From assembly GCA_043228905.1 (NCBI GenBank), contig JBHGNT010000009.1:496001-560000 (forward strand): a stretch of 64,000 nt of DNA, in the 5' to 3' direction. Source of the DNA: Azolla caroliniana. Taxonomy: Eukaryota; Plantae; Polypodiophyta. Positions 1 to 64,000 of the stretch are shown piece after piece (positions within the stretch are counted from its first letter, which is position 1; each line of letters starts with the position of its first letter). The position numbers and the translations under genes were made by a program. The notes beneath the pieces were generated by a model. The model had not been told where the DNA came from, did no database searches, and was given only the letters and a program-made list of their open reading frames with translations.

Positions 1-444
1 CGTATAATGCCCTGTTGTTGTACAAAAGAATCCAAGTATTTTAAACCCTCGAGAGAATAGATCATCTTTTTCATTTAACAAAACAAATGTATGAGCATAT
101 GAACCTATTGAACAACTTCATCCATTCATGTCATAATATAGTCAAAAATACATGTGGAGATTAAGGAATGTCAAAGAGAGTGTATTCTTGTTACATTCCA
201 ATTATGGAATGAACGGGCTTTGTAAATCCATCTCAAGTATTTATTTTACCCACTATTCTTTAGAACTTAAAAGGCCATTGTGTGGCTTCCATTGAAACAT
301 GTATATACATAGTTCAATGGAGTTATGCCTCACGTTAATATCATTGTACCTAGGATCCATACTAGTGTATATCCTATTGGTGGTTAACTGGGTAAGGGTG
401 GTTGTCGAGCACCCGAGAGATACTAGCTCATTTAACCTTAATGA

Positions 445-449
<5 letters not shown>

Positions 450-513
<64 letters not shown>
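450..513. repeat. (CT)n microsatellite
   Basis: Uninterrupted CT dinucleotide run of about 64 bp. Confidence 0.95.
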
Positions 514-516
<3 letters not shown>

Positions 517-660
517 ATCGTAATTAGCTTACCCTAGTGGTAAGTTGATAACATCACAAGCACTCTCTCTCTCTTTTCTTTTCTTTTTATCGTAATTACC
601 TTACCCTAGTGGTAAGTTGTTAGCACTACAAGCACTGCGTTTTGGGTTTGAAACCCAACT
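513..660 (+). mobile_element. Possible tRNA-derived SINE remnant with a duplicated 5' part
   Basis: TTTATCGTAATTA.CTTACCCTAGTGGTAAGTTG occurs twice (~513 and ~586). The second copy has an A-box-like TAGTGGTAAG followed by a B-box-like GGGTTTGAAACCC at ~644-656. Confidence 0.3.
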
Positions 661-1817
661 TCCTCACATCTCTATATACTTCTTATATATCTCTTAATTC
701 ACTAGATGCCAATGTGGAATGTAGGGATTGAACCTATGACCACTTGGTCTCCATTGGGTTCTATTCTTGCCATTTCCTTATATGCTTCAAGAATTAGTGT
801 ACAAAATGCACTATTGTGTGCGAGCCAAAATATAAATCATTGTGTTTGCATGTGGTGAACAAAGAAAAATTACTACTAAGTGGATAACCATCTAGACTAG
901 AAGCTTATGATGTATACAAGGCAATAGGATGGTGTTGCGTAGGGGGGCCAAATTACAATCTATTTTGCCAGAATTATGTCTACATGGAATGAATGCAAAA
1001 CTACCTCGTGGTTATTTGTCTAGACCATTCATGATGGTTGATAGATATATTGATCTCATCTTGAAATTATATATCCCATACTCAATGCAACCTTCTCTAA
1101 CTCATACACACCTAAAGTAACGGGTATTGGTTGAATGTTATTCTAGCAATTAAATATCCAAGAAAGATGGCATCTCCATTCTTGAGAAACCCCAAATATT
1201 ACCATCATTGTTTATTGTTGCTTGAGAGGTTTCATAGAAAACATCTACTTTTGCATGAACATACTTTCTTGAAATTTTCCAAAATGGTTGGGATGACGTG
1301 TACTCTCTTGTTGACGGAGTGAGTATGAGTGGTTATCAATCCACTCCTAAGCCCACTATCAAATATTGATAAATGAGAGAACGGAATCTTAACCTTAATA
1401 CCTAATCACACATTGATGAGGTCAAGAATTAACCCAAAATGTTTAGTCACTTAAATATAGGTGTTAAGGTACCTAACACAATCAACAAAGAAATCAAAGA
1501 GAGACAGTTCAGACTCCAGAGGCAAAGGGATGCTCCACAAGAACTATAGCCACCAACCCAAACACTTAAGGTTTGCATCTTAAGGTAAGAATACGGTAAC
1601 TAAATAATGAGGGTTACTAGTAATGAGAAATTAAACTTATTGTGGGAGGCTTAATCTCTGGCTCAAGTTTACTAAATGTTAAAAAAGAACCTTAAAATAT
1701 TTATACAAGTGTCTTGTATAGCTTTTACAATATCCTTGGGCTTTTTCACATGGTGCCACAAGTCTATCTATTTCGTTTTCTCTTTTAATGTCTTGTATCC
1801 CTTTCCATGGCGCTATA

Positions 1818-1985
1818 TAAAGATCGGCAACAGTTCGGTTTAGGCTTAGCCAGTTTGGCCTGATCCAAGCCAAATTGGCTAAGCCTAAACCGTTTTGGGG
1901 ATCTCAAACCTGAACCGAACCAAACCGGTTTGGTAAACGACTTAGAAACCAATTTTCAAACCAGCTTGGAAACCGGTTTGGAAAG

Positions 1986-2023
<38 letters not shown>

Positions 2024-2438
2024 CTCCCTCCCTCTCTCTCTCTCAAATGATCCACTATATAGTATACATTGTACAAGCTCTCCCTCCCACTCTCTCTCTC
2101 TCACGTCTGTGTGGTCTCGACTCTCCCTCTCTCTCTCCCCCCTTATCTGTTGTCTCCCTCCCTCTCTCTCTCTCCTCGTTTGTGTAGTTCTCCCTCTCTC
2201 TCTCTCTCTCTCTCTCCCCTTGTCAGTTGTCTCCCTCCCTCTCTCCCTGCCTCTCTCTCTCCCTCTCGCTCTAGTAGGCTAAACCGGCTTAGTCGGCTTG
2301 AGCCGGTTTGGCGAGGCTCAAGCCAAGCTGAGCCAATCTCAAACCGTTAAGGCAAGTTCAAGGCTAAACCAAGCCGAGCCGCTTTAAGCAGTCTAAGCCA
2401 AATGGTTTAGGCTTGAACTGAGCCGTTGTTGATCCCTA
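1818..2438. mobile_element. Non-autonomous hAT-type element (MITE), older copy with expanded internal (CT)n
   Basis: Ends TAAAGATCGGCAA...TTGTTGATCCCTA. Degenerate 8-bp TSD gcgctata (1810-1817) / gctctaca (2439-2446). AAACCG/GAGCCG subterminal repeats. Clearly homologous to 30928-31280. Confidence 0.8.
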
Positions 2439-3081
2439 GCTCTACATTTGTACATAAATCATTAATGTCACCTTTAGTGATTCCTTGAAGAAGAAAATAG
2501 AACACATGATAGATTTAGTGCCCATAACAAAACCTATAGATCAATGCACCTATGGATATATGAGCTTTAAAAGGATGAAATATCATGATTATTTTTAGGA
2601 TAAGGTTTTGTTCATCTAAATAAGTCACTTTGGCCTAACCAATATTAGAAGTGGAGAAAATAGATGGGATAATGTGTTTATACTTGAGTATCGTAGCTCC
2701 GATAATTTGAAAAGCTCCCCAAATTTTGCCAACTATGTCGAAAGCATGTAAAGCAAGCAATGAATTAGTCTTCGGCATTTTGTGGTGATGTGTCCACTAC
2801 ATCAAGAACCAATGGCAATGCATATCATGAAGGGTATATGACATTGTGTGAAGTCGCCTTTCTTCTTCCCTAGTGCCTTTGAACTTAACAACAATTAATT
2901 TGTTCCTAATTAGTTCTTTCTTTAAACAATTTGATTAATAGATTTTATTATTGTTTAAGATCAAATACAACCTATGGGAAATGATACCTTTTCAAGTATA
3001 TGATGTGTTATTCATTAGTGACTCTGAATGTTCATTAGTGAATTTTAGCGATGAATGTTGCAATTAAGAGTGCATATAATG

Positions 3082-3724
3082 CAGCAACAATCAAGGGGAA
3101 GAAGAGGAAGCATTTCATCTTTTTATTGAATTGCAGCATGAACATGTAATGCCAGACGTGGTCACTTTCATATTCTTCGAGAAGGAGAATACAAAACCTC
3201 ATGTAGTGAACTTTCTAGGTGATTTAACTGTGTGTATAAATCTCACTTCATTAGATGGATGTTTCAGCTTTTCGGATGATTTGGAAACACTTGAAAAGGT
3301 TGTTAATCTTCTTGCATACATAAGTCATAAGGATCTATTTGCAGATTTCTAAAGGAAGAAGCTTGATCGGAGGCTTCTATTTGACAAGAGTGCAAATGAT
3401 GATCATGAAGCAAAGTTGAAGTAACAGTGTGGAGATCAATTTACCTCCAAAACAACTATTGGAAAAGAAGCATTCAGGATGCCATGCATTCAGGATTAGA
3501 CCAAGCATTTGTACGGAATGTGTTTGAATTGCAGAATAAATATCTGCAATAGGTGAGTAATGCTTTGTACATCATTCCCTCTTTCACAAGGCTCTAAAGG
3601 AAGCTTTTGAAGTTTTCTGTAACAAAGGTGTTGATGGAAGCAGCAGCACTAACCTATTAGTTGTATTTTGTAGCAGATACGCTTTTTAAAACTAATGGAA
3701 GGATATCTTCTTTGGGGAAAAAAG
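3082..3724 (+). pseudogene. Chimeric processed insert: PPR fragments plus three permuted cullin-1 fragments, flanked by a 15-bp direct repeat
   Basis: Translates QGEEEEAFHLFIELQHEHVMPDVVTFI and KPHVVNFLGDLTVC (PPR-like), then [65 protein letters not shown] and [41 protein letters not shown] (CUL1-like). AGAGTGCATATAATG at 3067-3081 and 3725-3739. Confidence 0.85.
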
Positions 3725-4404
3725 AGAGTGCATATAATGTCTATAATAGAAGTATGTGTAGAGATAGGTTTGGAATAGCAATGCAAAGAAGTAAATCAAT
3801 AACAACCCTTTACAAGCCCATGATCTAAGCAAGAAATGACCTAATCTCAAAAAGTAAAGAATATGTGGAGTTTATGTATTGAATAAAGAAACTTCATATT
3901 ATAACATTATAGGGCATTTTCAAACTCTTTCTAGTTGGACTTGAAGTTCAACCCCATGGGGAAGCAATGGTGTGACGTGGGTGTCAAAGAGATATTTCTT
4001 GAGAACACAATGTTCATTCAATTCTTCTTCTTTGCATACCTTCTCGAATGCATCATGAGCCTTCTTCTCCAACTGAAGCTATGAGTAGCACTTTCATTCC
4101 CAAGGTGTATGAAACTTTCTACCTTTTCAATTATTACACACAATGTATGGTTTATACTTATTTTGTGTCTTAACAAACATAACGTTCATTTTAAAACTCA
4201 CGATGCATGCAAAAGTTTTGCAAGACACTTGTAAGCTTTTGTGCATCCTATAAACTATTTATTAAAATCACCACATCATTTGTACATAACAAAAGCATGA
4301 CTATTGCTTTCCAAATTGTAGCTTCTCCATGTCAATGACCTCCTCCAATTCCTTAATGCATTAACTATTGTTGGTTATTGGTTGGGCTTTATTTTTTTCC
4401 TCTA

Positions 4405-4908
4405 GAGACATACATAGTTAGCTATGACGGACCAATTGATAATATATGAGGGATTACAAGAGAAAGAAAACACTAAGAAAGTTTATCAACGGTAACATGA
4501 GGTTTGACAAGAGTGGGACGAACTAGTTGACAATTCATGAGGGGATATTGGAGAAAAAAACATTGAGATTATTTTGACACCTCTTGGAGTTTCCCTAGAT
4601 TGGACGAGTCATGTGATCCATGTAGTTATTTACCAAAATCCATGGTGTTAGTGAATCCCTAGATACATAGTTAGCTATGACGGACCAATTGATAATATAT
4701 GAGGGATTACGAGAGAAAGAAAACACAAAGAAAGTTTATCAATCGTAACATGATGTATGAAAAGGGTGGGAAGAACAAGTTGACAATTCATGAGGGGATA
4801 TTGGAGAAAAAAGCATTGAGATTATTTTGACACCTCTTGGAGTTTCCCTAGATTGGATGAGTCATGTGATCCATGTAGTTATTTACCAAAATCCAAGGTG
4901 TTAGTAAA
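4405..4908. repeat. Tandem duplication, unit ~255 bp, 2 copies
   Basis: ATACATAGTTAGCTATGACGGACCAATTGATAATATATGAGGGATTAC...CCAAAATCCA.GGTGTTAGT starts near 4410 and again near 4663. Confidence 0.9.
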
Positions 4909-5527
4909 TATAAACATATAACAAAAAATGTAGTAGCTCCAATACTATTTGACATTATTTCCAAATAATGATGTTAGCAATATGAAACAACTTTGAAAAT
5001 ACATGGTAAAGATACCATGTTGGTCCTATTATTCTTTGGGCAATGGGGCTTCTAAAATAACATTGTTCGTCCTCATGGGCAATATTTTAGATCCCGAGAC
5101 ATTTTGCTTTCTCATCCAATCTTACATGAAGTTGTGAGATTTGTCTTTTATTTCTTTCAACCAACATCAACATTCAAATAATATTGCAAAACATATACGT
5201 TATAAGGTTGATTTCAAATCCACACAACTCTCCCATGAAGTGTATTGTGTTGGCACATTCAATTATTTAGCTTCATAACAACTAACTCTCAAATTTCTAT
5301 CTCTGATAATGACAAGTCACCCATATCAATCCCCACCATTGGGCCCATGAAGTTATTTGCTTATATGATCCAGTGCTACTTGTTTTATTGATATGCTCAA
5401 GTCCTTCAACACATTCAAGATCAATACATGACGTACTACAACATGATTCTGAAGTCCATTGAACAATGAATATTTGTGTATGTGATCCAAGACACATTGC
5501 AAATTTGACATATGTCAAACTAGTTCT

Positions 5528-8500
5528 CCAAAATGAAGCTGCTTTCCCATTAGTTAGGAAGGATTATTACAAAGAGACTGTACAAGGAGGCTTATACACA
5601 AATCAGGGAATCTCCCTCCGATCAAGCTCAAGAAAATGAGACTACTTACATAACCTTTCAGACTGACTACTTAATGTAAGTAGATACCTATAGCTAAAAG
5701 CAGTGCCCTTCAGTGTTGGCTAGTACGAGCCAACTCTTGGGGCCTACAATAAAGGGAGGGTGGCAAGTGAGTAGGAAACAACCAACGTGGGGGTTAGGAT
5801 GGTAGTTCCACCTCGGGCCACTTCCTCCTTGCGTCACCCTAGGCGTGTTTTGCCATTCCTGCCAAAAGCGCAAACGAGCAGTGACCACGTCGTTGGAATG
5901 GTTGCAAACCTCATCCAATTGCCCTCGTAGGAAGCTAATAAGCGCAAACCATATGTCCAGGATCACTTCCTTCGGGGGCCGTACCAAATCTTGGAAGACC
6001 TTTAGGCAACGCGTTTTCCATACATACCACAGGGTGAAGCCTGCAATCAACATCCAATTTTCCAAGAACCTAGGGGATGCGGATTGCAAGCCTCTCTCAA
6101 AACGGATCTTGACAATTTTGCCTCTCATGCATACATAGCACCAATTATCCGCATTGAAGGCGTCCATCCACCTATCAACAGAGTGTGATCAATCCATGCC
6201 ACAACACTCGACGATGATGTTCCTTCCACTTCACATGCCGCAAGGAGGCGAGTCACTCTATCCCATACCTTTTGAGCTTGAGGGCAATCCCACAAACAAT
6301 GTCTCAGAGTCTGAATAGGTGAAGAGAAAAGTGGGCAACCTAACAGAACGCCATGTTTACCTAGCCATTCGCCAACAGGAACCACATTATGACTAATCTG
6401 CCACCAAAAGAGCTTGATCTTTTCAGGCATGTGGAGATGCCAGAGACCCTTCCAAAAGGTAATGAGCACCTCATCAGGGATGCCCAATGTTTGCCAACCA
6501 TTGCGTAGGGGGGGCATCTAGCTACAATTGTAAAGTCTGGCCCAATTTAGTGTTGTATTCGAAGAAATGGTGGAGTTTGCCGTCATGTTTCCACCTAAAA
6601 TCCCCTGGGTCCCATTCTAGTTCAACAAGGGGACAACAACCGTATACCCATAACTTCCAATGGGGTTCCACCTTAGCAACATCTGGGTTTGTCTTCCAAA
6701 TGTTATCAACCTGCGCCACCACTCGGATTGGGTGCCAAGAGCCCCTACTCTGACTCTCCCCCAAATTTGTATCTCTTCCCGATCCGCTTGCGCCCTTCAA
6801 CAACTTAACCATTCCAGCCTCATAAAAGAGACCGAACCATGCATCTTCTCTCACCTCCCCCATCGGAACCCTATCAATTGCCTCAGCTCTCCGCATTTTC
6901 ATAGCTCCCTTAAGGGGAGGGAATTGCTCGTGGGCTCCTCTTGAATAAACCATGCGTCTCCAATCATCTATAGAATGGAGCCTTGTCTATGCCATCTTTC
7001 CCCATGCTAGGCCCTTATGTTGCCCTAACATCATGTCGTCACTTGTTCGCACCTGAGGGTTCCAAAATAATGGATGTCTAGTCCACTCGATTAGTGTCTC
7101 CGGGGTGTGCTTGACCAAATGATGTCGTACGTGACACCATGCCTGCAAGATGAAGTTCGTGACCCTGTCCTCCAGTTGACAAGCCATCTTGGGTGGGACT
7201 CTGCTCGTGCAACACCAATTCAATGAGTCGAGCCAAGGCCTACCATACTTGGGAGTCCCCACTTGCAACCTATTGCGAAGTAGTACCTTCCAACACCCCT
7301 TACCTATCGTGACCTACTCACACCTATGCATATGCGGAAAAACACGGAGCTGTTGATAGGGTGATGACTTGCATTCACCCCAAGGTAACCCAAGAGATGG
7401 AAGTTGTGCTCAATAGCCCCATTTCTCGATTAGAACTCTCAGAGGTGCTCAGGGAATTGTGGAGAGGAGCATGCTCTGACCCCGATAGTCTCTCAAGAGA
7501 CTTTTTTGAGATTCATTGGGAAAGTGTTATCCCGTCATTGGAAGCCGGGGTTCATGAGATTTGAACCTCAGGACTGATGCCGACTGTTCTGACTGAGGGG
7601 ATGATCTATCTCATCCCCAAAGCGGCAGAGTGAAGCATAGAGTTGTGCCGATGGCGTCCAATCACAATCCTTAACACGATTTACAAGCTACTCGCAAAAG
7701 TCCTCGCTCGGCAGATAGCAAGCTTCTTATTGGACATCATACATGAGAATCAAATAGGGTTTATCAAGAGTAGGTGTATTTTTTATAATGTGCTGCTTCT
7801 CTAGGAAGTTATGGCATTGGCAAATCGCTCCATATCGAGCTCGGCTATTCTGATGTTAGATTTTGAGAAGGCCTACGACAAGGTGTTATGGCCCTTTTTG
7901 GAAAATTTGATGAGAGCTATGAGCCGACCCCAACAATGGAGGAATTGCACTTCTGCACTCTATCGGGCTACCAGTACCGTGCCGATAGTTGGTGCTAGGG
8001 GCCCCGCCTTCCAACTACAACGCTTAGTGAGACAAGGTTGACCCCTAGGCCCATATCTCTATCTATTTGTAACCGGGGCATTCTCTGCCTACTTACTAGC
8101 ACCAAGCAACGGACTGAGGGGATTGCCAATCCCCAATGAGAGTGAAGATCTTCTGTTATCTGAATATGCCGACAATATGGTCCTTTTCTTGCAAGGCGAT
8201 GATGAGAATTTGCAACAGGCTAAACATCTTGTTGATTACTTTTGTCATGCCGCTGGTGCCAAGGTCAATCGGGATAAAACCCAAGGCCTCTTGTTCAACG
8301 AACAAGAGAAACCAATGTGGCAACCCCATGCCGATTTTACATGGGTCCCTGATGGGACGACATTCAAGTACCTAGGATTTACGATGGGGAGTGCAATTGT
8401 CCCATGTGCAAGCCAAAATAAGGAGGAACCTGAACCAATGGAGTAGATCTAAATTATCCTTCGATGGTAGGGTCCTTATTGCGAACCAAGTGATGCTCAC

Positions 8501-8731
8501 CACCATGTGGCACTCAATCTCATGCTGGATTATGGACCCTGCAGGTTTGCACACGATTAAGGCTGCCATCAAGGGGTTTATATGGTCAGGTAAGGACAAC
8601 CCGATGGCTTCCGCCAGAGTGTCATGGCGTTGGTTAACGCAACTACGGGCAAAAGGGGGGCTTGGCCTCGTAGACCCCTTAATGCAGAACCGAGCATTGC
8701 TAGCCAAAATGGTGGTTCGATGCCTCCTACC
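5528..8731 (-). mobile_element. Degenerate 5'-truncated, 5'-inverted LINE copy of the family at 39437-45772
   Basis: 5528-7304 is the reverse complement of the intact element from 43984 to its 3' end. 7304-8731 is the + strand match to 42534-43982. TSD ATGTCAAACTA(G/T)TTCT at 5512-5527 and 8732-8747. Many stops and frameshifts (ORF pieces 5694-6167, 6125-6517, 6987-7268, 7361-7564, 7811-8041, 8123-8446, 8391-8789). Confidence 0.95.
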
Positions 8732-11700
8732 ATGTCAAACTATTTCTATTATTATCTCTACATGTGTAGTCATGGTTTTCATTCCATAATGCTACATAAT
8801 TTTTAAGGACCCTTCTAATACGATTGCACACGTAAAAATTACTTTTCAAATTTATACGACTTCTTTTCATCCATATAAGTCCGACCATTATATGTGTATA
8901 TGCCCATATCCTTAATATATGTGGCTTGAAATATTTTCATGTGCCAAATCAAGAAATGTTGAGCTTGAGACATACAAAGACTAAGAGAGACAGAGGAAGA
9001 TTGGCTTGAGTTTGTGTTGTCTATGAGATTGACATATTGGTTGCCTATTAGGTCAATTATGTAAACATGATGATATATTGAGAGAAGTTTTGGCTCATGA
9101 CACTCAATTAACGCTTGGACGATGGGTTTGATGGTTGATTTTGATGTGAAAATATTTCTTGAAAAGTTGTTTTGCAACATGGAAACTGTGTAGAAATTGT
9201 GTCATTGTAATTTGTTACCAAATGTAGCATCTTGAATAAAAATTGAAAAGTGGTTTCACAACATTAACGTTGATATGAGGTTTTATGATTTTTCCCAAAC
9301 ACATTATCAATTCAAATAATGTGTATTATTTACATGGGATGGATATGCATTTGAGTCACTCACTGTAATTGTATGAGCGGCTTTTGTTACAATTTGAAAG
9401 TTGATAGCCATTTGTACATTGTGGTGCTTGTCCTTGAATCATGATGTATGTTAACATCATTGTGTTTTTATGTAACTTTTCAACTTGGATATTGATAGCC
9501 AATACATTGGATTGTGATTTGTCTCTTTCAAGGCTCGAATTTCAACAAAGTCTTGGTGCTCTATTTCACTCTGCATGGCTAGTAAATATGATGAGTTACC
9601 CTTTGGATCCCTCTTAACCAAATTGTATTATAATATATTGTTGTTCTGGAGTTTAGACTACAATTTTCCATCAAACTTTTGACTTGCTAACACGTATCTT
9701 CTCGACATATGCACCAATGTGATTGTGTTTTGAAGATTGAAAGGGATGGGTTGCATAAGCTTATTGTCTACTTACATATGCTTACATGCTTAGATATATG
9801 TGTTGTTACAATGATTTTTTGTTTCCTTTCACACTCTTCACTAATATTGTGGGCAAATGTCTTAACGACAATAGGTTTCGTGATAATGTTTCCTTATTCT
9901 AATTTTCATACAAGAAGATGACATTTTTAGTAGCCAAATGTTTAAACATAATCTTATAATGTACTTTTCCAACACGAACCTAATTTCCCTCAATTTTTGA
10001 ATGCCCCAAATTCCTCTACACGTGACTTTTCCCCCTTGAAAAGACCTTAGCATGTGGTTCTCCCTCCCTCCTTTAAATCCCTTTGCATGTGCCATGGAAT
10101 TTAAATGCAACTAGGGGAAAACAAGCCTCTAATCTAGAAAAGGTCACACATTTTCTCCAGTATACAACATCAAATATCAGAAAATGTGATGTTTTCCCCA
10201 TTCATCAAATTTGCAAACATCAAATATTGATGAAACATTTCAATATAAACCTAGTATGTTTTTTAATAATGAGTTTTAGACAAAAGAACATAATCTCTTC
10301 ACGAATCACTATCCCTTATCTTGATATCATTATGAGTGTCTTTGAAAATATGCAATGAATAGTATTTTTTTTCCAAAAAACTCTACTTCGCATTAGTTAG
10401 CAAGCAATGAATAGTATTAATCGATGACAACATTGTATATTCATTTTTTATGACATCAAATAGATATTAATATGAAAAAAATTGTGTTTATGCTATAGAC
10501 GTATTAAAATAATTGCTTCAAAAAATGTGTTAATAGAACGTTTTATCACTATAAAACTTAGCTTGATTTTATGTATCATGCAAATGTACCAACTTGAAGG
10601 AAGCCTTAACCACCACAAGTGCCACCATCAAGTTGAAGGTTTCATATGAACATTGACACATCCAACTTTTGAATCATCAATTGTTCTTCTTTAACTTAAC
10701 ATCTTTTATTTAATATATTCTAGAAGGCCTAAGCATATGAAAAAAAGCCCATGACCAACACATCACAACGTGTACATCCATGACCCATCCAAATATTCAG
10801 ATGACTCAACCTTTATGGATATACATAATCATTGAAATTTCATATTTAACAAGCTAATGGAAATATATTAGCAAACCCACCAATGCTCAGGGTTCAATCG
10901 TGCAAATTATGTAACATAACTCTTCAATTAAACGATTGACATTTGAAATGTAACAAATATCATTTGATTCACTAGTGTCATGTAGTATTAGAACTCATCT
11001 AATTTATAGTAGTACTTACTATTATATGTCTGGCAAGTGTGTTGCCATAAATATATGGTCAATCACTCTATTTATGGCACTAATCATTACATAGCACAAG
11101 TTGAATTGAAATAGTATCCATATGTTTTCTTTTTATATGTAATTAAGCCATATTAATCATTGGTGTTAATGTAACTAATTAGGTATTAATCATTAAAATA
11201 CCTACAATTAATATCATCTTCCCTAATTGCTTATCTTCCTAAAGATTGATCGATTTTTTGCGTAAACTTAATTTTTTTCTTTAATATTAAAATATGGTGT
11301 ATGTCTAGGTGTTTTGTTTGTTCCCATTTGAAAAACCCTCTAAAACCCGTGGACTACCCTACCCTAACCAACTAGAGTTGGATGAATAGAAATAAAGCTC
11401 AAAGAGCTCTCATTGCATTTGTGTAAATAAGACAAATGCGTTAAAATCAATACATGCATATAGATTGATTTGGAGCTTTAGGTCCACCACCAAATGTCTT
11501 GATTTTATTACCTAATAACTTTCAAAATTTTAAGTTGGACCTTCTCCTCAATGCAACAATGTTCTTTCTTGTAAAATGCACAACAAAAACATGAAGTTGA
11601 ACTTTGCATTTGGTCATTGAACTCAACCTTTTATTTTGTTAAGAAGAAGTGATAGAACATGCATTCCAACATTGCACTCGATCATCAAATGCAAGAAAAA

Positions 11701-12512
11701 ACTTGAGTTTCCTTGCCTTCTTTTGCCACGACAATTATTAAAAGGGGAAAGGCATGAATTCATATATTGTGCTCAGCTCCAAACATATTTTCTTTTCCAA
11801 AACAAATGACTTGAGTTAGTCCTTACATTTGAGCGCCCAACTTGTCTTTAATAATTGAAAACAAACTTGAATTTAGCACTTGAACACAATTGTCTTTGTC
11901 TGCTAGCAACAAGAAAATTAAAATAAAACAAAGCATGAATTGGGCCTTGTGTTACTACTGAACACATGTTCTTCCTAATAATTAAGACAAAATGATAGAA
12001 ATGCAAGCTTTGGTTGCCAAAATATGAAACAAAAAACCTAGGTTTTTCCTCATTGCCTAAAATACTATTTGGCTAAGAAATAAATGAAATGGACAAAATG
12101 ACACTCGTTAATTGCTAAAATTTAATGGTATGATTAAGAGAGTGCATGTTGGATATAAAATTGAATGATAAAGATGGTCATCTATATGTCATGGGTGTCA
12201 AGGATATCTCATGCATGGATTTGTGGGCGTATGTTGCATTCGTTGTGGATATACCTTAGCATGGCCATCATGTGCGTCATGGATAAGTCATTGATAAATC
12301 ACAAATGGGTCATGAATGGGCTATGGACTTATGCGTTTTCCTCTAAAGGAACCCATCACATTCCCATCTTAAGGAAATTTTAGAAGAACATGGATTATTG
12401 GTCAAAGGCGGGTATCTTTCAATGTGTATGGCTCAATAGTTTTCCTTTTTGCAACATGATAGATGAGACCAAACCAAACTCCGCCTTGATACATTCTTTC
12501 CCAACTCTTTTC

Positions 12513-12562
12513 GTGTGTGTGTGTGTGTGTGTGTGTGTCTCTCTCTCTCTCTCTCTCTCTCT
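12513..12562. repeat. Compound (GT)n(CT)n microsatellite
   Basis: Direct reading of the sequence. Confidence 0.9.
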
Positions 12563-13943
12563 TGACGCTAAAAAAATGGTCCTATGGGTCAATATTGGCC
12601 TCTCTATAGACGCTAAAAAAATTTATCTATCTATCTATCTATAAGTATATAATATCTTTTGGTAAAAGCACACAAGTATATTAATTGTATGTAAAATCCC
12701 TCTTTTTTTAGTAACACTTTTATTACTAGTGGGAAACCTCAAAGTGAGGTGAAAACCCACAAAGAATAAAGAAAAATATACAAGTGTCGATTAGACACAA
12801 AAAAGCTTAAAAGCACTAAAAGTAAAGATTGTAAATTTGCAGTGTGATGTCTCTAAGTTGGAGACAATCAAATAGAGATTGCTTAAATATAAGCGCTCTC
12901 TGTCTCCCTCCACAAAAAGCTTTTATCTAGAAGTACGTTGCACAACCCAAAGAAGACAAATAGCCCGTCGAAGGTTCATGCTTCTCATATATATGCTTAC
13001 TCTTGGAGTGTTTGTGCTAGGTTGACCCAATTGATTGTGCATTTACTTACATCAATCTCCCATCAAAGACCAACATATGACCAATAATTTATAGAATTCT
13101 TATAAGTGCTTATACGTAGGCAATTGCCTCTACATACGACATGTATACGATATGAGCTCCATCTACACTTGCCTAGTCTAGGCATCTATATTTTGAGGAT
13201 GTGTGAACCCCAAAACTCTATCGCCCATGTAACACAATCCTTGATCAATGATCCTCAATTTGCTCCTATTGGTTCAACAAAATTCAATCTTCATTTTTGA
13301 AAGGGATTGTGGGAGAAATTGATGGTCTTCCCATCCTACTAAGCTTGCTTAATTGTCCTTCCTTTGGCATGTACATGGCAATTGTTTAATGTTTGGGGCT
13401 CCCATAGAGGCACACAATATTCTTTCTCCCCATCAGGTCTCTTGAAAAGGGAGCACTTGATGTTTCTCCACATGCTTCTTAGAGAATTGCCTTATGCTAT
13501 TTATCAGGAATAAATGTTCTAATTATCCAATTTAGTCCTCATTTATGGCAAAAATATTTTAATTACAAAAAATGACATACTTTTTGGAGCAAATTTCTTC
13601 TCATGACTAAGTTGACATGGAAGAGGGCAATGCCCATCCTGTCAATTGCTTTGGATGCCTAAACTTCATTATCAAACGTAACCTTGTCTTCATCAGTGGT
13701 TACTCCTTCCATTGACACTAGATGTCCTTGTAATTTCCCACTTTTGACAATAGATGTCATAGTAATTTCCCACTTTTGACTACAATAACACATTTAAATG
13801 GGTTAAGACTTAAGAGACATTGGAAATTACCTAGATTTGTTCAGACAATACAAAGCCTTTAATGCCCTAAATGCTTTTTTTCTTTTCTTTTCAACAAGAA
13901 AACACAAATTTGTGGGGACAAAAAATTTATAAAGTGAAATAAG

Positions 13944-14135
13944 GTTCACATGTCTTTATGGCGAACCTTGAGAGTATGAAAGATTTGCATAGACTTTTGT
14001 TATGTTCATGAGATCATGGTCATCCGTAAAAAAAATCATAAAGGACATGAAAATAATGTTCACATGTTTTCATGGCCAACCTTGAGAGCATGAGAGATTT
14101 GCATAAACTTTTGTTATGTTAATGAGATAATGGCG
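13944..14135. repeat. Imperfect tandem duplication, period ~114 bp
   Basis: GTTCACATGT..T.ATGGC.AACCTTGAGAG.ATGA.AGATTTGCATA.ACTTTTGTTATGTT occurs twice. Confidence 0.75.
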
Positions 14136-15548
14136 ATGTTTCATTATCGTGAAAGATTTAATTTGTAAATGTAAGGATCTAATAATGTTTTCAAAACTAT
14201 AAATTGTGAGAATGAAAATATCTGTTTGGGCACGTGTATGGATTCCATATATTGAGATGAATGACAAAAATATCGGTAATATTCTCAACAAGTTAGGGAT
14301 GTTTCTTGTTGAGCATTGACACCTTGACACACTCATGTCCACATTATGTATTCTTTAAGAACATTGCCTATTATCTTCAAAATATAGAGGTGATATGTTT
14401 GCCAAATCAAAGTCAAAAGATAGTTGGATTCATACAATTGCTAGTCGATTCAATCAATATCCCATTGCACCCACATGTCAGTTTGCCCAACACATAATCT
14501 TTTATATGTAAGCATCAAACCATTGTTGTTGAACCATGTAAGTGGATGTGCTATTTGCATTCAAAAAATACATTCAACACATTCAAATTGCGTATGATAT
14601 ATCACACACAATCTTAAACATGTAAGCGATGCATGATCTTGAAGAGATCCTTGACTTCTTGTAATTTCTTTCTCGGCAATCATATCTTCTTCTTGACTAC
14701 TTAAAGTTTCTTCCATCGTGATTCTAACCCTACCCTTGATGATTGGATGTGGTTGAACCTACAAATAAGCCCGAGTTGACGAAAATACATCATTGTGCAT
14801 TCGCATGTTAAGAAAGACAATTACCAAATTCCAAATTGCACACGATGTTTTTACTTATTTATCTATTATTATCATGCACAATTTATAATGGTGAAGAGCG
14901 TTTCATGATTGTTTCTGTTTTCGACCCAACAACGTTATGTTAGAAATCGACTACAACCTAATCTAATTAGCATTGTTTATGAGGTGCAAAATTCCCCTGG
15001 TCAATCAATCAAATTAATGTGGTTGCAAGATTAGAGGCGAATACATAATAACAATGATAGAAAAATGGTGGGATAAAGCGCTCTCTCTTCTACACTGATG
15101 GAGTGAGTATTTGGCACGTTAGAGTTCAAATTCATGGTAAGCCAACCAAGCCGAACCGAGCCCCGTCCACGGAATTCGCGAATTGTACACAATGTTAACA
15201 AAGCACGAGCTTTAGGAAATGGGGGCACATTAGGGTAGAAAGTAAACATGGGCGACTGGAAACTATGTATATGGCCGGCAGAACAAATACAAATAGAGAG
15301 GTGGGTCGAGAGAGAGGAGGCATGTGTGAATGAATGAATATCATGAAGGAAGGAAGGAATTGTGTTGTGGTGTGGTTTGTTTTGTTTTGATGTGAATGGC
15401 ACCTAACATTGGGAGGCGGGGATAAAATAGAACGCACCGGATGTTACCGGTGACTGGGCTGTGGAAGCCGGGGCACGCGACCGGCAGTAGGCGGTCAGGA
15501 CAGAAGGGGGCGGTAGAACAGGGGGCCGTTTGAGGTTTGAAAAAAAGT

Positions 15549-15608
15549 GAAGAAGAAGAAGAAGAAGAAGACGAAGAAGAAGAAGAAGAAGAAGAAGAAG
15601 AAGAAGAA
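15549..15608 (+). repeat. (GAA)n tract in the MYB3R promoter/5' leader, followed by CTT/CTC tracts
   Basis: About 20 GAA units. Explains the spurious poly-Lys ORF 15547-16065. Confidence 0.9.
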
Positions 15609-16111
15609 CAGAGCAGAACCAGACCAGAGATGGTGCGGCGTTCTTAGATCTCTCAATCCTCTTCCTCTTCCTCTTCCTCTTCCTCTTCTTCTTCTTCTTC
15701 CTCCCTGCGTTTCTTCAGCATACGGAAATTCACTAAGGCAGGTTCAATTCCCCCCCATCGCTCCAGGATCCGTCCATCTCTTCTCCCTCTTCTCCCTCTT
15801 CTCCCTCTTCTTCTTCTTCTTTTTCAGAATCACAGGATTTCACCGGAGATCTGTTGTTCTTCGAAGACCCCGCAATCACTCGATCTCTGCGTCTCAAGCC
15901 CTAATCCTGCCAAATTTGGATCTACCTTATCCCCCAAAACCTAAAATTGCAGGAAACTTCTCAGAGGCAAGCTCTGCTTATCCTTCCAGAAAGGACCTGG
16001 AACCCATGCTAGGATATATCAACATTCTTGAAGGGGGGTTTGTGATCATGTTTTGGCTTTCATGAATTTCGCAAGCCAGCAGGGTATGCAGGATATCTGT
16101 TCCTCAGGAAG

Positions 16112-18380
16112 ATGTCAGAGACCAAACTAAAGAGGAATGCTGCATCTGAAGAGAAGACGCCTGCACCTTCTTGTTCATCCATATCCGAATGTAGTGACAA
16201 TGGTGGTGTTCATAGCCTGCCTCCAGTCCAAGGGTATATATATACCTGCACACACACATATGCAGTTTCTTCCCACATCCTTTTCAGTATATGTTTATGA
16301 GACTTAACATGTGAAATTGTATTTGCTTTAATGTTGGCAATTGTTCATCATAACATGTGACATTTGTATGTTGTCTTCTATGATTTGATCTATCAGAATT
16401 AGACAAAATCTCACAATAAGTTGTTATGCACAGGCGCACTGGGGGACCTACTCGAAAATCTGCTAAAGGTGGATGGACGCCTGAGGAGGTAATCCTTCAT
16501 TACCACGTTCAACGTTTCCTAAACACTATAAGGATGTGCAGTAATTCCTAATGTACATACGTTATCTGTTGTTTTTGGAGAAATATAGGAGAAATGTATA
16601 TCATAGTATAAAAAGAGTACAGAAAACGGTATATCTGTGGTTTTTGTTGGATCTGAAAGCATTTTTATTCAATGTCCAGGATGAAACCCTTCGGAGGGCA
16701 GTGCAATGCTATAACGGAAAGAATTGGAAGAAGATAGGTAAACACACAGCTCATGGATTTTATTGCAACTCTAATTATATGTCTGAGAAAATATGAAATG
16801 ACAAGGATGCATGTATGTGTTCATATGTGCGCACATCCCATGTTTCTGAGTTATAATGAGATCCTCAGGAAAATCCTTTTGTAGTTTCATACCTATACTT
16901 TAGTTAAAGGTTAAACAATAATGTCTTATTTTTTGAATACAATTACCAAAGGATTTAAGGCAAGCAATTTCACTTCGTTAAGCACCTAAATCCATGCACT
17001 CCACATAAATTTTGCTCCAATAGTTTTTGAAGTTGTGGGTTTGGCTTAATTTGATCCTATCGAATGATAAAATTATATGTCTGGAGCCACATATGCATCC
17101 ATTAGTTTTTGGTGAATGTGCATGCCTGAAGTATCTTTAAAGCTAATTTGTTGATTAATATTGGCCACACCTTTGTTGGTAGGATGTTTTCTGCATCCAT
17201 TATCTTTTGTGAATCTGCATGGCTGATGGGTCTTTCAGGCTAATATGTTGATGAATAATATTGGCGAAACCTTTGTTGGAAGGTTTCCTTTGTGGCACTA
17301 AAACATTTATTCCCACAATACATGATAGATCTCTGATTTTCATATTAGCCAAAAACATATGTTAAATTGCAGTGTTCTCTAAATGTTTGCCACATTGCAG
17401 AATTAAAACTCTGGAAGTTAGAAGTATGCCATTTACAGGAAATAAGTTTGTAGGTTTTGAGATCTATGCTTCTTTACTGAAATCGTTTGTGTTTCTGGCT
17501 TTCAGAATTGATTATACTCTTTTGGTAGGTATCTTATCTGATTTTGAGGATCATATTTCTGAATTATCTACTTTTTAATCCTTAGGTAAAGCTTCCGTAA
17601 TGATGTTGTCAAAGAGAGAGACAGTGTATCTTATTATTTGTTACAAAGACAGGGAATTCACCCATGATATATGCTCAATTTTCGGAATGATTTGTGGGCT
17701 GCATGTGTTGCCTTTGGAGTATATTCATTTTTATATTCTTAGTAAAAGGTCCAACCATTGTGTCGAACTGTTTGCAGCGGAGTATTTTACAGATCGAACA
17801 GATGTTCAATGCTTGCATCGCTGGCAAAAAGTTTTGAACCCTGATCTTGTGAAGGGACCATGGACAAAAGAGGTTGCTCTAAAATCTGTTTTGCATAATT
17901 GTACAATAGGTCTTTGTTCCGTGTTAATTTTTGTTGGAAATCATGTTCAACTTTGTTCACCAGGAGGATGATAAAATTGTGGAGCTTGTTCATAAATATG
18001 GGGCAAAGAAATGGTCAGTTATTGCACAATCCTTACCTGGTCGAATTGGAAAACAATGTAGAGAAAGGTTTTGTTCCACCATTCTGCTGAGATGTTTAAA
18101 TGCAATTTCTAGTTTGTTTTGAATTAAGACTGACGAGATTCAAAAATAAATCTCATTATTGCAACTTGGTTGAAATAGATGGCATAATCATCTCAATCCA
18201 AATATTAAAAAGGAGGCTTGGACTCAGCAAGAAGAATTGGCCCTCGTTCAGGCTCATGAAATATATGGTAATAAATGGGCTGAGATTGCAAAGTTTCTAC
18301 CTGGAAGGTGATGATTCTTCCCTTGTCCCATCTGCTATCCTACTCTCCTGTATTTATGGTTAGGCATTCAGTAGGTGCAT

Positions 18381-18423
<43 letters not shown>

Positions 18424-21400
18424 GCCATAACACAGCATATATATAAAACTTCGCCACCGCATCGTTGCTGGAAATAGAATATTTCTTTTGAGGACAAAAA
18501 GAGCCAATTTCTCCACAGGACATTACCTTCAAATCTTACATATATGATAGCATAATGATTATATATACAATCCTTTGTATGTAGTTGATACAATGCTATT
18601 TCTATCTGTGCGTATCATTAATAAATGATTCTTAGTATGGAAATAATTCTGAGTCAACTGTTTGACTATTTTCTCAGGACGGACAATGCTATAAAGAACC
18701 ACTGGAACAGCTCTATCAAGAAAAAGCTTGATTCTTTCTTTATTGCAAGTGCCTCCAGGCAATCGTTAGAACCCAACATTTCAGAGTGTATGATGAAGGG
18801 TGCTGATAATGGGTCAATAATGGAGATGCTCACATCAGTTAGCCCTGAAATAGAACTGGCCAAACGACAAACCAATTCTCCTTGTACTCAGTTAGAAAGC
18901 TCCTTGCATGGCTATAAGTATCCCAAAAGTGAACGAATGGAGGAATTTAAAATGTGTGATGAGAGCATGCCCATCAAAAGTGATCGCAGACACTTTCGTC
19001 CTCAGCGTAGAGGATCTGAAATGCAGCTCACTGCTCAATATGAAGAGATCCATGGGCAGCCTTGCCAGCTTGCACAAGTACATCAATGCTCACAGACACC
19101 GAGCCTGGAGAAATGCCAACAGAATGATGGCCGCTACAGCCTTGGAGCATCATGCCCTCAGGTACAGCAGTCACAAGAAGTGTGCATTAACCCAATGGAG
19201 ATAGATGTTTCTGCACAAGAAGCTGTAGGAGTGGCAAATGGTTTTTCTCCTTTGGATTCTTCTGTGCACCATGGATCTCCAACCAATCCATCCATCTTAG
19301 CTGTCCAGGCATACTCCCCAGTTAATTCCTCTTCCCATTTGTCTAGTTCTTCTCAAAGTCCTCTGAAGCCTGAGAGAAAGCAAAATCTGTTGATCAAGAT
19401 GAGTGCAGACTGCCGCAGAACAAATCTTCCTGCTTATGCAGCTGATTGCCTTCAGCTGTCTGACATCCCTATCCTTGAAGACATTGATCAGAAAAAACAT
19501 TTTGGCAAAGAAGTGCTAGACTTGAGAGACACCATGGTTGGGCTTCCTGGTTGCTATGGAGAAGCTATTCTTGAGCAAGAACTAGAAGGCATTGAAATGG
19601 TTCAATGGCAGGATGAACATGAAGAACCAAGTTCTGAGACACCCTGTATAGAGGCAGAGTCTCTCTTCTATGAACCTCCTAAGTTCACAAACCTGGAAAT
19701 GCCATTCACCAACTATGATGTGATGACTTCAAATTATGTCCAGCAAGCCTATAGTCCCCTTGGTGTGCGTGAAATGTTCTTTTCCACGGTGAGTTGCTCC
19801 ACCCCATCAAATTATCCGTGGGTGTCATCGCCATTGTCAGAAGACAGCCCACAAGCTGTCCTGAGAATTGCAGCACGAAGCTTTGGTGGCACACCTTCAA
19901 TACTGAGGAAGCGCCAGCGAGAGCTGCTCACTCCGGTCCATGAGGCTAGATCCAATGAGAGAGACAATGCTCCTGTTGCCACCACATCTGCAGTAACTCC
20001 CCAAAATGCTTTACAATGTTGCCATGAGCAAATTGAACTGTCTGATTCCAAGCCAGCAGGAGAAAGGTCTATGCATGTTTCACCACCGTATTGCTTGAAA
20101 TATAAAGGTCCACTTCATTCGAGGTCGAACATGAAGAGAGGATCTATTCGAGTAAAAGCTGAGAGTTCGCTCCACGAACCAGAGTGCATGGAAGGCTCAC
20201 CTAGATATGTAGGTCAAAGCTTTAAAATTATTTCGCATGGAACCAACCAAGGCATCAGAAACCACTATTTATTAGGAAAAGAAGTTAAGGTATTTTTCAA
20301 CTGTAATCTGATGCACACAGATATATTCAGAGAAATACATAATGTATATATAAATAAATGTTGAGAGAGATTACTTTTGTTTTTCTAATTTGCAGTTTGA
20401 TGGACATCTGGAATCAAATATGTTATCATATACACCAACTGGCAAGATTTCTTCACGGTCTCCACTACTAAAATCTTGTGAGAAGAAGCTTGGATTGAAA
20501 GTGCTGATGCCTAAATCGGGAAACATAGTTCCGGTTTCAGGTTCAAGTCAGGATTTGATAAATTCCATGGCAGAATGGGATAGTCTCAACATGTATGCAT
20601 TCTAGATTTTGCCAACTTATTCTTATGTTTTCTCGTACTCATTCAGGAACTGTTTAATAGAATTGTGAAGTGTGGATATATATATATATATATACAGATA
20701 TGCTCATTTCTATTTACTTTTACTTATCAACTGAGATTGTTTGATGTGAATTGGGTCTCTTGGTATGCGAATATTAAGAAATATTAAGACCATTCTCATG
20801 CTGTGCATCATGAATGGCATCATTAGGCCAACTCTTCTGTACATCTCTGTAATATCAAGGTCCATTAACTTAACTTTTTTGATTGCATTCCAGGAATTAG
20901 AGCGTCTTACTTCTTAGTTTACATTCTAGTAACTTTTTATTGGTTCTTCCTGCCTTAGTGTGTTGAACTGGATGTCTGCATTAGAATGGAACCTACAGTA
21001 CTAAAGCTTTTACATCTCTCCAGGTCATTATGTTCACCTTTGGTCGGCTGGAAATCGCCAGTCTGTTCTGGGCCCCTCTCTGCCCAGGAAGCAAGAACAT
21101 ATTCAGTGCTAGAGGTAAAAAAATAAAGTACCTTCCTCTTTCTGTTTACTTCTGGTATGAGGCAATATTTTTATACTCAATCACTACTGTAAAATGATTG
21201 TGGCCTTGTCTAGTACGCATTAAAATTGATTGTTCTTATTTGGGCAGCAGGATACCTCGGTGTTGTATCGTGAAGATTATGGGGCAGATGCTCTGAGTCT
21301 GATGGAACAACTAAGCCAGCATACCGCCTCTGCCTTTATGGAGGCTGAGCAAATCTTGTCGTCATGTGATGGTAAAGCCAAAGAATTGGTACAGTCTCTG

Positions 21401-21766
21401 CTCAACAAGCCAGCAGCCAACGAGAAGGAGAACATGATTGCAGTGGATAGACAGATGGTGGATGGGTCTGTTTGCTCACCTAGTTCTCTGTTGGTATGTC
21501 TAAAAACATAATGCATTCTCTCCTTCTGATCCAATGTCTTTTCATATTAGGCTCATACAATGGGCTGATGAACATTGGACGATGAATTATGTTATTGGGA
21601 TCCCTCTTTTCTGACGTTCATCTTGATGGTGCTTGCTTGCCTTCAGGTGGACTGCTCCCCGGCAGCATATTTGACCCCAAATCATGGGGAGACGACACAG
21701 TTGATCTATGCAAACTCAGCCGATCTTCCAAGTCCATCTTTATATCTGCTTCGTGAATGCCGATAA
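16112..21766 (+). CDS. MYB3R: R1R2R3-MYB (three-repeat c-Myb-like) transcription factor, 11 exons
   Basis: GT-AG exons 16112-16233, 16434-16488, 16680-16737, 17778-17872, 17964-18067, 18179-18307, 18678-20289, 20396-20592, 21024-21114, 21248/21251-21493, 21647-21766. Three MYB repeats (GGWTPEED..., KGPWTKEED..., KEAWTQQEE...RTDNAIKNHWNS), LFYEPP and AARSFGGTPSILRKR motifs, C-terminal SPSLYLLRECR. Confidence 0.95.
17094..17286. repeat. Imperfect tandem duplication (~99 bp) in MYB3R intron 3
   Basis: GCATCCATTA...GTGAAT.TGCATG...GCTAAT.TGTTGAT.AATA...CCTTTGTTGG occurs twice. Confidence 0.7.
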
Positions 21767-22599
21767 TAGTGATTGATGATGCTGCCTATTGTGGCATTCC
21801 AACCAATGATTTCTGATTTGCAATTGATTCGCTTACTGATGGGTTGATGGAGAGTCGCTACCTATCTTACTGATTGGAGAGTTAAATAATCGAGCTGACC
21901 ATTGAGGCTCACAGTGTGCTATATGTACAATATCAGTGAACTATATATACCGTAGTCCAATCTCTACCAATACAGCTTTCCACCATTTATTTCTCATCAG
22001 TTCATTTGTTTGGCTTTGCTTCTAGTGCAACTTTCCCATGAAGGTTCTCTCTCTCGTGAACCTCTTGGGCGAAACATTACATTTGTACTTCGACCATTGA
22101 TCTATTGTGGACACTTCAAAATCTACTTTTCAGACCATGCCAATGAGTGATAAATAAATTTTCTTCTCATCATGACTCGTTCATGTCAGTATACTAAACA
22201 TCCTGGCTCCTATCTATGAAAAGCATGAGCTGGACAATATCCGAATGAGTGTAAAGATCGATTGCCTTAACAAGATTGTGAAATAATATTTTGGCGTGTT
22301 ATAATGTCCTCTCTATTGCAACGGAAAGATTTACAAATTTATAAAAATAAGATTCATCTATGAAGTTGAATGGGTGACTGTTATATTGATGTTTGAATGT
22401 ATGGGAGAGATGGAAGGAAAGGAAATGTTTATGTCCTGACTCCTTATCATTAAGGTTTCTAGTACCTTTTAGAAAGAGACAAAGAGACATACAAAGTAGA
22501 AGCTGACTAGTTTTGAAGAGCTCCCTAATTTCTTGATCTTGTCAAACTGCTCTGTAGCTTTAGGGTTATCTATTTGTCAAACTGATTCTGGAGCTTATC

Positions 22600-22950
22600 T
22601 ATTTGATGGTTTTAGTCATTCATAGATTTGTACTATCTATGTATATTCATACATTAATTTCCATACTCTTTGCTCATAGACTTACTCGGCCTATATATAT
22701 TCAAACTTTTTGCATTTCCTATGTACATTCATGCATTAATTTCATGGTTTTAATCATTCATAGATTTGTTCTATCCATTTACATTCATACATTAATTACA
22801 TACTCTTTGTTCATAGATTTGTTCTATTTGTGTGCATTCCTACGTTGTTTTCATACTCTTTGGTTGTATTTGTTGTTTTGTTTATGTACATTCATGCATT
22901 GTTTACATACTCTTTGTTCATATATTTATTCATTCATACATTGTTTTTCA
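22600..22950. repeat. Degenerate AT-rich tandem repeat
   Basis: Recurring TCATTCATAGATTTGT, ACATTCATACATT and CATACTCTTTG motifs. Explains ORF 22603-22968. Confidence 0.6.
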
Positions 22951-23431
22951 AGCTGTTGTGATCTTTGACACAATGAAGTATCCAAACAAATCAGGGGAGA
23001 TAATGTGAGCTCTAATGTATAATCACATACATGACCTTTACAAGTGTAATAGTCAATTATTTGTTTGGTAATAATTTCAAATTTTGACATGCATATTTAG
23101 ATTGTATATGTCTCTTTCTTTGCTAAGAATCTGCTATTCTTCCAATACCTTTACATTTGGGGAAATATTTTTGTAATTGGAAGTATAGAAATGAGAGGCA
23201 TATTGGATGGTGTTACACTTCATTTCAAGAGAAAAAGGAAATTTGATATGGTGTTACATTTTCAATGATTTGTTCATCCAAAAATTCCAAAGTTATCTTT
23301 TCAATATAAAGTAATCTGTGAGAGTTGGAAGAACAATTCAAACAAATAATTAGAATTCAAACATATTTCAAGAGAACATTGGTGGGATAGGCATGAAACA
23401 TGAGAATATACTTTCCATTAAATAACTTTAT

Positions 23432-24547
23432 CTAAAACTCAATGTTTTCGTAGTGATTGTGGTCAATGACAAGGCTATATTTGTCAAGTTCTCTATCAAA
23501 GTCATTTTCTAAAGAAGTTGTGAGTGCATCAACATTGTCATCAAGTACCATATTATCAATATCTCGATCAAGTGTCTCGAAAAGCTTCGATTGCCAAGCT
23601 CCCATTTCGAGAATGGTTGGCATACGCAAAGGTTCAGTAGACTTGTCACAATGCTCCAAGAACTCTCTCATGCCTATTTTGACATGGAAACATAATTATA
23701 AAAACCTTAATCCTACATTCCTCATTCTTTAGTTAATTAGATTCACTAGTTGCTCACATTCCTGAACTCTTTAATTAATTGGATTCCCACATTCGCGATT
23801 CTTTAATTAATTAGATTCGCTATAATGCACCAAAATTCAATGATGTGTACAAGTTGTGAGTATTAGTTTGAAATGTATATTTAAGGAGATGTGATGGGGG
23901 ATTGGAATGTCGTGGCGAGAGGATACTACATGCATCATGTGGGGAGCCACTAATGTCGAGGTTGAGAGGAGATGAAGTAGATAGATCATCCGAATACTCA
24001 TGCTTCGACTTCCATCCATGCTCTTCGCAATTGCCCTGAGATTTTTACACAAACCACCGACCGATGAGTGTAAGGAAGGAAGAATATAGAAGGATGATGT
24101 TGTTTCGCATGTTTTGTTGGCACTACAATGGAGTGCTCGGCCACTCACCTGGACTATATTTTCGATGCCTTCGTCAATATGTGTGGCATTCGAGTCGTTG
24201 GGTTTGGAAATATTGTGTCCGTGTCCGAGGAGGTGGAGGCATGGCATGGCCGGGTGGTCAATGGAAGCAGCATGGGCAGAGTGGTCGGGACATGAAGCTG
24301 ATGGTCCTCCTCCTGTACCCGCTATGGCCATGGTCTTCCTGCACCCGCCATGGCCAACATGCATCATGCCCATCTCTACCCTCTCCCGGCACGCATCCAT
24401 CAGATGTACTCTACTCGATCTCTTCTTCCTTTTCTCCTCCTTCTGTTTCTGTTTCTGCTTCTGGTTCTCATGACCAGTTACATTTGCGATTTCTTCCATG
24501 GCCAGAGGATCAATGACGCAGGAGTCCTTGGAAACGCCACACCCCAT
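23432..24547 (-). CDS. Unknown protein (~248 aa) with N-myristoylation/S-acylation start MGCGVSK, 3 exons
   Basis: Exons 24547-24149 (donor CAG|GTGAGT), 24035-23930 (CTCAG|...|GTAGTA) and 23673-23432 (AATAG|). Phases join without stops. Basic KQKQKQKEEKRKKR patch and acidic C-terminus. Confidence 0.7.
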
Positions 24548-26205
24548 ATCAGCACAGAGATTCGTGTCTCGGTTTCTCTGTCCTCTGTCTCCCTCCCTAT
24601 GTATGTATGTATGTCTATGTCTCTGTCTGCTGCTGGAAACCAGATTTCCTACCATTAAACCTGCACGGAATTCCTAATCTTCGCGAGGATCAAAGAAGAA
24701 ACCAAGAATCCCCAGGTTGGAAGGGGCGCCTTCCCTCTCCGCCGTTGGATGAGTGAGTAGTAGTCGCAGGTACTGGAACCATCTCCGCCCTACATGCATC
24801 CTGTCCGTCCATGCTCCTACTCCTACGTACGTATGTATGTACGTATGTATGTATGCTATGGTGTATGTGTGTATGTATGTATGTACGTATGTATGATGTA
24901 TGGAATGCGGATCCATGGCTATGTATGATGCCTCACAAAGGCCTCGTAAAAGTTCCACAACGTCATAAATCGCTCACCTTCAAAAGTGTGTGCATTCATC
25001 GAGCACACTCATTGATTTGCCACTAGTTTCATATGGACAATTCGACATGGTTGTACCGCTAAAATTGGTCCAGTAGATGGCATGCATGCGTACATGCACA
25101 AGAAGGCCTCCTAATAAGTCCCATAATGCTCTTAATCTAGGTAGGTTGTCGGATTGACCATAGGTTCAAGCCTCTTGCCAACAACATTTTCATACCTCTT
25201 CTAATCAACTCATGTGAGATTTTTATTTTATTTTTATCATTGGTGTCATGTTCAAGGATACATGTTGTCATTTTTATGTTTGAGAATGCAAAATATATAT
25301 CACATGGGCATGTTTGCATTCCTATGTTATACCTAAAGTCCAAGTCAATATTGGTGTAGGGATGTTGATACTTCTTATAATGAAACTAACAATCTATTTA
25401 GGGAGGCAAACTCTTGTTAAGTACTATCCCAATTGAGGTTGTTTATGCATTGACTAGTTAGTTATTTATGACATCGTAATATTGTCAACATTGACTCAAG
25501 TAGGCCGAGTTCTTTTTTGGATATGTTCAAGATGGCAAATTCCTTTGATTGTTTAGGAATCTGAAAAACCTTAGAGACATTTCCACAACCTATATCCAAA
25601 GAACTGGTTCTTTGAGAACTCAAGTATATATTTTGCCTCTATATTCCTGAGGATAGTTTGACAAATTCCACATAATGTGAACGCATCAAATGGTGTTGAT
25701 TGTTGTGCATAGGTGGTGACTACAAATATGTGTGAGATTTATCATCGGCATGAAATGTGAATCACACACAATATGTGTGAGATTTAATCATGGACATGAA
25801 ATGTCAATCATGTAGAGGGTAGACTGCTCGAGTCATCGTGAAACCGCAATCACGATGAGGGCTCTCGGACGGAGAAGGCTTATTCTAGAAGGAGTCGTCA
25901 TGAAATCTCGATCATATCGAGGGGTTCCAAAGAAGGGAAAGAATAAGAGCCCTAGGGTTAGGGTTAGGTTTTTTTTTTAGGTTGTGTCTTTCTTTATAAC
26001 TTTCAATCACAAACGGCTATAAAACAACTGAAAGAGCTCAAACGTATTTACATTTGTGTCCTGAAACGTTCCCGCCTTTGTTTACAAAGATAGCCTACGA
26101 CCGTTTCTGGCCTACATTACTCTCTCTCGTCTCTGTGTCTCTGTCTGTGTCTGTTTCTGCACTTTCGATTCTCTCTGTCTCTGATTGCGCCTCTCTCTCT
26201 CTCTC

Positions 26206-27585
26206 ATGGGTTTGATTAATATGAATATGGATATGGATTCCTACCCTCGCCCTGTCGTCCGCCCATGGAAGCTCTTCTTCTCTGCCAAGACAAAGGACTT
26301 CTCCGCAGACCTGAATATGCAGCATCGCCCCCACCGCTCCCTCCTCTCCTTCCTCCCCAGTAAACAGCACACCTCCAATGATCCATCCGTCTCTATCTCC
26401 CTGCGCATCAGGATCCATAACCTCATCCTCAGGATCAGGATCGCTGCCGGGAAGATGAAGGAAATGAAACTTCTACAAAGGTTTCACAGGTTCCGGAAGG
26501 TGACTGTGCTCGACGTTAAGCCGTCTGATCACACGAACAAGAACTGCACGGCAATATCTGCTGTTCCTTTTTGTCCATTTCCTCATATCTTATACAACTC
26601 CCCGAAATGGAAGGGGAATGGGTTTGTTTATGGTTCCATATGCGTAGGTACATTCGTTTTTCTTGTGTCTCGACGTTGTGCTAGCTTTCTTCACTTTCCT
26701 GTGTTTTGCTTAATGAGAGCAGGTACCTCCATCGCTGGACTAATCGCTAAGAATAAAAAAAGTGCTTCCTTTGTCAATTCCTCGTCCTCACTTTCTGCTC
26801 GCATATGGCAAGGCATAAAAAAGTCAGCTACTTTATCCCGGGTAAATACGAAGATACCTCTTCTTGTTCATCACCAGAGAGACAAGAAAATACATTACGA
26901 TTTCTGTGTTTCGTTTTCCACATCGTCTACTTCTCGATCATCGAAACAAGAAAAAGAAGAACCTTTATCTACTTTTTCTGTATTTAGTTCTTCTTACACA
27001 TCAGAACGTTAAGAAATTCCATTCATCTTTCTTCTTTTTATTCAGCACTACTAATTTACATAATCTTTGTCTCATTTGGATCGAAACGATTCGTTTCTGT
27101 ATTTTGATTCTTGCAGGTTGTGTTGTCTATGTTCTTTCCCAAGCGATTTGTTGTCACAGCAATATTAACTATCGGGATCGGTTTGCTGTTGATGGTAAAG
27201 ATATGAACGATTTTTGTCTGGTTCAGTTAATAAACACAGTGAAGGAATTAGCTTCTCAGAATGTTTTATGTCTGTGGATGGATCATTATGACAGAGAAAA
27301 TCAAATAATTCGATGGAAAGAAAGAAGAAACGGATGGGGAATAGGCTTTTGTCAGCCATGAAACTGGTTAGATCAGAAATGTTTTAATTTATTTCGTTTC
27401 CTTCATGTTATAATAAATGTGTGTCTAGTTTGTGTACCCTTTGTATATTCTCGGGGAGTTCAAAACCCTTTCAATATGTGCAGATGAGATATTGGTGGAA
27501 GCACGTAGCGATGAAGCATGCTGTATGTCTTGTGGTTTTGGTTGCTGTTGTCTTCAACATTTTTTGCTCACGATCAAAACAGTGA
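26206..27585 (+). CDS. Unknown protein with C-terminal hydrophobic (transmembrane-like) segments, 4 exons
   Basis: Exons 26206-26647, 26723-26841, 27117-27194, 27484-27585 with GT-AG sites in compatible phases. C-terminus VVLSMFFPKRFVVTAILTIGIGLLLMMRYWWKHVAMKHAVCLVVLVAVVFNIFCSRSKQ. CT-rich leader before the ATG. Confidence 0.7.
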
Positions 27586-27981
27586 TGAAGGGCCAGAGAA
27601 AAAAAGAGATCTACATAACTTCAGCAGAGATATTGTGAAGAACAATCTAAAAGATTTGCATCTATGTCTTGATCAAACAAGAAGAAAACCCATACACACT
27701 CGGTCTCCTTGTAATGATATCATGCTGAAAACAGAGTAGAGGAATCAGTGTAATGGCATCATGCAGAGATTAAAGTGTAATGATATTGTGATGCAGAGAT
27801 TAAAGTTTAACAAGATTTTGTTAGAAGCTTCTAACAATCAAAAACTGTAACTGAACATTGTCCTTATTTATCTGAACACGCTCCAAATTACAGCAATCCG
27901 CTTGATCTGAGTAATGGGATGATGCAGCCAAGCAAGGGTTTTTGAGTGGCTGAATTTCAAAGTTGTGATCCAGTGAGTAGA

Positions 27982-28419
27982 CTTGGACAAAATCACGTTG
28001 TTAGAAGCTTCTAACCAAATCAACTGTGCTTGCAGCACCGGCTATATATATGATGGCCGGAAGTTTCTCGAGTGCGAGATTTGTATCTGCAAACTAAAGA
28101 CATGCATGTATATGTAGATGTATAAAGGTATATCTACTGCTTGGACAAAATCACGTTGTTAGAAGCTTCTAACCAAATCAACTGTGCTTGCAGCACCGGC
28201 TATATATATGATGGCCAGAAGTTTCTCGAGTGCGAGATTTGTATCTGCAAACTAAAGACATGCAGGACAAAATCACGTTGTTAGAAGCTTCTAACCAAAT
28301 CAACTGTGCTTGCAGCACCGGCTATATATATGATGGCCAGAAGTTTCTCGAGTGCGAGATTTGTATCTGCAAACTAAAGACATGCATGTATATGTAGATG
28401 TATAAAGGTATATCTACTG
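27982..28419. repeat. Near-identical tandem triplication, unit ~158 bp, middle copy truncated
   Basis: GGACAAAATCACGTTGTTAGAAGCTTCTAACCAAATC...AAACTAAAGACATGCA at ~27985, ~28143 and 28265. Confidence 0.95.
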
Positions 28420-28910
28420 GAAGTGATGCTGATATGTTATGTTTTAGAAATCACAAATTTTGTGATCTTCTAACAAATTCATAAGAGTAATGACAAAATT
28501 TCAGAATGATCTATCTAAACTTCTTTGTATATACAACGTTGCGTTCTTGAACTGAAGATTTCCCGATAAAACATACATGTTCACACATAACATAGAATAT
28601 GAGGATTCTGGGATAAAACATGCTCATGCAAAGATCTCCCCACTTCTAGTGTTTTAAACAATGTGCGGCATTGCAATGATTAAAAGGCTCTGTGCATTGT
28701 AGTGCTGGGGCATGGAAGGGTTGATTAGTTAATGTTTGTAACATTGCAATGTTGAAAGTCTCTGTGCATTATATCGTTGAAGTTTTGAAGGCTAGGTGAT
28801 AGATTGTACAGACCTTCTAATTCATATGAGTTGAGAATATGAAAAGATAATGTGTATATGATTGGTTAATGATAATTGTAAAGATTATATAGTATTTCTC
28901 ATTGTTTAAA

Positions 28911-30333
28911 GGGAAAAGTACTAGGATACCCTTGGAAGTTCGTCTATTTACCAGAATGCTCTTGGAAGTTTCAAATTTACCAAACTACTTATGTCCAAAA
29001 AAACCTCCTTCCATAAGTTATAAAATTTTACAAATGAGATGATTATGTACAAATCCTTATAGGGATGCGATAGTTCTATCTTATGTGGATGCCCATTGAC
29101 CCAAGAAAGGGAGAGGACGACCATTGTTGGATGAAGGCTATTCGTTGTCTTTCAACTCCATCATAGTTGCCCTTGAGGCCATCATATTGGCTCTTTAGAG
29201 TGGCTACAATTTCATTCCATATCTCTTGTAGTAACATTGTTGGATGCACAGTTTGGTTGGAGAAGACCTGTCTACATCGTTGTTTCCATAGAATCTAAAG
29301 AGTTATTAGGCTGACCAATTCCAACACAATTTGAGATTTGTCATTAAGAGGAGTTGCGTGGACATTGCTGATGGTGGAGAAAAAAACCTCTTGTGATTTT
29401 ATCACCAAAGTCATCCCCTCCTAATGCTCGTATACGGGAGAGCTAAGGTTCCCACGTTGGACACTCTACACAATTAGGAGAGCTAAGGTTCCCACATTGC
29501 CATGCTCCCACCGATAGTGACTTATGTATTAATAGCCATTGGAACGTGGTAATTGGCCTCACGTATTGTTGTTTCTAGATTTTCTGTCAAAACTTGGTGA
29601 TAATTGTGTGAGGAACTTGATATGTGTGCCAAAGCTTTGCAAGAGTTGGCTCTCGGGCAGTTTGAGTAGCTAGGATGTGGCAACCCAATCTAGTTGTAAA
29701 TTGGAAGAAAGGGATAGGTTTGTTTCCTTGCTCCTCTGCTTAAGGACCACGCCATGTCCATTGCAAACGGTCCCAACTGACCTTACGTAGCCATGTGTTT
29801 TCATGAGTACATATGTGCCAATCGGGTTGTACTTTGATCGGATCAGGATCTACAATCCATTTAGGACCAGTATACGCGAGTACTCGAATTGCGTTATTCT
29901 GTGTTGGTGTCTCAATGTCTCGGAATTCAGAGGCTTCGATCCAGTCTAGTGATCCCCTACCTCTCGGGATCAAAGATCCCTCCTCCTCGTAGAGGGGATC
30001 AATAAGACCCAATCCCCCTCTTGACTTAGGTGTTGTGAGTATAGGTCATGCCACCTTGGCACGAGTTACATGATATTCCTTACCAGACCAAATGTAGTTG
30101 CGTACTAGTCGTTGAATCTGATGTATATTGTCCTTGGAGATTGTCTAACATGATAGATTGTACCATGCTACTTTATAAAGTAATTATACACTCAAATCTT
30201 TGGTAAATAGGGCTAGGTTGGGTCCATTTCTTCCATCTTTGGTAAATAGGGCTTGTAGGTTTGAGTGTATAATTACTTCTAGGGGCATTCTGGTAAATAG
30301 ACGAACTTCTAGGGGTATCCTAATACTTTTCCC
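28911..30333. mobile_element. Non-autonomous Mutator-like element (Pack-MULE-like) carrying a LINE ORF2 fragment
   Basis: About 60-bp TIRs GGGAAAAGTA(C/T)TAGGATACCC(T/C)T(G/A)GAAGTTCGTCTATTTACCAGAATGC... and a perfect 9-bp TSD TTGTTTAAA at 28902-28910 and 30334-30342. Confidence 0.9.
29040..30165 (-). pseudogene. Deleted C-terminal ORF2 fragment of a second, diverged LINE family inside the MULE
   Basis: Minus-strand peptides IQRLVRNYIWSGKE..RAKVA..TPKSRGGLGLIDP, TFQWLLIHKSLSVGAW and ILWKQRCRQVFSNQTVHPTMLLQEIWNEIVATLKSQ align by eye with the ORF2 at 41266-45579. Confidence 0.85.
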
Positions 30334-30927
30334 TTGTTTAAAAGATACATACTATTTGCCATTTTAAACATGTGCCAATATTATAACCCAACATTTCATT
30401 TTCAAGTGTTTTAGAACCATACCCTCACCAAGTGAGCCGTTGGGAAGTTTATTATCTATGGTCAACTTCCTTCGAGTAGGTTTCCCCAACTAAATGGGAT
30501 GATATTGTAACTTGTGGTATTGGACCTTCTGGATAGATTACAATCCGTTAGTGCTTTTGCTTCTAATGCTGGGAATTTCCTAACTGAGTGCCTTTAGTGA
30601 AAATTCTGTCTAAAAAGGTGCTTTATTTTAGTGGCAAAATCCTTATGGAATTTTTACCAATGACTAACTTCTTGAGAGTATGTTCACCAAACTTTCATGT
30701 GGGTTCTTTCAACACACACCTTCAATCTCCAACTTGGTGTCAAATCTTTGGCAATCTTATACTATAGTAGCTTTAGAGTTTAGACAATCTCTATTTGCAC
30801 ATACTCGTTACTTATGTGATTTCCATAATGTTTTCTTTCATTTTTTATGCTCGCGTTCTTGATTGCGTGGTGCTTATCTTTCTTTAATTGTTCCATGCTC
30901 TTCTTTGTTATCCGACTTAGTTGCCAA

Positions 30928-31280
30928 TAGGGATCGGCAATGGTTCGGTTTAGGCTTAGCCGGTTTGGCCTTATCTAAGCCAAACTAGTTAAGCCTAAAC
31001 CGTTTTGGGGTTCTCAAACCTGAACCAAACCGATCCTAAACCAGTTTGGGAAACAACTTGAAAATCGGCTTGTCAAACGGTTTGGAAACCTCCCTCACTC
31101 TCTCTCTCTTAGACGATCCACTATGTAGAATACAAGCTCCTGGCCTCTCTCCCTCTATCACAAGTTTGTAAACGGCTTAACTGATTTCAGCTGGTGTGGT
31201 GAGGCTCAAGCCGAGCCGAGCCGAGCCGAGCCTCTAAGTGGGTTTAGCCTTGAGCCGAGTTGAGCCTTTGTCGATCCCTA
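30928..31280. mobile_element. Non-autonomous hAT-type element (MITE), younger copy
   Basis: TIRs TAGGGATCGGCAA / TTGTCGATCCCTA with an Ac-like TAGGGAT terminus. Perfect 8-bp TSD GTTGCCAA at 30920-30927 and 31281-31288. GAGCC/AAACC subterminal repeats. Confidence 0.92.
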
Positions 31281-33687
31281 GTTGCCAACTATTTACAAGG
31301 ATCTGTGTAACATATAAATTTACTAGGACTAAGGCTCTAAATATCTCACTCTTTAGAGTGAAGATTTTCTAATAAATGCATCTCTCTTACTTTTAATGAC
31401 TTTTGGCCAATATTCATATTAAAAAATGTTTTGTGAAATTGAAAGGCTTCTCCTTATTAATCTAAATATCATAACGTGTCTCTTTCTTCTTCCTTACTCT
31501 CCTTTGTTGTAAGTCTCTTTGCTTTGTTTCTACCTCATCTTGTGTGTGCCTATTTGTTTATTATCTTCCTTGCTCTCATCTGTCACATGAACGTGAGCAA
31601 TGGCATAATAAGATGACACCATTGATTTTGGGTAAGCCATTATTTATGATGTCAATGGTGGTGGTGTTGTTATCACATTAATAACAAGAAGTTACTTAAC
31701 CAAGAACTACAACTAGATTAAAAATATATTGTCTTCCTTATCTTGTATTGAAGTAATTCACTTGCACAACATCCTACTGAATCCTAGAGTGAATGTTGAA
31801 GAAAGTGATGGTTTATCATTAATCGTTGAGTCAAGCAAATGATTGGACGCCCAATTGATGGCATATCAAGGGAGTTGATCAAAATCTTCGGGGAAACTAT
31901 CCCACAAGGTTTCCGTGTGTGATTTATCATGTCTATGTCACCTAGTACAGTCGAAAAGCTTTGTAAGTAATCTATCTTTCGTTACATGGGTGTTTGGCAA
32001 TAAAATTTAGTTGTAAAAGAGCTAAGACTCTAAATATCCCACTCTTTAAAGTGAGGATTCTGTAATGAATCCACAAATCTAGATCTTTATATCTCATTAT
32101 GACTTTTGGACATTCAACAATGTAATAAAAGGCCGATATTTATTTTCAGATACTTTTTCTTACCAATTAAAACATTTGGTCTCTCTTTTTTCCAACTTGT
32201 TGCAAGCTACCAACAGCTTTGGTGCCCCTTCCATAGTACAAGGGCAAATGATGGTTACTTACCAACTTCTTTCATATGGAGGTGTGGTCTTCTCTCTAGA
32301 ACACCTATATAATACACATTCAGAGTCAAAGTAATGAGTATGGCCTTGCTTCATAAGCATTTTACAAACCCGGACTCAAAATTTCAATTGACACTTTTGG
32401 ATTTTCTCTCACAAAATTCTTGTTGATTAGTTGAGACATGAATGAGGTTCTAGGTGATCAAAGTTCTTTAGCTTGTTGCTTGCACAAGGGCATATTATTC
32501 TCTTTAGAAATTCTCTATATAGGTTATCCATCCAAGTTATCAACTATGGCCTCTTGTGTCATGGGCAATAAAGCATGGAAATCCAATGAGATCCTTGTAG
32601 GTTATGACAAAAGCAAATGTGCCACATGTTCCTTTACAAGCAGATGAATGGTGAATGTTGATAACTCTATAAGTATTTAGACGTGACACTCTACATTCCA
32701 AGGAATGTAAAACGCTATTGATATAAGTGGAATACAATTGCCGTATGCCATCCATCCATCCCCCCAAACTTTGAACCTAAAATTATTATTGGATTGTTGT
32801 CACGTTTGTCCTTGAAATACAGCAAATGATGTTTGTTCTACTATTTAATGACTATTGTTGGGAAATGGTTTACTAGACGATGTGTGTTTTTAATACTTGA
32901 AAGTACATGTAAAACTATGGTTGGGATACTAAAATTAGATGCATAAATTTATACTCTTAATAACAATTTCCAATTGACATTAACTCCAAGGTACTGAAAA
33001 TAAGGTGAATTTGGGGAAGGAAACATGATGGACATGACGTGACTACTATTACCAACATTAGAAATCTCAACTCTTGAGGGCTTTTGGTGAGCCTTATTTC
33101 CGTAACGTTTTGTCCTATGTTGATTGCCATGTTTCGCAAGGCTGCCCGTGCAGATAGATAGTAGTTCCCTTTGGACCAAAGAGATTCGGAAGACATGGTA
33201 ATGTCCGGCCCCGCGCCAGAGGTCCCGGAAGAAAAGAGATTGGTGCACACCATGCCCGAAAACATGACAAACAGGGAAACGTAACAAATAGAGTGTAGAT
33301 TCTATGCATATGTATATATATGACCGTTGAGGAGGAGGAGCTCCCAAGGGCTACTAATAATGTAGCCCCGTTTTTCCCGCCCATTCCGTTTCACACCTGG
33401 CCATTGGACTTGGACTTTCTGCAATTCTCCACGATAACCCCCGCCCCTGCACTTCTGTTCCAGTCTCGGCTTTCACTAATTACGAGCGTACCCCTGGGCT
33501 TCTTTTCACAGACAGCACAGACAGTCAGACAGACAGAGAAGAAAGCTTCTTCCTCCACTCTTCTTCTATAGGCTAGCTATAGCTATGGCGCGGCGCTCTC
33601 CATTATAATTGCCTCTGCTACCCCACCCACACCATCTTCTTCTGTTCTCACTGGATTTCGTCAGTTCAGTTCCTTTCATCAGAATCC

Positions 33688-35281
33688 ATGGCTTCTTCTT
33701 CTTCTTCATCTTCTCCCTGGACCTTCCTCCTCTTCACGCTCTGCTACTTCATCTCTGTGCTTTCCTCCTTCTCCTCTTCCGCCGACCTCTCCGGCCTCTT
33801 CTACACCACTTCCACCACAGACCATGTGCAGTATGTGGATGAGGGAAGAGAGATCCACTTAGCTCTGGACCAGAAGAATGGTATGTGGAATCGATCGCCT
33901 CCTCCTTTGAGCTGGGCTAAAAAACCCTAAATCCAAATTTTTCTGTCTCTCTTTGGGTAAAACCCTAGATTTTCTGTGTCTGGTTTTTTGTTGCAGCGTC
34001 TGGCTTCCAGTCCTATGATGCCTTTGTGTTCGGATACTTCAACATGAGGATTAAGCTGGTGCCTGGGGACTCAGCGGGAACAGTCACCACATACTACGTA
34101 CTCAGAAACTAGCTCTGAACATATGAATACATTCAATTCAATGTTAATCCTGGTCTCTTGATGATGATGATAATTAAGAAATCTGAACTGTCGGCGGTGA
34201 TTTTTGTTGTATGATTGATTCAGTTCTCGTCGATCGGAGACGACCACGACGAGCTGGACTTCGAATTCCTGGGGAACTCTAGCGGTGAGCCATTGATCCT
34301 GCAGACCAATGTGTTCTCGAGCGGCCATGGCGAGCGCGAGCAGAGAATCCTCCTGTGGTTCGACCCCACCGCCGACTTCCACAACTACACGATCCTCTGG
34401 AACCTGCACCAAGTCGTGTAAGATCAGAATCCGAGCTTCGCCATATCCGAACCAAAATGCTTCTGTCGCATTGCATTGCATCTCTGTGTTTCTTGATTTC
34501 GATTTCCTTTCTCTTTCGGCTGCGCAGATTCTTTGTGGATGAGGTCCCGATCAGGGTCTTCCCCAACATTGAGGCGCAGACAGGTCTGCCTTACCTGCAT
34601 AACCGATCCATGAATGTCTTCGCCACCATCTGGGATGGCGACAGTTGGGCCACCGAAGGCGGCCGCGTCAAAATCAACTGGACGCACGCCCCCTTCGTCG
34701 CCTCCTACAGGGATTTCTCTGCAGATGCCTGCAGTAGATCCTCCTTGTCTGCGCCTGAATCGGCGACTGCCTACTCTGAGTGCGCAGCCTCCAAATGGTG
34801 GAATGGAGCAGCATACCAAGGGTTGGATGAGTCCCAGATCACGCAGTTGAAGTGGGTGCAGAGCAAAATGACTGTGTATGATTACTGCACAGATTTCGTC
34901 AGGTATAATGTTACTCCACCCGAATGCCTCTACCAGTTCAATCCTGTGTTCTCCACCAATGCATCATCTCCATCTCCATCTCCATCTCCATCTCCATCTC
35001 CATCTCCATCTGTACTACCTTCTTCTACCTCTTCACCATCGCCATCTCCACTATCATCATCTTCTATCTCACCTTCATCATCATCCCCATCCCCATCGCT
35101 ATCGCCATATCCATCTCCTTCACCAATGTCTCCTATTTCTCTGGCATCTAGTTTGAATTCTGGCCCTCCCGCATCTCCTCAGGGATCGAACTCTCATCGA
35201 TTCCTTATCTTGACGCCTTTCGCTTTTCTCCTGACATTCATTAATGCTGCAATTCTTTTCTCTTCTTCAATATTTCTGTGA
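33688..35281 (+). CDS. XTH: Xyloglucan endotransglucosylase/hydrolase (GH16) with Ser/Pro-rich extension and hydrophobic C-terminal tail, 4 exons
   Basis: Exons 33688-33880, 33997-34097 (101 nt), 34224-34417 (194 nt), 34528-35281. Signal peptide, [15 protein letters not shown], catalytic [11 protein letters not shown] with adjacent NSS sequon, WATEGG, YDYCTD..PEC, then (SP)n and [26 protein letters not shown]. Confidence 0.95.
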
Positions 35282-35802
35282 ACGAAGAAATCCCGCATCA
35301 CATAAGGTCCTTCATCCGAGTCCTAATATCACAAAAACCCTAAACCCTAATCTGGACATTGTGTGATGGAGGATGTGACACTTCCAATTTTGATCATTTT
35401 ATCATTACATTTTTCTTTGATTGACGCCAAAACAGAATTGGTTTGCTTGCCACACAATGGACTCTTTTCTTTTCTAGAATGTGGGCAGTCATCGAATAAG
35501 CAATGTGGAAAGGATTTGCGTCCTGGTTCATTGATTTCGAAGCTCTGTAACACTATTGCAATTGTCCAAATGACCTGTTTGTTTCTATTCGTTAATATGT
35601 TGAATTAGGGTTCGCCATTGTAATTCTTATTATTGACATATACATATGTTAACGTGTAATTTGTGATGTCTGTTGGTAACTTCAGAATGTGGTGAATGTT
35701 TGTTAGGGGGGATTGATTGCTAGCATTCGAAATGATGTCCGATTCAATGCTGCCTGAAAGCAATGTGATTACTGTCTTTTGTAAATGTGTGAATTTAAGG
35801 AA

Positions 35803-36331
35803 GGATCGAAAATTTATTGAAATGTTGAATATATGGTAATCGATCGATCTGGGCACAAAATAGTCTACATGAATTGTAGAAAGTGTTTATGGAATTGAAA
35901 GGGTTTTTATTTTTAGACTATATGTTTGAGGCATCATTCAATTCTAATATCACAGAACTAGTGGGGTCTCTCCCACTTTATTGCACCTTCAATTCCTGTA
36001 CTAGTCATGGTTTTGATTGTGTGTGGGTTAATGGAAATATGTTCACTCTTGACACTTCTATTCGATTGGTGTCTGATCGAAAATTTATTGAAATGTTGAA
36101 TATATGGTAATCGATCGATCTGGCCACAAAATAGGCTACATGAATTGTAGAAAGGGTTTATAAAGGGTTTTTATTTTTAGACTATATGTTTGAGGCATCA
36201 TTCAATTCTAATATCACAGAACTAGTGGGGTCTCTCCCACTTTATTGCACCTTCAATTCCTATACTAGTCATGGTTTTGATTGTGTGGGTTAATGGAAAT
36301 ATGTTCACTCTTGACACTTCTATTCGATTGG
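35803..36331. repeat. Tandem duplication, unit ~270 bp, 2 copies
   Basis: GATCGAAAATTTATTGAAATGTTGAATATATGG...GACACTTCTATTCGATTGG at ~35803 and ~36076. Confidence 0.92.
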
Positions 36332-39300
36332 GCAGAGTGTGTTGTTGCCGAACATTTATATCTTGAGAGTGTTGTTGCCTAACATTTATCTCTCGATGAT
36401 CCGACCTACATTCCCCAATGTATATATTATATACATACATCTCATGAGTGTGGGAGGAAGACATGTAATTCGATCCTTGGGTAATGACGGTGCTAAACAT
36501 TTATGTACATATTTGTCGAGGTATGGTGATATGCAAACTCAATGAACCTGGTGATTCACTTTTGTTTTACTACAACAGGACATGTATATGGGTGATAAAT
36601 AACGGACTTTAATGCTTGATTGGTTGCCTATTTTTTGCATTGTCTGGCGCCTACAGGTGGTGTAAATCCAACTGAAAGTACGCGTTTTTTTGGTCAAAGA
36701 GACATCATAATCAGACTCCCTTTTGCCGTATTTTGATTTCAAATGTTTGCAAATAAGTTGGTCGACACATGATAGGCACCACTTGCTTGGTGTAGTTGTT
36801 TAAAGTTTTCCTAGCGAACTACGAAAAAATTATGTTCTCATTCTTGAGGGTTTGTCCAAGAGGAGGGCCTCTAGATGTGCATCATTTGTTTGCTTACCGA
36901 AATTTCGGAATTTCAATTGTCCTTGTAACCCACAAAATAATTGTTCACCATTTATGGACATGTTCTTTCTCTTAGTTTCAAACAATATTTTATTGTCTTT
37001 ATAATAAAAGTCTCATTTGTTAGAGGACATATGATTTAAGTATGTACAAGGGACAATATGGATTGACTAATTTCCATGTCAATATATGTAGGCACACTAT
37101 ACTGCAAATCGTTTCAACTTTACAATGTAACACGCCAATGCAATGTAGAATGCTTTGTCCTGGTAAATTTTGCTTTTTAAACATTTTGACATAACTTGGA
37201 TGGTATCAAGATTGAGAATAGAATGAGATCTTACACACACTTTCATACACAAATCACATCGTACTATAGTGGATGACATCCTCCAGTCAAATGTGCCAGA
37301 AAATATCCACACATACTCTCTTTTTAAATTGGCTACTATGCATGTATGTCGAGTAAGTTTTGGAGGTCTCTGATTTGTCGTGATCTCAAGTTTGAATGCT
37401 CATTGTGTGAGGGGGTCCAAACGAGTAGACATTTATTTAAGTGCCTTCAAACAAGCTTTGAAGGAGCATATGTCAATGTCCTAACATAAAGTGTGTGTTA
37501 ATCATTAGTTGCCAAGATGCTAACACCCAGTTCAGCAAAAAAGATTTTGCAAGAACCGATGACATTTCAGTACCCTGTGTAGTTTAAAGACATAACGATC
37601 ACCGTCCGTTTAGTATCTTAAAGATATGAAGGATTATGTGGAGATTAATTAGCTTGATTATAATAATCGCCTTATTTTTGGCACAACAAACACTTGCTCA
37701 CAATAACCCAAAACAATCGGATTTTAAATGGGTTTCTCAAAAAAGGAATCATTGTTGGTCATGTTCTCACTATGTATCTATCTATAGATACTGTCAATCC
37801 AACTTAAAGCATACACTTGCCAAAGTGGATATCTCAATTACTCTTTTTGTTCCAAATATTATCACTCTTACTGAATACTTTATAAATATAATACTTGAAA
37901 GTCATATGTCTTCGATCATTGTTAATTTGTCAAAAAGGCACAGGATATTAGTACCATCCTCTTTAGCAATCCACATGTTAATATATTTATTGATTGAAGA
38001 AATCAAATTTCTATAATAGAAAAGACGTCTCATGCACTCGTATGTTGTGACCAACCTCGTGATTTGACACACACCGAACAATTTCATAGGGCATGTGGGT
38101 AACTTTCAAGCAAGCTTATCCTATTTTATTGTTGCAATATGTCAATTTTCAAAAACCCATTGAAGTAAAATAATCATTTCAATTCAATGTACATCTTGTG
38201 TGTGTGTGTGTGTGTGTGCGCGCGCGCGCGTTTATACAACAATGCAATACATCGCTAAACCAAAGTTGTTAGAGACCAAAGAAACCGATTTTAGATATTG
38301 TTCTCACAATGCCATGGGATTTCCTTATTCATCGAAAAGTGAAACACGTAACATCTTGGTGTGGTTACTTCTAGTAACTCTTGTACTTTACAACATTTGA
38401 GGTTGTAGGTTTAAGTGTCAAACATTTAATCGGTTTGATGATGTGATCATTATTAAAATTGAAACTATACACTTTTAAGTCTGATTGCAATCTATATGAA
38501 AAGAGAAACTATGAATTCTAAGTTCCACTTGTGGGTTCAAGTGTCAAACATCTAATTGATTTGATGTTTCGATCTTTATAAAAAAGGGTAAACTACCAAT
38601 TCCACGTTTGGTAAGAGAAAGTTCTTGGGGCAACAGAGAGAAAGTTGCGATTTGTAGGTTCCAACTTCGAAGTCTCAAACATGTTCATTTTCTGAGATTG
38701 AGATGATTACAAGAAAAGGGTAACTATCAATTCTACCTTCCGTAAAAATCTTGGGGATAGTGTGTGAGTAGGGGGGTATGTTTTCACAGATAAGGCCAAA
38801 ACATGTAAAGCAAAGAGACTTAAAAGATCGAACCAATTACATTACGATTCATCATGAGTGGTCGAATTGTGTTTTTCAAAATCAATTGGGCTAGTTTTTA
38901 TATTATCTTTATTTTGAGGTGCACTTCACTTATAAAAAAAGTTTCATTGTCCAAACATAAAAAACACCCATTTAAATGAACACGGTATCAATGTTATTTT
39001 AGAAAAGTGGAGGGATATTGACCTCTGAAAAAAGGAAATCACAACTCAAATATTTGCAAAAGTTCGTTGCCGCATTTGCATCGTGCAGAATAATGGGCCA
39101 ATTGAAACGGTTAGAAAACATTAGCTTGAGGTTCCCTATGATCATTGATTAGAATGAATGTGCTATTCATTGCTCGGAAGCTGGAAAGAGGGTTTATTAT
39201 GAATTTGAGAACATATGCATAGAAGAGAAATCAAAAGTTGGCTTGTCAAGAAAGATCACTATGACACTTGGGTAAGACAATTGCTTCCATATAGAGTTTA

Positions 39301-39799
39301 GGGTAGTAATTACTAATAAAATTGTTCCAAGTTCAAGGGAGTTTCAACAAGAGTTTTCTTATAAAATTTCTAGTCAAGAGTCAAGACATAAATGGCATGC
39401 ATGCATGCTGCTACTTCATAAGACTATATAATTTCCTTCTCTTTTAATAGAGATCGATGGCGCGCAGGCATGGCGTGAAGGAGTGGCGTGAAGGAGCAGG
39501 AGCGGGTGCACGCTGAGGAACGCACGCGCTACCCAACAGAGCCAGAGGCGCCAACTGCTGTCCAAGCCGTCACACTGGAGAACTGCAGGTAATAAGCAGC
39601 AGAGCGTTGGCGGGAGCAAACGCAGCAGAGCGCGGAGTGGGAGCAGCAGGAAAAGGCGTGCAGGAGCAGGAGTAGGTGCACACTGAGGAACACGCGCGCT
39701 GTCCAACAGAGTAAGAGGAGGAGCACAACGCCAATTGCTGTCCAGGGGGAAGGGAAGAACAACACATACAACCTAGGCTCGCAAGACACATAACTCGCT

Positions 39800-41269
39800 A
39801 TGATGGGAGGAATCAAGCTTCCACCAGCGTCCAATTTGCTCGATGAAGAAGGTGGATCAGATCTCGCCATTACCCTGTCCCCCGAGGCTAACCGTGTCTT
39901 AGCGGAAGAAATCGAACGCCTACGGCGTACCTCCTTCGTATGTAGGTTTCTGGCAGGTAGACCAAGTCGGGGCATGGTTCGGGACATGTTTCAGGTGGCT
40001 GTGTTGGAGAACATGCCGGTAATCAAGAGTGTCAGGGGTTTAGGGAAAAACTTCTTCCACATTGAATTAGGTAATGACTCGCTGGCGCAGCCATTGGTCG
40101 AGCTCAAGGTACTCGAACTGAAGTACGGCAAGGTGTTGCTCCAACCATGGTCACCAGGGTTCAATCCGATCGAAGAGTTACGGAAACTCAACAACCCTAG
40201 GGTGATCACCGCAACATTTCCTGGCCTCCCTCCACATTTGTACCATCTGCTCCCTCTTTTTGGCGAACAAGTAGGAATGATATGCCCTCAAAAAGCGTCA
40301 ATGGCAGACACAGTCGCAGAGGTGCCCAAGTTGCGTATCTTGGTGCTTTCCCTCCATGGACTTCCATCAAGGATTAGACTCTACTCTGAGGAGTTAGGCC
40401 TCACAGTGGTAAAAGTGGTTTTTGAGGGACTCCCGGGGCAGTGTTTCATTTGCAAACAGACAGGACACCTAGCTAAGGAGTGTCCTCGTAAGATTGGAAA
40501 GGGAAGCTCGGGACCACGACCCTCGGGCAAAGTCGGGACATCCAAGGGTGAAGAAGCTCCTTGGATATCCGTTAAGAAGAAGGGGAAACTTGGAGGCCTA
40601 GGTGCCTCCTCTCCCGCCCTCTTTCATGACCACCCCCTTGAAAGAAGTCCTGCCACCTTGTCACCAGCAAGCGTGGACGAGCAACCCTTGAAACGAGTAA
40701 AGATCCTCTCCAGGAGTGCCAAGGCACCCGACCTACAGGTGAGAGCTACCAACAGATTTACACTTCTTCAAGGGTTAGGGGATGGCGACCCAGCAGCGCT
40801 AGCAGCAATGCTGTCCCCGTGCGACTCCTCACGCCTTCCCCTGCGGGAGCCCGAACTCGTGTTCTCCACCCCGATGGAGATGCAACCCCAACTTGTACCG
40901 TCCACCCCGGAAGAGAAGCTGGCACAGCCCCCCCTCCCGGTGGAGCGGGAATGTGGTAGTGGCCTCAGATTAGTGAAATCGTGGATCCGGACGGGCAAGC
41001 TCAAGGACAAAGAAAAGGGTAAGATAGGAAGACCAACACCTGGTTTGGCGACGACTCTGTTAGATAGAGGGGTGCAAGTTGTGCCACCGCTTCGGAGCAC
41101 AAATGTATCGCGGGATCTATTTGAAGCGGGTCGAGAACGATCGGCTGAGAATCTTGTAGGGGATTTGCAGCCTGCAGTGGAGACCATACCCCCCGAAACA
41201 GGTGTTAGTTTGCCCCATGACATGGAGATCGGCCCGAACATGGGCGCCAACGTCACCGTTTTCGGATGA
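39800..41269 (+). CDS. LINE ORF1 protein (DUF4283/RRM-like N-terminus, CCHC zinc knuckle)
   Basis: 489 aa. CFICKQTGHLAKEC knuckle, LQPWSPGFNP and FPGLPPHLY motifs typical of plant L1 ORF1. Confidence 0.92.
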   Translation: MMGGIKLPPASNLLDEEGGSDLAITLSPEANRVLAEEIERLRRTSFVCRFLAGRPSRGMVRDMFQVAVLENMPVIKSVRGLGKNFFHIELGNDSLAQPLVELKVLELKYGKVLLQPWSPGFNPIEELRKLNNPRVITATFPGLPPHLYHLLPLFGEQVGMICPQKASMADTVAEVPKLRILVLSLHGLPSRIRLYSEELGLTVVKVVFEGLPGQCFICKQTGHLAKECPRKIGKGSSGPRPSGKVGTSKGEEAPWISVKKKGKLGGLGASSPALFHDHPLERSPATLSPASVDEQPLKRVKILSRSAKAPDLQVRATNRFTLLQGLGDGDPAALAAMLSPCDSSRLPLREPELVFSTPMEMQPQLVPSTPEEKLAQPPLPVERECGSGLRLVKSWIRTGKLKDKEKGKIGRPTPGLATTLLDRGVQVVPPLRSTNVSRDLFEAGRERSAENLVGDLQPAVETIPPETGVSLPHDMEIGPNMGANVTVFG

Positions 41270-44200
41270 GGATCCTAACGTGGAATGTACAGGGCCTTGG
41301 TGGAGGCCGACAACACCAAGAGTGTAGAAGACTTCAGGAGGAGTTGAATCCCCTTAATATAGGGGGCCATATTGACATATTGCTTTTGCAGGAACACCAC
41401 CTCTCGCAAGAGCGAACTCAGAGCTTAGTAAACCCCTTGTCAGGTGGGTGGACCACATGGTGGTCGGCTGCGCAGGGTGACCTCCACCGAAGAGGAGGGG
41501 TCTGCATCTCGATCAGCGATAAGGCCCGATACGAAGTAACATCATCTGGCACGCTGGTGGAGGGTCGGGCCTTATACGTGCTTCTGAAATGGAATCGCCT
41601 ACAGATTGGGGTGCTAAACATTTATGCCCCTAACTCAGCCCCCGAGAGAGCAATCTTTTGGAGGATGCTCGCGACAACATTACCTAATGTCGAGGCTTGG
41701 GTAATGGCAGGTGATTTCAACATGACTGAACACATGGGAGATAGGAAAGGAGGGACCCAGAGGCCTATTTATGGTGCGGAGCTGGATTCATGGGCTTTCC
41801 TAATTGGCAAAATCGGGGTGAAGGATACATGGGGCTCTTCCCTTAGGCGAAGCTCACATTCGCTGCACTTTTCTAGAGCCGCCGGGAATGCTAGGGGCGG
41901 TAGTCTTGCACGGCTAGACCGCATATACATCAGCTCATCCCTCGAAGAGCTCGGGGGCTCCTTTGCTATCTTGGCAGGCCTTACCTTTTCAGATCATCAG
42001 CCGGTGAGACTAGACCTTAACCCACCCAACGATAGCAAGGGCAGTCTCAATGTAAAGATCCCCATAAAGATCATGAAGAGTGAAGAGGTGAAGGCCGGTT
42101 TACAGAGTATATGGCAGGACACCATGGGCAGTAAATCAGCCAGCGAAGATCTGTTGAAAAAATTGGCCCGCTCGTCCTCCTTTTTACAACAAGAGACCAA
42201 GCGCGCCCTCCAACAGGTTAGAGCCATTGAAACAAAATTAAGGAAGGCCGTTGCGGCAGCGCAACGGCTGTTACAGGTAGACCCTAGTTGCAAATGGTCT
42301 AGAGCTAAACTAGAGGAAGCAAAGATGAAGGTACATGAAAGGACTTTGGAGAAGAACCGAATGTTGTTTCGAAGAAACGCAGCATGGTGGGCTAGAAAAG
42401 ACGACAAGGTCAACCGACATTTCTTTCACTACAAGGCACCCAAGGGTGGTGGTGGACGTATACACGGGCTGCGAAAACCAGACGGCTCAATAACGGAGGA
42501 CAAGACTGAGGTTCTGGAAATGGCAACACAATACTATCGTGACCTCCTCGCACCTACGCATGTGCGGCAAAACTCGGAGCTGGCTGATCGAGTGATGTCT
42601 TGCATTCACCCCAAGGTAACCCAAGAGATGGAAGTTGTGCTCGATAGTCCCATCTCTCGTTTAGAGCTCTCGGAGGCACTTAGGGGATTGCGAAGGGGTG
42701 CATGCCCCGGTCCCGATGGTCTCTCACGAGATTTCTTCGAGATTCATTGGGAATGTGTTCTCCCGTCCTTGGAAGCCGGGTTCCAAGAGATTTGGTCCTC
42801 AGGAAAGATGCCGATTGGTCTGGCTGAGGGGATGATATATCTCATCCCCAAATCCCAAGAGGGAAGCCTAGAGTTGCGCCAATGGCGTCCAATCACGATC
42901 CTTAACACGGCATACAAGATACTTGCTAAAGTCCTTGCTCAGCGATTAGCAAGCTTCTTACCGGACATCATACACGACAATCAAACTGGGTTTGTCAAGA
43001 ACAGGTGTATCTTTGATAATGTGTTGCTTCTTTGGGAAGCTATGGCATTGGCCGGTCGCTCCGTATCGAGCTCGGCTATTCTGATGCTAGACTTTGAGAA
43101 GGCCTACGATAGGGTGTTATGGCCCTTCTTGGAAAATGTGATGAGAGCTTTGGGCCTACCTCAAAAATGGAGGAATTGCACTTCTGCACTCTATCGGACA
43201 GCTACGAGTAGCGTGCTGATGGCTGGATCTAGGGGACCCGCCTTCCAACTACAACGCTCAGTGAGGCAAGGCTGTCCCCTAGCCCCATATCTCTATCTCT
43301 TTATAACCGAGGCTTTCTCCGCCTACTTACAAGCACCAACTAGCGGGTTGCGGGGATTGCCCATCCCCAATGCGACTGAAGATTTGCTGTTATCTGAATA
43401 TGCCGACGATACGGTTCTTTTCTTGCAAGGTGATGAGGAGAATTTACAGCGGGCTGAACATCTTGTCGAGGACTTTTGTCAGGCGGCTGGTGCCAAGATC
43501 AATTGGAATAAAACCCAAGGTCTATGGTTCAGCGAACAGGAGACACCAAGATGGCAACCCCATGCCGATTTTACGTGGGTCCCTAGTGGGACGACTTTCA
43601 AGTACCTTGGATTTACGATGGGGAGGTCAATCCCCAAGGGAGCTCAATTGGCCCACGTACAAGCCAAAATAAGTAAGAAGCTGAACCAGTGGAGTAGATC
43701 AAAATTGTCCTTCGCTGGTAGGGTCCTTGTGGCGAACCAAGTGCTGCTCGCTACCATGTGGCACTCAGTCTCATGCTGGATTATGGACCCTGCAGGTTTG
43801 CACGCGATTAAGGCTGCCATTAGGGGGTTTATATGGTCAGGTAAGGACAACCCACGGGCTGCCGCCAGAGTCTCATGGTGTTGGTTAACGCAACCGCGGG
43901 CCAAAGGGGGGCTTGGCCTCATAGACCCCTTAATGCAGAGTCGTGCATTGCTGGCTAAAATGGTGGTTCGCTGCCTCCTGCCCGGTAAGGGGTGTTGGAA
44001 GGTACTTCTTCGCAACAGGCTGCAAGTAGGGACTCCCAAGTATGGTAGGCCTTGGCCCGACTCCTTGAATTGGTGCTGCACGAGTGGAGTCCCACCCAGG
44101 CTGGCTTGCCATCCGGAGGATAGGGTCACGAACTCCATCTTGCGGGCATGGTGCCATATACGACAACATTTGGTCAAGCACACCCCGGAAACATTGACCG

Positions 44201-45579
44201 AATGGACTAGACAGCCACTATTCTGGAATCCTCATGTGCGAACGAATGACAACGCGATGCTAGGGCAACTTAAGGGCCTAGCATGGGGAAAGTTGGCACA
44301 AACAGGCCTCCTATCTATAGACGATTGGAGACGCATGGCTGATTCAGGAAGAGCCCAAGAGGTCCTTTTCCCTCCCCTCAAGGGAGCTACGAAAATGCGG
44401 AGACTGATAGCTGAGGCAGTTGACAGGGTTCCGATGGGGGTGGCGAGAGAACATGCATGGTTCGGTCTCTTTGACGAGGCTGGAATGGTCAAGGCGCTAA
44501 AGGGCATGAGCGGATCGGGGAGTGATACAGTTTTTGGGGACAGCCAGAGCAGCGGCTCTTGGCACCCAATCCGAGTGGTGGCACAGATTGATAACATCTG
44601 GAAGACAGACCCGGATGTTGCTAAGGTGGAACCCCATTGGAGGTTAAGGGTATACGGTTGCCGTCCCCTTGTCGATCTGGATTGGGACCCCGGGGATTTC
44701 AGATGGAAACATGACGATAGACTCCACCACTTCTTCGATTACACCACTAAATTGGGTCGGACTTTGCAACTGCAGCGAGGCGGCCCCCTTCGCAACGGCT
44801 GGCGAACATTGGGCATCCCCGATGAGGCGCTCATTGCCTTTTGGAAGGGTCTTTGGCGTCTCCACATGCCTGAAAAGATCAAGCTCTTTTGGTGGCAGAT
44901 CGGTCATAATGTGGTGCCCGTTGGCGAATGGTTAGATAAACGGGGCGGCCCGTTAGGCTGCCCACTGTGCTCTCTACCTAATGAGTCTCTGAGACATTGT
45001 TTGTGGGATTGCCCTCAAGCTCAAAAGGTATGGGATAGAGTGACTCGCCTCCTTGTGGCATGCGACGTTGAAGGAACAGCCTTGTGGAGCGCTGCGGCAT
45101 GGATTGATCACTCGGTCGAAGGGTGGACGGACGCCGTCAATGCGGATAGTTGGTGCTATGTATGCACGAGAGGCAAAATCGTCAAGATCCGTTTTGAAAG
45201 AGGCTTGCAGCCCGCATCCCCTAGGTTTCCGGAAATCTGGATGTTGATCGCAGGTTTCACCTTGTGGTATATATGGAAAGCGCGCTGCCTCAAGGTCTTC
45301 CAAGGTACAGTACGCCCCCCGGAGGAAGTGATCATGGACATATGGTTCGCGCTTATCAGCTGCCTACGAGGGCAACTAGAAGAGATCTGCAACCACTCCA
45401 ACGACGTGACCACTGCCCGTTTGCGCTTTTGGCAGAAATGGCAGAGCACACCTATGGTGATGCAAGGCGGGAGTGGCCCGAGGTGGAACTACCAGCCCCC
45501 ACGTTGGTTGTTTCCTATTCACCTGCCACCCTCTTTTCGGTGTAGGCCCCAAGAGCCGACTCGTACGAGGCCACATTGA
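41266..45579 (+). CDS. LINE ORF2 protein (APE endonuclease, reverse transcriptase, zf-RVT)
   Basis: 1437 aa. ILTWNVQG, LLQEHH, NIYAPN, AGDFN, RLDRIY, SDHQP (endonuclease). WRPITILN, LDFEKAYD, VRQGCPLAP, YADD, FKYLG (RT). CPLC..ESLRHCLWDC (zinc finger). Confidence 0.98.
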   Translation: MRILTWNVQGLGGGRQHQECRRLQEELNPLNIGGHIDILLLQEHHLSQERTQSLVNPLSGGWTTWWSAAQGDLHRRGGVCISISDKARYEVTSSGTLVEGRALYVLLKWNRLQIGVLNIYAPNSAPERAIFWRMLATTLPNVEAWVMAGDFNMTEHMGDRKGGTQRPIYGAELDSWAFLIGKIGVKDTWGSSLRRSSHSLHFSRAAGNARGGSLARLDRIYISSSLEELGGSFAILAGLTFSDHQPVRLDLNPPNDSKGSLNVKIPIKIMKSEEVKAGLQSIWQDTMGSKSASEDLLKKLARSSSFLQQETKRALQQVRAIETKLRKAVAAAQRLLQVDPSCKWSRAKLEEAKMKVHERTLEKNRMLFRRNAAWWARKDDKVNRHFFHYKAPKGGGGRIHGLRKPDGSITEDKTEVLEMATQYYRDLLAPTHVRQNSELADRVMSCIHPKVTQEMEVVLDSPISRLELSEALRGLRRGACPGPDGLSRDFFEIHWECVLPSLEAGFQEIWSSGKMPIGLAEGMIYLIPKSQEGSLELRQWRPITILNTAYKILAKVLAQRLASFLPDIIHDNQTGFVKNRCIFDNVLLLWEAMALAGRSVSSSAILMLDFEKAYDRVLWPFLENVMRALGLPQKWRNCTSALYRTATSSVLMAGSRGPAFQLQRSVRQGCPLAPYLYLFITEAFSAYLQAPTSGLRGLPIPNATEDLLLSEYADDTVLFLQGDEENLQRAEHLVEDFCQAAGAKINWNKTQGLWFSEQETPRWQPHADFTWVPSGTTFKYLGFTMGRSIPKGAQLAHVQAKISKKLNQWSRSKLSFAGRVLVANQVLLATMWHSVSCWIMDPAGLHAIKAAIRGFIWSGKDNPRAAARVSWCWLTQPRAKGGLGLIDPLMQSRALLAKMVVRCLLPGKGCWKVLLRNRLQVGTPKYGRPWPDSLNWCCTSGVPPRLACHPEDRVTNSILRAWCHIRQHLVKHTPETLTEWTRQPLFWNPHVRTNDNAMLGQLKGLAWGKLAQTGLLSIDDWRRMADSGRAQEVLFPPLKGATKMRRLIAEAVDRVPMGVAREHAWFGLFDEAGMVKALKGMSGSGSDTVFGDSQSSGSWHPIRVVAQIDNIWKTDPDVAKVEPHWRLRVYGCRPLVDLDWDPGDFRWKHDDRLHHFFDYTTKLGRTLQLQRGGPLRNGWRTLGIPDEALIAFWKGLWRLHMPEKIKLFWWQIGHNVVPVGEWLDKRGGPLGCPLCSLPNESLRHCLWDCPQAQKVWDRVTRLLVACDVEGTALWSAAAWIDHSVEGWTDAVNADSWCYVCTRGKIVKIRFERGLQPASPRFPEIWMLIAGFTLWYIWKARCLKVFQGTVRPPEEVIMDIWFALISCLRGQLEEICNHSNDVTTARLRFWQKWQSTPMVMQGGSGPRWNYQPPRWLFPIHLPPSFRCRPQEPTRTRPH

Positions 45580-48500
45580 AGGGCATTGCCTTGGATATAG
45601 GTAGCTTCTTACATTAAGTTAGGCCGCAAGGCAATGTAAGTGGCTCATCTTCTTTGGCTTGATCGGAGGAAGTCTCCCCGATGTGTGTACAAATCTCCTT
45701 ATAGACTCTATGTAATAATCCTTCCTAACTAATGGGAAAGTAGCTTTACTTTGAAAAAAAAAAAAAAAAAAAGACTATAATTTCCCTTTCACATTGGGGA
45801 CATGAAAAGGGTCAAATTTTTTTTGGGGGAACTAGCTCAATGGTTGGATACCACACAACTAAATTTAAACAAAGCACTCATATAATATGCAAAAAAATAA
45901 ATAAGACCAGGAACCACGTGAAAAAAAACATCAGCTAAGGTTTTTTTAGCATGCAAAAAACATTGGTTAAATATGTGATCTTAACATATGAAAGATTTTA
46001 AAGCACAATTATTTATTAAGTATTAGCTTCAAAGAATGAATGTATTAAAAATTCACACATGTTAAGGTTTCAAAATGCTGGCTTGACCTTAAGTACATCA
46101 AGATTCATAGAAAGAAATATAATAGTTTGCCCTCTAGTATCTATATTCCTTCTAGATTTGATAATTGACATTGGAAACATGTTATCTCACAAGAAGTTGA
46201 TGTTGAGCATCTAAACCATGTTGTTGGATCATGATTCTAATGTTAAAGCATAAAAAACTTGACATGTTTTGAGTAAGGATCACATGCCAAGCAACGGATT
46301 CAAATTCCTTCCTAGAATGATGTTTTTCTTAGAAATTAAATTGCTATCCGTAGTTTGTAGAATGCAGAATTCTACATTTACAATACTCTGAAGTATTCTA
46401 CCCATATTCTATGTTTTAGAACTGCCATTTTTTAAAATTTCACGTATTCTAAAAATATGATGTATTCTACTTATTTAACCGGTATTTATCATTTCAAAAA
46501 AGTCTTAAAATTTTATTTTATTTTATTGAAAAAAATACTTTAAATTTTAAGAAGTATTTAACGTATTTTACAAGTATTCTACACCTATGTAAAATACATA
46601 TTCTAAGTATTTTAAAAAAAGTTAGAATTACTTGTAGATTACTTAGCATACTTATTCAACACAAATGCACAAGTTAGTTTCCTTCCAACTTAAAATATTC
46701 AAACAGGTCTACTCCAATATTGGGTCACAATCAGAACATTATCATCATCAGCACTTAAGCACCTTCCAATGGACGAGATGTTCAAGTAACCGTAATTATA
46801 TAGATCCAAGACACCACATTCAAGAAAATGATTGTAGAAAAAAGACAATGAGATGTAATGTTATTTGGATGAATAGTTCCTTTTAAAAGCTTTATGTGGA
46901 TCATGGAAATTCAAGTGAACCAAAAATGAAGAATGCAATGAAGGTTGTTCCATATAATCTGAAGAACAAACCTATTGGCCCTCAATTGATACATTTACAT
47001 GGATGCTAATTGAGGTAAGCAAACCAACAACTTCACGGAATTGAAGAATGTTAATGAAGATGATTCACATGCAACAATTGTTTCTTTCCTTGTTTTCGTT
47101 GATCCTGGTCAATACCAATCAAAGATGCATTTGATGAATCTAATATAAGAAGTTATTACATTGTTGGATGTTCGAAAGTGAAGCTAAAAGGGTATCTAAC
47201 CAATCAACAAGTTTACTGACAAATGATTTGTTAATGATCTAACATATTGACTTGGTGATAACATAAAAGATTGTGTAAGAGAGGAACATGATTTTATAAA
47301 GGGTGATCCATATTAGATGCCATTATTAGTCTTCGGATGAACGTGAATTAACTTACCTTCACACTTTGCTAATTGTACAAATGATTGATGAAGGAATTTT
47401 AAGAAAGCTTGCAATATCTTTTCATATTAGATGCCAGTATAGTCTTGGGATGAACATAAACATGACTAAATTTACCTTCAATACTTTGCTAATTACAACA
47501 AGAACTGATGAAGCACAATAAGAGTTCTTATGAAATTTTAAGAAAGCTTGCAAGATCTTTTGTATTGCCCTAGGTTCCATAATCAATAACAATGAAACAT
47601 AGATCAGATGTATTCTCTTTGCTGAGCAAAACATGTTCACCGTTAACTCCTACAAAGAGCTGAGCAATAGTAGAGCAGAAAAATGAGTATGATTTATAAG
47701 AGTATGCATATGGTCCTAAATCACATTCTTTTCTTATCTTTGGTTTATTTCCTATGGTACAAGGAACCCTCCAACCAGAGTTCTAAACTCTTAGAAAGTC
47801 TAGAAATTCTTAACATCCACATGTTACCAGACCAAGATGTGGAACACTAGTTCCTTTAAAGCCTGTATGTGGTGTACAAGCAAGCCGGTCCACTCACTCG
47901 TGTCATTATATATTCAAGAAAATTTAGAGTGCAGTATTGCCTCAATCATTGCCAGTACTCGCATGGCTCATGTTATTCAATGCAAGAAACTTCTATAGAC
48001 CAGCAAGGTTGAAAACGTCAACATGTATTCTAGATGTGGATGAAGGTCAGAACTCTCCACCATCTATTCCTCACCTGCCCCAAAAAACAAAAATTCTGTA
48101 ATAGTTCTATCCAAGATTGGCACAATGTCCTCCATGTGGAAAGAAATTCTTCCAGCTGTATCTGGGAATGCATGAGGGTTTTCCATGGAAAATGCCATAA
48201 CCGAGGTAAAAAGAGACAGATGCCAAAAAAACAAGACTGTGGAGTCTCTAACACTCCAATCCATGCCAAAATATTGGGTCCAAAATTCTAATCTGTTCCG
48301 ACATATTCTTCTCTACGACTCTGATCTCATGGAAAACAAATAAATCGAAGTCCCAAACTACACAGGAATTATTGAGAACCCATATGCACACTAACAACAC
48401 CGCCCATAATTTTGGGTCCATACATGCATATATATAAGAGATGCAAATTCCAAAAGAATGAAAACATCCATTGAAAAGTTTCTTACCACAGCATGGTAGT

Positions 48501-48609
48501 AGTGACATTTATTGATTTACAAACCTTGTCATCATCATAAAATGACATGGTGGAGAAGTGAGTAATAAATAAAAAATAAGCAGCAGCCCCTTATTAGTAT
48601 TATTGAATA

Positions 48610-51600
48610 TTATAAGTTAGCCATGATGAAGACAGGCTCCTTCTCCTGTTTGATGCTGTCAGCAACATGAGAAACTACACCTTCACCCTCATAATACAGC
48701 CACTGTGATTTTACCTGCCATCAATTTTGATTCTGGGATCATTTACATATATAAGTGTATCTATTTAAAAATCATTAAATACATAGATTTCATAAGAAAA
48801 CCAGAAATTCGTTTATATTTACGTATGTTCAGACTGAATTAAAATAATCATGAATCTCGTACATGGATATGGTTATGAGCCAAAAAGGGCCAGAAAGCAG
48901 CATGAAAGCTCACATCAACTTTCCACCATGAAACCTGCTGCAATCCTCTTATCATCTCCTCTGTACACATATATTGCAACACAAAGTTAAAGAGAGATCA
49001 GATGGTAACCGATATCATAACTGTAACTATATATAGCAAGGACCTTCTTTAATGTTTCCTTTCTAATAATTGGAATATATTAGAAGGTCTATCTATTAGA
49101 ATGTAACAACAAAAAATAAGCAAATTTACCTTCCATGTCATGATAATAGTCTGCGGCAGCTTTGCTGCTTGGAGATTTTTGGGCAGCTTCTTTGGCTTTT
49201 GGGACCAGCACCTCAGCCTCCCCTCCATCAAATGAGGCTAGATGATCTTTGCCCATCTTACTCACGGCCGGACAATGCATCACGCCCACGACGTGGTTGT
49301 ACCCACTAATCGACTTCTTTGGCGGCTATATCCACATTCATGCATTATTATGGCAGGTTTATTTGTTAAAAACAAATGTCTGTTTTGAAAATTTAGATTT
49401 ACAGAGCATTTTAATTTTTTGAGGATATAGTTACCACTGGTAATTCTGTCTCCCTCCGGATAGACGAAGTTCGCCAGCCTACCATGTCTGAGTTTTATCA
49501 CGCAAGTCAAGGGCATAACACATAATAGGGAAAACTCCCTCAGTTATTTTTTGTCTCCCTGGGTTTTTCTTCATTTCGCCAAATGCCCCTCAGTTTTCCT
49601 TCTAAATTACCCTGAATAATCCCCTCTCCAGAAAGCAAATATATGTGCTATTTGTGCAATTATATGATAAAGTTTATATATGCTTTTTTTCTCACTTATA
49701 CATGTGCTAGTTTAAGTAGATGAGTATGATACCAAACTTTACTCACCTTCAACCATTGACCTGGAGAATTTAGGGTAACAATAAACATTTAGGGGCACTT
49801 GGGTAAATAAAGAAAATCACAGGTATTTCAAGAGTTTTGATCCCTGTAATATGTTTGCTCTGTTCAAATTAACCATCTTCTCAACATTCAAATCAAAGGG
49901 ATACGATCATAGCTCACATTAGCATAGCAGGCCCGAAGCTTGAATGAAGCAAGGGCTGACCTGAAAAATCCGTAAAGATAACCAAAGCAGCATATCATGA
50001 CAACACAACCATTTGGGTAGATTGAGAATTCAATACAATGGTAATTTGTACTCGAGTAGAAGTAAAAGCCTCTCACAAGAATGGGAGATCATCATGACAG
50101 TCTCGAGCCATGCACAGGAGCAATGGAGGCTTGCTGGGCTTCTCATCCATCAGAAAAAGCTGGCGGCCTGTGCGTCCTGCCAACAAGGGTGCCAATGGTG
50201 CGGCAAGTTTTTCGAGCAAAGGAACACCCAACAAGAATGGAAGCTACCTCATATAACATTAAAAAAAGAAAAACTGTAAAATTAGCTTCATACCAGAAGG
50301 AAACATAGCCTAATATACGTTGTGTGAGGGGGGCTTGTATGGCATACCTCATTACTCATCCCTACTAATGTATAGCTATACAACAGTCATGTAGTACACA
50401 TATGAATGTACATAAAATACGTATATACATGCATGGAAATGTATGTCATGAATGTTTCACCTGTTTTCTTCCCCTGACCCCTAAATGTGGAGTTGCAAGT
50501 GTGATGAAGTTAGTTGGCAGTAGCCCACAGATTTTTCTCACAGTAGGAAGAGAATGTTGTTGTTCATTATAGCTTTGACTTTTATTAATTGGATCCAGCA
50601 GGGCTGCTATCGCATATCGAGCGAACAAGCCGCCAAGGGAATGTCCAAGGAATGAAATCTTCTCCAACTTCGGATATTTTGCAATCACTCCTTGTATCTA
50701 TGAGCACGGCAATTTGATCTTAATTACAAGTGCTTTCTTACATATTCACATGCATGCAATGATTGACAAAAGAAATTATTCGTTATGAATTAATTTATAC
50801 CTCAATCGCAAGCCGCTTCCCTGCAACATCAATGCCCGACAATGTCTGAGCATATGAATTTGCGTGACTGGCTGCAATATACTTAGTTATAGTTTATCAA
50901 ATGGAAAAACGTGCTTAACCCATTAAGACATAAAGTATAATACATGCCATAGGAAATATGATGGCATAATAATACATGAAGTAGTAGCACCCACCATAAA
51001 TCAGAAATGATCCGCTCAATTGTCTTTTCAATACAGATGTGACATATTTCCAGTCATTCGGACTGCAAAAATGATCAAAAAGAAGAAAAAGAAAAAAACA
51101 ATCTATTGTTTGAGAGAGAGAGAGAGAGAGAGAGAAACCGAAGCGCATAAAACAAGAGTAGCATTACACTTAATCATATATGTTCGTAAATTATTCGAAC
51201 ATGATCAATGCATAGTAAAGGGTCATAAATTGATATTTATACATACATACACACATATACACTTAATCATCTACATACGGGCAGTGACTCCAACATGATA
51301 AATACATAGTAAAGGGTCATAAATTGATATTTCTACGTTCATACATACATACATACATACATATATATATCCACACACTTAATCATCTACATAGGGGCAG
51401 TGATTCCAACATGATAAATACATAGTAAAAGTTCATAAATTGATATTTCTGCATACATACATATATACATCCAACATGATAAATACATAGTAAAAGTTCA
51501 TAAATTGATATTTCTGCATACATACATATATACATCCAACATGATAAATACATAGTAAAAGTTCATAAATTGATATTTCTGCTTACATACATATATACAT

Positions 51601-51872
51601 ATACATACATACATATATACATATACATACATAAATACATGTGTACATCAAACTTACCTGGATAGGATACCATGTACAAGAACTAGAAGGTGTGTGTACG
51701 TGCAGGTAGAGTGGGAGGGATCTTCGTTTGCGTTCTGTGTCACGCTTCCATCCACTGGGTCGTTGTTAGGAAGAAGGGTGGGCGATGAACCCTGATCATC
51801 ATCTGTCGTTGCCATGGTCGATAATGATGTTGATGTCAGATTTGAGGTCGAATGCTTGTCACCCCCTGCCAT
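48610..51872 (-). CDS. DUF676 alpha/beta serine hydrolase (putative lipase, ROG1/YOR059C-like), 10 exons
   Basis: Exons 51872-51658, 51062-50995, 50871-50801, 50697-50461, 50243-50077, 49960-49905, 49487-49435, 49325-49130, 48960-48863, 48714-48610. Motifs HLLVLVHGI, ISFLGHSLGG, FITLATPHLG, YANVSYDHMVGWRTSSIR, AHNHIHVK. Confidence 0.93.
49528..49844. mobile_element. Degenerate MULE-like MITE in a DUF676 intron
   Basis: Inverted arms TTTTCTTCATTTCGCCAAATGCCCCT / AGGGGCACTTGGGTAAATAAAGAAAA resemble the ATTTACCAGAATGCCCCT TIR motif of 28911-30333. Begins GGGAAAA. No clear TSD. Confidence 0.45.
51198..51640. repeat. Minisatellite (~67-120 bp units) with (TACA)n spacers in DUF676 intron 1
   Basis: AACATGATAAATACATAGTAAA.G.TCATAAATTGATATTT repeated five times. 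Confidence 0.9.
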
Positions 51873-52755
51873 GACCGGTACTAGCCGTACTGATACAGTT
51901 GATCATCACTGATTAGAGCTTCTTCTCCTCCTCCTCTTCCTCCTTCTCTGTGACATGAGAAGATCTGGGCAAGGTCAAAATAAGGCTAACAATTACAATA
52001 ATAAGAATGGAATGAGGGGAGAGCAGCAGGCATGGCAAGAACCCCCCATGGCTACTCTGTACTATACCTCCCAATAATGATTGTAGTAACGGTATGAAAT
52101 TAAGCTTGACCCAAGAGGAACTAATATATTATAGAGTAGAAGGAGAAGAAGAAAGAAAGAAGAAGAAGAAGAAGAAGAAGCCATGGATGGAATGGGTTTG
52201 AAAGCCAAGCTTAAAATCAGGAGACCTCTCTCTCTCTCTGTCAAAATTAAAAGGAAGAAGCTTTCAAAGAGAGGAAGGAACCTTCCTTTTTTGCCTTTGA
52301 TGTGTTTTTGTGTATGTGTGTGTGTCCATGGAAAATGTGTCAAATCTAACTCCTTGGCCCGGGCCCGTACCAACAAACGAACACTTTTGTAGCACCTCTC
52401 AACAATCCTCATATTTTGCTTTCTTATTTGTATAAGCGAAAACCGATCGTGGGCACTCGAAGCCAATGGGGAGATGACCTTAGGAGTATTTAGGAGTTAG
52501 AGCCTACAAGGAAAATTTAGGAGTATTTTTTTTTAACCTTTGAACCGAACCACGTAAACTGAAATCGATAAACCGCTAAACCATGAAATTCAAAACCCAG
52601 CCGATTACTACCATTTGAAACCAAACCAAACTATTTATTTATCTTTGAACCTATAAACCGTTAAGCCACGTTTTATAGGTTTGGTTTGGTTTGAGCCAAA
52701 ACCGGGCCCATTGCTAATATGACCCCACAAATTGAAGGAAGGATATATGTATATA

Positions 52756-52786
<31 letters not shown>

Positions 52787-54041
52787 GCATTCAAACGATC
52801 ATCTATACTCTTGTCTTATACAACCAAAAGAGTTCCCATGTGCACTTACCCACTCTCAAAAACCTCTCTATACATGACCAAATGAGTCTAGTAAGAACTT
52901 ATTGTCAAGGACGCAAACCCCATCAAGCATAAGAATATTCAAAACTATTGATCCTTTGTATTAGGGAATCACAAGGTGCCACAAATATCTCCTTTCCTAG
53001 AATAATACATGACGTTTCACTTGCAATTTGTTCCTTTAATTAGAGAATCTCAAGATGCCTTCAATATTTCCTATTCTCTTGTATTCGTTCCTCTTGTCGT
53101 ATTTCTTTATGCTTTCCAAATTAGACACCCGATCCCCCTTATATAACTACGCAAGCATCGGCGGAGTGACAAATCAATACAAGCAATGATATGGGTACTT
53201 TTTTAGAGAGAGATGGATGATTTTTATGATTGTCCTCAAAGGTAGAATACGAAATATCGATTGAAGTGAAACATTTCCACGTAGTGTGCATGGAGATGAT
53301 CGATGACTATGTTCAAGAATTTCACTATTGATGAAAATCGCAATCAATATTGCACACTATGCCTCTAAAATTAATGTGTGTGCTAGAGAGAGATAGAGAT
53401 ATCCATGACAAGAGACAAGATTTTTTGTTTCTTTTACTACATTTAGAGCATATGTGAGTTATTAAAATGGAGGGGGTCTTCCATGTTTTAATTACTCAAT
53501 GACCAAGGCAATCCATGCACAAAAGATGTCACGCACCCAATTTTGGTTGAACACTCATATGACACCAATCTCACAGTCATGTGTCACAGAGAGGAAATGA
53601 ATTTTTTTGGTAGGATTTATGTATACAATAAGTCAATGTAGAAGGGGGCTATACACATTATTAAACGAACATTGCCCTTCATATGAAAAGGACTTCATCA
53701 ATTTTCCTAATCAACTAGTTAGTTTGCTAATTATTTAATTGATCTAATTCATCAACATAATTGATTGAATGAATAATTAGTTAATTTGCTTGATCGTCCA
53801 AATATTAATTCAAAAAATAAAGTCAACATTATCAGAATGTGTGAATAAAAAAAAGGAAACATGGACTAGAACAAAACAAGGAGAAGGAAGAGAAAAGGAC
53901 CAATGTTAGAGGGAAACCCACACCTTGCCAAATATTTGTTGGACCAAAAAAGAGAAAGGAATGCCATTGGATTTTTAGATGTCCGTTGTAGTTGGTCTCA
54001 AGAAAAACTTGGCTCATAACGAGTCAAGCACTAAACCTATC

Positions 54042-54300
54042 GCACACTATCAATCATTAAAACTTAAATTTAATAAAGTCTTATGTACAATTGTCAAAAA
54101 CACCATTCGCGAATCACAACTCAATCATTCAAGAGTCACAAGCTTATTGAAGATTGAAAGAGATGGGTTCCATTGGATTATCAAATGTACCCCATTGTAA
54201 TCAGTCTCACACTATCAATCATTAAAACTCAAATTTAATAAAGCCTTATGTACAATTGTCAAGAGCAACATTCACATCTCAATCATTCAAGAGTAACAAG
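54042..54300. repeat. Direct repeat (~95 bp) separated by ~67 bp
   Basis: CACACTATCAATCATTAAAACT.AAATTTAATAAAG.CTTATGTACAATTGTCAA...TCAATCATTCAAGAGT.ACAAG occurs twice. Confidence 0.85.
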
Positions 54301-55535
54301 GGCATTACTTGCTAACCAACAACCTCTCATGTGAAATGTTCTTGTAAGCATAACTAGTTATTCTTGGGATATATCTTTCACCCTTACTCCATGAAAATGT
54401 TCTCAAACCCTAACTAAATGTCCCATTCCCAAGCTATACAAATAATTGCATAGATGTAAGCGGATCTTGTTATCCCTTAAACATAGATGATATCTAGAGA
54501 ATTCTTTTGCACAATTAATTAGATGCATTGCAAGTGGTAGAGCATAAAGATCATGGAAGGTCTTCTTTTCAATATACACGATATCATGTGTATTAAGTTG
54601 GGGTTAACCGAGGAGATTATTCATAATGCTAAACTTGGACAAATTTAGGGCCTTACAGAAAAATGTCAGATTGTGAGTATACTTCTACATTAAGGATGGT
54701 TAAAGGTTCAAGAAGATGTTATTAAAACCCTATCATGTTATGTACTATTAATTGAAATATATTACCAAGAGTCCATAGCAAAATAGAATATCTCAATTTG
54801 GAGTTCTGTTAGCAACTTCAAAAGATCCCTGAAGGAAGCCTCTTTCCAATCGGTTGAGAGTACCACTTTGGAATATTTGGAATTCTTGAGTAACATTGGC
54901 TCCAAATTCGCTTAATCCTTATATGGCCTTTATTTGTGTTTGGTTCAAACTGATGTATATGTTTGATTCATAGTGGTTATGATTATCAAAGAGGGAGAAA
55001 AGATATGGTGTATTGGCATTTGCCGCACTAGATGATGCCGTTTTATGTACTTTGACGATGTGTTTGTATAAAAAACTCCAAATTCTTGCAACATCTTTTT
55101 CATGTATTTAGATGTCCTGTCCTTTGTAGTTATTCTGGCATCAGATATCTGATCAAAGGAAAATTATAGTTCACCATGATATAGAGCCTCATGAAGTAAA
55201 GATGCTCAGCTAATATAATGAATGATCTTTCCAAAGACCCACAATAATGTGGTGGAGGAAGACTATGAATAGAATAACTTACGGAAATTACACACACATT
55301 CAAAGTGTATTGCCTCTCTCTAAATTAATCATGATGACTCAGGCAAGAATCGTGCAATTGAGATCTGCAATTGTTGAGAGGGAGAAATGTGGGAGTTTTG
55401 ACCACAAATGGGGTCTTTCTGGAGTTTTCTATGGCATAATATCGCTTGTTTCTAGCCCTGACCCTTTATTTTCATATTGTACAATAAAAAGAACGTCTAT
55501 TACCTATGGGCTACTAATTATACTTCACTTACAAT

Positions 55536-57893
55536 TTATGCGTCTTCTAGCAGGTGAGGAACCTCAACGCCACTGCATAGACAATAGATGTTGGAGAGTA
55601 ACACGTATGGTGATAGAGACTTTGAATCCAATTTGAGGGCATGTCCTGCTGCATCTGCTCCCCGTGTTATATCCAAATGTTGCTTGCAAGCGCTCATCAG
55701 AGTAATCCATGATGAAGTGTTTGGATTACATGGCATGCTTTTAAGCAATCCCTCACCTTTATCCAACAAGCCTGCACGTACCAAAAGGTCAGCCATACTG
55801 TTGAAATTATCTAGACTTGGTATGATCCCATAATCGCCACACATTAATGAAAGGAACTGGCAACCTTCTTCGACAAGGCCACCATGCCTGCAAACAGATA
55901 ACACATTTTGAAAGGTCACATGATCAGGCACACAACCCCCCATCTGCATCTGGGAGAAGAGGTTAAGTGATTGCTTAGCAGCTCCCTGTTGGGCATATGC
56001 ACCAATTATAGCATTCCATGAGACAATATTGCGATTTGAAATCCCATTGAATGTTCTTTGTGCATCTTCCAAGCTACCACATTTCCCATACATTGCTACA
56101 AGCCCAGTGCTCACAACCACATCTAACTCCACTCCAATATCTACAATCTGGTTATGTATATGCTTGCCTTCATGTAATGCTGAATTGCATGTACAGACAT
56201 CAAGAACAGTAATTAAACACACCCTATCTGGCTTCAAGCCTTCACACTCCATTTGTGCAAAAAGTCGAAAAGCATCTTCACCATGCCTTAGATCTGCATG
56301 AGCTTTGATCAAAGCAGACCAGCTTACTACATCCTGCTTGGAGGTTTCAAATAAAATTTGACTGGCCTCTCCAAGATGGCCACATTTTCCATAAAAGCTT
56401 ATTAGAGCAGAAGTAAGAGGACATCCAACTTCATCTAGGTACCTACCAATGCAGCAGCTATGTACAGATTTTCCATGAAAAAAAGCTTCCTGGCTCGAGC
56501 ATGCCTCCAAAAAGCCAGTGATGGCTATATCATCAGGTATCACACATTCCATCATCATTTGCACATAATGCTTGCGTGCATCCTTGTTTTGGCCTTGCTG
56601 CACACATACTTTTATCATTTCTGTCCATGAAATAACATTTCGACCAACATCTATACAGTCAAATGCTTTCTTGGCTGATAGCAGAAGTCCACACTTTCCA
56701 TATAATTTCAGAAGGGCATTACTCACCGGAGCCTGCGTTGCAAGCCCACAAGATAGCAAAAAGGCATGCATTTGCTCACCTTCCTGTGCATTAGAACACG
56801 AATCGAGAATGATTATGGCCATGACCACATTTGGAACCTCACCTTCAAGCAAATTTTGGCGAAAAAGCTGCAATGCATCGTTTGCATGCCCATGCTGGAC
56901 ATAAGCAGACATCATCACAGACCTAGAAACGATATCTTGTTCTATCAATCCCTGAAAGAGCATCCGAGCAGCTTCCACACTGCCAAATTTGGCATAAATA
57001 TTGATCAAAGCAGTTCCAACAACAACATCAGATACTAAGCCTTGATGAAGGCAAAGGGTGTGCAAGTACTGGCCAAGAAGAAGAGATCCATGGTCGGCAC
57101 ACAGATCAAGGATCAAAACTAGCGTGATCCCATCAGCGAGAATAGCTTCTGCCTGCATTTGAGCCATCAAGCCACACACATCCATGCCCAACCCGCGCTC
57201 CACGTATGCTGACATCATGGCATTCCATGACACCACATTTCTTGTCTGCATCTCAGCAAACACCTCACATGCAAAATCCAAGCACTTGCATTTACCATAC
57301 ATGCTGAGAAGGGTAGTGGCCACAATGTGGTCGGACCCAAAAACTCCACAGGAAACGATGGAAGAATGCAAACGCTTGCCTTCTTGAAGAGCCCTGAGAT
57401 GGGAGCATGCGGACAGGGTGGCGACAAAGACAGCCTTGTCAGGCAAAACTCCCTCGGAAAGCATTTGCTGGAAGGCAGAGAGGGCATCCATGTCGAGGCC
57501 ATGCTCAGCATACATACCTATGAGGATGGCCCACGTGAAGACATTGCGAGGAACATGCCGCATGGCATGGAAAGAGGCGAGGGCATCTTCCATTGACCCA
57601 CACTTTCCATACATCCGGATAACAAGGTTGCAGAGAAGCTTGTCTGTATCTCGGCCTTCCAGGAGGATGAGGCCATGGAGGGCTTGGCCTTGCGAAAGGA
57701 GGAGGCCAGAGCAGCTTTGCAAGAGAGAGGCAAGAGCGGTAGCAGTGTGACCAAAATCAATGGGCACACCTTCTTCGCCCATTCTGCTATCGAAATTCCT
57801 GCGGCTGCTTGAAGATCCATAGCCATGAGCATGAACTATAGAGAACAGTAACCTTCGGCCTGTAGGCCTCAGGCTATTGCCCAGCAACAACAT
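55536..57893 (-). CDS. PLS-class pentatricopeptide repeat protein, E subgroup (no DYW), likely organellar RNA-editing factor
   Basis: Intronless 785 aa. Repeated MYGKCG..A..F / NVVSWNA motifs. Terminal P2-L2-S2 and E domains ending PYVLLSNIY. Arg/Ser-rich N-terminus resembling a transit peptide. Confidence 0.95.
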   Translation of the reverse strand: MLLLGNSLRPTGRRLLFSIVHAHGYGSSSSRRNFDSRMGEEGVPIDFGHTATALASLLQSCSGLLLSQGQALHGLILLEGRDTDKLLCNLVIRMYGKCGSMEDALASFHAMRHVPRNVFTWAILIGMYAEHGLDMDALSAFQQMLSEGVLPDKAVFVATLSACSHLRALQEGKRLHSSIVSCGVFGSDHIVATTLLSMYGKCKCLDFACEVFAEMQTRNVVSWNAMMSAYVERGLGMDVCGLMAQMQAEAILADGITLVLILDLCADHGSLLLGQYLHTLCLHQGLVSDVVVGTALINIYAKFGSVEAARMLFQGLIEQDIVSRSVMMSAYVQHGHANDALQLFRQNLLEGEVPNVVMAIIILDSCSNAQEGEQMHAFLLSCGLATQAPVSNALLKLYGKCGLLLSAKKAFDCIDVGRNVISWTEMIKVCVQQGQNKDARKHYVQMMMECVIPDDIAITGFLEACSSQEAFFHGKSVHSCCIGRYLDEVGCPLTSALISFYGKCGHLGEASQILFETSKQDVVSWSALIKAHADLRHGEDAFRLFAQMECEGLKPDRVCLITVLDVCTCNSALHEGKHIHNQIVDIGVELDVVVSTGLVAMYGKCGSLEDAQRTFNGISNRNIVSWNAIIGAYAQQGAAKQSLNLFSQMQMGGCVPDHVTFQNVLSVCRHGGLVEEGCQFLSLMCGDYGIIPSLDNFNSMADLLVRAGLLDKGEGLLKSMPCNPNTSSWITLMSACKQHLDITRGADAAGHALKLDSKSLSPYVLLSNIYCLCSGVEVPHLLEDA

Positions 57894-58486
57894 GCATTGC
57901 TGTCATTCAAGGAACTACATACACATTGCTGCCCTAATCGAATGTCCTGCATCTCACAGTCTCTGTTTTCCTGTGCCTCTTTTCTCTGTTTCTCCTGTGT
58001 TTCATGATAGACTCGTCCTAATGGGTCAGGAAAATCAATCCATCACACTATCAATACAACATGATCATACATATACTGTATACATATATTATGCATAATC
58101 TTTGTTGGTCGTGGAGTGAATCAAACTAGGGACCTTCCGAACTCGAGAGCCCCGCGATTAAGCATACTAGGATGGATCTCTCAATAACTTGCCTAGTATC
58201 AAGATGATGAAGACCAGAATGAGCAATCGTTGGTTGATGGGCTAAATATTTGCTTTAGAGCGAGCCAATATGAGTAGTAGTTGCACGCACCCTCTAATCC
58301 ATCATCTACTCAAAGAGAGCAGAATTAGCATGAACGGAGGAGGTTGTAAGGTGGTGCCAAGTTGTGAGGTTTTGCTTGAAGTTGTTAGCCCAGAGGACTC
58401 CAATGGCGTGTACATTATTGGGGTTCATCGGGGAAGTCTCACAATTAGGCGCCCGTACGAAGGAACAATACATACTAGGATGGGTG

Positions 58487-58643
58487 ACCTCTTTCTGAGT
58501 CTAAGAAGTCCCACACCCAACAACACACATAACATCATTGACTGTACATACTTCAAATTTATAACCTCTTTCCAAGTCTAAGAAGTCTCAAACCAAACAA
58601 TATATACATACATCCTTCATGTATGTACTTCAAATTTATAAAC
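58487..58643. repeat. Imperfect tandem duplication (~77 bp) between the PPR genes
   Basis: ACCTCTTTC..AGTCTAAGAAGTC...TACTTCAAATTTATAAC occurs twice. Confidence 0.75.
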
Positions 58644-61634
58644 AAATGGAACACACACACAGACCACCATGTGCATATACTCTGTTTTGGTGCGCATGTG
58701 ATCATCATCATCATCATCACAGTGATGAGAGATTGCTACCGCCTCTGCGATGATGGGCGGCTGCAGGAGGCCCTCCACCTGGCTATGTCCCAGGGCCAAG
58801 ATGTCGGTCGGGCATCGGAGGTCTTCATTCATATCTTGCGAGGTTGCACCAACACCAAGGATCTGAGATTGGGGAGACAGGTGCATCATGCTGCTATGTT
58901 CAATTTGACTTCGGATTCTCGTGACCAACACTCTCTCATCAATTCAGATCCGTATCTCAGCAGGTTGGGATGCGAGCTAATCCGAATGTTTGCTTCGTGC
59001 GGGGGCTTGAGGGAAGCTATCCATGTCTTCACCAATCTCCCTTCCAAGAATGCCTACTCCTGGACCGCCATAATCTCCGTGCTCACTCATCATGGACTCT
59101 GCCAAAAAGCACTGGAGTTATACAAAGAAATGCAGGTATCGGGAACAGGGATAACACCGCATATAGCCGTGGCTGTGATCAAAGCTTGTGCAAGCATCTC
59201 AGCTTTGAATCAGGGACAACTGATACATTCCGATGTCGTGAAACAAGAGTTTTGGTCTGATATCTTTGTCGGGAGTGCTCTAATCGACATGTATTGTAAA
59301 TGTGGGACCGTGGAAGATGCACTTCGTGTTTTTGATAGTTTGCCTCAAAAAGATGTGGTGATGTGGTCAGCCATGGCAGCTGGTTATGCTCAACATGGTT
59401 ATGGTGCAGAAGCCCTCCAATTATATGAAAGGATGCAGGAGGAGGGAATGGAGCCAAATGAAGTTACATTTGTATCCATCCTCAAGTCATGTGCTTCTAT
59501 GAAAACCCTCGATCAAGGCATGCTAATACATTCGGAAGTGATTAGACGAAATATTGATGCCAACTTGATTATCGGGAATGTTTTGGTCGATATGTATTCC
59601 AAATGTGGAACTTTGGAAGATGCATTAAAAATGTTCGAGCGATTGCCAACCAAGGATGTGATTTCGTGGAATGCAATTATTGCAGCATTTTTTCAACGTC
59701 AAGAGTTCAACAAAGCCATGCATTTCTTTAATGAGATGCAACGGGAGGGTATTGAACCAAATAAACCAACCATTCTATGTCTGCTGAAATCCTTCAGTGC
59801 TGCTGGAGATCTTGATCAAGTACGGTTGATACATGCTTACATTCTGTTTGAACATGGTGCACCAGATAAATTTATAGACAATACTCTGATAGACGGGTAT
59901 TCTAAGTGTGGGAGTGTAATGGATGCATTGAAAGTTTTTTACGGATTGCAAAAACCTGACACTGTATCTTGGAATGCAATGATCGCAGGTTATGCTGAGT
60001 GCGAACTTGGGGATGAAGCATTGGATTTATTTCAAAGGATGAAAGCTGAATGCGTTAATCCAGACAAAGTTACATTCTTATCTGTTCTGAAAGCTTGCAT
60101 TTCCGTGTTAGCATTACCCGAGGGAAAGTTAATCCACACTGAAATTATGAGACAAAACCATGAATTGGATCTATTTATCGGAAGCACATTAGTTGTGATG
60201 TATGCTAAATATGGATCTGTGGAAGATGCTCGTAATGTATTTGATCGACTGTTGCTGAAAAATGCAGTTTCGTGGAATGCATTGATTACATGCTATTCAG
60301 ATTGTGGGCATTTTACAGAAACTGTTCAACTTTTTCAGAAGATGCGGCATGAGGGCATTGAACCTAATATGGTCACATCATTGGCCATGCTAAGAACTTG
60401 TGCTCTCCAAGCAGCACATGATCTGGGCAATTTGATTCACTTCGATGTCGTAGAGCAAGCACATGAACAAGACACTGGAGTCAGGAATGCTTTGCTTGAT
60501 ATGTATATTAAATGTGGAAGCTTTCAAGATGCTGAAAGAGTACTTGATACAATGTTGCTTCAAGATGTGGTTTCATGGTCTGCCTTAGTTTCAGGCTATG
60601 TGGAACAGGGGAACAGTGAAAAAGCCCTCCAGCTTTTTGCAACAATGCAATGTCATGGCATAGAACCAAACAAAGTTTCATACTTGTGTGCATTCAAGGC
60701 ATGTTCTACCATATGTTCTTTAGAACAAGGGCGCCTTTTGCATGCAGGCATGTTAAGGCAAGGGCTAGAGCCTGAATCCTCTGTTGGAAGTAGTCTCATT
60801 GACATGTATGCAAAATGCAGCAGCCTGGACGACGCACAAAGCACCTTCGACAAGTTGCCTCAGCACTGTGTAGTGTGCTGGTCGGCTTTGATCGGAGGTT
60901 ATGCCGATAATGGTTATGGGGAAGAGGCGTTGGAGCTCTATCATGAGATGATGGTCCATGATATACCACCTAATGATGTAACATGTTTATCAGTGATGAA
61001 AGCATGCTCTAACGTTGCTTCATTGCATCATGCAAAATGTGTACATGATGACATCATGGAACGAGGACTAGACTTGAGCTCAGCTGTGGAGAGCACCCTG
61101 GTTGACATGTATGTCAAATGTGGGAGTTTAGAGGATGCCCTGGTCATATTTGATGCAACAGCCACAAAGGATGTCGTATCATGGAATTCTATAATAGGAG
61201 GATTCGCTGATCATGGTAGCTTTGACTTAGCCCACCATTACTTTTTGAGCATGCAGTTAGAAGGCATTAAGCCAGATAGGGTGACCTTTGTATGCGTGCT
61301 ATATGCCTGTAGTCATGCAGGTCTTGTAAGGGAAGGCTATATTTACTTCAAGTGTATGATGGATGATTGTGGATTCTCACCCAGAATAAGACATTTTGTA
61401 TGCATGATTGATTTACTTGGTCGTGCAGGACTCTTGGATAAGGCTGAGGAACTGGTATCAAGTTTGCCTTGTGAAGCCAACAATGCAGTGTTTTTAAGCT
61501 TGCTTAGCTCTTGTGCAAAATATAAAGAAGCAGAGATTGCAAGCAGGGCATTCGATAGTCTCCACAAGTTTGAGTACAGAAGCTCTTCAACCTATGTGTT
61601 AATGTCGAACATATATTCTTCAAATCCATTGTAG
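58623..61634 (+). CDS. PLS-class pentatricopeptide repeat protein, E subgroup (no DYW). True start may be downstream, e.g. ATG at 58725
   Basis: Intronless ~1000-aa ORF with about eight PLS triplets (LIDMYCKCG, DVVSWNA, PDKVTF), ending TYVLMSNIY. Confidence 0.95.
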   Translation: MYFKFINKWNTHTDHHVHILCFGAHVIIIIIITVMRDCYRLCDDGRLQEALHLAMSQGQDVGRASEVFIHILRGCTNTKDLRLGRQVHHAAMFNLTSDSRDQHSLINSDPYLSRLGCELIRMFASCGGLREAIHVFTNLPSKNAYSWTAIISVLTHHGLCQKALELYKEMQVSGTGITPHIAVAVIKACASISALNQGQLIHSDVVKQEFWSDIFVGSALIDMYCKCGTVEDALRVFDSLPQKDVVMWSAMAAGYAQHGYGAEALQLYERMQEEGMEPNEVTFVSILKSCASMKTLDQGMLIHSEVIRRNIDANLIIGNVLVDMYSKCGTLEDALKMFERLPTKDVISWNAIIAAFFQRQEFNKAMHFFNEMQREGIEPNKPTILCLLKSFSAAGDLDQVRLIHAYILFEHGAPDKFIDNTLIDGYSKCGSVMDALKVFYGLQKPDTVSWNAMIAGYAECELGDEALDLFQRMKAECVNPDKVTFLSVLKACISVLALPEGKLIHTEIMRQNHELDLFIGSTLVVMYAKYGSVEDARNVFDRLLLKNAVSWNALITCYSDCGHFTETVQLFQKMRHEGIEPNMVTSLAMLRTCALQAAHDLGNLIHFDVVEQAHEQDTGVRNALLDMYIKCGSFQDAERVLDTMLLQDVVSWSALVSGYVEQGNSEKALQLFATMQCHGIEPNKVSYLCAFKACSTICSLEQGRLLHAGMLRQGLEPESSVGSSLIDMYAKCSSLDDAQSTFDKLPQHCVVCWSALIGGYADNGYGEEALELYHEMMVHDIPPNDVTCLSVMKACSNVASLHHAKCVHDDIMERGLDLSSAVESTLVDMYVKCGSLEDALVIFDATATKDVVSWNSIIGGFADHGSFDLAHHYFLSMQLEGIKPDRVTFVCVLYACSHAGLVREGYIYFKCMMDDCGFSPRIRHFVCMIDLLGRAGLLDKAEELVSSLPCEANNAVFLSLLSSCAKYKEAEIASRAFDSLHKFEYRSSSTYVLMSNIYSSNPL

Positions 61635-64000
61635 GGAGATTCATATCAGATCGATGACACATTAGCGGTGGACTCTCTACAGTCTATAGGTTGAGGCCTT
61701 ACATCAATGCTTACTTTCTTACCATTCGTGTGCATTGCATGACCTTAATGCCCCAAACTTCACATTCTTTGCTTCTTGAGACATGGGTTTGGTATTTTCT
61801 CTAATTAAGTCACACCAATGACTCTAAGTATATATGACCAACACTAGAATTTGCATCCAAGAGCAGATCGTGTGTGGAATGCCGATACAGAACAAAAGAA
61901 GCAAAAGAAAGTTGTATTGCATACTTAAGATGCACCTTGCACATTTGTCGCAAATGCCAAAGGTGGAAGAACAAAATTGCAAATAATTTTATATTCATAT
62001 CCACACTGTAATATACATTCATTTTCCATCAACTTCAACTCAATGATCAGCAGAAGCTATGAGCTTTTCTTAAAATGTACCAAAACGCATCAGACATTTC
62101 TTCCTCTACATCTAATAGGTTTGTTGAAACTATGGACAGTGACCACTTGAGAATGTTGTTTATGATGGTCTATCTACTATTGATGAGGTCCTCAAAAGGT
62201 GAAGACTCTCCATACTAACAAGGTCAACGAAACCTTCCAAATACATTACCGTTAATCACTAGACATCCAAAAAAGCATGCATTTTATATGCAGGTGCAGC
62301 TGTTCTCATTTCCGATCAAAGACACACGATGGGTCATATTGATCCCCACAATCAATTGCATCTCTATAATAGTTCCAAAAACTCCTCCCAAGAACCACAA
62401 TTTGAAGCTGATTTTCTTGATGCCTAGTTTCTTTAGTGTACAAAAGAACAAATCTGAGTTTTGGGCAAATCCAAATCAGATATTTATGTGTAGATTGTAG
62501 AGAAACTACTGTAGATTTTCTCGTTTGTAACTTTGCTTAGATAAATCATTCTTACTGCGCTTTTCTATCCTGTAGTGTATGTTATCTTCAGGCATTGCCC
62601 AGTTCTTTGAGCACCTGGACTGTAATTCCTTGTTGGAGTCTCATCCATTTTCTGTGCTTACTATCCTATCCCCTCAACCATACCAACACTATAAACCATA
62701 TTTTAATTTGTAACAATCAATTTCATTGCCTCTGGAATGAATGTTTCCAATAACATAACATGCAGAATACAGCTTGAACGTTAAGTACTTCAAGAATTTT
62801 GTAATTTGTAAGTACCCATATCCATTCAAAGTAACTACATTACTTCAATTTTATTTCTGTACCATTAAAGTGTTATCGTTCATCTTCGGGCAATTATAGG
62901 CATTGATACTGCTTGCATTCTACTAGCTAGATCCAAAGGTATTTGAAACAAGCCTAAGTTTAGTGTAATTGCTATTGCAATATCGAAGAATCAGCTTAAA
63001 TTTTTTGGAGCATGTAGTTCAAGACAATTGAAATAATTTTAGAACATCATTTCCAACAACAAATAACTTCAACATGCTTCACTAAGTTCATTGTTACCAG
63101 CAGTTTGAAATAAATTAATGTAGAGTAAGTGAAGCCATAGAAAACGGGTCTCAAGTGATAGGTTTATGTAACATTGATAAAGTTACCAAAGAGGTGTCTA
63201 AAACTATTGACATGTGGGAAGTCATTATGCTAGACATTAGATCCATAGCAATTTGTCGGGGTATTAATGTTTGAGGTGTCACCCATCCTAGTGGTATATA
63301 TATAATGATGTGGTTAATGAATAGTAAAGTTCTCCAAATTGGTATGGCTAGCAAAATCAATTGTTTGAGGCTTCCCCCATCTATCCAAGTTGACTCTAGA
63401 ACCATTGGCATTGCCTTACAACATTCCTCATTGGTGCCAAATTTGTCCTTTTGCATAGAAGCACTACTAAAGCCCAATATGGAACTTACAATAGCTTTTA
63501 AAAAGGGCCCAATATGAGACTTGCAATTTGTGGAAGAACAATGAGATTAAATGGTGTCAAATAACATAAGGATCTTCTATGTAATTTTAAAATCAAAAGA
63601 AAAAACAAGATTGAAAAATTAAACATTTAGCAAAGATATAAAGCTCAAATACAAGAGTTTATGGAGGAATGGGCATTTTTCACAAAAATCCAAATATCCT
63701 TGTATGCATTATGAACTCATAAGCTACGGTTATTTTGTAAAAAACCTGAGCAGTATCTTGAAACACAATGAGCACTTCTACAAAATCTCAATTGGAGATG
63801 ACATCTATGAGGGACCATGGTATAATAAAGACCAATTCTACCAACAAGCATCAAAGAATCTCCTAGCACATTAACTTATTTACATGTTTTAGTTGGCCAA
63901 CAATTAACCTTCAGGAGAATTTGAAAAAATTATAGCATAGTCAATGATTTTGATTTCAACCCATCCTCTTTATTTCTTGGTGACTGTGACTCTGAAATCT

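What the first reader, a model, noticed from the sequence alone, without database searches (positions are those of the whole stretch)
3067..3739. TSD-flanked chimeric retrocopy stitched from PPR and permuted cullin-1 pieces
Seen: a 643-bp insert between perfect 15-bp direct repeats (AGAGTGCATATAATG), ending in a short A-run (GGGGAAAAAAG). It holds two PPR-motif fragments, then three CUL1-like fragments in scrambled order. The later segment (TLEKVV..QFTSK, ~3281-3451) comes first, then an earlier one ([12 protein letters not shown], 3453-3490), then a middle one ([19 protein letters not shown], ~3490-3671). GCATTCAGGAT recurs at the last junction. The PPR and first cullin pieces are in one reading frame. 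Established: ~15-bp TSDs with A-tails mark LINE-mediated insertion, and plant CUL1 genes are intron-rich. Inference: LINE RT jumped between at least two cellular mRNAs and within one of them, giving an exon-shuffling product with no LINE sequence.
Basis: partly seen in the sequence, partly recalled or inferred. Interest (0 to 1): 0.85.

Follow-up and report, generated by a model that had tools for sequence, protein, structure and literature searches.

The report
Truncated LINE copy carrying captured gene pieces
The 643-bp insert is a real, fairly recent LINE-type insertion, but it was not stitched together on the spot: it is a shortened copy of a multi-copy LINE family whose 3' untranslated region already carried spliced pieces of a PPR gene and of cullin-1.

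Summary
Perfect 15-bp direct repeats (3067-3081, 3725-3739) flank 643 bp holding PPR and permuted cullin-1 (CUL1) pieces.

The reading is partly right.
- Insertion: a related organism has the empty site, ending exactly at the first repeat copy. The repeat starts T|AAGA, like the duplications of two LINEs in this window.
- RNA origin: the cullin pieces cross four exon-exon junctions without intron, judged against two plant CUL1 genes.
- Not a one-off: the same mosaic, with the same internal junctions, occurs in many copies in four related organisms and in 15 public contigs at different loci with different poly(A) lengths.
- It does contain LINE sequence: the last ~60 bp are a LINE 3' end. In two independent contigs the mosaic lies between a LINE ORF2 (zf-RVT) and that 3' end. 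A third contig links the window's own subtype to the same LINE 3' UTR.

So this is a 5'-truncated copy of a LINE whose 3' UTR captured spliced host mRNA pieces. The piece junctions show microhomology, and the variants cannot be placed on one tree, so repeated reverse-transcriptase template jumps are the likeliest origin (inferred).

Unchecked notes from this scan describe similar LINE-tail mosaics elsewhere in this genome.

The parts
3067..3081 (.). Target-site duplication, copy 1 (15 bp). The target starts T|AAGA.
   Evidence: Exact repeat. In organism D the contig alignment ends exactly at 3081 and resumes at 3789, with 47 letters between where the window has 707. Its last bases (TG, and GCATAT further in) also match the element sequence at the truncation point.
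3082..3265 (+). PLS-class PPR gene fragment, sense, with a 234-bp internal deletion at about 3166-3172. The element copy starts here (5'-truncated).
   Evidence: Pfam PPR_2 is weak on the window ORF and clear on longer family members P0159 and P0151. L005 keeps the extra 234 bp. Other copies continue 5' of 3081 with conserved sequence.
3268..3451 (+). CUL1 cDNA piece 1: end of exon g (to 3298), whole exon h (3299-3354), and exon i from its first base (3355-3451). It has a 15-bp deletion and two stop codons.
   Evidence: Exon-by-exon alignment to L002. Whole exons h and i abut in less decayed copies L003 and L007.
3452..3489 (+). CUL1 cDNA piece 2: interior of exon b ([12 protein letters not shown]), joined to piece 1 out of order.
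   Evidence: The junction lies inside both exons, so it is not a back-splice. It lies in an imperfect ~11-nt similarity between exon i and exon b.
3490..3660 (+). CUL1 cDNA piece 3: end of exon e (to 3504), exon f (3505-3590), and the first ~70 nt of exon g (3591-3660). It has one frameshift and one stop codon.
   Evidence: Exon-by-exon alignment to L001. Exon f aligns to its last base at 3590, and exon g aligns from its first base at 3591.
3661..3717 (+). LINE 3' UTR terminal module.
   Evidence: 83-86% identical to the 3' ends of L004, L008 and L016. It resembles the 3' ends of both LINEs in the window. Summed contig depth is ~23,000 against ~45 in the flanks, and other copies run into long poly(A) at 3723.
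3718..3724 (+). Short A-run (A6 then G) at the 3' end of the element.
   Evidence: Sequence. Family members carry A8 to A19 at the same point.
3725..3739 (.). Target-site duplication, copy 2.

Best explanation
The insert is a 5'-truncated copy of a LINE (L1-type non-LTR retrotransposon) family.

In full-length members the 3' UTR holds, in order and all in sense:
- a tandem-repeat region;
- a piece of a PLS-type PPR gene;
- a permuted set of spliced cullin-1 cDNA pieces;
- the LINE's own 3'-terminal module, followed by poly(A).

The LINE machinery nicked the target at T|AAGA and reverse-transcribed the element RNA from its 3' end. It stopped about 640 nt in. The 5' end was joined at a short homology, leaving a 15-bp target-site duplication.

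The insertion happened in the lineage of organism A, after it split from organism D.

The mosaic is older than this copy. It most likely arose when a LINE reverse transcriptase jumped from LINE RNA onto host mRNAs and back at short homologies. Further jumps, or deletions, between family RNAs then reshaped it. This last step is inferred, not shown.
For: Insertion:
- Perfect 15-bp duplication.
- Empty site in organism D, ending exactly at 3081. Organism B has both a filled A-like version and a D-like version whose contigs break at the duplication, as an unfilled site would.
- The two LINEs in this window have 15-17-bp duplications that also start T|A(A)GA.

Family:
- 309-422 contigs per run lie on the insert at 80-100% identity, while the flanks are single copy.
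- 13 homologous ORFs were found.
- 15 contigs were fetched (L003-L017).
- The 3' flanks differ and the A-runs vary from short, interrupted runs to 19 A in L004, L008, L009, L010, L011 and L016.
- The 5' end points differ between copies.

LINE link:
- L004 and L016 are independent loci. Both run ORF2 C-terminus (Pfam zf-RVT, E 6.7e-10; tblastn to the window's LINE ORF2, E 3e-36), then UTR repeats, then the mosaic, then the 3' module, then A-run.
- L015 is a near full-length LINE (Exo_endo_phos, RVT_1, zf-RVT) and is 96% identical to L004 up to the UTR repeats.
- L017 carries the window's own arrangement downstream of the same UTR repeats.

RNA origin:
- Four exon junctions are crossed without intron, and one more in L003 and L007.
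- All pieces are sense relative to ORF2.

Jumps:
- Microhomology at each junction.
- The PPR deletion and the FTSK|QLLEK junction occur in three of the four possible combinations.
- Core identities do not follow the subtypes.
Against: - ORF2 continuity is shown directly only for the sister subtype (L004, L016). For the window's subtype it is shown only as far as the shared UTR repeats (L017).
- Whether the parent CUL1 of this genome has introns at the four sites was not tested on this genome.
- The 47 letters in the empty-site contig could not be read.
- In copy L003 a cullin exon-a piece ends exactly at its splice-donor position and is followed by GT and unknown sequence. This could be retained intron, so part of the capture may have come from unspliced RNA or from DNA.
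- Template jumping as the origin of the mosaic is inferred from the junction anatomy only.
- The contigs come from metagenome assemblies, so their host species is assumed, not shown.
Confidence: 0.8

Rival explanations
1. This is a one-off chimeric retrocopy made during this very insertion: a LINE reverse transcriptase jumped between cellular PPR and CUL1 mRNAs, and no LINE sequence is included.
For: Target-site duplication, A-run, spliced sense pieces and microhomology at the junctions.
Against: The same piece junctions recur in L005 and L017 (92-95% identical) and in many contigs of four organisms. The disabling mutations contrast with a perfect duplication. The last ~60 bp are a LINE 3' end.
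Confidence: 0.03
2. A separate non-autonomous retroposon (PPR-cullin body plus a borrowed LINE 3' module, SVA- or SINE-like) moved in trans. The ORF2 linkage in L004 and L016 would then be secondary, from recombination or from nesting in a LINE.
For: The window's subtype is not seen joined to ORF2. L005 carries a longer PPR part than the LINE-linked copies. The 3' module is about 25 times more abundant than the mosaic, so it is shared with other elements.
Against: L017 shows the window's subtype directly downstream of the LINE UTR repeats. Those repeats are contiguous with ORF2 in L004, L015 and L016. No tRNA-like head or Rfam match was found. The 5' ends vary as in 5' truncation.
Confidence: 0.12
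3. The mosaic was assembled at the DNA level inside a master LINE copy, by nested retrocopy insertions, tandem duplication and deletions. It then spread by ordinary retrotransposition, with no template jumps during reverse transcription.
For: The cullin part is a near-circular permutation, with break points only ~30 nt apart in exon g, as a cut from a tandem dimer would give. Microhomology also fits replication slippage. L003 may hold intron sequence after exon a.
Against: No internal poly(A) or nested duplication is seen at the piece borders. All pieces are sense. The character combinations need recombination or parallel events.
Confidence: 0.25
4. DNA-level capture by a Helitron or Pack-MULE, or patchwork filler DNA from double-strand-break repair.
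For: Mosaics of gene fragments are typical of these. Filler DNA also shows microhomology.
Against: There are no terminal inverted repeats and no Helitron ends. A 15-bp duplication does not fit MULE (9-11 bp) or Helitron (none). The pieces lack introns, and there is a poly(A) and a LINE 3' end. It is a multi-copy family with variable poly(A).
Confidence: 0.02

Closest known systems
Bipartite and tripartite LINE chimeras made by reverse-transcriptase template jumps (U6-L1 and mRNA-L1 chimeras in mammals; WEIRD/Mg-SINE/MGL in Magnaporthe; PMC2104539, PMC11838501)
   Same: LINE 3' part at the 3' end, other cellular RNAs fused 5' of it in sense, flanking direct repeats of ~14-15 bp, poly(A), and jumps at short homologies.
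   Different: Those are mostly single dead-end insertions with two or three parts. Here the captured pieces lie inside the 3' UTR of a LINE that kept ORF2 upstream. The composite multiplied to many copies in several species and kept changing.
Bs1 of maize, an LTR retroelement carrying intron-less pieces of three host genes (reviewed in PMC13317346, PMC5470649)
   Same: A plant retroelement carrying a same-strand mosaic of spliced host gene fragments and copying them around.
   Different: Bs1 is an LTR element, where jumps occur in a virus-like particle. This is a non-LTR LINE. The 2026 review of plant gene capture lists no LINE case.
SVA and its 5'-transducing subfamilies in hominids (own knowledge; cited in PMC13317346)
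   Same: A composite element, moved by LINE machinery, that picks up host exons and spreads them.
   Different: SVA is non-autonomous, has no LINE 3' module, and gains exons by upstream transcription and splicing. Here the pieces are internal to a LINE UTR and permuted.
Ordinary processed pseudogene or retrocopy
   Same: Intron loss, target-site duplication and an A-rich end.
   Different: There is no parent 3' UTR or poly(A) site at the end. There are two parent genes, a permuted order and a LINE 3' end, and it is multi-copy.

Membership tests
LINE (L1-type non-LTR retrotransposon), 5'-truncated copy | Target-site duplication of variable length flanking the copy, with an empty site elsewhere | tested here: met
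   15/15-bp duplication. Empty site in organism D ending at 3081.
LINE (L1-type non-LTR retrotransposon), 5'-truncated copy | 3' end homologous to the LINE 3' UTR and followed by an A-run | tested here: met
   3654-3723 is 83-86% identical to the 3' ends of L004, L008 and L016. A6 here, and up to A19 in other copies.
LINE (L1-type non-LTR retrotransposon), 5'-truncated copy | Collinear with the 3' part of full-length elements that encode endonuclease and reverse transcriptase | tested here: met
   L004 and L016 run from ORF2 (zf-RVT) through the UTR and the mosaic to the 3' end. L015 has Exo_endo_phos, RVT_1 and zf-RVT. L017 links the window's subtype to the same UTR. For the window's subtype the link stops at the UTR repeats.
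LINE (L1-type non-LTR retrotransposon), 5'-truncated copy | Different copies truncated at different 5' points | tested here: met
   The window copy starts at 3082, L008 about 5 nt further in, and L009/L013 and L010 in the UTR repeats.
Processed pseudogene of one mRNA | Introns absent where the parent has them | tested here: met
   Four junctions are crossed. The parent structure was taken from two other plant assemblies, not from this genome.
Processed pseudogene of one mRNA | Collinear copy of one mRNA ending in its own 3' UTR and poly(A) | tested here: not met
   Two parent genes, permuted order, and a 3' end that is LINE sequence.
One-event template-jump chimera (Buzdin/Gogvadze type) | Chimera formed during the insertion that carries the duplication | tested here: not met
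   The same internal junctions occur in other copies at other loci.
Pack-MULE | Long terminal inverted repeats and a 9-11-bp duplication | tested here: not met
   No inverted repeat at the insert ends. The duplication is 15 bp.
Helitron | 5'-TC...CTRR-3' ends, 3' hairpin, insertion between A and T without duplication | tested here: not met
   The ends read CAGCAAC... and ...GGGGAAAAAAG, and a 15-bp duplication is present.
SINE | Pol III-type head (tRNA, 7SL or 5S derived) | tested here: not met
   No tRNA found by ARAGORN and no Rfam family at E up to 1 in the insert.
circRNA-derived retrocopy | Permuted junction lies exactly at exon borders (back-splice) | tested here: not met
   The FTSK|QLLEK junction lies inside exon i and inside exon b.

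The most novel reading that the evidence does not exclude
In this genome, LINE 3' UTRs act as a capture-and-shuffle cassette for spliced host mRNAs, a 'Pack-LINE'. The reverse transcriptase leaves the LINE RNA, copies stretches of host mRNAs, and returns. The element stays mobile and spreads and reshuffles exon mosaics over many loci and several species. The near-circular permutation of the cullin part (break points ~30 nt apart) could then reflect end-to-end jumping between fragments of one cleaved mRNA, or one round on a circular template.
Probability: 0.35. Interest if true: 0.7.

Novelty: new variant of a known kind. Interest (0 to 1): 0.5.

Why it matters
In plants, gene-fragment capture is documented for Pack-MULEs, CACTA elements, Helitrons and LTR elements. 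A recent review of the field lists no LINE case.

Here a LINE family carries intron-less pieces of two host genes inside its own 3' UTR. It remains mobile and spreads them to many loci in at least four related organisms, and it generates new junction variants.

If this is general in the genome, as several unchecked notes of this scan suggest, it would be an RNA-level route to exon shuffling. It would also be a source of dispersed antisense or small-RNA templates against PPR and CUL1 genes.

For annotation, it warns that 'chimeric retrocopies' flanked by duplications may be truncated LINE copies, not fresh events.

Tried and rejected
- circRNA or back-splice origin of the permuted order: rejected, because the junction is inside both exons.
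- Terminal inverted repeats or another copy inside the window: none found.
- tRNA head or any Rfam family: none found.
- Nucleotide similarity between the carrier LINE (L004, L015) and the window's own LINEs: none beyond the ~30-nt 3' module. ORF2 C-termini are only 23% identical, so they are different LINE families.
- The sequence after the exon-a piece in L003 matches nothing in the CUL1 introns of L001 or L002 and has no ORF. It stays unexplained.
- The short cullin hits of the protein-representative search were mostly transcript fragments or gene-model chimeras, so they gave no parent gene for this species.
- No RNA run holds the stretch, so expression could not be tested.

Full report
**1. 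The observation**

- The 15-mer AGAGTGCATATAATG occurs exactly twice in 64 kb, at 3067-3081 and 3725-3739. Allowing two mismatches, 0.29 matches are expected by chance.
- The three-frame translations show a PPR-like stretch followed by three cullin-1-like stretches in permuted order.
- Pfam gives weak but correctly placed hits: PPR_2 at E 0.005; Cullin profile positions 406-426 for 3353-3421; Cullin profile positions 328-365 for 3561-3686.
- A 90-codon open frame (3080-3349) joins the PPR part to the first cullin piece.
- The window holds no other copy and no terminal inverted repeats.

**2. The cullin pieces come from spliced RNA**

I took the exon map of CUL1 from two plant genome loci returned by the protein search: L001 (assembly GCA_025200525.1) and L002 (GCA_047302245.1). 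Both have the same intron positions with GT-AG borders.

- Exon h (56 nt) lies end to end on 3299-3354.
- Exon i starts with its first base at 3355.
- Exon f ends with its last base at 3590.
- Exon g starts with its first base at 3591.
- Borders e|f and g|h fall at 3504|3505 and 3298|3299.

So four exon junctions are crossed with no intron.

In less decayed family members (L003, L007), complete exons h and i abut, and the i|j border is crossed as well.

The out-of-order junction (FTSK|QLLEK, 3451|3452) lies inside exon i and inside exon b. It is therefore not a back-splice, which rules out a circRNA template in the usual sense.

Caveat: the parent gene of this genome itself was not available.

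**3. It is a real insertion, and fairly recent**

I laid contigs of four public runs on 2600-4200.
- Organism A holds the filled site with 0 differences.
- A 5.7-kb contig of organism D covers 2600-3081 and 3789-4198 with only 47 letters between, where the window has 707. The window has 49 bp between the second repeat copy and 3789. This is an empty site carrying one copy of the 15-mer, and its left part ends exactly at 3081.
- Organism B has both an A-like filled version and a D-like version whose contigs break at the duplication.

The duplication starts T|AAGA. The two LINEs in this window have duplications of 15-17 bp that start T|AAGA and T|AGAA.

**4. It is not a one-off**

In the same lay-out:
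- The flanks are single copy (summed depth ~42-48 in X1), while the insert collects 309-422 contigs per run at 80-100% identity.
- The last bin collects depth ~23,000.
- Other copies run into long poly(A) exactly at 3723.
- Other copies continue 5' of 3081 with a conserved sequence.

The tool warns that depth is not copy number. I therefore rely on the number of distinct contigs and on the fetched copies.

A protein search with the 90-codon frame found 13 relatives. I fetched their contigs (L003-L014, L016, L017).
- They are 84-97% identical to the window copy over 3076-3467.
- They have different 3' flanks, and their A-runs range from short, interrupted ones to 19 A.
- They have different 5' end points.
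- L005 and L017 share the window's full arrangement, including the piece junctions.

The stops, frameshift and deletions in the cullin pieces were therefore inherited. This explains how a decayed body can sit between perfect duplications.

**5. The mosaic sits in a LINE 3' UTR**

- L004 begins with 442 codons of a LINE ORF2 C-terminus. Pfam zf-RVT gives E 6.7e-10, and tblastn to the ORF2 of the window's intact LINE gives E 3e-36 at 23% identity.
- On the same strand L004 then runs through about 600 bp of tandem-repeat UTR, the PPR-cullin mosaic, about 190 bp of further UTR, the 3' module and an A-run.
- L016 comes from another sample and has a different 3' flank. It aligns with L004 end to end across ORF2 end, UTR, mosaic, 3' module and A8 (97%).
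- L015 is a near full-length LINE with Exo_endo_phos, RVT_1 and zf-RVT. It is 96% identical to L004 up to the UTR repeats, where the contig ends.
- L017 carries the window's own subtype directly downstream of the same UTR repeats.

The window's last ~60 bp (3661-3717) match this LINE 3' end far better than they match cullin exon g. They also resemble the 3' ends of the two unrelated LINEs in the window.

So the insert does contain LINE sequence. It is best read as a 5'-truncated LINE copy. At the 5' junction the element reads ...GCATATTG|CAGCAAC and the target reads ...GCATATAATG|. That is two contiguous shared bases plus six more nearby, as in microhomology-assisted 5' joining.

**6. How the mosaic arose (inferred)**

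- All pieces are sense relative to ORF2.
- Each junction lies in a short similarity:
  - about 11 imperfect nt between exon i and exon b;
  - GGAT or ATT between exon b and exon e;
  - ATTTTGT between exon g and the LINE 3' module.
- Three subtypes exist downstream of FTSK:
  - the window type;
  - a type that goes from QLLEK straight into LINE UTR (L004, L008, L009-L016);
  - a type that continues through exon i|j, then the CUL1 C-terminus to the stop codon, then an exon-a piece (L003, L006, L007).
- The 234-bp PPR deletion and the FTSK|QLLEK junction occur in three of the four possible combinations. Core identities do not follow the subtypes: L003 to L004 is 98.4%, while the window to L005 is 90.7%. 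The history therefore needs recombination or parallel events.
- A 16-bp shorter form between the two GCATTCAGGAT copies exists in organism C.

This fits repeated template jumps of the reverse transcriptase, first out of and back into LINE RNA and later among family RNAs. It does not prove them.

DNA-level assembly in a master copy remains possible. One detail points that way: in L003 the exon-a piece ends at its splice-donor position and is followed by GT and unknown sequence.

The cullin part as a whole is nearly a circular permutation, with break points ~30 nt apart in exon g. I cannot explain this with confidence.

**7. Comparison with known systems**

- Template-jump LINE chimeras with 14-15-bp duplications are known in mammals and a fungus (PMC2104539, PMC11838501).
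- LTR elements with spliced host fragments are known in plants (Bs1; PMC5470649, PMC13317346).
- The 2026 review of plant gene capture has no LINE example.

What differs here is that the captured pieces are internal to the UTR of a LINE that kept its coding part, that the composite multiplied, and that it keeps changing. I class it as a new variant of a known kind.

One follow-up note of this scan calls the genome a fern. Other unchecked notes describe LINE tails with MAPK and PPR mosaics and a PPR fragment with a LINE-type tail elsewhere in it. I did not test those.

**8. Verdict**

- Observation: confirmed.
- Interpretation: partly supported. It is a LINE insertion with spliced RNA origin. 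It is not a fresh chimera and not free of LINE sequence.
- Confidence in the main reading: 0.8.
- Interest: 0.5.

Noticed in passing
window 39415-45790: Long LINE with ORF2 on the + strand, ending in an A19 run. It is flanked by a 16-17-bp duplication (AAGACTATA..AATTTCC, one indel) that starts T|AAGA. Its last ~27 nt resemble the 3' module of the insert.
   Followed up: partly
window 5512-8747: LINE copy on the - strand with almost no A-run. It has a 15/16-bp duplication starting T|AGAA and the same 3' end motif as the long LINE.
   Followed up: partly
window 3040-3074: A 35-bp stretch spans the left flank and the first duplication copy. It matches a very high-copy repeat in all four runs (summed depth up to 26,000), with conserved sequence on both sides that differs from the window. 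It is probably a short chance or relic match. It breaks the short-read contigs at this point.
   Followed up: no
L003:1368-1780: In this family copy a CUL1 exon-a piece follows directly on the CUL1 stop codon. It ends exactly at the exon's donor site and is followed by GT and 340 bp of unidentified sequence. This could be retained intron.
   Followed up: partly
L001:8001-13621 (GCA_025200525.1): A gene model (P0003) fuses a starch-synthase-like N-terminus to CUL1 exons a-g with their introns, and then to unrelated exons. It is a DNA-level partial duplicate of CUL1 in another plant.
   Followed up: no
protein P0072 (717 aa, from the representative search): A protein model from another genome holds duplicated, out-of-order CUL1 fragments embedded in what reads, by eye, like a retrotransposon polyprotein. 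This is another case of cullin pieces carried by a retroelement.
   Followed up: no
L016:1672-1814: The 3' flank of this LINE copy looks, by eye, like coding sequence of a copia-type element, so the LINE may have landed in an LTR retrotransposon.
   Followed up: no
window 4410-4909: Tandem duplication of a 247-nt unit (94% identity, spacing 253).
   Followed up: no
window 419-640 and 1960-2290: Long (CT)n microsatellites and CT-rich degenerate repeats.
   Followed up: no

Follow-up and report, generated by a model that had tools for sequence, protein, structure and literature searches.

The timing of second-strand cleavage and the length of the overhang are still poorly understood steps in target-primed reverse transcription (TPRT), and 10 to 30% of human L1 copies are inverted. 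Human L1 inversions accompany TSDs of 10 to 20 bp, with a peak near 15 (PMC4245944), and have microhomology at both junctions, which is 2 to 5 nt long at the 5' junction in ~70% of cases (PMC2912911). The inversion point carries a deletion in 66% of human cases and a duplication in 17% (10.1101/2024.08.27.596794). Therefore, about a sixth of human inversions have neither. Of the two arms, the one primed by poly(T) is longer (10.1101/2024.08.27.596794), and L1 RT tolerates a penultimate mismatch (PMC3649969). In one study, inversions were seen only with human L1 in human cells and in one zebrafish Nimb-2 insert in chicken cells (PMC4245944). Its authors concluded that the LINE and the host both determine whether 5' inversion occurs, with human L1 inverting in human cells and not in chicken cells, and this host dependence ties inversion to second-strand cleavage timing and overhang length (PMC4245944). 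A paper on dicot L1-like retrocopies makes no mention of inversion (PMC4838847), and our literature search, which missed most subscription papers, found no report of 5' inversion for a plant LINE. The accounts of twin priming that it did turn up concern animal LINEs, nearly always mammalian L1. As far as that search goes, the remark in the initial annotation that such copies are rarely documented outside mammals agrees with PMC4245944. Twin priming is a known mechanism; the host lineage described here appears to be new.

We analyzed a 64-kb window (the whole stretch of DNA under study) from the fern Azolla caroliniana. It contains a dead LINE copy of 3,204 bp, in which two opposed arms lie inside one TSD (Table 1). 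The initial annotation had matched these arms to opposite strands of an intact LINE in the same window, and self-BLAST confirmed this. Positions 5529 to 7304 match 45753 to 43984 of the intact LINE on the opposite strand (84.9% over 1785 nt), and positions 7304 to 8731 match 42534 to 43982 on the same strand (85.1% over 1449 nt). The dead copy is a truncated, inverted 5' segment (1428 nt) joined to a longer, non-inverted 3' segment (1778 nt). Both arms carry stops and frameshifts, and the copy has no evident effect on its host.

Table 1. Features of the dead LINE copy and of the intact relative in the 64-kb window (ref, position in the intact relative)
Feature	Position	Strand	Description
Non-inverted 3' arm (putative first cDNA)	5528..7305	-	ref 43983 to 3' end: C-terminal ORF2 and 3' UTR
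Inverted 5' arm (putative second cDNA)	7304..8731	+	ref 42534-43982, RT domain region, 5'-truncated
Inversion junction	7304..7305	.	2-nt microhomology (CT), either arm could own
TSD copy at element 3' end, 16 bp	5512..5527	.	
TSD copy at element 5' end	8732..8747	.	putative second primer
Putative first-strand endonuclease nick site TTCT/AT	8744..8749	+	
Intact relative (colinear control)	39420..45785	+	own TSD 39420-39436 / 45771-45785, 2-bp indel
ORF1 of intact relative, 489 aa	39800..41269	+	zf-CCHC, weak DUF4283 (E 0.012)
ORF2 of intact relative, 1437 aa	41266..45579	+	APE endonuclease, RT (YADD), zf-RVT

The two copies of the TSD (5512 to 5527 and 8732 to 8747) are identical at 15 of 16 positions. 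No other match with fewer than three mismatches occurs anywhere in the 64 kb, and separate TSDs for each arm were not seen. The claim of a single 16-bp TSD around the whole unit therefore stands. The inverted arm begins exactly at the TSD edge. At the other side, the 3' arm terminates at the exact 3' end of the family and directly adjoins the TSD. The nick motif of the dead copy is TTCT/AT; TCTT/AT and TCTT/AA occur at other insertions in the window. There are A runs of A7 to A19 at the 3' ends of the intact copy and its relatives, whereas the dead copy has no A tail of its own beyond the AGAA that belongs to the TSD. Priming on the first As could explain the missing A tract, or the tract may have been lost later.

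The internal junction differs slightly from its first description, in which the arms abutted on the RNA with about 1 nt lost, shared 1 nt (C7304), and the minus arm started at 7304. The base at ref 43983 is A in all 29 related loci where the site was found, and the C at this position in the intact copy of the window is private and synonymous. Using the relatives' base, the minus arm starts at 7305 (equivalent to 43983), so the arms do abut but 0 nt is lost between them. The arms share 2 nt (CT, 7304 to 7305), which is so short that chance alone could give it. At the 5' junction, the perfect microhomology is 1 nt long: A8732 is the base with which the TSD starts and also corresponds to RNA base 43983. 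Of the first 6 TSD bases, four agree with the RNA immediately beyond the breakpoint, terminal base included. This is weak complementarity, equalled over 6 nt at only 2.7% of family RNA positions, and the figure depends on the span chosen (4 to 10% at 4, 7, or 10 nt).

The two arms have decayed equally. Private substitutions number 71 of 1141 positions in one and 74 of 1390 in the other (6.2% and 5.3%; Fisher p=0.35), and CG decay is 17% in both. This equal age lends indirect support to an inversion made during insertion. The K2P distance between the dead and intact copies is 0.15 to 0.16, of which ~0.06 is the dead copy's own decay. Judged from these sequences, the intact copy is a cousin of the dead copy, not its source.

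The intact relative ends in an A19 tail (45754 to 45772) and has the nick site TCTT/AT. The catalytic motifs of ORF2 are present. The zf-CCHC of ORF1 is clear, and DUF4283 is above cut-off in a sister family. The best match of the family ORF2 among solved structures is human L1 ORF2p (E 8e-68), with R2 at 4e-23. Traits of the L1 clade were seen: APE, RT, and a C-terminal zinc motif in ORF2, a separate ORF1 with a zinc knuckle and a weak DUF4283, as in plant L1, a poly(A) end, and a variable TSD of ~15 bp. No RNase H domain was detected in this LINE family. In an RT tree built without a reference Tx1/L1 set, angiosperm hits fall away from the fern families, which share a long branch of their own. 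The family also has a conserved 3' hairpin, which may mean that the 3' end is recognized stringently, unlike in the relaxed mammalian L1.

We consider that the dead copy is probably the product of one L1-type insertion event by twin priming, as the initial annotation had proposed, and we put the probability of this at about 80%. Its architecture, junction sequences, nick motif, and equal arm age can be read directly from the DNA. It carries all of the testable sequence hallmarks of a twin-primed L1 except the poly(A) tract: a single TSD in the 10- to 20-bp range, an L1-type 3' nick, a start at the TSD edge, abutting arms, microhomology at both junctions, and arms of equal age. From these features we infer the sequence of steps, including two primings by RT on a single RNA. 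The endonuclease would have nicked the plus strand of the window at TTCT/AT (8747/8748), and the second strand would have been cut 16 bp away. The T-rich end would prime right where the poly(A) tail begins, which would leave no A tract except the AGAA of the target, and cDNA 1 would extend from it to RNA base 43983. The other 3' end could pair loosely with the RNA at 43983 to 43988, through its terminal base and three of the next five, and would prime cDNA 2 from 43982 to ~42534. After removal of the RNA, the cDNA ends would anneal via 2 nt, followed by fill-in and ligation. The product, already dead when it inserted, would be a 5'-truncated and 5'-inverted copy within a single TSD, and it would later have decayed by CG/CHG methylation-type mutation. 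Some features fit twin priming less well. The perfect 5' microhomology of just 1 nt, the modest 4/6 match, and the lack of a poly(A) tract argue against it. The second priming site would lie inside a stem predicted by a 200-nt fold of a relative, and this, along with the lack of inversions among relatives (see below), also argues against it.

The alternative that survives best, although we think it unlikely, has one priming only within the same insertion event. A single cDNA would have reached 42534, folded back via the 2-nt match, and been cut, after which microhomology-mediated repair (DSB-end remodelling) would have re-joined it with the second target end. TSD-preserving inversions by self-annealing of L1-induced break ends have been proposed (10.1101/2024.12.14.628481), the 2-nt junction match would serve equally well, and the 5' microhomology is weak. 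However, the cases in that report are inversions of genomic DNA that left deletions or duplications behind. In the dead copy, the cut would have to coincide precisely with the fold-back point, lose 0 nt, and fall at a spot that the target end happens to match at 4/6.

Later inversion of the 5' 1.4 kb of an ordinary 5'-truncated copy, by genomic rearrangement, is very unlikely. Such events occur, and one would be compatible with equal arm decay. However, a breakpoint would have to fall on the TSD/element edge (chance of ~6e-4), and both breakpoints would have to be loss-free. There is also no inverted-repeat substrate at the breakpoints beyond 2 nt, and the TSD and flanks are untouched. An assembly artefact (local mis-orientation) is slightly less probable still. 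The junctions are read here from the assembled sequence, but the dead copy differs by 10 to 15% from almost every relative seen, which makes its sequence effectively unique, and one would not expect a misjoin to keep to the TSD edge and to family base 43983 with single-nucleotide precision. Least probable are two independent head-to-head insertions, which conflict with the single 3' end, the single TSD, and arms that are exactly complementary pieces of one RNA (~1.6e-4 for abutment of two independent ends by chance), or re-copying of an already inverted master, which would bring flank or truncate elsewhere rather than end at the inversion point.

We also looked for inversions among relatives. 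Using the intact copy, 48 related loci were fetched, and the dead copy was compared with these locally. None of the 48 had an opposite-strand family arm, and none covered the flanks of the dead copy. In the 150 nt upstream of each of 15 relatives' 5' junctions, taken from short-read assemblies and a biased sample, no junction was inverted (0/15; upper 95% bound of 18%). The claim that this family twin-primes is therefore supported for one copy, but not as a habit of the family. One relative (L048) breaks 4 nt from the truncation point of the dead copy and continues into unrelated sequence with a Ty3 capsid gene. We took this proximity as coincidence. Within the window, an inverted repeat of 61 to 81 bp at 28.9/30.3 kb was considered as a second inverted LINE and rejected, being the TIR pair of a Mutator-like element.

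Several L1-group families of ferns might twin-prime routinely, some of them with a conserved 3' hairpin, but this is a tentative proposal to which we give slightly less than even odds. If true, an L1-type ORF2p that makes a staggered cut of ~15 bp and cleaves the second strand early would have twin priming as an intrinsic and ancient property, and mammalian host factors would not be needed for it. The fern genome would then provide a second census in nature against which to test models of second-strand cleavage. A twin-primed copy in a fern would itself mean that this outcome is not confined to mammals, and the intact relative with complete ORFs in the same window could be assayed. GraffiTE's inversion filter operates under a mammal flag, so annotation would split each inverted plant LINE copy into two insertions.

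Of the known systems, plant L1-clade LINEs (Cuscuta L1-CS, PMC8091179; reviewed in PMC3747384) resemble this family in their EN-RT-zf ORF2, poly(A) end, TTCTA-like target, and TSD of 13 to 16 bp. The putative TTCT/AT nick of the dead copy is identical to the consensus of Cuscuta L1-CS, TTCTA (PMC8091179). However, 5' inversion is unmentioned in both papers, and the fern RT branch is separate. With the Nimb-2_DR insert in chicken DT40 cells, a LINE from outside the mammals likewise made a 5' inversion, and its TSD is fairly long (peak of ~12 bp), but the LINE belongs to another clade and the insert was one event in cultured heterologous cells, not a natural genomic copy (PMC4245944). Compared with human twin-primed L1, the host here is a non-flowering land plant, ORF1 is of the zf-CCHC/DUF4283 type, and the dead copy lacks a poly(A) tract. 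Even so, the two share an inverted 5' segment with a non-inverted 3' segment, 5' truncation, a single TSD of ~15 bp, a T-rich nick, microhomology both at the 5' junction and at the inversion junction, and a longer 3' arm.

Self-comparison of the window placed two abutting arms at 5.5-8.7 kb, in opposite orientations relative to the same LINE, the intact copy at 39.4-45.8 kb. Positions 5529-7304 match 45753-43984 of the intact LINE in opposite orientation (84.9% identity), and 7304-8731 match 42534-43982 (85.1%). This bears out the opposed arms described in the initial annotation. The single TSD that it placed around both arms also held, with 15/16 identical positions and no further match with fewer than three mismatches anywhere in the 64-kb window. 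The 3' arm is the longer one (1778 nt versus 1428 nt for the inverted arm), and both contain stops and frameshifts. Features of the window and of the loci fetched for comparison (L numbers) are listed in the table.

Features of the window and of related loci
Feature	Position	Description
TSD copies of the inverted copy	5512-5527 and 8732-8747	16 bp, one mismatch; enclose both arms
ORF1 of intact LINE		489 aa; zinc knuckle; weak DUF4283
ORF2 of intact LINE		1437 aa; APE endonuclease, RT, zf-RVT
5' UTR of intact LINE	39484-39746	80-90 bp unit repeated (39485-39564 / 39655-39744); also in relatives
Conserved short hairpin	5548-5564 (minus); about 45717-45733 (plus)	~20 nt upstream of poly(A); also in L003, L013, L017
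Retrocopy	3067-3739	TSD-flanked; 3' end of LINE type (73% similar to that of sister family L017 across 74 nt), followed by a short A run
Tandem duplication	4410-4909	~250 bp; copies 94% identical; lies 600 bp away from the inverted copy
Similar short tandem duplications	27982-28419; 35804-36331	
ORF	18625-20364	579 aa; no Pfam match
Non-autonomous Mutator-like element	28911-30333	TIRs 61-81 bp; 9-bp TSD (28902-28910 / 30334-30342)
Decayed piece of ORF2 from a different LINE family	29061-30183 (minus)	Carried inside the Mutator-like element
Family copy in L022	L022:6613-7155	3' part of sister family L020 follows on the opposite strand, tail to tail
Family copy in L048	L048:2957	Family sequence ends at ref 42537, 4 nt from the inverted copy's truncation point; sequence with Ty3 capsid gene beyond

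We read the junctions against 48 loci fetched with the intact copy's proteins. The base homologous to 43983 is A in 29/29 loci where the inversion point was found; these span at least two subfamilies ~15% apart and are not counted as 29 independent copies, because many contigs are near-identical consensus assemblies. The C of the intact copy is private and synonymous. Read with the family base, position 7305 (43983) opens the non-inverted arm and position 8731 (43982) closes the inverted one. Therefore, no nucleotide was lost or duplicated between the arms, and the loss of ~1 nt initially proposed disappears. The inversion junction likewise shares 2 nt (7304-7305), not 1 nt. At the 5' junction, RNA base 43983 is identical to the first TSD base, and the RNA matches the TSD at four of its first six bases; only 2.7% of family RNA positions match as well over 6 nt (4-10% at other window lengths). 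The 3' end, with no A tract when read against the family, is the exact family terminus and runs straight into the TSD, which begins AGAA. The implied first nick is TTCT/AT, which the nick sites of two other insertions in the window (TCTT/AT and TCTT/AA) resemble.

At columns invariant among relatives, private substitutions reach 6.2% in the inverted arm and 5.3% in the 3' arm (Fisher p=0.35). Most of them are C>T or G>A changes in the CG (17% in each arm) and CHG contexts. Judging by these similar levels, the two arms are similar in age, and the single TSD mismatch fits their decay. K2P distances to all aligned relatives are 0.13-0.16, and on sequence grounds the source belonged to a different subfamily from the intact neighbour.

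The best reading of this structure is that it was made by twin priming, as described in PMC2912911 and 10.1101/2024.08.27.596794. The T-rich target end would prime on the RNA tail and the second target end at an internal site of that RNA, and both cDNAs would be joined through microcomplementarity. The zero-gap abutment suggests that cDNA 1 passed through the primer-paired bases and halted where cDNA 2 began. An unlikely variant of the same event is that one cDNA folded back during repair. It is very unlikely that the 5' part of an ordinary truncated copy was inverted later, because a breakpoint would have to hit the TSD edge exactly (chance ~6e-4) and the breakpoints offer no inverted-repeat substrate. 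Two independent insertions would require exact abutment (chance ~1.6e-4).

Among relatives, 0/15 5' junctions in short-read assemblies had an inverted arm. A frequency as high as that among truncated human copies (37%) would seldom give this result (P=0.001); one of 10% is compatible with it (P=0.21). Such assemblies probably lose repeat-to-repeat inversion junctions, and some of the 15 may be later breaks. The L022 arrangement may be a collapsed-assembly join.

The intact LINE ends in an A19 tail and has its own TSD. The solved structure that its ORF2 matches best is human L1 ORF2p (E 8e-68; R2 proteins, 4e-23 or weaker). Its close relatives are confined to proteins from metagenome assemblies (86-93% identity), followed by two sister families (41-47%) and by angiosperm L1 proteins (~25%). 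In an RT tree without reference sequences to tell L1 proper from Tx1, the family and its sisters form a single long branch separate from the angiosperm matches. For a host PPR gene, most named matches come from ferns, lycophytes, mosses and gymnosperms, and the highest identity among them is to Adiantum (46%), in keeping with a fern genome. The 5' UTR repeat is reminiscent of monomer promoters. The conserved hairpin, whose loop motif the family shares with a sister only 44% identical in ORF2, suggests that these fern LINEs recognise their 3' end stringently. The retrocopy may have been mobilised via a borrowed LINE tail.

Twin-primed structure and mechanism are well known in mammalian L1, at 19-31% of recent human copies. 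In the literature covered, 5' inversion is regarded as peculiar to L1 in human cells, a single exception being zebrafish Nimb-2 in chicken cells (PMC4245944). We found no plant 5'-inverted LINE in the literature searched, where coverage of subscription papers was sparse and the term's usual spelling unsearchable. The inverted copy is probably a clean case, in a plant, of an already known mechanism, twin priming. Human L1 inversions have TSDs of 10-20 bp (PMC4245944), about a sixth have neither deletion nor duplication, and their 3' arm is in general the longer one (10.1101/2024.08.27.596794); the fern copy lies within the human distributions for TSD length, precise abutment, and longer 3' arm. 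Its putative second primer has a penultimate mismatch, of the kind that human L1 RT tolerates with reduced efficiency (PMC3649969). Finally, its implied nick, TTCT/AT, resembles the target consensus of Cuscuta L1-CS, TTCTA (PMC8091179).
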